From: Ruminococcus sp.
Lineage (GTDB): Bacteria > Bacillota > Clostridia > Oscillospirales > Ruminococcaceae
Assembly (NCBI GenBank): GCA_017475555.1
Contig: JAFVFL010000025.1
Span: 1 to 32,000, forward strand
Length of the DNA: 32,000 nucleotides
Reading direction: 5' to 3'
Part shown: piece by piece, positions 1 through 32,000 of the stretch
How positions within the stretch are numbered: position 1 is the stretch's first letter
Layout: each line of letters opens with the position of its first letter
Made by a program: the position numbers and the translations under genes
The notes under the pieces: model-generated
The model's database searches: none
Told to the model about the DNA's origin: nothing
Seen by the model: only the letters and a program-made list of their open reading frames with translations

Positions 1-2
1 GA

Positions 3-95
3 GATTTAGGTATTCATCATTCTTGTGTTATTGCTTGCTGTAAAGGAAAACACAAAACCGCAGGCGGCTACCACTGGAAGTATGCCGATGAATAA
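3..95 (+). CDS. 3' end of a gene that runs off the window start; the tail resembles the NUMOD-type DNA-binding C-terminus of phage-like homing endonucleases (HNH/GIY-YIG associated)
   Basis: Frame 3 is open from the window edge to TAA at 93-95 and reads DLGIHHSCVIACCKGKHKTAGGYHWKYADE*. I recall the pattern lGi..s.I..cc.Gk.ktagGy.WkY from NUMOD1-like tails. Only 30 aa are visible. Confidence 0.35.
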   Translation, partial: DLGIHHSCVIACCKGKHKTAGGYHWKYADE

Positions 96-825
96 TCGGA
101 TGCTTTTTCAAAAATCAACCGTTTGTTGGGACAGAGCCAATTCATTCATGGATACCGCCAACTACAATTTCGGCAGTGAAAGGGTCAACGCCCTTATCAG
201 CGAGCTGAGCAGCTATTATCACGATGTAACGATAGATACCTATGAACGCTTCTGGTCGAGCTGGCGAGGCGGCGGCATGGGTGAGACAGGGTATAATGAC
301 GAGAAGAACACTATAACCAGCTTCTACAGCAGAAGATACGACCCGGCAGCGGAGTCCATGAAGCGGGCACTCGGTCTGACCGGCAGACGCAGCACCCTGA
401 CGATAAAGGACACCGCCGGTAAGGGCACTATAAGCGTGAACACCATAACTCCTGAGCTTAAAGGCGGTACGTGGAGCGGTCAGTACTTTTCTGATTACCC
501 GGTAACTCTCTCTGCAAAGGCTGAACCGGGCTACAGGGTGACAAGCTGGGAGACAAATGACGGGCGTGCCTATTTCGGGGAAAGCATTGAGCTTTACATC
601 ACCGGTGACGTTACAGTGACCCCCGTGTATGAGGAATCCGGAACGATAGTCGGAGATATAAACAATGACGGTAGCTTCAATACTGCCGACCTTGTAATGC
701 TCAGCAGCTGGCTGCTCGGCAAGACAAAAACTGTCCCCGACTGGCAGGCTGGCGACATATGCTATGATAACAAGCTCGACAGCTTCGACCTGACCGAGAT
801 GAGAAGGCTGCTCATCGGCAGATAA
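25..825 (+). CDS. dockerin type I domain-containing protein with no detectable signal peptide; possibly a 5'-truncated remnant. The upstream part is vaguely CotH-like.
   Basis: The C-terminus has two canonical dockerin Ca-binding repeats: DINNDGSFNTADLVMLSSWLLG and DICYDNKLDSFDLTEMRRLLIG. The same frame has a stop at 7-9. Possible starts are GTG 25, ATG 82/88/103, and none gives a hydrophobic signal sequence. Confidence 0.6.
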   Translation: MLLLAVKENTKPQAATTGSMPMNNRMLFQKSTVCWDRANSFMDTANYNFGSERVNALISELSSYYHDVTIDTYERFWSSWRGGGMGETGYNDEKNTITSFYSRRYDPAAESMKRALGLTGRRSTLTIKDTAGKGTISVNTITPELKGGTWSGQYFSDYPVTLSAKAEPGYRVTSWETNDGRAYFGESIELYITGDVTVTPVYEESGTIVGDINNDGSFNTADLVMLSSWLLGKTKTVPDWQAGDICYDNKLDSFDLTEMRRLLIGR

Positions 826-856
826 ACGGCAGCTGTCAGTCTGAAAAGCCACATAT

Positions 857-905
857 AAAAAAGCATGAGGGAAGCCTTTTTTCAAAGGAGCTTCCCTCAT
901 TTTTG
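857..905. terminator. bidirectional rho-independent terminator between the dockerin ORF (+) and uppP (-)
   Basis: Perfect 11-bp stem ATGAGGGAAGC (865-875) / GCTTCCCTCAT (890-900). It is flanked by an A-run upstream and TTTT downstream. Confidence 0.7.
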
Positions 906-951
906 TGCATGAATAAGCTGTATGGGCAGAACTCTGCCGCCGTATACTCCG

Positions 952-1827
952 TTATCTTACCACTGAAAAATAAACAAGCACTATCGCGCCGAGTATGATC
1001 CTGTACCAGCCAAAGACCTTGAAATCGTGCTTTTTGATATAATCCATGAGAAACTTGATAACGAATATCGAGACAACGAAAGCAACTATCATTCCGACAG
1101 CGAGGACTGCCGCCTGTCCGCCGGTGAAGCCTCCGTCATATTTCAGCAGCTTGAGCAGACTTGCACCGAACATTACCGGTATGGCAAGATAGAACGTAAA
1201 CTCCGCAGCGACTGTACGTGAAATACCTATCAGCAGAGCACCGATTATCGTTGCACCTGAGCGTGACGTACCTGGGAAAAGTGCGGCGATAAGCTGAAAA
1301 ACACCGATGATGAACGCTGCCTTGTATGTGAGCTGGCTGATGTCAGTGACCTTTGGAGAGCGGTTTTTGTTCCAGTTCTCTACAACTATGAAGCCCACGC
1401 CGAATACGATAAGGGCTATCGCCACGACCCACGGATTGTAAAGATGCTCGTCTATCCAGTCATCAAGCAGAAGCCCTATGACAGCTGCCGGGATACACGC
1501 CGCAAGCACCTTGAACCACATCACGAATATATCCGTCTTTACATATGCTCCGAAGCCGTCCTTACTGAGCGGTGCGGAGTTGTTCTTTTTCCCGAACGGC
1601 CACAGCTTCTTCCAGAATATCAGCACCACCGCCAATATTGCACCAAGCTGTATCACAACGTCAAACATCTCGATAAAAGCGTCGTTCACAGCCTTGTCAT
1701 CGCTGACATGGAGATTCAGAAACTCATTCACCAGTATAAGATGACCCGTACTGCTCACCGGCAGCCATTCTGTGATCCCCTCTACTATGCCGAGTATGAT
1801 CGCCTTGAATATTTCCAGTATTTCCAT
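952..1827 (-). CDS. uppP: undecaprenyl-diphosphate phosphatase (BacA/UppP)
   Basis: N-terminus [23 protein letters not shown] and the later [11 protein letters not shown] motif are hallmark UppP motifs. It is a multi-pass membrane protein of 291 aa. Confidence 0.95.
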
Positions 1828-1861
1828 TTATCGTATCCTTTCCTTCAGATGTTTCCTGAAA

Positions 1862-2215
1862 TCATTTGCTTTCAGCTGCGAACTCCTTCCAGAGCTCAGG
1901 CTGCTCACCAATGGCAGCTCTTTTCCCGCTGCGGACTATCGGAGTACGGAGGAGCTGCTGATTCTCAAAGAGCTTCTCCTCACGGTCGCTTTCTATGAGG
2001 TACTTCATCAGCGTGAGGGTCTGCTTATCCTTTGCGGACTCGTTTATCATTGCGTCTGTCCCGCCGGCAGACTGCTTCACGCTGTCGAACTCTCCCCTGC
2101 TCAGCCCTTTTGCCGTCAGGTCGATAAACTGATACCTGATCCCTCTTTCCTTGAAGAATCTCTCAGCCTTTTTCGTCGCCGGGCATTTTTTTGTTCCGAA
2201 TATCTGTATCGCCAT
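1862..2215 (-). CDS. ArsC/Spx/YffB-family thioredoxin-fold protein
   Basis: MAIQIFGTKKCPATKKAERFFKERGIRYQFIDL is the typical ArsC-family N-terminus with a single Cys. It is 117 aa. Its start shares one base with the stop of the upstream GH3 gene. Confidence 0.85.
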   Translation of the reverse strand: MAIQIFGTKKCPATKKAERFFKERGIRYQFIDLTAKGLSRGEFDSVKQSAGGTDAMINESAKDKQTLTLMKYLIESDREEKLFENQQLLRTPIVRSGKRAAIGEQPELWKEFAAESK

Positions 2216-5013
2216 TATTCCTCCTGCTCTGCGTTATTCGCATTCTCAAAGGCAATGTTTATATCCTCTACCTCCTGTGCAAGCCGGAAGCTAATGCTGT
2301 GTAGCTCAATGCTGTCCGCCGGATATTCAAGTCTGAACGCCGTATAATGCGAGAACACCGGCAGCCGTCTTTTGTGCGTCACAGGCTCCCTGTCTGCATT
2401 GCCCCAGTATAGCGTTCCGCTTGCAGTTCCCATAGCATAGAGCGTTACCGGTATCTGCACGGAGGAATTGCTCCCCGATACAGAGGCAGTAAGCTCCGCA
2501 TCATACCAGCCCTGCTTTCCAACGATCAGCACGAAGCTGTGGCGGGTCGTGTTCTTCGTATCAACACCCGAAAGGTCGATAACAAGCTCGTCCGTGAGGG
2601 TGAAATGCTCCGCAGGTGAAGCGGTATTCCTGAACTCCTCCGGTATATTTATTATCTCAGCCTCAGTTTTCTCGCCAAGAAGCCGCCTCATTGCATTGGT
2701 ATTCATCACGAACCGGCATATATTCGCTGCATTTCTTTGCAACTCGCACCTTTTCAGGTCGCCGGACTCAAGTGCCTCAGCTATATTTCCGTCATCTGCC
2801 TCACCGCTCGCACACACCATATACACATCATTCTGAGCCGCAGCCATTGCCGCAAGATCGCTCCTGTCAGCCTCCTGCCCCCTGCGGCTGATATTCGCCC
2901 ACCAGTCGGTCATAGTAAGCCCGGTATATCCCCAGTCTCTGCGGAGGATCGTTGTATTCAGGTCGTAGTTTCCGGCAGTGTACAAGCCGTTCACTTTGCC
3001 GTAGGTCGTCATTATATTATCCGCCTTCCCCAGCTTCACAGGTATCTCAAAGCTGCGGAGATATATCTCCCTGAGGGCTCTCTCAGATACAACAGTATCG
3101 AGGAAGTGGCGGCGTTTTTCCTGATTATTTCCGCAGAAATGCTTTATCGTCCCGGTAACTCCGGAGCTGTGCAGACCTTTAAGCTCTGCCGCAGCCATCA
3201 TTCCGCTGAGGTACGGGTCTTCCGAGAAATATTCAAAATTTCTTCCGTTAAGAGGGTGCCTGTGCAGGTTCATGCCCGGCCCCAGCAGTGAGTCCACCCG
3301 GTTTGCGGACATTTCAAGCCCCAGCAGTGAGAAAAGCTTTTCGGTGAGCTTTTTATTGAACGTCGAAGCTATCATAGTGCCGTTGGTAATGCTGAACGCC
3401 CTCTCACCGCAGTCAAGACGCATTCCGGAGGGGCCGTCATCACAGCACGCTGCCGGTATCCCGAATGCCGCAAGAGAATCAGTAACTCCGCCGTATGCAG
3501 CTGCTGTTCCGGCTGTAACTCTCGGACTTCCCATGCCCTCGCCCCTGATGATACAGCTAAGGTCGTAGTCGGAAAGCTGTGAAATAAAGTCCTCCATAGT
3601 GCTGCTGCCGGAAAGAACGTCCGCAAGCCTTATCCCCTTGTCTCCGGTATACGGCAGCTCAGGGGGAAGATATTCCATGCGTCTTTGCAGCTCATCGACC
3701 TCATTCAGCGGAGTCTCCTCCTCGCCCACAAGCAATCCGTCACCTGCCTGTATGGGGCGTATCCTCCTGAACGGCTCATTCGGTGCAAGTGCCTGCTCAC
3801 ACTCCCTGACCACTATAAGCTCCGGTATCGTAACAGTGTACTTAGGCTGTGCCGAGCGTACATCAGTTCCCACGCAGAATACGTACTCTCCCGGCTCAAG
3901 CACCCAGCAGAAGCGTCTCCCCGAAGCACCGGAATCATCATACGAGGCAAGCTCGTTCAGGTCTGCATGAAGCTCAATTATCTCGCTCTCTCCGGGCGAA
4001 AGAAGCTCTGTCTTTTCAAATCCGCACAGCTGCCGGATCGGCTGACCAAGTGCTCCCTGCGGCTTCTGCACGTAGAGCTGCACAGTCTCCTTTCCGCTGT
4101 ATATGCCGGTATTCGTCACCCTTACGTCAATATCGAGTATGCCGCCCCGCTCCTGCGATTTAGCAACATACACACTGAATGTCGTGTACGAAAGGCCATA
4201 GCCGAAGGGATAGCGTACCCGCTCAGGTCTGAATGTCTCGAACCAACGATAGCCAACGTAGATATCCTCCTTGTAGATATCCTTTATCTCGCTGCCGAAG
4301 TTGCTGTCGGAGGGGTAGTCTGAGATCCTGTACGCTATAGTATCCGGAAGCTTTCCGGACGGGGTCTGCCTTCCCGTGAGGATATCCGCAGCCGCATCAG
4401 CACCGGTTATGCCGCCCTGCCACACTATCAGCAGAGAATCCGGCTTGATATCCTCTATAAAGTCAAGGTCAACAAGTCCGCCGATGTTGAGCAGCACAAC
4501 GACCTTTTCAAATGCTTTACGCACCTTTGTCAGCATATCCTTTTCAGTATCGGTCAGCAGGAACGAGCCCGGCTCTTCACGTGCGTCCATTTCCTCTCCT
4601 GCGGTGCGTCCGATAATAACTATCGCTGTACTGCACCGCCGGGCAGCACCTTCAGCGGCCGTCTCATCAAGCGGCAGTTCCGCCTGCGACCACGGCTCTC
4701 CGCCCCAGCCGCCGCCGAGGTCATACGGATTCTCGCTGTCCCACTTCTTATATATGCCGAGCAGCTCCTCATCTATGACTGCACCGGCGTCCACGAGTGC
4801 CTCAGGAATGGTCTTAACACCCGGTACGTTCACCATTCCGCCCGACCCTGTACCGCTCTTGTAGTAATGCAGCTGTATCCTGCCGAAGACCGCAACAGTT
4901 TCCTCTTTTTTCAGCGGCAGAACAGAGCTGTTGTTCCTGAGCATCACAATACCCTCAGCAGCTGTCTGTCTTGCCGTGTCGCTGTATAATTTCCAGTCAA
5001 GTATCTTATTCAT
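2215..5013 (-). CDS. glycoside hydrolase family 3 beta-glucosidase/beta-xylosidase-like enzyme with permuted domain order
   Basis: GH3 C-domain motifs (VAVFG, IVIIGR, VVVLLNIGG, YPFGYGLSYTTF) and an Fn3-like segment (LYVQKP...QLCGFEKT) come first. The catalytic TIM-barrel motifs follow: DDGPSGMR, GTIKHFCGNNQE and GLTMTDWW, with putative nucleophile Asp703 at nt 2905-2907. Confidence 0.95.
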   Translation of the reverse strand: MNKILDWKLYSDTARQTAAEGIVMLRNNSSVLPLKKEETVAVFGRIQLHYYKSGTGSGGMVNVPGVKTIPEALVDAGAVIDEELLGIYKKWDSENPYDLGGGWGGEPWSQAELPLDETAAEGAARRCSTAIVIIGRTAGEEMDAREEPGSFLLTDTEKDMLTKVRKAFEKVVVLLNIGGLVDLDFIEDIKPDSLLIVWQGGITGADAAADILTGRQTPSGKLPDTIAYRISDYPSDSNFGSEIKDIYKEDIYVGYRWFETFRPERVRYPFGYGLSYTTFSVYVAKSQERGGILDIDVRVTNTGIYSGKETVQLYVQKPQGALGQPIRQLCGFEKTELLSPGESEIIELHADLNELASYDDSGASGRRFCWVLEPGEYVFCVGTDVRSAQPKYTVTIPELIVVRECEQALAPNEPFRRIRPIQAGDGLLVGEEETPLNEVDELQRRMEYLPPELPYTGDKGIRLADVLSGSSTMEDFISQLSDYDLSCIIRGEGMGSPRVTAGTAAAYGGVTDSLAAFGIPAACCDDGPSGMRLDCGERAFSITNGTMIASTFNKKLTEKLFSLLGLEMSANRVDSLLGPGMNLHRHPLNGRNFEYFSEDPYLSGMMAAAELKGLHSSGVTGTIKHFCGNNQEKRRHFLDTVVSERALREIYLRSFEIPVKLGKADNIMTTYGKVNGLYTAGNYDLNTTILRRDWGYTGLTMTDWWANISRRGQEADRSDLAAMAAAQNDVYMVCASGEADDGNIAEALESGDLKRCELQRNAANICRFVMNTNAMRRLLGEKTEAEIINIPEEFRNTASPAEHFTLTDELVIDLSGVDTKNTTRHSFVLIVGKQGWYDAELTASVSGSNSSVQIPVTLYAMGTASGTLYWGNADREPVTHKRRLPVFSHYTAFRLEYPADSIELHSISFRLAQEVEDINIAFENANNAEQEE

Positions 5014-5138
5014 ACGATCACCTCATCACGTCGCCCAAAGGCTGTATATTATGATTATACCAAAAATTCACAAGGATTTCAATAGCTGACGGAAAAAATC
5101 AACGGAAATCAATTTATGGAATTTTTTTAAATAACCTC

Positions 5139-5167
5139 TTGACAAACGCTTTAAAAGGTGCTACAAT
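5139..5167 (+). promoter_or_regulatory. sigma-A type promoter of the GntR-ABC operon
   Basis: TTGACA (5139-5144), a 17-nt spacer ending in TGc, then TACAAT (5162-5167). It lies about 95 nt upstream of the GntR start codon. Confidence 0.6.
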
Positions 5168-5182
5168 GTAAATGTAATAAGC

Positions 5183-5201
5183 GTACTAAGAGTATTAGTA
5201 C
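5183..5201 (+). promoter_or_regulatory. palindromic operator candidate for the YtrA-type GntR autorepressor
   Basis: GTACTAA-gagta-TTAGTAC is a perfect 7-bp inverted repeat. It sits just downstream of the predicted -10 and TSS. Confidence 0.45.
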
Positions 5202-5261
5202 AGAAGTGAGAAACACCGGGCGGCAGCCCATTCCTATGATATTTATGAAAGGAGAAATGCT

Positions 5262-5633
5262 ATGTACTCGATAGACCTCACAAGCAGAGTCCCTATCTAT
5301 GAGCAGATATGCCAGAAGATAACGGGACTTGTCCTGAGCGGAACACTTGCCGAGAACGACCAGCTCCCAAGCGTGCGGAGCTTCGCAAAATCCTCCGGAG
5401 TAAACCCTAATACAGTCGCAAAGGCGTATCAGGAGCTTGAACGAAGCGGGATAATCTACTCCGTCCCCGGCAGGGGGAGCTTCATCTCAAAGCCGGACAG
5501 TGAATCGTTCCAGCGAGCCGCAATGGAAGAATTCGGAAACGCAGCGGCTGCGGCACTGCGCTGCGGGATAACAAAGACAGAGCTTAAAGAGTATATCGAC
5601 CATATTGATGAAAGAAAGGAGAATGAGACATGA
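5262..5633 (+). CDS. GntR-family transcriptional regulator, YtrA subfamily (short effector domain)
   Basis: The winged-HTH motif LPSVRSFAKSSGVNPNTVAKAYQELERSGIIYSVPGRGSFI is present. It is only 123 aa. RBS AAAGGAG. ATGA overlap with the next gene. Confidence 0.9.
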   Translation: MYSIDLTSRVPIYEQICQKITGLVLSGTLAENDQLPSVRSFAKSSGVNPNTVAKAYQELERSGIIYSVPGRGSFISKPDSESFQRAAMEEFGNAAAAALRCGITKTELKEYIDHIDERKENET

Positions 5634-6553
5634 TCGAGCTGAAAAATACGATCAAAAAATTCGACAGCTATACTGCCCTTGACGGGGTGAGCCTCAGTAT
5701 CGAGAGAGGCACGGCATTCGGACTTCTCGGCTCGAACGGAGCCGGAAAATCCACGATACTCCGCCTTTTATCGGGTATCTACAGACCGGAGGGCGGCGAG
5801 GTCATGATAGACGGTGAGAGCGTTTATGACAATCCGGCGATAAAGCAGAAGGTTTTCTTTATCAACGACGAGACTGTGCAGTTCGGGTCATATACCCTTG
5901 CAAAGCTCAGGGACTTCTACAAGAGCTTCTACCCGAATTTCTCCGATGAGATGTTCGAGTCGCTGAGACAGAAGGTAAAGCTGCCGCTTGACAAAAAGAT
6001 AACGACATTCTCAAAGGGTATGAAGCGTCAGGCGATAGTGATAATCGGACTTGCCTGCCGGACGGACTATCTGCTGCTGGACGAGGCTTTTGACGGACTT
6101 GACCCGACAATGCGTATAATCGTGAAGAAAATGCTCGTTGACGCAATGCTCGACAGACAGCTGACGACAGTGATATCCTCGCATAACCTGAAGGAGATAA
6201 ATGAGGTGTGCGACACTGCTGCACTTCTTCATCAGGGGAAGATAATCTTCTCCCGTGAGATAGACAGCATAAAGAGCAGCATACATAAGATACAGGCGGT
6301 ATTCCAGAAAAATGCGGACGGAACACCTGCACAGCTCACGGCTGAGGACTTCCCCGGTCTTGAGATACTGCATTTCGAGAGAAGCCAGAGTATCTACTAC
6401 ATCATCGCAAAGGGCGACGAGGAAACTATCCGGAATGAGCTTGCACCAAAGGAGCCTGCACTGGTTGAGCTTATACCGCTTACGCTTGAAGAAGTATTCA
6501 TCTATGAACTGGAGGTGCTTGGTTATGACAGCAGCGACATCACAGCAGAATAA
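5630..6553 (+). CDS. ABC transporter ATP-binding protein
   Basis: Walker A GSNGAGKST, signature-like FSKGMKRQ and Walker B LLLDEAFDGLD are present. It is translationally coupled to the GntR gene. Confidence 0.95.
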   Translation: MIELKNTIKKFDSYTALDGVSLSIERGTAFGLLGSNGAGKSTILRLLSGIYRPEGGEVMIDGESVYDNPAIKQKVFFINDETVQFGSYTLAKLRDFYKSFYPNFSDEMFESLRQKVKLPLDKKITTFSKGMKRQAIVIIGLACRTDYLLLDEAFDGLDPTMRIIVKKMLVDAMLDRQLTTVISSHNLKEINEVCDTAALLHQGKIIFSREIDSIKSSIHKIQAVFQKNADGTPAQLTAEDFPGLEILHFERSQSIYYIIAKGDEETIRNELAPKEPALVELIPLTLEEVFIYELEVLGYDSSDITAE

Positions 6554-8744
6554 AAGCCTTTTCGGCACACGCTTCCGCACTCAGACCGGCGAAAACAAGA
6601 AGCTTTTCATTATCAATATCATACTTGAGCTTCTCGGACTTCCGGTGCTTGCGGCTATCGGCTGCTACTACGCCTACGTTGAAAAATACGATATACCGTC
6701 ATGGGATCAGCCGGATCTTGACGGACTTTCGGTAGTAGCCCTGATATGTATCATGATAAGCCTCGGTCTTGGCATACTTATCGCACTGAACAGCTTCCGG
6801 TATCTTTATCAGAAAGCCCTGACGGATATGCACTACTCCCTGCCGCTGAATACAAGGCAGCGATTCTTTGCGGACTATCTCTCCGGTCTTTCGATATATC
6901 TGATACCTCCGGTGATCGCCGCTCTGGTGAGCCTTATTATACTGGTGATATCGGATATGTGTATCGCCGACCTCGGTGAGGACTTCTGGAGCGAGGTAAT
7001 GCCTCTGTTCCTGCGGCTCGCTATGATAGTGGTCATCTCCCTTGTGATGTTCTACACCACCTGCGTGCTTGCGATAATCTTCACCGGCAACACCTTTGAG
7101 GCTATACTCAGCACAGTTGCACTGAATGTAATGATACCTGCGGTGATTTTCTGCACATGGATAAATATTGCCTCTGCAACATACTTCGGCATGAGCGGTG
7201 ACGAAATAATCTACAACCTCTTCATGACCTCGACCGACCCGATAGGAAATGCTATCTTTGCGGCAATTACGCTGAATGACTATGATCAAAGCAACATATT
7301 CAGCTCAAAGCTTATCCTCCGCTGGGTCATATACACCGTTATCTTCATTGCACTCTATATCCTCGCCGCTTACCTGCTCTACAAGCACCGCAAGGCTGAG
7401 GACGTTTCAAAGCCCTACGTTTACAAGCTCTATTACTACGTTGTCGTTTTTGCAGCAGTATACTGCATACTCACAGCCTTCCTCGCTTCAGATACGAGCC
7501 TCGGTGCAGGAATACTTATCTGTGCGGTCGGCTGGTTCATCATGTCAGTCATAAGCCGCCGTGGATTCAGGCGTATCTGGGTGGATGCGATCGCATTTGC
7601 CGGAGCTGTGGCTTTAGCTATGGGTATCAATTCCCTGTGCAATGCAACAGACGGCTTCGGAGCTGCAAAGTACGTTCCCGCTGACGGACTTGTTTCCAGT
7701 GTAAATATAAGCATTTACGGAATGGACGTACACATGGACATGAACGTAAAGGACAGAGCGGTCATAGAGGAGGTAACAGGCTTGCAGCAGGAGCTTATCG
7801 ACCTCTACTTCGACCCTCAGAACCACCCACGCAAGACAGCGGAGTACCCTGACCCGAAATCCTCAAAATACAATTCTACCTATATCGAGAATGATTACTC
7901 TACACTCACGATAAAATACATCATGCGGACCGGCAACATCGTTATGCGTTCCTACAGCACAGATACGAGCCTCATGGCTGACCTTACACGGGCACTTATT
8001 TCCTCAGATGAATACGCACGTGACCAGTCTGAGTCACTTATGCTGAACGCTGTGAACACAAATGCACCTCTCTGGTATCATGATATCAAGGATGCAAGAG
8101 AACACGCAAAGGGCGGCACAATAGAGCTGTATGATAAATTCTGTCTTGACAGTCAGATAAAAACTATAAGCATGAGTGACTGTGAGCGGCTCAGAGAGGC
8201 ATATGAGAGCGACCTTAAAAACGTTACCCCGGAGGAGCTGATGAGCGGCAGGGTCTATGGAATGCTCGACTACTCATTCTGGGTACTTGACAGCTTTGAG
8301 AACACTATCGCATTCCTTGATGAGATCGGATTTGAGAAGCCGGATTATGAGGATATCCTATCCGGTCAGTACAGTGCAAGACATACAATATCTATCTATC
8401 CGGATGTATTCATATACTCTGATTACCGCAGCTTCGACTATGACAATTACAATCACAACCATTCTGTTATAGAGCCTGAAGTGATAACAAGGCTCGACCC
8501 GGTATATCACAGCACCGGCTACTATGATGTATACAATGACGAGGCTGAGAACGAGCCGACACTGAGCCTGAATACAATATCTGTCGAGGAGGACACAGAT
8601 CTTCAGGAGCTGCTTGAGGCTGCTTCACCGGTGATAATCGGTGAGATGCCCGGTGCGGTAGTTGTCATCAACGAGCAGGCATATTACATTCTCCCTGAGG
8701 ACAAGGAGCTTGCCGAAAAAGTTTATAACGAGTATTTCGGCTGA
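6525..8744 (+). CDS. ABC-2-like multi-pass membrane protein with a large uncharacterised C-terminal domain (739 aa)
   Basis: ATG 6525 is preceded by GGAGG (6512-6516). Everything upstream in the ORF lies inside the ATPase gene. There are about 10 hydrophobic spans up to about aa 470, then about 370 hydrophilic aa with no motif I recognise. Confidence 0.8.
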   Translation: MTAATSQQNKSLFGTRFRTQTGENKKLFIINIILELLGLPVLAAIGCYYAYVEKYDIPSWDQPDLDGLSVVALICIMISLGLGILIALNSFRYLYQKALTDMHYSLPLNTRQRFFADYLSGLSIYLIPPVIAALVSLIILVISDMCIADLGEDFWSEVMPLFLRLAMIVVISLVMFYTTCVLAIIFTGNTFEAILSTVALNVMIPAVIFCTWINIASATYFGMSGDEIIYNLFMTSTDPIGNAIFAAITLNDYDQSNIFSSKLILRWVIYTVIFIALYILAAYLLYKHRKAEDVSKPYVYKLYYYVVVFAAVYCILTAFLASDTSLGAGILICAVGWFIMSVISRRGFRRIWVDAIAFAGAVALAMGINSLCNATDGFGAAKYVPADGLVSSVNISIYGMDVHMDMNVKDRAVIEEVTGLQQELIDLYFDPQNHPRKTAEYPDPKSSKYNSTYIENDYSTLTIKYIMRTGNIVMRSYSTDTSLMADLTRALISSDEYARDQSESLMLNAVNTNAPLWYHDIKDAREHAKGGTIELYDKFCLDSQIKTISMSDCERLREAYESDLKNVTPEELMSGRVYGMLDYSFWVLDSFENTIAFLDEIGFEKPDYEDILSGQYSARHTISIYPDVFIYSDYRSFDYDNYNHNHSVIEPEVITRLDPVYHSTGYYDVYNDEAENEPTLSLNTISVEEDTDLQELLEAASPVIIGEMPGAVVVINEQAYYILPEDKELAEKVYNEYFG

Positions 8745-8828
8745 TAAAGGAGCTGTACCGTACAAGCTCTGATAATACTTATCAATACAATACCCGGAGC
8801 TTAAAAAGTATACCCATATAGAAGTTTT

Positions 8829-8858
8829 GCCCCGAAGCGTTTCAAAGTGCTTCGGGGC
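8829..8858 (+). terminator. stem-loop terminator candidate after the ABC operon
   Basis: GCCCCGAAGC (8829-8838) / GCTTCGGGGC (8849-8858) form a perfect 10-bp GC-rich stem. The downstream T-tract is weak. Confidence 0.6.
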
Positions 8859-8881
8859 ATTGTATTAATTTGCCTGCTAAG

Positions 8882-9200
8882 ATAAATCGGAATTTGCCGC
8901 CGTTTTACTGAACAGGCGTATGAAATATACGCCCTGACATACCGTATACGCCGTGAGTATACGCCGTTTTTTCCGAAATACAGGCAAATATACGCTTATA
9001 CGCCGTATTTTTCAGCTGCTCTTTATATATAATTTATTTTGTCTTTGAATATCAATTATTTTCCCGTAAGAAGTATAATATAAGGCGTATATGCGTATAT
9101 AAGGCTATATACAGTCATTTAAGGCGTATACTCACGGCGTATGGAGGCGTATATGGCGTATGTAACGGCGTATATTTATCCGGGGCAAATTCCGATTTAT
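8882..9200. repeat. 319-bp palindromic element: 17-bp perfect terminal inverted repeats, arms carrying arrays of the heptamer GGCGTAT/ATACGCC, and an AT-rich core (MITE-like or protein-binding array)
   Basis: ATAAATCGGAATTTGCC at 8882-8898 is the exact reverse complement of 9184-9200. The 20-nt block 8946-8965 is the reverse complement of 9123-9142. Block 8988-9004 matches 9084-9100 inverted at 16/17. There are 11 perfect heptamer copies: forward at 8915, 9084, 9123, 9136, 9146, 9155, 9167; reverse at 8927, 8946, 8959, 8998. Confidence 0.7.
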
Positions 9201-9283
9201 GTTAATAACAATTATATCACAGCATTGCTGCACTGTCGATAAAAATTCTATATGAGTACCGTTCTTATCGGCTCCGGGTAATT

Positions 9284-10141
9284 TTAGCTGTATAGCTTTT
9301 CTGCGATCATGATAAGCTGCTCCATGCTTAGCTGCTCAATACGTGCATTTTCCTGACAGCCGGCAGCGGAAAGGACATCATAAACCACCTGCTTCGGAAT
9401 GCCGAGCATAGAGGAGAGTGCATTCGCAAGGGTCTTTCTTCGCTGAGAAAATCCAGCCTTTACCATACGGAAAAAGAACCTCTCCCTGTCACCGGAAAGC
9501 GGAGTTTCCTCATGCAGATCAATACGTATCACGGCTGAATCCACATTCGGCTGCGGCATGAAGCTGCCCCTTGACACATTGAACAGCCTTCGTGCAGTGC
9601 CGTAATAATTCACTCCGACGGTTATCGCACCGCTCTCACGGGTGCCGACCTGAGCACATAGCCTGTCAGCCGCCTCTCTCTGTACCATGACAGTTATCGA
9701 CTCTACCGGAAGCCTGCTCTCAAGAAGAAGCATGATGACCGGTGAGGTGATGTAGTACGGAAGATTCGCACACACGACCGCTCTCAGTCCGGCAAAGTCC
9801 CCGGCGATAATTTTTCTCAGATCGCACTTCATAACGTCCTCGTTGTAGATACGCACATTGCTGAAGCCGGAAAGCGTTTCCTCCAGTACCGGGAGCAGCC
9901 GGGTATCTATCTCGACCGCCGAAACTCTGTCCGCTCTTCTTGCAAGCTCCGCCGTAAGAACACCTATACCAGTGCCTATCTCCAGTACCCCGAAGCCGGG
10001 TGCAGCACTGCCGTATTCCGCTATTTTAGGGCATATCTCAGGATTCACGATAAAGTTCTGACCAAGACCCTTTGAAAAGCTGAAGCCGTGGCGTTCCAGA
10101 AGTGCCCGGATAAATGCAATATCTGTAAGCCTGTCAGTCAT
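9284..10141 (-). CDS. rsmA: 16S rRNA (adenine1518-N6/adenine1519-N6)-dimethyltransferase
   Basis: The sequence GQNFIV, the SAM-binding VLEIGTGIGVLT and the NLPYYITSP motif are present. The preferred start is ATG at 10141, which forms ATGACTGA with the stop of the upstream ORF. The ORF-track start at 10192 would add 17 aa lying inside that gene. Confidence 0.9.
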   Translation of the reverse strand: MTDRLTDIAFIRALLERHGFSFSKGLGQNFIVNPEICPKIAEYGSAAPGFGVLEIGTGIGVLTAELARRADRVSAVEIDTRLLPVLEETLSGFSNVRIYNEDVMKCDLRKIIAGDFAGLRAVVCANLPYYITSPVIMLLLESRLPVESITVMVQREAADRLCAQVGTRESGAITVGVNYYGTARRLFNVSRGSFMPQPNVDSAVIRIDLHEETPLSGDRERFFFRMVKAGFSQRRKTLANALSSMLGIPKQVVYDVLSAAGCQENARIEQLSMEQLIMIAEKLYS

Positions 10142-10406
10142 TGTCAGCCCTGTGCCTTTCTTTCTGTGAGAACTCGCTCTGCTTAGCGTCATTGAGCTTG
10201 TCCATAGTGTTTACAAGGTAGTCCGCAGAACGGAATGCACGCTGAAAATCGGTATCGCTGAACGTGAATTTCAGGTCAACGAAATCCCCGTCGATGATGA
10301 TATCCATTTGCTTTATCTGCCGTCCGGTATATTTCTGCCGGGCGTACTCCATGTACTGCTCTATCTCATTGCGGCTCATCTCGCCGCCGGTCACTGTTAT
10401 TTTCAT
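10134..10406 (-). CDS. hypothetical 90-aa protein, translationally coupled to rsmA
   Basis: A strong AGGAGG lies 6-7 nt upstream of ATG 10406. There is an 8-nt overlap with the rsmA start. I recognise no family. Confidence 0.6.
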   Translation of the reverse strand: MKITVTGGEMSRNEIEQYMEYARQKYTGRQIKQMDIIIDGDFVDLKFTFSDTDFQRAFRSADYLVNTMDKLNDAKQSEFSQKERHRADND

Positions 10407-10459
10407 ATATCCTCCTTATTCACCAAGACAGCGAAGCAGCCGCTCCCTGTCTCTGTTTC

Positions 10460-12046
10460 CTACATCAGATCATTAATTATCGCCTCAGAGCATTTTATCC
10501 CGTCCACAGCGGCAGATACTATCCCGCCGGCATGACCTGCACCCTCTCCGCACGGGTAGAGACCCCGGAGTGACTGCGATTGCAGACTGTCATCACGCTC
10601 TATCCTCACCGGTGAGCTGCTGCGGCTCTCTATCCCCGTCAGGACAGCGTCCGCATCGTCAAAGCCCTGTATCCTCCTGCCCATTTCCGGCAGACCAAGT
10701 CTCAGCGTTTCGCACACATAGTCCGGAAGATACGCCTGCGGCAGCACCTCTCTCACTCCCGGTCTGTATGACGGAGCTACTCTGCCAAAGCCGCATAATC
10801 TGCCGCTCATGAAGCTCCCTACAGCTGCCGCCGGAGCGAAATGGTCACAGCCGCCTGCCGTGAACGCCGCCGCCTCAAGTCTTTTCTGGAAATACAGCCC
10901 CGCAAGCGGGTGAGAGCTGCCGTAATCCGACGGGCCTACCCCCACAAGCAGAGCACTGTTGGAATTTACTCCGTCTCTTGCGTAAAGGCTCATGCCGTTG
11001 GTGCAGATACGCCCCTCGTCCGACGAAGCTGCGATCACCTCGCCGCCCGGACACATACAGAACGTATACAGGCTCCGTCCGTTCGGAAGGTGTACTGCAA
11101 GCTTATAATCCGCTGCCCTGAGTGCCGGATGACCTGCCATATCCCCGTACATCGCCCGGTCGATATCCTCTCTCAGATGCTCTATCCTCACCCCGACGGA
11201 AAAGCTTTTCTGCGTCATGGATATCCCCTCAGAATGCAGAAGCTCAAAAACGTCGCCTGCACTATGCCCGGCAGCAAGTATCACACTGTCTGTCCGGAGA
11301 GAATAGATTTTGTTTTCCTGCACATATTCTACAGCTGAAATGCGTCCGTTTTCGGCACTAAAGCCGGTGAACCTTGCCCCGAATCTCACCTCTCCGCCCA
11401 TAGCTGTGACACGCCTGCGGAGAGCCTTGACGCACTCCCTCAGTCTGTCCGTGCCGATATGCGGCTTTGCAAGGAAGGTTATCTCCTCCGGTGCCCCGAA
11501 TTCCGCAAGCCGCCGCAGAACATAGCCGATACGCTCATCACGTATCCCGGTCGTCAGCTTGCCGTCAGAGAACGTCCCCGCACCGCCCTCGCCGAACTGT
11601 ACATTGCACTCCGGGTCAAGCCTTCCTGTGCTTCGGTACAGCTCCACGACCGCTGCTCTTTTGTCCGCATCATAGCCCCTTTCGAGGACTATCGGCTCTG
11701 CTCCGGATTCGGCAAGGGCAAGTGCCGCAAACATTCCGGCTGGCCCGAAGCCCACTACCACCGGACGATGCTTCGGCTTTTTCGTCAGCACCGGCGGACG
11801 GTACTCAGCCCTGTCCAGATGTGCGGCATTTCTGAGCCTTTTCAGCAGCTTTCCCTCTCCGTCCGCTTCAACATCAAGAGAGATCGTGAAGTGGATATCA
11901 GAACGCTTCCGTGCATCGACTGCCTTGCGTGACAGTCTGACGGAATGCAGGGATTTTCCCGGTATACCGAGCTTTCCGGTGCATATTGCTCTTAGGTCGT
12001 TAAGATCCGTGCTCAGCGGGACTGATATGCTGGATATTCGTATCAT
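10460..12046 (-). CDS. FAD-dependent oxidoreductase (COG2509-like uncharacterised flavoprotein)
   Basis: The dinucleotide-binding motif VVVGFGPAGMFAALALAESG follows an approximately 90-aa N-terminal domain. The C-terminal CGEGAGHAGGI motif is typical of this family. Confidence 0.85.
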   Translation of the reverse strand: MIRISSISVPLSTDLNDLRAICTGKLGIPGKSLHSVRLSRKAVDARKRSDIHFTISLDVEADGEGKLLKRLRNAAHLDRAEYRPPVLTKKPKHRPVVVGFGPAGMFAALALAESGAEPIVLERGYDADKRAAVVELYRSTGRLDPECNVQFGEGGAGTFSDGKLTTGIRDERIGYVLRRLAEFGAPEEITFLAKPHIGTDRLRECVKALRRRVTAMGGEVRFGARFTGFSAENGRISAVEYVQENKIYSLRTDSVILAAGHSAGDVFELLHSEGISMTQKSFSVGVRIEHLREDIDRAMYGDMAGHPALRAADYKLAVHLPNGRSLYTFCMCPGGEVIAASSDEGRICTNGMSLYARDGVNSNSALLVGVGPSDYGSSHPLAGLYFQKRLEAAAFTAGGCDHFAPAAAVGSFMSGRLCGFGRVAPSYRPGVREVLPQAYLPDYVCETLRLGLPEMGRRIQGFDDADAVLTGIESRSSSPVRIERDDSLQSQSLRGLYPCGEGAGHAGGIVSAAVDGIKCSEAIINDLM

Positions 12047-12091
12047 CGAAAAACTCCTTCTGCTACAGGTCAGAAAACAGATGTCCCTGAC

Positions 12092-13324
12092 TTATTTCTT
12101 TTTAAAAACAGCCGCTTCCCGTCCGGCGATCGTTCCGGAAGTCCATGCCCATTGCAGGTTGTAGCCGCCGCAGTCGCCGACAGTATCAAGTATCTCGCCG
12201 CACAGATACAGTCCCCTGTGCCGCTTCGATTGCAGGTCGTCCCCGACCTCGGACTGTACTACTCCGCCAAAGGTGCTTTGTGCATTCTGCCACCCTGCCG
12301 CCCCGGTAACGGGAAATCTCAGGTCTTTGCAGTATCGTGCTGCCGCAGAAAGCTCCTGCCGTTTCAGCGACCGTATCTCCGCAGAAAGCGGCTTATCTGC
12401 TGCACGCTTTATTATGTACGCCGCAAGCTCCCTCCGGAAAAGCCCGGTCAGAAGCTCGGATACCGGCTGCCGGCTGTGCATTGCACATACCTGCTCAAGA
12501 TACCTCTCCAGCTCGTCACGTTCAAGCTCCGGGACAAGGTCTGCCGAAACAGTCAGTCCTGTGCCGTATTTTCCCCATAGATACGCCAGATCAAAGACGC
12601 ATATCCCCGAAAGCATCTGCTCTGTGAATTGCAGCTCACCCGTCTCCGTGCGGAGCGTTTTACCGCCTGCGGCTGCCGATATCCTGCACTTCGCCCTCAC
12701 ACCCTTCAGTCCCTTCAGAAGCTCCGGAGATGTCCTCAGAGGTGCGACCGCCGGGGTGCATTCCGCCGTCTTATAGCCCATTTTCCGCAGTATACCGAGC
12801 ATTCTCCCGTCCGTACCGGACTTAGGGTCTGCATATGCTCCGGCGGCGATTATCACACGGGTGCAGAGTATCCTGTCTCCAGCCGCCGTGTCAAGGGCAT
12901 AGCGACCTTTTTGCGGCAATATACCGGTGATCTCCGCTCCGCACCTTTCCTCCGCACCAAGCTCCTCAGCCCTCATTCTCAGTGCCGAAAGCACTGTTGC
13001 AGCACTTCCGCTGTGGGGATAAAGCCTCCCGGCACTGTCGCACACCGTCAAAACGCCGAGGCTCCGGAAAAGCTCCTCCGCCCGTGGAGCTCTCGAAATA
13101 TAGCCCATTGCGTCCACTGTGCCGTGGTAGTTCTCCGGTGAGAGCTCACGGTTTCCGAGGTTACAGCGTCCGTTGCCGGTCGAGAGCAGCTTTTTCCCCG
13201 TCCGGGGCAGCCGCTCTGCGATAATGACCCGGAGTCCCCGGTTTACGGACTTTGCCGCAATTGCCGCTGCAAGACCTGACGCTCCGCCGCCGATAACTGC
13301 GATATCCGCCGATATTTCAGACAT
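12092..13324 (-). CDS. HI0933/BaiN-like NAD(P)/FAD-dependent oxidoreductase
   Basis: IAVIGGGASGLAAAIAA, then TGNGRCNLGN and the C-terminal LYLCGEILDTVGDCGGYNLQWAWTSG are hallmarks of the HI0933-like family. Confidence 0.85.
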   Translation of the reverse strand: MSEISADIAVIGGGASGLAAAIAAKSVNRGLRVIIAERLPRTGKKLLSTGNGRCNLGNRELSPENYHGTVDAMGYISRAPRAEELFRSLGVLTVCDSAGRLYPHSGSAATVLSALRMRAEELGAEERCGAEITGILPQKGRYALDTAAGDRILCTRVIIAAGAYADPKSGTDGRMLGILRKMGYKTAECTPAVAPLRTSPELLKGLKGVRAKCRISAAAGGKTLRTETGELQFTEQMLSGICVFDLAYLWGKYGTGLTVSADLVPELERDELERYLEQVCAMHSRQPVSELLTGLFRRELAAYIIKRAADKPLSAEIRSLKRQELSAAARYCKDLRFPVTGAAGWQNAQSTFGGVVQSEVGDDLQSKRHRGLYLCGEILDTVGDCGGYNLQWAWTSGTIAGREAAVFKKK

Positions 13325-14162
13325 TCTGTGTTCCCTCCGGCTTTATATGTACGTCAAGCTGCGGATAGGGTATCTCGATACCGCCCTCGTCGAACGCTGC
13401 CTTGACGCCCTCGATGATATCGTACCGTGCGGTAAAATAATCCGCATTCGCCGTCCAGACCAGAACGTCTATCGCCACCGAGCTTTCCTTATGTGCGGAC
13501 ATACGGACTACCGGCTCAGGTGTGTCAAGCAGCCTTTTGTTGCCGGAAAGCACGGCAAGGATAAGCTCCCTCGCCTTTGCATGATCTGCGGAATACGCTA
13601 TATCGAACGTCAGCTCTATACGCCGGTTCGGGGTGTTGGTGTAGTTGACTATTTTCGCCTGAGTTATATTTCCGTTCGGGATAAAGACTGTTTTGCTGTC
13701 GTAGGTAAGTATCCGTGTGTAAAGTATGCCGATTGTCTCAACTACGCCCACTGTGCCGTCAAGCTCAACAGTATCCCCGGCGGAAAACGGCTTTGAAAAG
13801 AGTATTATAAATCCGCCGCAGAGGTTGGACAGACAGCTCTGCAATGCAAGGCTCACGGCTATACCGGCTGCACCGAAAAGCGTTATTATTGACGTTGTGG
13901 GGATATTCAGTGCCGAGAGCACCATTATCAGCACTATCACGTAGAGTACCGTCCTCACCACTGACACCAGAAAGCCCTTTGCCGCTCCGTCGATTTTTGA
14001 GCGGTTCATTGCACGGGAAACAATGTGGGTGATGAGTTTTGACACGAGAAGCCCCGCAATGAGTATCAACAGTGCCAGTATCACCGCCGGAAGTGCCGCC
14101 TTTATGTAGTCCGCCGCCCCTGACAGGAATCCTGACGCTTTGTCCACCTCTCCTTGCAGCAT
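13317..14162 (-). CDS. small-conductance mechanosensitive channel (MscS family)
   Basis: Three N-terminal TM helices are followed by the MscS beta-domain (GDTVELDGTVGVVETIGILYTRILTYDSKTVFIPNGNI). The start is set at ATG 14162 with an AGGAGGG RBS. The ORF-track extension to 14465 overlaps the upstream permease gene and a terminator. Confidence 0.85.
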   Translation of the reverse strand: MLQGEVDKASGFLSGAADYIKAALPAVILALLILIAGLLVSKLITHIVSRAMNRSKIDGAAKGFLVSVVRTVLYVIVLIMVLSALNIPTTSIITLFGAAGIAVSLALQSCLSNLCGGFIILFSKPFSAGDTVELDGTVGVVETIGILYTRILTYDSKTVFIPNGNITQAKIVNYTNTPNRRIELTFDIAYSADHAKARELILAVLSGNKRLLDTPEPVVRMSAHKESSVAIDVLVWTANADYFTARYDIIEGVKAAFDEGGIEIPYPQLDVHIKPEGTQNV

Positions 14163-14240
14163 AAATATCCCTCCTGTGTATCCGCCTCCCCGTATGCCTG
14201 CGGAATACCAGCTTCCGGGGAAGGTCTTTTCATTTTCCTT

Positions 14241-14269
14241 ATTATAACACATCCGGGCGTTCAAGTCAA
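14241..14269 (-). promoter_or_regulatory. sigma-A type promoter for the MscS-to-rsmA operon
   Basis: On the minus strand: TTGACT (14264-14269), a 17-nt spacer ending in TGt, then TATAAT (14241-14246). Confidence 0.5.
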
Positions 14270-14306
14270 CAAGAGGCAGGAGCGATAATGCCGCTCCTGC
14301 CTCTTG
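14270..14306 (-). terminator. stem-loop terminator after the FtsX-type permease gene
   Basis: Perfect 15-bp stem CAAGAGGCAGGAGCG (14270-14284) / CGCTCCTGCCTCTTG (14292-14306) with a 7-nt loop. It lies 42 nt past the stop at 14348. Confidence 0.7.
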
Positions 14307-14347
14307 TACTTTCCTATGCAGCAGGTGATACCTGCCGGTCTTGCTTC

Positions 14348-16585
14348 TTACTCCATATTTTTGAGTGCCTGTGCGAGCGGTATCCTCTTTATCTTCTTCA
14401 TGAGAATGAGGGAGACCGCAGCGAAGCAGAGAACTCCGATAACGAATATCATGGGATATACCCACGGTGCTACCCAGTAGCTGAGCCAGCCGTTATATTC
14501 AAGCATCATGGTGTAGTATATCTTTTCTATCGTGAAGCCCGAAAGCGGAATGCTTATCAGGAGCGAGAGCACAACAACTATCCACGTTGCCCTGCTGTAC
14601 AGACCGGACGCCTCTCTGTCAGTGTAGCCGAGTATCTTTATCATCGAGATATTTGAGGTGTTCTTCTCTATGACGAGCTTGGAGAGCAGATACATCATCA
14701 GCACGAACATAACAGTGGAGAAAGCTCCGAATATCGGGAAAAGTCTGCCCATAGAATCATCGAGCTGGTCAGCCATTATCGTCAGGTCATGCTCGGTGAT
14801 AGTCGCTGCGATCAGCTTCTCGTCAATGTCTGTGATCTTCTCGTCCGAGAAATATCCGCTGAACGAATCACTGTCGATACCGAACATATCGCAGAATGTC
14901 TCACGGCTCATGAATACGCTCAGTGTAGCCGGATAATCGTACTTGTCAGTTACCCTCAGGGTATACTCATCACCCGAATACTTCTCATGCAGGACAACAT
15001 TATCGCCGCTCTCAATGCCGTACTTCTCCATGAAGCCGTCTGAGAGGTATACCTTGTCTCCGGAAACGTCCAGACCGGTGATATAATCAGAATCCGGGTC
15101 AATGCCGTAGATAGTTATTTCCTCGTCATTGTCGTTGAGCAGTGCAGCTGCACAGTATTTCTCCGCACCCTCAGTATCAGTCTCCAGCGGCATTCTGAGA
15201 AGATACTGATACTCCGAGAACTTCGAGCTTACGACCTGCTCCTTGAAGTGATCCATAAGCGGAGAGAACATCATTCCGAACAGCATGAGTACGCTTGAAA
15301 AGAATATGCCGATAAAGAGAATGATATACGCCGCCCTGTTTTGCAGGATGATCCTTGTTCTGAATCTTGAAAGGAATCTCCAGTTCGGGAGCTTTGCGGC
15401 ACGGCGGTTCTTTTTGCGTGTCAGATCCCTTCTCAGGAATTGCAGCGGACTGAGTGAAAGCGACACGCTTACGATAACGAGGTTCACCAGGAGTATGATA
15501 GCAAGCGGTATCAGGGTCGTCCTTACGAAAGCGTCAGCATTCCAGATGACGGTATATTTTGTAAGGGAGTAGCTGTGCAGGTACATAGAAGCCATCATGT
15601 CAGGTGTTACAAGGTAACCGAGGATATTCCCGACAACAGCTGCCGCCGCAGCCGTGAGGAGCGGCAGTGCAATATAGTGCCACAGCAGCTCGCTCCGGGT
15701 ATATCCGGATGCACGCAGAGTTCCGATAACAGAAGCCTCCTGCTCAATGGTGCTCCTTGTAGTTACAGCAAAGGCGAACGCCAGAACGATGATGACGATA
15801 TACAGAAGCCACTGTATCATTACCTTGTCGCCGCCCATATCAGTACCGGTGAAGGTAATGGCGTGATTGTTCTGCTGTGCGAGAAAGTCCGTAAGCACGG
15901 CTTTTTTCGCTATGTACTTCATTATCTCGTCCGACTTGTCCTCACGGGCAGTATCGTCCATATCCCGGTCGTGATCTACCCATGCGTAGCAATACTGAAC
16001 AGCTCCGCTGAGCGAATCAAAGGCGTCGTCAGTTACGAGTGCAACGGTGAATTTATTTGCATCGAACATCATATCGGCATTGTTCTTGTAAAGACAGCTG
16101 TAGTCCGAAAATGCGGTAAGTGCCGTTACCTTGAAATTCTTTTTATCGGCTGTATAGATATCTCCTACTGAGATGTTATTATTCTCCGCATACAGCCTGT
16201 CTATGGCGATCTCGTCGTCCTTTTCCGGAAATTCGCCCTTGAGGACATCTATCCTGTCCACCTCGTCTCTCTGAGTATAGAAGCGGACTGTGTGACCCTC
16301 CGGAGTCTCGCCGTTGACGAAATACAGCGGATAAATGGATATATCAAATTCGTTTTCGATATCGCTCAGCAGGTCGTCCTCCGGGAGCTGTGCAAGGATA
16401 AAGTGTCCGTCCTCGACAGTGAATTTCTCAAAGCTGTCATCGTAAGCCTTTTTCAGACTGTTGTCGGCAACGAGAAACCCTGACACGAAGGCGATAGTGA
16501 GCGAAAGAAAGAGAAACAGAGCGATATACTTTCCTATATCGCTTTTCAGCTCACGGGGAAGGCGTTTAAGAAGCGGATTTTTCAT
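14348..16585 (-). CDS. ABC transporter permease with two FtsX domains (745 aa)
   Basis: An N-terminal TM is followed by a large extracytoplasmic domain and 3 TM, and this pattern repeats. FtsX-type motifs are present (GTLRASGYTRSEL, IKILGYTDREASG). It lies 12 nt downstream of its ATPase gene. Confidence 0.9.
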   Translation of the reverse strand: MKNPLLKRLPRELKSDIGKYIALFLFLSLTIAFVSGFLVADNSLKKAYDDSFEKFTVEDGHFILAQLPEDDLLSDIENEFDISIYPLYFVNGETPEGHTVRFYTQRDEVDRIDVLKGEFPEKDDEIAIDRLYAENNNISVGDIYTADKKNFKVTALTAFSDYSCLYKNNADMMFDANKFTVALVTDDAFDSLSGAVQYCYAWVDHDRDMDDTAREDKSDEIMKYIAKKAVLTDFLAQQNNHAITFTGTDMGGDKVMIQWLLYIVIIVLAFAFAVTTRSTIEQEASVIGTLRASGYTRSELLWHYIALPLLTAAAAAVVGNILGYLVTPDMMASMYLHSYSLTKYTVIWNADAFVRTTLIPLAIILLVNLVIVSVSLSLSPLQFLRRDLTRKKNRRAAKLPNWRFLSRFRTRIILQNRAAYIILFIGIFFSSVLMLFGMMFSPLMDHFKEQVVSSKFSEYQYLLRMPLETDTEGAEKYCAAALLNDNDEEITIYGIDPDSDYITGLDVSGDKVYLSDGFMEKYGIESGDNVVLHEKYSGDEYTLRVTDKYDYPATLSVFMSRETFCDMFGIDSDSFSGYFSDEKITDIDEKLIAATITEHDLTIMADQLDDSMGRLFPIFGAFSTVMFVLMMYLLSKLVIEKNTSNISMIKILGYTDREASGLYSRATWIVVVLSLLISIPLSGFTIEKIYYTMMLEYNGWLSYWVAPWVYPMIFVIGVLCFAAVSLILMKKIKRIPLAQALKNME

Positions 16586-16597
16586 TATTTCCCCTCC

Positions 16598-17296
16598 TTA
16601 CCAATCCAGCTCAGCGGCAGGAGTCTTGACAGTATTGAGGTCGTTGTGGCGTATCCTTCCGTCACGGAACTTGATGACCTGGTCAGCCATGAGCTTTATC
16701 GCATCGTTATGGGTAACGATGATGACAGTGTTGCCGAACTTGCTGTTCACGTCCTCTATGAGCTTGAGTATTTCCTTTGAGGTGTTATAATCAAGAGCAC
16801 CGGTCGGCTCATCGCACAGAAGGATATCCGGATTTTTGATGATAGCCCGTCCTATCGCAGTACGCTGCTGCTGACCGCCTGAAAGCTGTGAGGGTATTTT
16901 GTCCTTATGCTCCCACAGACCGAGGGTCTTGATTATCTCGTCAAGCTCAAGGGGCTTGTCGCTCAGATATGCACCGACCTCGATATTCTCTTTTACAGTG
17001 AGATTCGGGATAAGGTTGTAGGACTGAAAGACGTATCCGATGTGCTTGCGGCGGTACTGTGAGAGCTGTTTTTCGTTCATAGCGGCAGTTTTTTCGCCGT
17101 CTATGCTCACTGTACCGCTGTCGGGGGTGTCGATACCGCCGATGATGTTGAGCAGAGTAGACTTGCCGGAGCCTGACGGCCCGAGGAGAACGCAGATGTG
17201 ACCCTTTTCCACTCCGCAGGTTATGCCCTTTAATACCTCCGCACGGTTCTCACCCTCGCCGAAGGATTTTTTTATATCGTCCAGTTCAAGATACAT
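16598..17296 (-). CDS. ABC transporter ATP-binding protein (MacB/LolD-type)
   Basis: Walker A GPSGSGKST, signature LSGGQQQR and Walker B LLCDEPTGALD are present. RBS GGAGG. Confidence 0.95.
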   Translation of the reverse strand: MYLELDDIKKSFGEGENRAEVLKGITCGVEKGHICVLLGPSGSGKSTLLNIIGGIDTPDSGTVSIDGEKTAAMNEKQLSQYRRKHIGYVFQSYNLIPNLTVKENIEVGAYLSDKPLELDEIIKTLGLWEHKDKIPSQLSGGQQQRTAIGRAIIKNPDILLCDEPTGALDYNTSKEILKLIEDVNSKFGNTVIIVTHNDAIKLMADQVIKFRDGRIRHNDLNTVKTPAAELDW

Positions 17297-17348
17297 GATA
17301 TGACCTCCTGATAAGATTTAGATGCTAACTGCTCATGACCGCAGCAAA

Positions 17349-17396
17349 CATATGAACATCTATTCATATGATAATCCAATTTATCCGCAATGTCAA
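17349..17396 (-). promoter_or_regulatory. sigma-A type promoter with an overlapping palindromic operator candidate
   Basis: On the minus strand: TTGACA (17391-17396), a 17-nt spacer, then TATCAT (17368-17373). The palindrome CATATGAA-N6-TTCATATG (17349-17370) overlaps the -10 and the predicted TSS. Confidence 0.45.
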
Positions 17397-17534
17397 GAAA
17401 AACCCGGCAATTGCAAGAGATTTGTGAAATGCAGTCAAATATGATAGGATAGGGAAAAAAGTTATGTTAATACTTACTAACAATACAGAGAACATAAGTT
17501 AGCTAAAGGTAACTGACTGATGCGGAGATGCACG

Positions 17535-17569
17535 AAAAAAGCCCCGTTGTAACAGCGTACATACGGGGC
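17535..17569 (-). terminator. rho-independent terminator after the MacB-like permease gene
   Basis: On the minus strand: GCCCCGT stem, loop, ACGGGGC, followed by TTTTTT (the plus strand reads AAAAAAGCCCCGT...ACGGGGC). Confidence 0.7.
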
Positions 17570-17591
17570 ATAAAACTATATCATGCAGAGA

Positions 17592-18905
17592 TCAGTCGTA
17601 TCTCAGTGCATCTATCGGGTCCATTTTCGCAGCCTTTCCGGCAGGATACAGACCGAAGAACACTCCTGTGAGAGTGGAGAAAATTATTGATATAACTATC
17701 GCTCCGACTGAGGGTGAGATACTGATATTTCCCAGCAGATCACTGTAATCCGGATTGCTGCTGACGATGTTGTTTGCGATCACTCCTACAAGCTCGCTGT
17801 TGAGAAGCCCTATCAATATGCCGATAACTCCGCCGATGAGACAGATGATTATAGCCTCAATGAGGAATTGCAGCTTGATAGTGCTCCGCTTTGCTCCCAG
17901 AGCCTTCCGTATTCCTATCTCACGGGTACGCTCCGTTACAGACACGAGCATGATGTTCATAACGCCTACACCGCCGACAATGAGCGATATTGCGGCAATT
18001 ACCGAGAATATGATAGTAAGTATGTTGATTATCATATCATATATCTCGACCTCGTCCTGGATATTGTATATATATACGTTCCACATACGGTTTTCCTTGT
18101 ACTGTTCATCGAAAAAATCGCATATCTGTGTGTAAGCAACAGAGTTTTCAACGGACAGGTCGTAGAATATCTGTAGATTGTAGAAGCCCTCCTCAGGCAT
18201 AGCCTTCATATCGTTTATCACGTTGTAAGGCAGATATATCGGCGTTACCTTGTCTATTTCCTTTGTGCCGGCAGGAAAGCTGTTCAGCTTCAGCTCTGAA
18301 TATTTGTACACTCCTACGATAGTGAACTCGAACGGATTGCCGTTTTCAAAGCTCACCTCAATGTTCTGACCGATAGGCTCCTCGCCGTTCCTGAAATACT
18401 GTCTTACGAAAATATCCGAAACTATCGCAGAATGCTTATTCTGCTCATTGTCAGCCATTGTGATGTTTCTTCCAGCCTTCAGCTTCAATCCGAAGCTGTC
18501 AAGATATCCGTTCAGCACGCCCTGTATCTGGACGTTTATGTACTGCTTCTCGGAATTTACCACTGTAGCTGAGCTTGAGCCTGTGCTTGCAGCCACCTTG
18601 AATTCTCCGGGATACTGCTCCTCAAGCTCTCTGAGCATATTGAGCGTTATCATATCCTCACTCGTCAGGTAGTAGTCATCATCGTCAAGCCCCTCCACTT
18701 CCTTTTCGTTAATGTACGCAAGGAAGCTGTTTCCGCCCATCGAGCTGAGAGCACGCAGGATAGTGGTTCGGAGCGTACTGCCGAGTGTAGTTATTGTGAT
18801 AACCGCACTGATACCGATTATTATACCCAGCATGGTCAGGAGAGCTCTCATTTTGTTGGCAGCGATAGAGCTGAACGCCATTCTTATGTTCTCAAAAAAG
18901 CTCAT
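17592..18905 (-). CDS. MacB-like ABC transporter permease (MacB periplasmic-core domain plus FtsX domain)
   Basis: An N-terminal TM is followed by an approximately 250-aa extracytoplasmic domain, then a 3-TM FtsX module with EIGIRKALGAKRSTI. ATGA overlap with the ATPase gene. Confidence 0.9.
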   Translation of the reverse strand: MSFFENIRMAFSSIAANKMRALLTMLGIIIGISAVITITTLGSTLRTTILRALSSMGGNSFLAYINEKEVEGLDDDDYYLTSEDMITLNMLRELEEQYPGEFKVAASTGSSSATVVNSEKQYINVQIQGVLNGYLDSFGLKLKAGRNITMADNEQNKHSAIVSDIFVRQYFRNGEEPIGQNIEVSFENGNPFEFTIVGVYKYSELKLNSFPAGTKEIDKVTPIYLPYNVINDMKAMPEEGFYNLQIFYDLSVENSVAYTQICDFFDEQYKENRMWNVYIYNIQDEVEIYDMIINILTIIFSVIAAISLIVGGVGVMNIMLVSVTERTREIGIRKALGAKRSTIKLQFLIEAIIICLIGGVIGILIGLLNSELVGVIANNIVSSNPDYSDLLGNISISPSVGAIVISIIFSTLTGVFFGLYPAGKAAKMDPIDALRYD

Positions 18906-19663
18906 TCCCCGCTCACCTCCGTATTTTCAGCACCGGCATTTTCAGCGGTATTTTCCAGCGTATCGGAGATGACGCTGCCGTCGCTTATCGTGATTATACG
19001 CTCAGTCTCAGAGGCAAGCTCCGGGCTGTGAGTTATCAGGACAATTGTCTTGCCCTCCTGCTTATGGAGCTTGTGGAAGATATTCATAACGAGGTGTCCG
19101 GTCTTTGTGTCAAGTGCTCCGGTAGGCTCATCAGCGAGGATTATCGCCGGGTCATTCGCCATAGCCCTTGCAATTGCAACTCTCTGCTTCTGACCGCCCG
19201 AAAGCTCATTCGGCTGGTGGGTGTACCTGTCCTTCATCCCGACAAGCTCAAGCAGCTCCATAGCCCGCCTGCTTCGTTCCTTTCTCGGAACTCCGGCATA
19301 CATCATGGGCAGCTCGACATTTTTCAGTGCATTCGTTCTCGATATAAGGTTGAAGGTCTGGAACACGAAGCCGATCTTCTGGTTTCTGATATTGCTCAGC
19401 TGCTTGTCATTCAGCCGGCTGATATCCGTTCCGTCGAGGAAATACTCCCCCTCAGTCGGTCTGTCGAGAGCACCTATCATGTTCATCAGCGTACTCTTGC
19501 CTGAGCCGGACGCACCGACGATCGAGACAAATTCCCCCTCATGGATATCGAGGGAAATACCGTTGAGTATCTGCAATTCATTCGGCTGACCTATGTAATA
19601 CCGCTTGATAATGTTTATCATCTGAATGATAGTTTTTGCCATATCATTCACCATCACTGTCAT
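18902..19663 (-). CDS. MacB/LolD-type ABC transporter ATP-binding protein
   Basis: Walker A GASGSGKST, LSGGQKQR and ILADEPTGALD are present. The start is uncertain: ATG 19663 overlaps the HlyD gene by 20 nt, and ATG 19642 lies 2 nt after its stop. Confidence 0.9.
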   Translation of the reverse strand: MTVMVNDMAKTIIQMINIIKRYYIGQPNELQILNGISLDIHEGEFVSIVGASGSGKSTLMNMIGALDRPTEGEYFLDGTDISRLNDKQLSNIRNQKIGFVFQTFNLISRTNALKNVELPMMYAGVPRKERSRRAMELLELVGMKDRYTHQPNELSGGQKQRVAIARAMANDPAIILADEPTGALDTKTGHLVMNIFHKLHKQEGKTIVLITHSPELASETERIITISDGSVISDTLENTAENAGAENTEVSGE

Positions 19664-21098
19664 CGTAGTAGCTGCCGGAGATCCTGAGCCTGTCGCCGTC
19701 TGCGATATAATCCGGCTCAGTAACTATAAGGTCGCCCTCCTTGATACCGGAGGAAATGATCTCGGTCAGATAGCTTGTGTCAAGTCCCTTTTCAACATCA
19801 ACGAGCTTTGCGGTATAGCTGCCGCCGGACTCCTCCGCAACAACGACACTGAAGCTGCCGTCCTTGTTCGTCACGATAGCATCATACGGAACTGCGAGGA
19901 CATCGCTCTTTTCCTCAAGGATTATCTTGACCTTGGCAGTCATGCCTATAAGTAGGGTGTTGTCCGGGTCGTCGAGGGTTATCTCAGCGGAATATCCGCC
20001 GGTAGATTCGCCGGTGTACATATTCACCGACTGATTGCTCATTATATTCACGACTCTGTCAACAGTTCCTGAAAACTCAGTATCACCGGTCGCATTTGCC
20101 GTGATGACAGCCTTCTGACCCTCCTTGACACTGAGGATATCCGCCTCCTTTATCTGCACGTTTATCCTGAGCCTTGAGGTATCTTCGATAGTCATGATAG
20201 CGTCGGTAGTCGGGATACTTCCCTCAGCGGCGTTGAGTGCGGTGATTATCCCGTCCTTTGGTGCGGTCACTGTACACTTGTTTATCCTCTCCTGGAGCTT
20301 GTCGAGCTGGTTCTGTATCGAGTCGTCGGTGGTATATTTCTCGGCATTTATAGCGTCCTGTGCAGCCTGTATCGCAGCGTCGGCGTTCTTTTCGGCAGCT
20401 GAATATGCGTCCCTTGCGTCCTGTACAGCGGAATCGTAGCTGCTGAGGTTTTCGCCGAGAGCGGTATACTCTGCCTCTGCCGCCTGATACTGCTGATAGA
20501 GAGCCTGAGCCTGTTCAAGACCGAGCTCATCGCCCTCAGAGACAGCCTTGTCGTATGCGGAGCTGTACTGGCTGTAGAGGTTATTTGCCTTTTCGACAGT
20601 GCTGTTGTATTTATCGTAGGCTCTGTCACGGGCAGAAACGGCATTGTCAATGATCCTCTGAGCCTGTGCGAGGGCTGACTGCTTGTCGCTCTTTGCGTTG
20701 TCGAGATTACGCTGGTTGATGGTATGCTGATCCTGGTGCTGCTCGCCGGATTTTTCAGAGCTGCTGGTGAGGCTGTCATACTCAGCCTGAAGGTCGCTGC
20801 TGTCGAACACACACAGAACATCGCCCTTTTTGACGCTGCTTCCGAGCTCAACGTTGAGAGATACGATCTTGGTATTCAGGTCGCTTGTTATCTTCACAAG
20901 GTCTGAGCCCTCAACGGTACCCGAAACGCTGATATAGTTTTCAAGGTCGGTCTTTTCGACGGTGTAGGTATCATAGGTCAGACCGCCCTCGGTACTGCTG
21001 CCGCCGCAGGAATACACCGGCATGAGTGCAGCGGCAGATATGCACAATAGTGCTGCCACTTTCTTAAAGAGATTATTTTTCATATAAATTATACTCAT
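19644..21098 (-). CDS. HlyD/MacA-type membrane-fusion (periplasmic adaptor) lipoprotein
   Basis: The signal peptide carries a lipobox (ALMPVYS-C-GG). A lipoyl/barrel-sandwich segment (VKKGDVLCVFD) is followed by a long Ala/Gln/Asp-rich coiled-coil hairpin and a beta-barrel C-terminus. The start may be ATG 21083. Confidence 0.85.
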   Translation of the reverse strand: MSIIYMKNNLFKKVAALLCISAAALMPVYSCGGSSTEGGLTYDTYTVEKTDLENYISVSGTVEGSDLVKITSDLNTKIVSLNVELGSSVKKGDVLCVFDSSDLQAEYDSLTSSSEKSGEQHQDQHTINQRNLDNAKSDKQSALAQAQRIIDNAVSARDRAYDKYNSTVEKANNLYSQYSSAYDKAVSEGDELGLEQAQALYQQYQAAEAEYTALGENLSSYDSAVQDARDAYSAAEKNADAAIQAAQDAINAEKYTTDDSIQNQLDKLQERINKCTVTAPKDGIITALNAAEGSIPTTDAIMTIEDTSRLRINVQIKEADILSVKEGQKAVITANATGDTEFSGTVDRVVNIMSNQSVNMYTGESTGGYSAEITLDDPDNTLLIGMTAKVKIILEEKSDVLAVPYDAIVTNKDGSFSVVVAEESGGSYTAKLVDVEKGLDTSYLTEIISSGIKEGDLIVTEPDYIADGDRLRISGSYYDDSDGE

Positions 21099-21115
21099 TT
21101 ACTTTCAATACGCAC

Positions 21116-21144
21116 ATTATATCACGAAATCAACTATTTGTCAA
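21116..21144 (-). promoter_or_regulatory. perfect-consensus sigma-A promoter for the HlyD-ABC operon
   Basis: On the minus strand: TTGACA (21139-21144), exactly 17 nt, then TATAAT (21116-21121). It is very close to the annotated start codon, which favours the downstream ATG 21083. Confidence 0.5.
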
Positions 21145-21364
21145 TATACCCGGCTGAAAATACAGACGGTAAATGATAGATATGCGTATCAATTGTACTG
21201 TGTACCAAATGTATATTATACTACTGAACTAATACAAGTGGTTCATTAATACAATATGATAATAGCACAATTATCTCCGCTTGTCAAGGGGTTTAAGAAA
21301 TTATTAATGATTTTTTCCTGCTATCGCCAAACGTCTGACCTTGGGTTGGTGCTGATATTCCAGC

Positions 21365-21393
21365 TTGACATCGGACAAAAGCAGTGATAAAAT
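21365..21393 (+). promoter_or_regulatory. sigma-A type promoter (extended -10) for the small-ORF / sigma / serpin operon
   Basis: TTGACA (21365-21370), a 17-nt spacer ending in TGa, then TAAAAT (21388-21393). Confidence 0.55.
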
Positions 21394-21426
21394 AAGCTTA
21401 TCCTATTATTTCCGGAGGAGAAAAAA

Positions 21427-21561
21427 ATGACAGAAAATGAAATAGATAAGGCGGTAAAGGAATTTTTTGATGAGCTGCCGGATGACCTGCCCTTTGAGGA
21501 AACGGTAAAAAGGGTGACGGGGCTTGCTGATGCTGAGAAAAGATATCGTACTCAGAAATAA
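21427..21561 (+). CDS. candidate 44-aa acidic small protein (below the ORF-track cutoff)
   Basis: GGAGGAG (21414-21420) lies 6 nt upstream of ATG 21427. The ORF reads MTENEIDKAVKEFFDELPDDLPFEETVKRVTGLADAEKRYRTQK with TAA at 21559-21561. It sits between the promoter and the sigma gene. Confidence 0.35.
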   Translation: MTENEIDKAVKEFFDELPDDLPFEETVKRVTGLADAEKRYRTQK

Positions 21562-21646
21562 AATGAAAAGCTCGCCCTGAATGTGTAATATTTCCCGATA
21601 AATGCTGTCTTGATAGGTGAAACGGACGAAAGCGAGGTGGAGACCT

Positions 21647-22207
21647 ATGGACGACAACGACATAATCCGGCTTTACTGGGACAGAGACGAGCGTGCAGTC
21701 GCCGAAACATCTGCAAAATACGGACGCTTCTGCATGAATATCGCCATGAATATCCTCGCCGACCACGAGGATTCCGAGGAATGCGTAAATGATACATATT
21801 TGAAAGCGTGGCAGGCTATACCGCCGCAGAAGCCAGCCTTTTTTCAGGCATTTCTCGGAAGGATAACCCGGAATCTGTCACTTAACAGGTACAACAGCCG
21901 GCATACTGCAAAACGGGGCGGTTCTGAGATACCTCTTATACTCGATGAGCTTTGCGAGATCGTCTCCGATAAGGAGGGTACTGAGGACAGGGTGCTCCGC
22001 AAGGAGCTTGTGAATACTATAGACCGGTTCATTTCAGCTCTCCCGGACGAAAAACGCTATATCTTTATCCGCCGCTACTGGTATTCCGACAGTATCTCAG
22101 CTATCGCAGACAGGCTCAAACGCACCGAAAATTCAGTATCAGTCGAGCTTTTCCGGATACGGAAAAAGCTGAGGGCATATCTTACAGAAAGGGGCTATGA
22201 CATATGA
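21647..22207 (+). CDS. sigma-70 family (ECF-type) RNA polymerase sigma factor
   Basis: A region-2-like segment (DSEECVNDTYLKAWQAI) and a region-4 HTH (RYIFIRRYWYSDSISAIADRLKRTENSVSVELFRIRKKLRAYL) are present. ATG 21647 has a GAGGTGGAG RBS. The GTG at 21617 from the ORF track has no RBS. Confidence 0.85.
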   Translation: MDDNDIIRLYWDRDERAVAETSAKYGRFCMNIAMNILADHEDSEECVNDTYLKAWQAIPPQKPAFFQAFLGRITRNLSLNRYNSRHTAKRGGSEIPLILDELCEIVSDKEGTEDRVLRKELVNTIDRFISALPDEKRYIFIRRYWYSDSISAIADRLKRTENSVSVELFRIRKKLRAYLTERGYDI

Positions 22208-23709
22208 AAAAAGAGGATCTTTATGAGCTTATGGGCGACATTGACGAAAACGCCGTTGCAGACGCTGAGAAGCCACCTGCGAGGTCACGGCACCGGTGGA
22301 TAAATCATGCAGCTGCCGCTGCGGTTTTTATCGCAGCCTTCGCAGGAGGAGTCTTTTTTATGGCACATTTTGACCGGAGCAATGATAAAAAATATGATGA
22401 TGTGGCCACTATACCAGAAACAGCGGATAATGCCGGCTTTGGCTACGGCATCCAAAACGCTGTGCTTGCGGCGGCACAATACCCTGAAATGCCGGAATAT
22501 CCCGATGAAACAAAATATCCCTATGGCAAAGGGCATGAAGAAGCATACAGCGAATGGGCTTCCTTCAAGCGAGAGCTGCGGGAGCAGCCGCCGGGCTATA
22601 AGGACGGATACGATACTTTTTTCACAAGCAGCGTGAGGACATTTCTGAACGGCACCGGCAGCGGGAATATGATATACTCCCCGGTAAGCCTTTACATGGC
22701 TCTTGGAATGTCGGCGGAGATAACTGACGGAAATACCCGGCAGCAGATACTTGATGTTCTTGCCCAGGACGATATCGACACCCTGCGGCAGCATTTTAAG
22801 TCGATATGGCTTGCGAACTATAACAATGACGGAATGGGCAGTCTTGTGCTTGCGGATTCGCTCTGGCTCAGCAATCATTATTCGTACAATAAGAACACGG
22901 CAGACCTGCTTGCTGATAATTATTATTCCTCTGTATATTCAGGTGACCCCGGCACGGAGGAATATAACTCACTCATGCACGACTGGCTCAACAAGCAGAC
23001 TGACGGGCTTTTGTCGGATCATGTGTCCGGGATCGAAATGCCGCCGGATATGTTCGTCATGCTTGCTTCAACGGTGAATTACAGCGGAAAGTGGGGGCAG
23101 CAGTTCAATTATAATAATACAGCTCCCGGAACCTTCCATTCTCCTGATGCGGACGTACAGTGTGATTTCATGCACGATACCAAATATGACGGACTTGAGT
23201 GCGGAGAGAATTTCATCTCCATAGACCTCGGTCTTGCAGGCAACGGGAAAATGAGACTGATACTGCCTGATGAGGGTATCACGCCGGAGGAGCTTCTTGG
23301 CGATGACAGCGTTATGAAATTCATGCTTGGGAATACGAATTACGTGACCACAAAAGACGTTGAGGTAAAGCTTACTGTGCCGAAATTTGACGTATCGTCC
23401 AGCATTGACATGATAGACGGGTTGCAGGAGCTTGGCATAACTGACCTGTTCAGCTCTGAAAGCTCCGACTTTTCTCCGCTCTCGGACAGTGCCGCTGGTG
23501 TTTCCGTTTCAAAGGTCGAGCAGGACACAAGAGTGACCATAGACGAGGAGGGCTGCCGTGCTTCTGCATTTACAGTAATGGTGGCGATGGGTGGATGGCT
23601 GCCGGACGAAACGGCAGAGCTTACAATAGACAGACCATTCATATTCGAGATAATAAGCGAGACAGGACTGCCTGTATTCGTCGGGATAGTAAACGACCCT
23701 ACACGATAA
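22204..23709 (+). CDS. single-pass membrane protein: short cytoplasmic anti-sigma-like N-terminus, TM helix, linker and an extracytoplasmic serpin domain
   Basis: ATGA overlap with the sigma gene. TM at aa 32-56 (WINHAAAAAVFIAAFAGGVFFMAHF) is preceded by RSRHR. Serpin motifs: NMIYSPVSLYMALGMSAEITDGNTRQQILDVL, the hinge DEEGCRASAF, and LTIDRPFIFEI (aa 473-483), which fits the serpin signature pattern [LIVMFY]-x-[LIVMFYAC]-[DNQ]-[RKHQS]-[PST]-F-[LIVMFY]-[LIVMFYC]-x-[LIVMFAH]. Confidence 0.8.
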   Translation: MKKEDLYELMGDIDENAVADAEKPPARSRHRWINHAAAAAVFIAAFAGGVFFMAHFDRSNDKKYDDVATIPETADNAGFGYGIQNAVLAAAQYPEMPEYPDETKYPYGKGHEEAYSEWASFKRELREQPPGYKDGYDTFFTSSVRTFLNGTGSGNMIYSPVSLYMALGMSAEITDGNTRQQILDVLAQDDIDTLRQHFKSIWLANYNNDGMGSLVLADSLWLSNHYSYNKNTADLLADNYYSSVYSGDPGTEEYNSLMHDWLNKQTDGLLSDHVSGIEMPPDMFVMLASTVNYSGKWGQQFNYNNTAPGTFHSPDADVQCDFMHDTKYDGLECGENFISIDLGLAGNGKMRLILPDEGITPEELLGDDSVMKFMLGNTNYVTTKDVEVKLTVPKFDVSSSIDMIDGLQELGITDLFSSESSDFSPLSDSAAGVSVSKVEQDTRVTIDEEGCRASAFTVMVAMGGWLPDETAELTIDRPFIFEIISETGLPVFVGIVNDPTR

Positions 23710-23726
23710 AACGCTATGACAAGCTG

Positions 23727-23759
23727 AAAGGGACACTCTGCAATGCAGGGTGTCCCTTT
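23727..23759. terminator. bidirectional terminator between the convergent serpin gene and dockerin-hydrolase gene
   Basis: AAAGGGACACTCTGCA / TGCAGGGTGTCCCTTT form a 15-16 bp stem with one mismatch. It is flanked by A-runs on one side and T-runs on the other. Confidence 0.7.
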
Positions 23760-23774
23760 GTTACTGTGTTATTG

Positions 23775-26405
23775 CTATTTGCCAAGCAGGTGATCGCTCA
23801 GACCTGTGAGGTCTTCCTCAGTGTATTCACCCGTATCCGCAGATATCCTCTGCCGCATAAGTGCGAGGTCGAACGTATCCCACACTCCGTCCTCATTCAC
23901 GTCCCAGTCAGGTATCTTAGCCGCCCTGTAGCCATACAGCGAAAGCTCATTCAGGTCGCCGCCGTCCTTGACTATCCTCAGGCAGTCAGTCGCCGCAGAA
24001 TCCTCCGTCAGTGTTACTGCCCGGTACATATATCCGCCGAGGTCACTGCTCCAGAGAAGCTTGTCAGTATGTGCATCATATACCGATATACCGCCCGTTC
24101 CGTAGGTATCATACACCGCAAAGCCGTTGAGGACAACAGGCTCGTCAAAGTACACATACCCGGTAATACCGGACTTGTTCACATTTGTCTCAGGCGTGCT
24201 CAGTCCTGATGTATCGCCGTATATCGGGTCAGGCATTGTGTCCGGCTCATCGAACATACGGTAGAACTGATTCAGCGTTCCGTCAGAGGGTGCTGCACCA
24301 CCGGGGGTACACGTTTCGCCCGACCTGTCATCAGTAAGTGCTATGAGGTCGGGGCGGAGCATATTGTTCCTGCCGTTGATGATAGTCTCCGGGGTATTGG
24401 TAAACGTGATGTAGACCGGCGTTTCTGTAACGTCTGTCGTAACGCTGCCGTCCTTTACCTCAAGCTCTGTCGTAACGCCCTCTGCACAGTCCTCCGAGGG
24501 TACTGTAAGGTAGGCATACTTATAGCTGCCGGTCGGGATCACATTGTAGTTTTTTATAACGTTATCACTGTTCGTTGCAGACCATACGCACCTTATCTCC
24601 TTACCGCCGTCTGCCTGCTCAGTGAATATCATCTCCGTGACCGCCGAGTCATTCCCGTTATGAACAGCAGCCAGATCCGCATTTTTCAGCACACTTGTCA
24701 TGCACGAAAGATAATACCACGCCTTCTTTTTCTTCCATTCACCCTTGCCTGTGACAAGTCCGGAATTGTAGTATACTCCCTCGCCCTCGTCACGCAGCTG
24801 GAACTTGGTTATCCTGTCCGCACCGGCTATCATAGAGGTGAGATATGTCCTTGCAACTCTCTGTGCGTATTTCAGCTGATAATTCTCATTGTCGTGATCG
24901 TCAGTACCCTCGATCTCACAGTCGCTCATGGGTATCTCAAATTCTGAGATCCACAGCTCCGTACCGGGGGCATTCTTCGCTATCCATTCTCTCAGCTCAG
25001 TAATTTTATTGAAAAGTCCGCTGTCCTCTACGCAGTAATCGTCAGGGCCAATGTGAACGTTGATGATATCCACGGCAAATACTCCGTCGCTCCGGTTGTA
25101 ATCGAACCACAGCTTCATCTCATCGAGATACTGTATCATGGTCGAATAGCCGACAAGTCCGCCCATCGCAAGCCTGAAATCCGGGTCAGCGGTGTGTACT
25201 CCGGCATTCGGGATAGTCCCCTCATGCCCGTCATAGTCGGCACTGCACATTGCTGCAAGCTCATACGGCGTGAAGTAATTAGCCTTGCCAGCCCAGCTCT
25301 TGTTCGGCTCATTGGAATTTTCAAGAGCGTCGATAAGCCCCATTCCGACCTTTTTCTCCTGAGCGTCAGTGATATTCAGCGTTGCCTCGTCAATATCGCT
25401 GTTGCTGCCGTAGCGTGCAGCCACCTGATACATCGCCTGTGCGTGTATCGCATAGCTTGCCGGGTCAAGGGTATCCGCACCGGACGGGACAGGTATCTCG
25501 ACAGACGTTGTACCGCCGGAGACCGCCGTGCTTCCGCCCTGAAAGCATGGTATAGCACTTATGCCCTGCTTCTTGAGGGAGGTATAATAAGCGTCCATAT
25601 CGCCCCATGTACCCTGAGTGAACCGCACCTTTCCGTCAGAATCCACAAGCCAGCTGAAATTGTGGTACTCTCTGACATTTCCAGCCGCCATGATCGCTGT
25701 TATCGGGTCGTCGATAAATGCGTTGAAGCCTGCCCTCTGACCGGCTGTGAGCGGTCTTTGGCTGCTCTTGGGCTTTGCAGCAGTTTTCGCCTTCTGAGTA
25801 TCTGTAAGCTCCGAAGCCTTGTAGCCGTATATGGCAAGCTCGCTCACGCCGCTGTCGCAGTAATCCGAGCTGAAATGCAGATACCTCGTCGGCTCAGGCG
25901 AATCGAACGTAACGCTCCTCCACCAGTTGTAGCTGTCCATATTCACATTTGCTATTTCGTTCCACGAGAACGGCTCTCCGTCGGATACAGTCCATGTCGG
26001 AGTGCCGTTGGTATCGAGAAAGGCTATGCCGGTAATGACGTAATTTGCCCCGAAATCCACGTAAAACGAAGCCGCACCGTACTCAGTCTGCTGATTCGGA
26101 GTCCAGTTAGCCTTTGATGTCTCACTCAGCACAGAGCTGTCTACCTTTGGATTTTCCGCCGAAGCGGGCACCTTGTCCTGCTCATCGAAAAGATAGCTCA
26201 CATCACGCAGGTATGTACCCGCACTGAGGTGTACGAAATTCTCATCGTACACAGTAAACTGTGACATATCCAGAAGCTCCGGAGTTTTGTCCGCAGCGTC
26301 AGCCGTGCTTATGCTCATTGACGGGAATGCAGCTCCGCCTGCAAGCACAGAAGCCGCAGTCAGTACAGCAGCTGTCCGGTTTATAAGCTTATAATAACGT
26401 CTCAT
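23775..26405 (-). CDS. secreted clan GH-A-like glycoside hydrolase with N- and C-terminal discoidin (F5/8 type C, CBM32-like) modules and a divergent C-terminal dockerin
   Basis: Signal peptide (AAVLTAASVLAGGAAFP...ADA). The central barrel has an NEP acid/base motif (ALENSNEPNKSW, Glu366) and a nucleophile-like ELWISEFE (Glu488). The dockerin loop is DVNEDGVWDTFDLALMRQRI. The GH family is not assignable by eye. Confidence 0.7.
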   Translation of the reverse strand: MRRYYKLINRTAAVLTAASVLAGGAAFPSMSISTADAADKTPELLDMSQFTVYDENFVHLSAGTYLRDVSYLFDEQDKVPASAENPKVDSSVLSETSKANWTPNQQTEYGAASFYVDFGANYVITGIAFLDTNGTPTWTVSDGEPFSWNEIANVNMDSYNWWRSVTFDSPEPTRYLHFSSDYCDSGVSELAIYGYKASELTDTQKAKTAAKPKSSQRPLTAGQRAGFNAFIDDPITAIMAAGNVREYHNFSWLVDSDGKVRFTQGTWGDMDAYYTSLKKQGISAIPCFQGGSTAVSGGTTSVEIPVPSGADTLDPASYAIHAQAMYQVAARYGSNSDIDEATLNITDAQEKKVGMGLIDALENSNEPNKSWAGKANYFTPYELAAMCSADYDGHEGTIPNAGVHTADPDFRLAMGGLVGYSTMIQYLDEMKLWFDYNRSDGVFAVDIINVHIGPDDYCVEDSGLFNKITELREWIAKNAPGTELWISEFEIPMSDCEIEGTDDHDNENYQLKYAQRVARTYLTSMIAGADRITKFQLRDEGEGVYYNSGLVTGKGEWKKKKAWYYLSCMTSVLKNADLAAVHNGNDSAVTEMIFTEQADGGKEIRCVWSATNSDNVIKNYNVIPTGSYKYAYLTVPSEDCAEGVTTELEVKDGSVTTDVTETPVYITFTNTPETIINGRNNMLRPDLIALTDDRSGETCTPGGAAPSDGTLNQFYRMFDEPDTMPDPIYGDTSGLSTPETNVNKSGITGYVYFDEPVVLNGFAVYDTYGTGGISVYDAHTDKLLWSSDLGGYMYRAVTLTEDSAATDCLRIVKDGGDLNELSLYGYRAAKIPDWDVNEDGVWDTFDLALMRQRISADTGEYTEEDLTGLSDHLLGK

Positions 26406-26419
26406 ATTATCAGTCCTTT

Positions 26420-27655
26420 TCAGTCGTACCGCTCATCTATGACACGGGCGGTCTTTTTCTCGCTTCTCGGCAGCACGCCTACCTCGACCACCTTGACTAT
26501 AGGAGTAAAGCCTATCCTGCTCTTGACCCTCTCAGCAATGCGGCGTGAAAGGTCGTCGAAGTCATAGTCACCGGTAGTCTCAACGTAGATACGCATTGTG
26601 TCCTTTCCGTCAAGGTGTGATATGCGTATCTGATATTCGCTTGAGATCTCCTCAAAGCTGCCGAGTATCTCCTCTATCTGACTTGGGAATACGTTTACTC
26701 CCTTTATCTTCATCATGTCGTCAGTCCTGCCCATGATGATATCTATTCTCGGATAGCACCTGCCGCAGCTGCACTTCTCCGGGATAATGCGTGAAAGGTC
26801 ATGCGTGCGGTATCTGATAAGCGGAGCACCCTCCTTGACAAGAGTAGTTATGACTATCTCACCTGTCTCGCCGTCCGGGACGTTCTCACCGGTCACAGGG
26901 TCGATTATTTCAAGGTAGAGATAATCGTCCCAGTAGTGCATACCTGTCTCATTCGGGCAGTTTATACCGATTCCCGGGCCATATATCTCCGTCAGCCCAT
27001 AGATATCATAAAGCTCTATCCCAAGCCCCTCAGCTATCTTCTCACGCATTTTCTGGCTCCAGCGTTCTGAGCCGATAACGCCCTTTTTCAGCTTTATCCT
27101 GTCACGGATACCTCTTTTTTCTATCTCCTCCGCAAGCAGGAGTGCATAGCTTGATGTGGAGCATATGACTGTGCTTTCCATATCCTGCATCATTTTGAGC
27201 TGCTTTTCGGTATTTCCCGGCCCCATAGGTATTACCATAGCACCGAGCTTCTCCGCACCGTTCTGAAAGCCTATGCCAGCCGTCCACAGCCCGTAGCCGG
27301 GAGTTATCTGTATCCTGTCCTTATTGGTTATCCCGGCAGTCTCATAGCAGCGTGCGAACATTATCGCCCAATCGTCAACGTCCTTTGCGGTATACGGGAT
27401 GATCACCGGCGTCCCGGTCGTCCCTGAGGACGAATGTATCCTCACTATCTCCTCCTCAGGTGCGGTCATAAGACCGAGAGGATAGGCGTCTCTCAGGTCG
27501 CTTTTTTCCGAAAAGGGAAGCTTTTTGAAATCCTCAGGCGAGTGTATCTCCGTTATCCCTGCCGCCTCAAGCTTTTTTCCGTAGAAGCTCCCTGCACTGA
27601 CAAGAGCCTTTATCCGGTCATTTACCTGCTCGATCTGCTTTTCTGTTATCTGCAT
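26420..27655 (-). CDS. phenylacetate--CoA ligase family adenylate-forming enzyme (PaaK-like)
   Basis: The AMP-binding motif SSGTTGTPVIIPYT, YGLTE and the C-terminal domain pattern are present. It is 411 aa, typical of the PaaK/F390-synthetase-like family. Confidence 0.9.
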   Translation of the reverse strand: MQITEKQIEQVNDRIKALVSAGSFYGKKLEAAGITEIHSPEDFKKLPFSEKSDLRDAYPLGLMTAPEEEIVRIHSSSGTTGTPVIIPYTAKDVDDWAIMFARCYETAGITNKDRIQITPGYGLWTAGIGFQNGAEKLGAMVIPMGPGNTEKQLKMMQDMESTVICSTSSYALLLAEEIEKRGIRDRIKLKKGVIGSERWSQKMREKIAEGLGIELYDIYGLTEIYGPGIGINCPNETGMHYWDDYLYLEIIDPVTGENVPDGETGEIVITTLVKEGAPLIRYRTHDLSRIIPEKCSCGRCYPRIDIIMGRTDDMMKIKGVNVFPSQIEEILGSFEEISSEYQIRISHLDGKDTMRIYVETTGDYDFDDLSRRIAERVKSRIGFTPIVKVVEVGVLPRSEKKTARVIDERYD

Positions 27656-27668
27656 ACTATCATTTCCT

Positions 27669-27893
27669 TTATCTAAGTTCTTTCAGAGTCTCCAGAAGCT
27701 GTATATCTTCCGGAGTGACCCGCATATTCGTAATTATCTCCCTGCCCTCAGAGGTGGTCAGCTTTATCTCCACAACGCTGCCCTCGTCAGCCGTTTTCAC
27801 CGCTGCCCTCATGAACTCTATCACCTTCGGATGATTGCTCCTGAAGCTCTGTATCAGCGGTCTCAGCTTCAGAAGGTCTGCCGGGTTTATCAT
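27669..27893 (-). CDS. hypothetical 74-aa protein
   Basis: ATG 27893 is preceded by AAGAGGTGA with 7-nt spacing. The sequence is well-mixed and non-repetitive. It ends 13 nt upstream of the PaaK-like gene. Its first 107 nt overlap the tail of the upstream ORF. Confidence 0.55.
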   Translation of the reverse strand: MINPADLLKLRPLIQSFRSNHPKVIEFMRAAVKTADEGSVVEIKLTTSEGREIITNMRVTPEDIQLLETLKELR

Positions 27894-28446
27894 CGCTCTT
27901 CACCTCTTTTTTCTCCGGAGCGGTATACTCCGTTTTTTTCAGTCTCATCAGCACCAGCTGAGCACATATCCCGGTAAACGCACCCGCTATAGTACCGGAA
28001 ATTATCAGATACGGGTAATACGCCAGCACAGCCGGAGTTCTCATCAGCAGCACAGCCATGCCTATCTGCCCGGTATTGTGCAGCACCGCACCGAGGATAC
28101 TGCAAAGCCACAGGTACCTAATGGGTATGACACGCCTCAGCAGGAGCATTCCACCAAGGCACAGCATTGCCCCGGCAAGGCTGTATAGTATCACGGAGAA
28201 ATTAGCACTGAATACCGAGCCGAGTATAACTCTCGTCAGTATTATCAGCAATACCTCCTTTCCGCTGTACCTGTAGACTGCGTATACTGTTATTATGTTC
28301 GCAAGTCCGAGCTTTACGCCGGGTATCGCCGAAAGATTCGGCAGTCTCAGCTCCACGATGAATATTATCAGTGCCGCTGCCGTCAGCAGGGCAAGCTCAG
28401 TAAGCCGTTTAGCCTTCATCCGCCGCCTCCGTATCTCCGTCATCAA
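27787..28446 (-). CDS. Gx transporter family membrane protein (heptaprenyl diphosphate synthase component I-like fold)
   Basis: LTELALLTAAALIIFIVELRLPNLSAIPGVKLGLANIITV is the typical family N-terminus. There are 5 TM helices. The likely start is ATG 28419 (MKAKRLTEL). It has an unusual 49-aa hydrophilic C-terminal tail. Confidence 0.8.
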   Translation of the reverse strand: MMTEIRRRRMKAKRLTELALLTAAALIIFIVELRLPNLSAIPGVKLGLANIITVYAVYRYSGKEVLLIILTRVILGSVFSANFSVILYSLAGAMLCLGGMLLLRRVIPIRYLWLCSILGAVLHNTGQIGMAVLLMRTPAVLAYYPYLIISGTIAGAFTGICAQLVLMRLKKTEYTAPEKKEVKSDDKPGRPSEAETADTELQEQSSEGDRVHEGSGENG

Positions 28447-28819
28447 AGCGTATCACGAGCTTATGCGGCAGGCAGACTATCGGCACGCTCTCCGACCGCA
28501 GCACACCGGTGTGGACGCAGGTCAGATCCGGGCAGTCAGCGTCCGATATACATATAGTCCCGTTATCTATAGTGACCTCGTTCCAGCTGCCGTCCTCCGC
28601 CGTTATCCTGAACGTCCTGTCCGGCTCATTTGCAAGGTCGAGGGAGTATATCACCCCATTTTCCCGGATTATGACCACCCTGCTGCTCTCTGCCGGTCTG
28701 TGCATGAGGATCACCGCAATGACTGCACTGACGAACAGCACCGCCGCAAATATCATACATATCCTTACAGCCGGAGTGATACCGCCGTCTTTTGCAGCAT
28801 TTCTCTCCGTCTCACCCAC
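28409..28819 (-). CDS. NusG domain II-containing membrane-anchored protein
   Basis: An N-terminal TM anchor is followed by NEVTIDNGTICISDADCPDLTCVHTGVLRSESVPIVCLPHKLVIRF, the CxxxxC...C pattern typical of NusG_II proteins that sit next to ApbE genes. The GTG start at 28819 overlaps the ApbE stop (GTGGGTGA). The start is uncertain. Confidence 0.75.
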   Translation of the reverse strand: MGETERNAAKDGGITPAVRICMIFAAVLFVSAVIAVILMHRPAESSRVVIIRENGVIYSLDLANEPDRTFRITAEDGSWNEVTIDNGTICISDADCPDLTCVHTGVLRSESVPIVCLPHKLVIRFDDGDTEAADEG

Positions 28820-29870
28820 GCTCTATCACCTCCGCAGGCATAGTCCCGGCACTTGTAAAGCCGTCCTCAAGCCCCTCGGTATAGAGTATCCTGCCGTCAT
28901 CGGTAACGAGTATCATCTCGAAATCAAGCTCCGGGTCGTCAATGCTGCTTTTCCAGAATTCCGCAGCCCTGTCCTCTCCGGCAACGAACATTGCCGTGGA
29001 CAGAGCGTCGCACATAAGTCCGCTTTTCCCGACGATAGTTGCCGAAACTACGCCGTTATCCGCCGGATATCCGTCTGCCGGGTCGATGATGTGCCAGTAT
29101 GTGTTCCCGTCCCCGCCGACAAAATAGCGTTCGTAATTGCCGGAGGTTATCACTGCACAGTCCTCTATCTCAAGCACACACATATCCGAATCCGGGTAAA
29201 ACGGGTCACGCACGGCGACCCGCCACGGTGAGCCGTCCGGCTTTGAGCCGAGTGCCTGAACGTTGCCGCCGAGACTGATTATCGCCGAATCCACGCCGTT
29301 TTCACGCATTGTTTCCATTACAGCATCGCTGGTATACCCCTTTGCGACAGAGCCTAAGTCCACCATGAAATCCTCCGGTATCGCAGCACTCACGCCGTCA
29401 GCGTCCACACGGGAATAGTCCACATTTTTCAGCAGCTCCGAAAGCTCGTCCCCGCCCGGAATGCGGTATTCCTGAGTTGTGAAGCCCCACGCACGCAGCA
29501 CCGGATAGAGCGTGATATCGAGCATTCCGCCGGTCAGCTCGCCGTATCTGACCGCCGCAGAGAGCACCCTTGCTGTGTCCTCAGATACCTGAACTCTTTC
29601 CCCAGCCGAGCTGTTGAGCCTGTAGATATCGCTGTTTTCGTCAGTTACCGAAAGCTCCGCCTCAAGCTCAAGGATACGCTCCTGTGCAGCTGACAATGCA
29701 CCCCCGGCATTTTCACCGTATGCCTTGAGGTTCATGTAGGTATCCATTGCAAAAACGTCCCTGCTCTCCGATTCCATGCTGTCAGTATGCGACACGCTCC
29801 CACTGTCTGCGGAGCAGCTGCACAGCAGACCCAAAGTCAGCAGCACAGCGGCGGTACTTCCCTTTTTCAT
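28812..29870 (-). CDS. apbE: FAD:protein FMN transferase (ApbE family) lipoprotein
   Basis: Lipobox LLTLGLLCS-C-SA. ApbE motifs are present: FAMDTYMNL, DLGSVAKGY, ISLGGN and HIIDPADGYP. Confidence 0.9.
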   Translation of the reverse strand: MKKGSTAAVLLTLGLLCSCSADSGSVSHTDSMESESRDVFAMDTYMNLKAYGENAGGALSAAQERILELEAELSVTDENSDIYRLNSSAGERVQVSEDTARVLSAAVRYGELTGGMLDITLYPVLRAWGFTTQEYRIPGGDELSELLKNVDYSRVDADGVSAAIPEDFMVDLGSVAKGYTSDAVMETMRENGVDSAIISLGGNVQALGSKPDGSPWRVAVRDPFYPDSDMCVLEIEDCAVITSGNYERYFVGGDGNTYWHIIDPADGYPADNGVVSATIVGKSGLMCDALSTAMFVAGEDRAAEFWKSSIDDPELDFEMILVTDDGRILYTEGLEDGFTSAGTMPAEVIERG

Positions 29871-29893
29871 ATTTTATCCTTTCTCATGCAAAT

Positions 29894-29926
29894 AACGGGA
29901 CAGGTCAAATTCTACCCCGTCCCGTT
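29894..29926 (-). terminator. intra-cluster stem-loop (partial terminator or processing-site candidate)
   Basis: AACGGGAC (29894-29901) / GTCCCGTT (29919-29926), extended by 2 more pairs after a mismatch. It lies in the 99-nt gap between the FMN-binding fusion gene and apbE. Confidence 0.35.
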
Positions 29927-29969
29927 AATTATAGCATATTATTCCTTATTTTGCAATAGTGAGCGAGTA

Positions 29970-31439
29970 TTACTTTTTCGCACTGTTCACTGCGTCCTGC
30001 ACCGCTGCAATGATACCCTCGGACGAGAGCGTTGCACCGGACGCAGCGTCTACCTGTCCGATACCGCCTGAGATATCCATTCCTGCGTACCTGCCGGGGA
30101 TATTCTCCGCCAGGAAGTAATAATCCTCATCATCAACGCCCCAGTCGGTAACAGTAACATTCGTTATCACATCATTCTCGATCGTCACGCTCACAGTGAT
30201 ATATCCGTCCAGCTTGCCGTCATTTCCGGCAGGTGAATATCCTGAACCGGTGAATGTTCCGTTGTTGTAGATATACTGCGGCTCCGGCTCAGGCTCATTC
30301 TGCTGCGGCTCAGGCTCATTCTGCTGCTGCTCCGGCTCGTCCTGCGGAGTCTGCTGCTCCTCGCCGCTGCTTTCCTCCTCAGCCGGGGTAGTTTCGGTAT
30401 CGTCCTCCTCGCCGCTGTTTTCCTCGTCAGCCTCGCTGCTTGTCGTTGTCTCAGCAGTCTCGTCAGTGCCGGTCGTATCTGTAAGTGCAGTGGTCGTCGT
30501 GCCTGTATCAGTCTCGTCACCTTCCTCTGCAAGCGTTGTCGCCGCAGTAGTCACAGCTTCAGAGGTCTTTTCCTCAGCAGCAGTCGTTACCGCCTGCTCT
30601 GTAGTCTGCTCATTCTGCACAACAGGCTCTGTACGCTTAGGAGCTTTACCATACGAAAGTCCTGCGGTCATACCTATCGCAAATATCGCCGCACCTGCAC
30701 AGATGATATTGAGTATAGCCTTGCTCTCCGGCTTTTTCTTCTGTATGTACAGCTTCCTGAGCCGCATTACCGCATAGCCGATAAATACGCAGCTGTAGGC
30801 GATAATGCTTATCCAGCGTTCAGTATTGCCCTTCTGAGCCTGCGGAGCATAAAGCACAAGGATATGAATGAAGATAAGTGCGTAGAATACATAGGCACAC
30901 CGCTGCACATTCTTCCATGTCTTTCCGTTCATTTTCCTGCGTACTGCCTTGAACGACATTACCGTGAGCGGTATCATTATGATTAGCAGCACAGCACATA
31001 CAACACAGGTCATAATGAACTCAGCCGACGGAGCTGCTCCTCTGTCGCTGAAAGCAATGAGCCGCTTTATGTAGGTTATCCCGTAGGCCACGGCGTGCGA
31101 AAGGGTTATCACCGCTGCGAATATGGAAAGCTCACCTCTTACCGGCATGAGCTTTTTTATCGCCCATGAGCCGTTGGGGAGAGCACCAGCCCATGCTACG
31201 ATCGACCACAACGCTCCTGCGAACGCACCCTTTGAGAATATTCCTATGAGGTATTTTGAAACGAACTGGCTCTCGATAGTCAGTCTTTTGTCAGCCTGCA
31301 TTTGTGAAACGATGATGACCGCAGCTGTTACCGCTGCACCGGCAGCGTAGAACAGAGCCGGGTACTTTTTCAGCTGCTTTCCCAGCCCGAGTGCGATACA
31401 CAGCGATACCGCAAGTGCGATTATAAAAAGCATAAACAA
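29970..31439 (-). CDS. fusion protein: ferric-reductase/MsrQ-like transmembrane haem domain, Thr/Glu/Pro-rich linker and C-terminal FMN-binding domain
   Basis: Six hydrophobic spans carry conserved His residues (LSHAVAYG, FIHILVLY). There is a low-complexity linker of about 120 aa. The C-terminal FMN_bind-like domain ends in the flavinylation motif DAASGAT (Thr470, nt 30030-30032). Confidence 0.85.
   Translation of the reverse strand: MFMLFIIALAVSLCIALGLGKQLKKYPALFYAAGAAVTAAVIIVSQMQADKRLTIESQFVSKYLIGIFSKGAFAGALWSIVAWAGALPNGSWAIKKLMPVRGELSIFAAVITLSHAVAYGITYIKRLIAFSDRGAAPSAEFIMTCVVCAVLLIIMIPLTVMSFKAVRRKMNGKTWKNVQRCAYVFYALIFIHILVLYAPQAQKGNTERWISIIAYSCVFIGYAVMRLRKLYIQKKKPESKAILNIICAGAAIFAIGMTAGLSYGKAPKRTEPVVQNEQTTEQAVTTAAEEKTSEAVTTAATTLAEEGDETDTGTTTTALTDTTGTDETAETTTSSEADEENSGEEDDTETTPAEEESSGEEQQTPQDEPEQQQNEPEPQQNEPEPEPQYIYNNGTFTGSGYSPAGNDGKLDGYITVSVTIENDVITNVTVTDWGVDDEDYYFLAENIPGRYAGMDISGGIGQVDAASGATLSSEGIIAAVQDAVNSAKK
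30286..30327. repeat. perfect 2 x 21-bp tandem repeat inside the linker-coding region
   Basis: GGCTCAGGCTCATTCTGCTGC occurs at 30286-30306 and again at 30307-30327. On the minus strand it encodes the QQNEPEP repeat. Confidence 0.9.
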
Positions 31440-31454
31440 ACTCCTTCAACAACA

Positions 31455-31482
31455 GACCTCTGCGGTTAATGCCGCAGAGGTC
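31455..31482 (-). terminator. stem-loop terminator after the surface-protein gene
   Basis: GACCTCTGCGG (31455-31465) / CCGCAGAGGTC (31472-31482) form a perfect 11-bp stem with a 6-nt loop. It lies 39 nt past the stop at 31521. Confidence 0.7.
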
Positions 31483-31520
31483 CGTATACTTATCTGATGA
31501 ATCTATCTGTTGTCTGTAGA

Positions 31521-32000
31521 TCAGTCGTTCTTCCTTCTGAGAAGAGCTGCTGCACCTGCTGCAAGTGCAAGAACACTCAGCGGAGCTGCTGCTGAAGGAA
31601 CACCGGTCTTAGGTGAATCTGTGCCGGTCTTTGCAGTTGTTGTAGTACCGCCCTTAGCAGTTGTAGTGGAAGCTGTTGTTGCAGCTGTAGTCTCCTCACC
31701 CTGAGGTGTAGTAGAGATCGGCTCCTCGCTGCCTATTGTGAACTCAAGAGCGTTCTCATAGCCTGTGGACTCTACCTTTACAGCATAAACGCCGCTGCCG
31801 TCGAATACAGGAGTACCCTGAGAAGCAGCCTCAAAGTCGATAGTGCCGTCAGCCTTGACAACTGTAGTGCCTCTCTTGCCGGTATTGTATGTTTTGCCGT
31901 TTACTGTAACAGCTGTGATGTTCTTTACAAAGTTTGCATTGTCAGCCTCAGCGAAGCCCTCAGCCGGAACGAGTGCATCAGTTCCGTTGAAAGCGGACGG
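31521..32000 (-). CDS. C-terminal part of a sortase-anchored cell-wall surface protein (partial; the 5' end lies beyond the window)
   Basis: The minus-strand frame is open from the window edge to TGA at 31521-31523 and is absent from the ORF track because no start is in the window. It ends ...TTTAKTGTD-SPKTG-VPSAAAPLSVLALAAGAAALL-RRKND, which is a sorting motif, hydrophobic span and positive tail. The preceding domain (ITAVTVNGKTYNTGKRGTTVVKADGTIDF...GVYAVKVESTGYENALEFTI) resembles DUF1533-type repeats. Confidence 0.8.
   Translation of the reverse strand, partial: PSAFNGTDALVPAEGFAEADNANFVKNITAVTVNGKTYNTGKRGTTVVKADGTIDFEAASQGTPVFDGSGVYAVKVESTGYENALEFTIGSEEPISTTPQGEETTAATTASTTTAKGGTTTTAKTGTDSPKTGVPSAAAPLSVLALAAGAAALLRRKND

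What the first reader, a model, noticed from the sequence alone, without database searches (positions are those of the whole stretch)
21365..23709. ECF-type sigma factor translationally coupled to a membrane protein whose sensor ectodomain is a serpin: a possible protease-baited anti-sigma switch
Seen in sequence. A near-consensus promoter (TTGACA-17-TGaTAAAAT) drives three genes: a 44-aa acidic ORF, a 186-aa sigma-70/ECF-type sigma factor, and a 501-aa protein that overlaps the sigma gene by ATGA. The 501-aa protein has four parts. First, a 31-aa cytoplasmic N-terminus (MKKEDLYELMGDIDENAVADAEKPPARSRHR). Second, one TM helix (aa 32-56), with positive charges on the N side, so the topology is N-in/C-out. 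Third, a Pro/Tyr/Glu-rich linker of about 80 aa. Fourth, a complete serpin domain, with the helix motif NMIYSPVSLYMALGMS...TRQQILDVL, the hinge DEEGCRASAF, and an exact fit to the serpin signature in LTIDRPFIFEI at nt 23620-23652. The 31-aa n-region is far too long for a cleavable signal peptide. Established knowledge. ECF sigma factors are typically co-transcribed and coupled with single-pass anti-sigma factors whose outside domain is the sensor. Examples are RsiV, which binds lysozyme, and clostridial RsgI proteins, which carry carbohydrate-binding modules. Serpins are suicide substrates that undergo a large irreversible loop-insertion rearrangement when a target protease attacks the reactive-centre loop. 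Free or dockerin-borne serpins are known in clostridia, Bifidobacterium and gut Eubacterium (siropins). Inference. Here the serpin fold may be used as the signal-input domain, so that attack by an extracellular protease (host, competitor or the cell's own) would be converted into sigma release. I am not aware of a described serpin/anti-sigma fusion.
Basis: partly seen in the sequence, partly recalled or inferred. Interest (0 to 1): 0.88.

Follow-up and report, generated by a model that had tools for sequence, protein, structure and literature searches.

The report
Sigma factor paired with membrane-anchored serpin
A gut/rumen Ruminococcus carries a two-gene cassette, conserved in many related Clostridia, in which an alternative sigma factor is coupled to a membrane protein whose outside part is a complete serpin, so protease attack may be what switches the sigma factor on.

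Summary
Window 21647-23709 encodes a 186-aa ECF-type sigma factor. It overlaps by ATGA a 501-aa protein made of a 31-aa cytoplasmic N-terminus, one TM helix, a linker and a full serpin domain with an inhibitor-type hinge.

This is a family, not an accident. In 80 related genomic loci, 68 carry the sigma gene next to the serpin gene, mostly with the same 4-nt overlap. No third gene is conserved.

Ten relatives lack the sigma gene. They carry a lipoprotein signal peptide in place of the N-terminal motif and TM helix.

The N-terminal motif tracks the sigma clade and the promoter type, not the ectodomain. Close sigma homologues pair with non-serpin proteins that have the same N-terminus.

A conserved ECF-type promoter lies directly upstream of sigma (window 21584-21616), which suggests autoregulation. 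The 44-aa ORF is not conserved.

The anti-sigma role is therefore well supported by comparative evidence. It is not shown, and the N-terminus matches no known anti-sigma domain. Release of sigma by protease attack on the reactive-centre loop remains inference.

I found no published serpin/anti-sigma fusion. Verdict: a new variant of the single-pass anti-sigma theme, of high interest.

The parts
21365..21393 (+). Housekeeping-type promoter-like site TTGACA-17-TG-TAAAAT. It probably gives basal expression.
   Evidence: 11 of 12 positions match, with a TG extension. Many related loci also have a TGnTATAAT box 40-60 nt upstream of the ECF-type promoter (read).
21427..21561 (+). 44-aa acidic ORF with a good RBS. 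It is not part of the conserved cassette.
   Evidence: One search lists the ORF. One search finds no homologue in 80 related loci. One search finds no significant family.
21584..21616 (+). Conserved ECF-type promoter: -35 TGTAAT at 21584-21589, a 16-nt spacer, and -10 TGTCTT within CTGTCTTGATA at 21605-21615. Presumed to be autoregulatory.
   Evidence: Searches show the aligned motif upstream of sigma in related loci. PWM score 34.5 bits here, next best in the window 10.5, maximum in shuffles 17.0; the same motif lies upstream of non-serpin cassettes of the same sigma clade.
21647..22207 (+). ECF-type (group 4) sigma factor, 186 aa.
   Evidence: Sigma70_r2 and Sigma70_r4_2. TIGR02937 at 68.7 bits, above its cutoff; 3702 homologues, and the closest are 186 aa.
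22204..22207 (+). ATGA overlap of the sigma stop codon and the start codon of the downstream gene (translational coupling).
   Evidence: The same -4 overlap is seen in most related loci.
22204..22296 (+). Cytoplasmic N-terminal module (aa 1-31, MKKEDLYELMGDIDENAVADAEKPPARSRHR). This is the candidate sigma-binding (anti-sigma) segment.
   Evidence: Searches show the conserved motif. AF2 predicts two short helices (aa 3-9 and 15-22) at low confidence; the motif co-varies with the sigma clade; the same motif sits on non-serpin partners; no known anti-sigma family matches.
22297..22368 (+). Single Ala/Gly-rich TM helix (aa 32-55), oriented N-in/C-out.
   Evidence: Kyte-Doolittle peak. AF2 helix at aa 37-54. 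The basic residues lie on the N side, which is visible in the sequence.
22369..22455 (+). Variable, disordered juxtamembrane linker (aa 56-84).
   Evidence: its length ranges from about 5 to more than 100 aa across the family; pLDDT below 50 across aa 24-83.
22456..22632 (+). Conserved pre-serpin extension (aa 85-143: VLAAAQYPEMPEYPDE...W118...QPPGYKDGYDTFF).
   Evidence: invariant Y93, P94, P100, W118 and F139; pLDDT of 79-91 for the 10-residue blocks spanning aa 91-140; also present in the lipoprotein forms; no PDB sequence match to the extension (only the serpin-domain part of the query aligned, all weakly).
22633..23700 (+). Serpin domain (aa 144-499).
   Evidence: Pfam Serpin at 194 bits. 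PDB sequence matches to conserpin and tengpin at about 1e-30; the AF2 model's best Foldseek match is native tengpin 2pee_A at E 2e-28.
23542..23613 (+). Hinge and reactive-centre loop (aa 447-470, DEEGCRASAFTVMVAMGGWLPDET). Predicted P1-P1' is G464-W465.
   Evidence: alignment to the alpha-1-antitrypsin reactive-centre loop carried by conserpin; family profile has P15 G, P14 C, P12 A, P8 T in 126 of 127, P2 G in 115 of 127, and P1 mostly A; pLDDT below 50 for aa 453-465, which fits an exposed loop.
23620..23652 (+). Serpin signature LTIDRPFIFEI (strand s1C to s4B).
   Evidence: Read directly. R477, P478, F479, F481, E482 and I483 are invariant or nearly so.
23727..23759 (.). 15-bp hairpin between the convergent genes. 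Likely the terminator of the cassette.
   Evidence: -32.2 kcal/mol, z = -7.1, and 0 of 200 shuffles fold as well.

Best explanation
This is a self-contained two-gene signalling cassette. It encodes an ECF-type sigma factor and a cognate single-pass anti-sigma factor whose extracytoplasmic domain is an inhibition-competent serpin.

Proposed steps, each marked by its basis:
1. The short cytoplasmic N-terminus (aa 1-31, two short helices) holds the sigma factor at the membrane. This is inferred from gene coupling and co-variation.
2. The serpin is displayed on the cell surface, attached just past the TM helix through a conserved pre-serpin extension. This follows from the predicted topology and the AF2 model.
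3. A target serine protease cleaves the reactive-centre loop. The family consensus is Y-x-G-A|A/G-x-P; the window protein has G|W. The serpin then undergoes its irreversible loop-insertion transition. This is established serpin chemistry, but it has not been tested for this protein.
4. The transition alters or undocks the juxtamembrane extension, so the ectodomain is removed. Regulated intramembrane proteolysis then frees sigma. This is inference, by analogy with RsiV, RsiW and RseA, and with tengpin, whose N-terminal docking site is taken over by strand s1A after the transition.
5. Free sigma transcribes from the conserved ECF-type promoter directly upstream of its own gene and so makes more sigma and more surface serpin. 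The promoter is shown to be conserved; its use by this sigma is inferred.

The net effect would be a protease-inducible, self-replenishing surface protease inhibitor. There may be further regulon members elsewhere in the genome.
For: Serpin competence:
- The fold is complete.
- The hinge is under strong conservation in the sigma-coupled forms: P15 G, P14 C, P12 A, P11/P10 A/S, and P8 T in 126 of 127.

Conserved coupling:
- Of 80 genomic loci, 68 have the sigma homologue adjacent.
- Most are directly upstream with a -4 overlap.
- Two have the reversed gene order but are still adjacent, with the promoter moved in front of the serpin gene.
- No third gene family occurs in more than 8 loci.

Natural control:
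- Ten loci without any sigma within 5 kb have a lipobox signal peptide instead of the N-terminal motif and TM helix.
- They keep the same pre-serpin extension. Where the loop could be extracted (L064), it is similar to the sigma-coupled forms.

The N-terminus belongs with sigma, not with the serpin:
- Sigma length clade, N-terminal motif class and promoter class co-vary. Sigmas of 180-183 aa all have CGTTACC-N16-CGTCT (30 of 30), and 22 of the 30 carry the ILLDVIGD motif. Sigmas of 186 aa go with KKExFYExLGDIDE and with TGTAAGATT-N12-CTGTC.
- N-terminal identity tracks sigma identity, Spearman 0.72 overall and 0.60 across serpin versus non-serpin pairs.
- Sigma homologues 58-66% identical to the window sigma are ATGA-coupled to non-serpin proteins of 189, 192, 197 and 334 aa with the same N-terminus and TM helix.
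- More such proteins, of 195, 269 and 396 aa, turned up in the representative search.

Autoregulatory ECF-type promoter.

Topology and precedents:
- A 31-aa conserved n-region followed by a 23-aa hydrophobic helix is not a Sec signal peptide. The lipoprotein forms show what a real signal peptide looks like in this family.
- In tengpin, the best structural match, an N-terminal extension docks on a patch that strand s1A occupies after the S-to-R transition (PMC1905895).
- Protease-induced, autoregulated serpin expression exists in bifidobacteria through a two-component system (PMC8201313).
Against: - Nothing here shows sigma binding by aa 1-31.
- The segment is much shorter than a class I anti-sigma domain. 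It matches no Pfam or NCBIfam anti-sigma model: the best are NF052375 at 19 bits against a cutoff of 100 and, in non-serpin partners, DUF4179 at 12-14 bits against a cutoff of 30, both over the basic/TM stretch.
- A fused sigma plus N-terminus structure prediction could not be run.
- No site-1 or site-2 protease gene is linked to the cassette.
- No target protease is known.
- The reactive-centre loop is fairly conserved rather than hypervariable, so the target may be one particular protease, possibly the cell's own.
- The lipoprotein paralogues show that this serpin subfamily works without any sigma. The serpin could therefore be the output rather than the input.
- Only one promoter copy occurs in the 32-kb window, so the regulon is unknown.
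- In one cultured isolate (Ruminococcus sp. YRD2003, L008) the sigma gene is truncated while the serpin gene is intact.
Confidence: 0.5

Rival explanations
1. It is a true sigma/anti-sigma pair, but the serpin is the output and not the sensor. The N-terminus sequesters sigma, and sigma is released by some other cue, such as general envelope stress or non-specific clipping of the disordered juxtamembrane linker. The serpin ectodomain would simply be a surface-tethered protease inhibitor. It might be shed on cleavage, and its synthesis would rise through autoregulation.
For: - The lipoprotein paralogues show that the same serpin, with the same extension, works as a surface inhibitor with no sigma.
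- The only conserved promoter target found is the cassette itself.
- The same sigma and N-terminus scaffold carries several unrelated small ectodomains. This is compatible with the ectodomain being the payload.
- The linker length is very variable and the linker is disordered.
Against: - In characterised single-pass anti-sigma factors (RsiV, RsgI, FecR) the outside domain is the input. This is established knowledge.
- A domain whose defining property is an irreversible conformational change on proteolytic attack is an obvious trigger.
- In many family members the linker is only about 5-10 aa. That leaves little room for non-specific clipping unless the serpin-docked extension is released.
Confidence: 0.27
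2. It is not an anti-sigma factor. The protein is a membrane-anchored serpin that is merely co-transcribed with, and regulated by, the sigma factor. The conserved N-terminal motif would serve another role, such as membrane insertion, localisation or turnover.
For: - No known anti-sigma domain is detected.
- The cytoplasmic segment is only about 31 aa.
- AF2 confidence for it is low, with pLDDT around 50-57.
Against: - The motif class switches together with the sigma clade while the serpin stays the same.
- The motif is retained on unrelated ectodomains next to close sigma homologues.
- The motif is lost exactly where sigma is lost.
- The near-universal 4-nt overlap argues for stoichiometric co-production.
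- Short two-helix anti-sigma domains exist, for example the class II type of CnrY. That is from my own knowledge and was not tested here.
Confidence: 0.12
3. It is an ordinary secreted serpin. The hydrophobic segment is a cleavable signal peptide, and the adjacency to sigma has no mechanistic meaning.
For: Secreted and dockerin-borne serpins are known in Clostridia and in Ruminococcus flavefaciens (PMC2930009 and PMC5301203, listed).
Against: - The n-region is 31-45 aa long and conserved.
- The hydrophobic stretch is about 23 aa and no conserved AxA site follows it.
- Genuine signal peptides in the same subfamily look entirely different, for example MKRIVALCLAAACLISMVGC, and occur only where sigma is absent.
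- Adjacency holds in 68 of 80 loci from many genera.
Confidence: 0.03

Closest known systems
RsiV/SigV (Bacillus subtilis, Clostridioides difficile) and other RIP-controlled single-pass anti-sigma factors (RsiW, RseA)
   Same: - The ECF sigma gene is followed by a co-transcribed gene for an N-in single-pass membrane protein.
- The extracytoplasmic domain is the presumed receptor of a host- or competitor-derived protein (lysozyme in the case of RsiV).
- The promoter is autoregulated.
   Different: - The N-terminus here is about 31 aa and matches no known anti-sigma domain model. DUF4179, RsiV's Pfam family, was not reported for the window protein and scores 12-14 bits against a cutoff of 30 in non-serpin partners.
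- The sensor is a serpin.
- The expected trigger is covalent, irreversible cleavage and rearrangement of the sensor, not ligand binding.
- No site-1 or site-2 protease has been identified.
RsgI/SigI modules of cellulolytic clostridia
   Same: - Many paralogous sigma/anti-sigma cassettes share one conserved N-terminal and TM scaffold.
- That scaffold carries interchangeable extracellular sensing domains.
- Both are found in fibre-degrading Clostridia.
   Different: - The sigma here is a canonical two-domain ECF type (TIGR02937), not SigI.
- No RsgI_N (PF12791) match was found.
- The ectodomains here are a serpin and several uncharacterised domains, not carbohydrate-binding modules.
Tengpin (Thermoanaerobacter tengcongensis serpin, PDB 2pee/2pef)
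   Same: - It is the best structural match and among the closest sequence matches.
- It is a Clostridia-class bacterial serpin with an N-terminal extension in front of the serpin core.
- In tengpin that extension controls the native-to-relaxed transition (PMC1905895).
   Different: - Tengpin has not been described as sigma-coupled.
- The extension sequences are not detectably similar.
- Whether the extension of the window protein docks on the same patch could not be checked, because no model coordinates were available.
Protease-inducible serpin operon of Bifidobacterium breve/longum (two-component system)
   Same: - It is a gut bacterial serpin whose transcription is induced by proteases and is autoregulated (PMC8201313).
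- The physiological logic is the one proposed here: make the inhibitor when proteases are present.
   Different: - Sensing there is by a separate histidine kinase and response regulator, and the serpin is not the sensor.
- Here the sensor, the membrane transducer and the effector would be one polypeptide coupled to an ECF sigma.
Siropins, miropin and dockerin-borne cellulosomal serpins
   Same: All are serpins from anaerobic gut or rumen bacteria with inhibitory-type hinges. They are thought to protect the cell or its surface enzymes from host or microbial proteases.
   Different: - Those are soluble, lipoprotein or cohesin-docked inhibitors with no signalling module.
- The window protein has a cytoplasmic sigma-associated N-terminus.

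Membership tests
Serpin superfamily (PF00079) | Significant match to the family HMM over the whole domain | tested here: met
   194.4 bits (cutoff 27), aa 144-499 against profile positions 11-370 of 370.
Serpin superfamily (PF00079) | Serpin fold with an exposed reactive-centre loop (native state) | tested here: met
   the AF2 serpin core has pLDDT around 90 and the loop at aa 453-465 is below 50. Foldseek matches native tengpin at E 2e-28 and hundreds of other serpins.
Inhibitory serpins | Hinge with small residues at P15 and P12-P9, allowing loop insertion | tested here: met
   Window sequence is G450-C-R-A-S-A-F-T457. family profile: P12 A, P11 A/S, P10 S/A, P8 T in 126 of 127. P14 is Cys rather than Thr/Ser, and P9 is Leu/Phe.
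Inhibitory serpins | Forms an SDS-stable covalent complex with a target protease | not testable with these tools
   Needs recombinant ectodomain and protease assays.
ECF (group 4) sigma factors | Only sigma-2 and sigma-4 domains, with a match to ECF models | tested here: met
   r2 and r4_2 only, in a 186-aa protein. TIGR02937 at 68.7 bits, above its cutoff of 42.9. PF07638 (Sigma70_ECF) is below its cutoff.
ECF (group 4) sigma factors | Conserved group-specific promoter upstream of its own operon (autoregulation) | tested here: met
   a conserved bipartite motif lies at a fixed distance upstream of sigma and is clade-specific. Its use by this sigma has not been shown.
ECF (group 4) sigma factors | Assignment to a numbered group of the ECF classification | not tested
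   No ECF-group HMMs were available, and the supplements of PMC7826278 are not held.
Single-pass anti-sigma factors | Gene adjacent to, and co-transcribed with, the sigma gene across relatives | tested here: met
   68 of 80 loci, mostly with an ATGA overlap.
Single-pass anti-sigma factors | N-in/C-out topology with one TM helix | tested here: met
   plus the basic patch before the helix. This is a prediction only; DeepTMHMM and SignalP were not available.
Single-pass anti-sigma factors | Recognisable anti-sigma domain (class I ASD/zf-HC2, RskA, DUF4179, RsgI_N, FecR) | tested here: not met
   nothing above threshold. NF052375 scores 15-19 bits against a cutoff of 100. In non-serpin partners DUF4179 scores 12-14 bits against a cutoff of 30.
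Single-pass anti-sigma factors | Binds and inhibits its sigma, and is released by proteolysis | not testable with these tools
Experiments are needed.
RsgI/SigI system | SigI-type sigma and an RsgI_N domain | tested here: not met
   canonical ECF domains are found, and no PF12791 match.
Tengpin-like serpins with a state-controlling N-terminal extension | Extension docks on the s1A/helix-E patch and is displaced by the S-to-R transition | tested here: inconclusive
   A conserved extension is modelled confidently, and the best fold match is native tengpin with 429 aligned columns. The extension shows no sequence similarity, and there were no coordinates to inspect.

The most novel reading that the evidence does not exclude
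The irreversible loop-insertion transition of a serpin serves as a one-shot transmembrane protease sensor. Cleavage of the bait loop outside the cell would be converted into release of an ECF sigma factor inside, through a previously undescribed short (about 30 aa) anti-sigma module. That module also carries several other, uncharacterised sensor domains in gut and rumen Clostridia.
Probability: 0.45. Interest if true: 0.88.

Novelty: new variant of a known kind. Interest (0 to 1): 0.78.

Why it matters
If the mechanism holds, it would be the first case I know of in which a serpin acts as a signal receptor rather than only as an inhibitor. It would show how a bacterium can sense extracellular proteolytic activity directly, using a suicide substrate as bait.

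The system is widespread. The genome collection holds 381 matching loci, and the protein database holds more than 1000 protein clusters at 90% identity. They come from rumen, rabbit, chicken, mouse and human gut Clostridia. The system is therefore relevant to the protease/antiprotease balance in the gut, a topic already pursued for bifidobacterial serpins and siropins.

It also exposes an uncharacterised modular family of ECF sigma factors and short anti-sigma factors with swappable ectodomains, comparable in logic to RsgI.

The cassette is compact: one promoter, two genes and one terminator. That makes it attractive as a protease-responsive synthetic switch whose specificity could be reprogrammed through the reactive-centre loop.

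Tried and rejected
- Fused sigma-linker-N-terminus AF2 prediction with a paired alignment (A2).
- Profile search of the N-terminal alignment A3 against the 5.8-billion-protein set. It returned only 11 short fragments and gave no information on ectodomains.
- Single-sequence search of aa 1-60 against the 1.84-billion representatives. It gave only 9 hits at E <= 1e-3. That was enough to add three non-serpin architectures but not to measure how large the family is.
- A loose regular expression for the type-B promoter. It produced hundreds of chance hits and was replaced by a PWM.
- Extra type-A promoter matches in the loci. Their number is what chance predicts, so I did not take them as regulon members.
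- Conserved neighbours, such as a site-1 or site-2 protease, a target protease or a transporter. None was found.
- The divergent MacB/HlyD operon and the downstream 876-aa protein in the window. They are not conserved next to the cassette, so I did not count them as part of it.
- The 44-aa ORF as a third operon member. Rejected, because it is absent from all relatives.
- ECF group assignment from the classification paper. The supplements are not held.
- The B. breve two-component paper. It is not held, so it is cited only through the review.
- Literature searches for a described serpin/anti-sigma fusion. Nothing relevant was found.

Full report
**1. What is in the window**

The ORFs are exactly as described:
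- a 44-aa ORF at 21427-21561;
- a 186-aa ORF from the ATG at 21647 to 22207;
- a 501-aa ORF at 22204-23709, which overlaps the previous stop codon by ATGA.

The 186-aa protein carries Sigma70_r2 and Sigma70_r4_2 and nothing else. It passes NCBI's sigma70-ECF model, TIGR02937, at 68.7 bits against a cutoff of 42.9.

The 501-aa protein matches Pfam Serpin over aa 144-499, with E 4.5e-57. Its closest solved relatives by sequence are conserpin and tengpin, at about 1e-30.

An AlphaFold2 model built on 32 family members shows the following:
- a confident serpin core, with pLDDT around 90;
- a disordered reactive-centre loop at aa 453-465;
- a TM helix at aa 37-54;
- two short low-confidence helices in the N-terminus, at aa 3-9 and 15-22.

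The best Foldseek match of the model in the PDB is native tengpin 2pee_A, at E 2e-28.

The hinge (E448-E-G-C-R-A-S-A-F-T457) and the signature LTIDRPFIFEI (nt 23620-23652) are present.

The sigma-70-like promoter at 21365-21393 scores 11 of 12 with a TG extension. A 15-bp hairpin at 23727-23759 closes the unit, at -32 kcal/mol and z = -7.1.

The surrounding genes are ordinary chromosomal genes. They include a MacB/HlyD-type exporter, an 876-aa protein with no Pfam match, an AMP-binding enzyme, ApbE, BacA and a GH3 enzyme.

**2. It is a large, coherent family**

The 501-aa protein has more than 1000 relatives at E <= 1e-10. Among the top 120, all but one N-terminally truncated entry show a hydrophobic helix starting at aa 31-48. 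Nearly all begin with a conserved motif followed by a basic patch. The two commonest forms of the motif are MKKEQFYELLGDVDEKAVKAAE and MKNKDILLDVIGDTDEKLIPEL.

The alignment shows three further things:
- The hinge IDEEGC[KR]A is conserved.
- The juxtamembrane linker is variable, from about 5 to more than 100 aa.

Across 127 loops of the modal length, the profile is P15 G, P14 C, P12 A, P11 A/S, P10 S/A, P8 T (126 of 127), P4 Y/F, P2 G (115 of 127), P1 mostly A, P1' G/A and P3' P. This is an inhibitor-type hinge with a fairly conserved bait.

By length alignment to the alpha-1-antitrypsin loop carried by conserpin, the window protein has P1-P1' = G464-W465.

**3. Neighbourhood survey**

A scan of one genome per species found 381 loci that encode relatives, and 80 were retrieved. 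They come from rumen, rabbit, chicken, mouse and human gut Clostridia. Most are Ruminococcus and other Oscillospiraceae, with some Lachnospiraceae. A few are cultured isolates.

In these 80 loci:
- A homologue of the window sigma lies next to the serpin gene in 68.
- Nearly all of those have sigma immediately upstream with the same 4-nt overlap.
- Two loci (L045, L049) have sigma immediately downstream instead.
- One (L024) has a 181-nt gap.
- Two (L035, L072) are cut by contig ends.

Unbiased clustering of all ORFs in the 80 loci gives the serpin in 80 loci and sigma in 68. The next real family, an ABC ATPase, occurs in at most 8. The unit is therefore strictly a two-gene cassette. Neither the 44-aa ORF nor any neighbour from the window is conserved.

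**4. A natural control**

Ten loci have no sigma homologue within 5 kb (L059, 63, 64, 66, 67, 70, 73, 75, 76, 79). They include Flintibacter, Dysosmobacter and several uncultured Oscillospiraceae and Clostridia.

In every one of them the serpin starts with a classical lipoprotein signal, for example MKRIVALCLAAACLISMVGCAGD. The N-terminal motif and the TM helix are missing. The pre-serpin extension is kept, and in L064, the one locus where my pattern extracted the loop, the loop is similar to the sigma-coupled forms.

So the cytoplasmic motif and sigma are gained or lost together. The long conserved n-region is clearly not a signal peptide.

**5. The N-terminus follows sigma, not the serpin**

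Sigma homologues 58-66% identical to the window sigma are ATGA-coupled to non-serpin proteins of 189, 192, 197 and 334 aa. Their first 55 or so residues are the same module. One example is MKKEQFYALLGDIDEATVKSAENPPVRKKHIWLKY followed by a TM helix.

A search with aa 1-60 of the window protein found further architectures of 195, 269 and 396 aa. None of these ectodomains has a significant Pfam or NCBIfam match.

Across 64 sigma/partner pairs:
- Sigmas of 180-183 aa all have the promoter CGTTACC-N16-CGTCT (30 of 30), and 22 of the 30 carry the ILLDVIGD motif.
- Sigmas of 186 aa go with KKExFYExLGDIDE and with the promoter TGTAAGATT-N12-CTGTC.
- Identity of the N-terminus (aa 1-24) correlates with sigma identity. 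Spearman is 0.72 overall, and 0.60 when only serpin versus non-serpin pairs are compared.
- The window's N-terminus is as similar to non-serpin partners of its own sigma clade (57%) as to serpin partners of that clade (59%). It is much less similar to serpin partners of the other clade (37%).

This is the pattern expected if the N-terminus is the sigma-contacting part of a modular anti-sigma scaffold.

The segment matches no known anti-sigma domain family. With about 31 aa and two short helices it is far shorter than a class I domain. It resembles the short class II type (CnrY) only in size, which I state from memory and did not test.

**6. Promoters**

Directly upstream of sigma there is a conserved bipartite motif at a fixed distance from the start codon.

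In the window it reads TGTAAT-N16-TGTCTT within 21584-21616. A PWM built from 11 related sites plus the window site itself scores 34.5 bits there. The next best site in the 32-kb window scores 10.5, and shuffled sequence reaches at most 17.0.

The non-serpin cassettes of the same sigma clade carry the same motif. In the two loci with reversed gene order, the motif sits in front of the serpin gene.

The motifs resemble ECF promoters of Bacillus, such as TGTAAC...CGAC and TGAAAC...CGTA. That comparison is from my own knowledge.

This points to positive autoregulation, and it places the transcription start near 21617-21620. That in turn supports the ATG at 21647 as the start codon.

Many relatives also have a TGnTATAAT box upstream of the ECF motif, so a basal plus an inducible promoter is plausible.

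No second ECF-type site occurs in the window. The regulon beyond the cassette is unknown.

**7. Mechanism**

Shown:
- the architecture;
- the conserved coupling;
- the co-variation;
- an intact inhibitory-type hinge;
- the autoregulatory-type promoter.

Inferred:
- The N-terminus sequesters sigma.
- Cleavage of the bait loop drives the serpin's irreversible S-to-R transition. This changes the juxtamembrane extension, so the ectodomain is removed and intramembrane proteolysis frees sigma.
- Sigma then raises expression of the cassette and so replenishes the surface serpin.

The tengpin precedent makes the middle step concrete. Tengpin's N-terminal extension covers a hydrophobic patch, and after the S-to-R transition strand s1A occupies the place of that extension (PMC1905895). 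An extension that is tethered to the membrane a few residues after the TM helix would then be released by loop insertion. I could not inspect coordinates to see whether the window's extension docks at the same site.

The physiological logic has a precedent in bifidobacteria. There, serpin transcription is induced by proteases and is autoregulated through a two-component system (PMC8201313).

The main rival is that the serpin is the payload and not the sensor. The lipoprotein paralogues, and the fact that the only known target is the cassette itself, speak for this view.

**8. Novelty and verdict**

Five full-text searches found no description of a serpin fused to an anti-sigma factor or coupled to one:
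- The main text of the ECF reclassification paper does not mention serpins.
- A search of the main text of the serpin superfamily phylogeny found no mention of sigma factors, membrane anchoring or domain architectures.
- Database entries for the exact proteins are named 'hypothetical protein' and 'sigma-70 family RNA polymerase sigma factor'.

I classify the finding as a new variant of a known kind. It is an ECF sigma with a single-pass anti-sigma factor, but with a new sensor fold and an undescribed short N-terminal module.

My confidence is about 0.8 that this is a sigma/anti-sigma pair. It is about 0.5 for the full protease-baited model.

Noticed in passing
window 21427-21561: A 44-aa acidic ORF with a strong RBS (GGAGGAG) lies between the sigma-70-like promoter and the ECF-type promoter. 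It is absent from all 80 related loci and has no significant family match. It may be a lineage-specific small protein or not a gene at all.
   Followed up: partly
L059, L063, L064, L066, L067, L070, L073, L075, L076, L079 (serpin ORFs starting near locus position 4779-4872, or 1401 and 3825): Lipoprotein versions of the same serpin subfamily occur in Flintibacter, Dysosmobacter and other Oscillospiraceae. They have a lipobox signal peptide, the same YPEM(A/P)xYP extension, and no sigma within 5 kb. Dysosmobacter segnis carries two copies (L070 and L073).
   Followed up: partly
L008:3847-4140 (Ruminococcus sp. YRD2003): Only the part of the sigma gene encoding residues 87-186 remains upstream of an intact serpin gene, still with the ATGA overlap. 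The 5' half is replaced by unrelated sequence. This is a natural sigma-less variant in a cultured strain.
   Followed up: partly
L045:4509-6892 and L049:126-2402: The gene order is reversed: the serpin/anti-sigma gene comes first and sigma follows directly downstream. The type-B promoter motif has moved in front of the serpin gene.
   Followed up: partly
window 23554-23556 (Cys451, P14); family alignment A1: Cys is nearly invariant at hinge position P14, where most serpins have Thr or Ser. Two further cysteines are nearly invariant in the serpin body: the one at A1 column 214 is Leu in the window protein, and the other is C320. A Cys is also conserved in the TM helix (AAAAC) of both serpin and non-serpin partners, although the window protein has Val there. 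Their role is unknown.
   Followed up: no
L081:4558-5562, L084:4558-5127, L086:3558-4136, L088:3558-4151; P0242, P0243, P0247, P0248: At least five other ectodomain types, of 189 to 396 aa, sit on the same N-terminus and TM scaffold. In the four listed loci they lie next to close sigma homologues. None has a Pfam or NCBIfam match apart from one weak DUF4367 hit. They form an uncharacterised modular sensor family.
   Followed up: partly
L058, L062, L069, L074, L077 (about 40-75 nt upstream of sigma): A third promoter class, approximately TGTCA-N17-GCGACT, goes with the 184-185-aa sigma clade whose partners start with ...MFDGITDIRDDLI.
   Followed up: no
window 23775-26405 (- strand): An 876-aa secreted-looking protein, convergent with the cassette, has no Pfam hit at E <= 1e-3. 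Its C-terminus (DVNEDGVWDTFDLALMRQRI...) looks like a dockerin by eye. It is not conserved next to the cassette.
   Followed up: no
window 14348-21144 (- strand): A divergent operon encodes HlyD, two ABC ATPases and two FtsX/MacB-type permeases. It sits behind a perfect 12-of-12 sigma-70 promoter match with a TG extension at 21144-21116. It is not conserved with the cassette, except for a similar ABC/FtsX pair downstream of the cassette in L013.
   Followed up: partly
window 5262-8744 (+ strand): A GntR-family regulator (123 aa) overlaps by 4 nt an ABC ATPase (307 aa). An 810-aa ORF with no Pfam match follows. The layout looks like a YtrA-type regulator and transporter unit.
   Followed up: no
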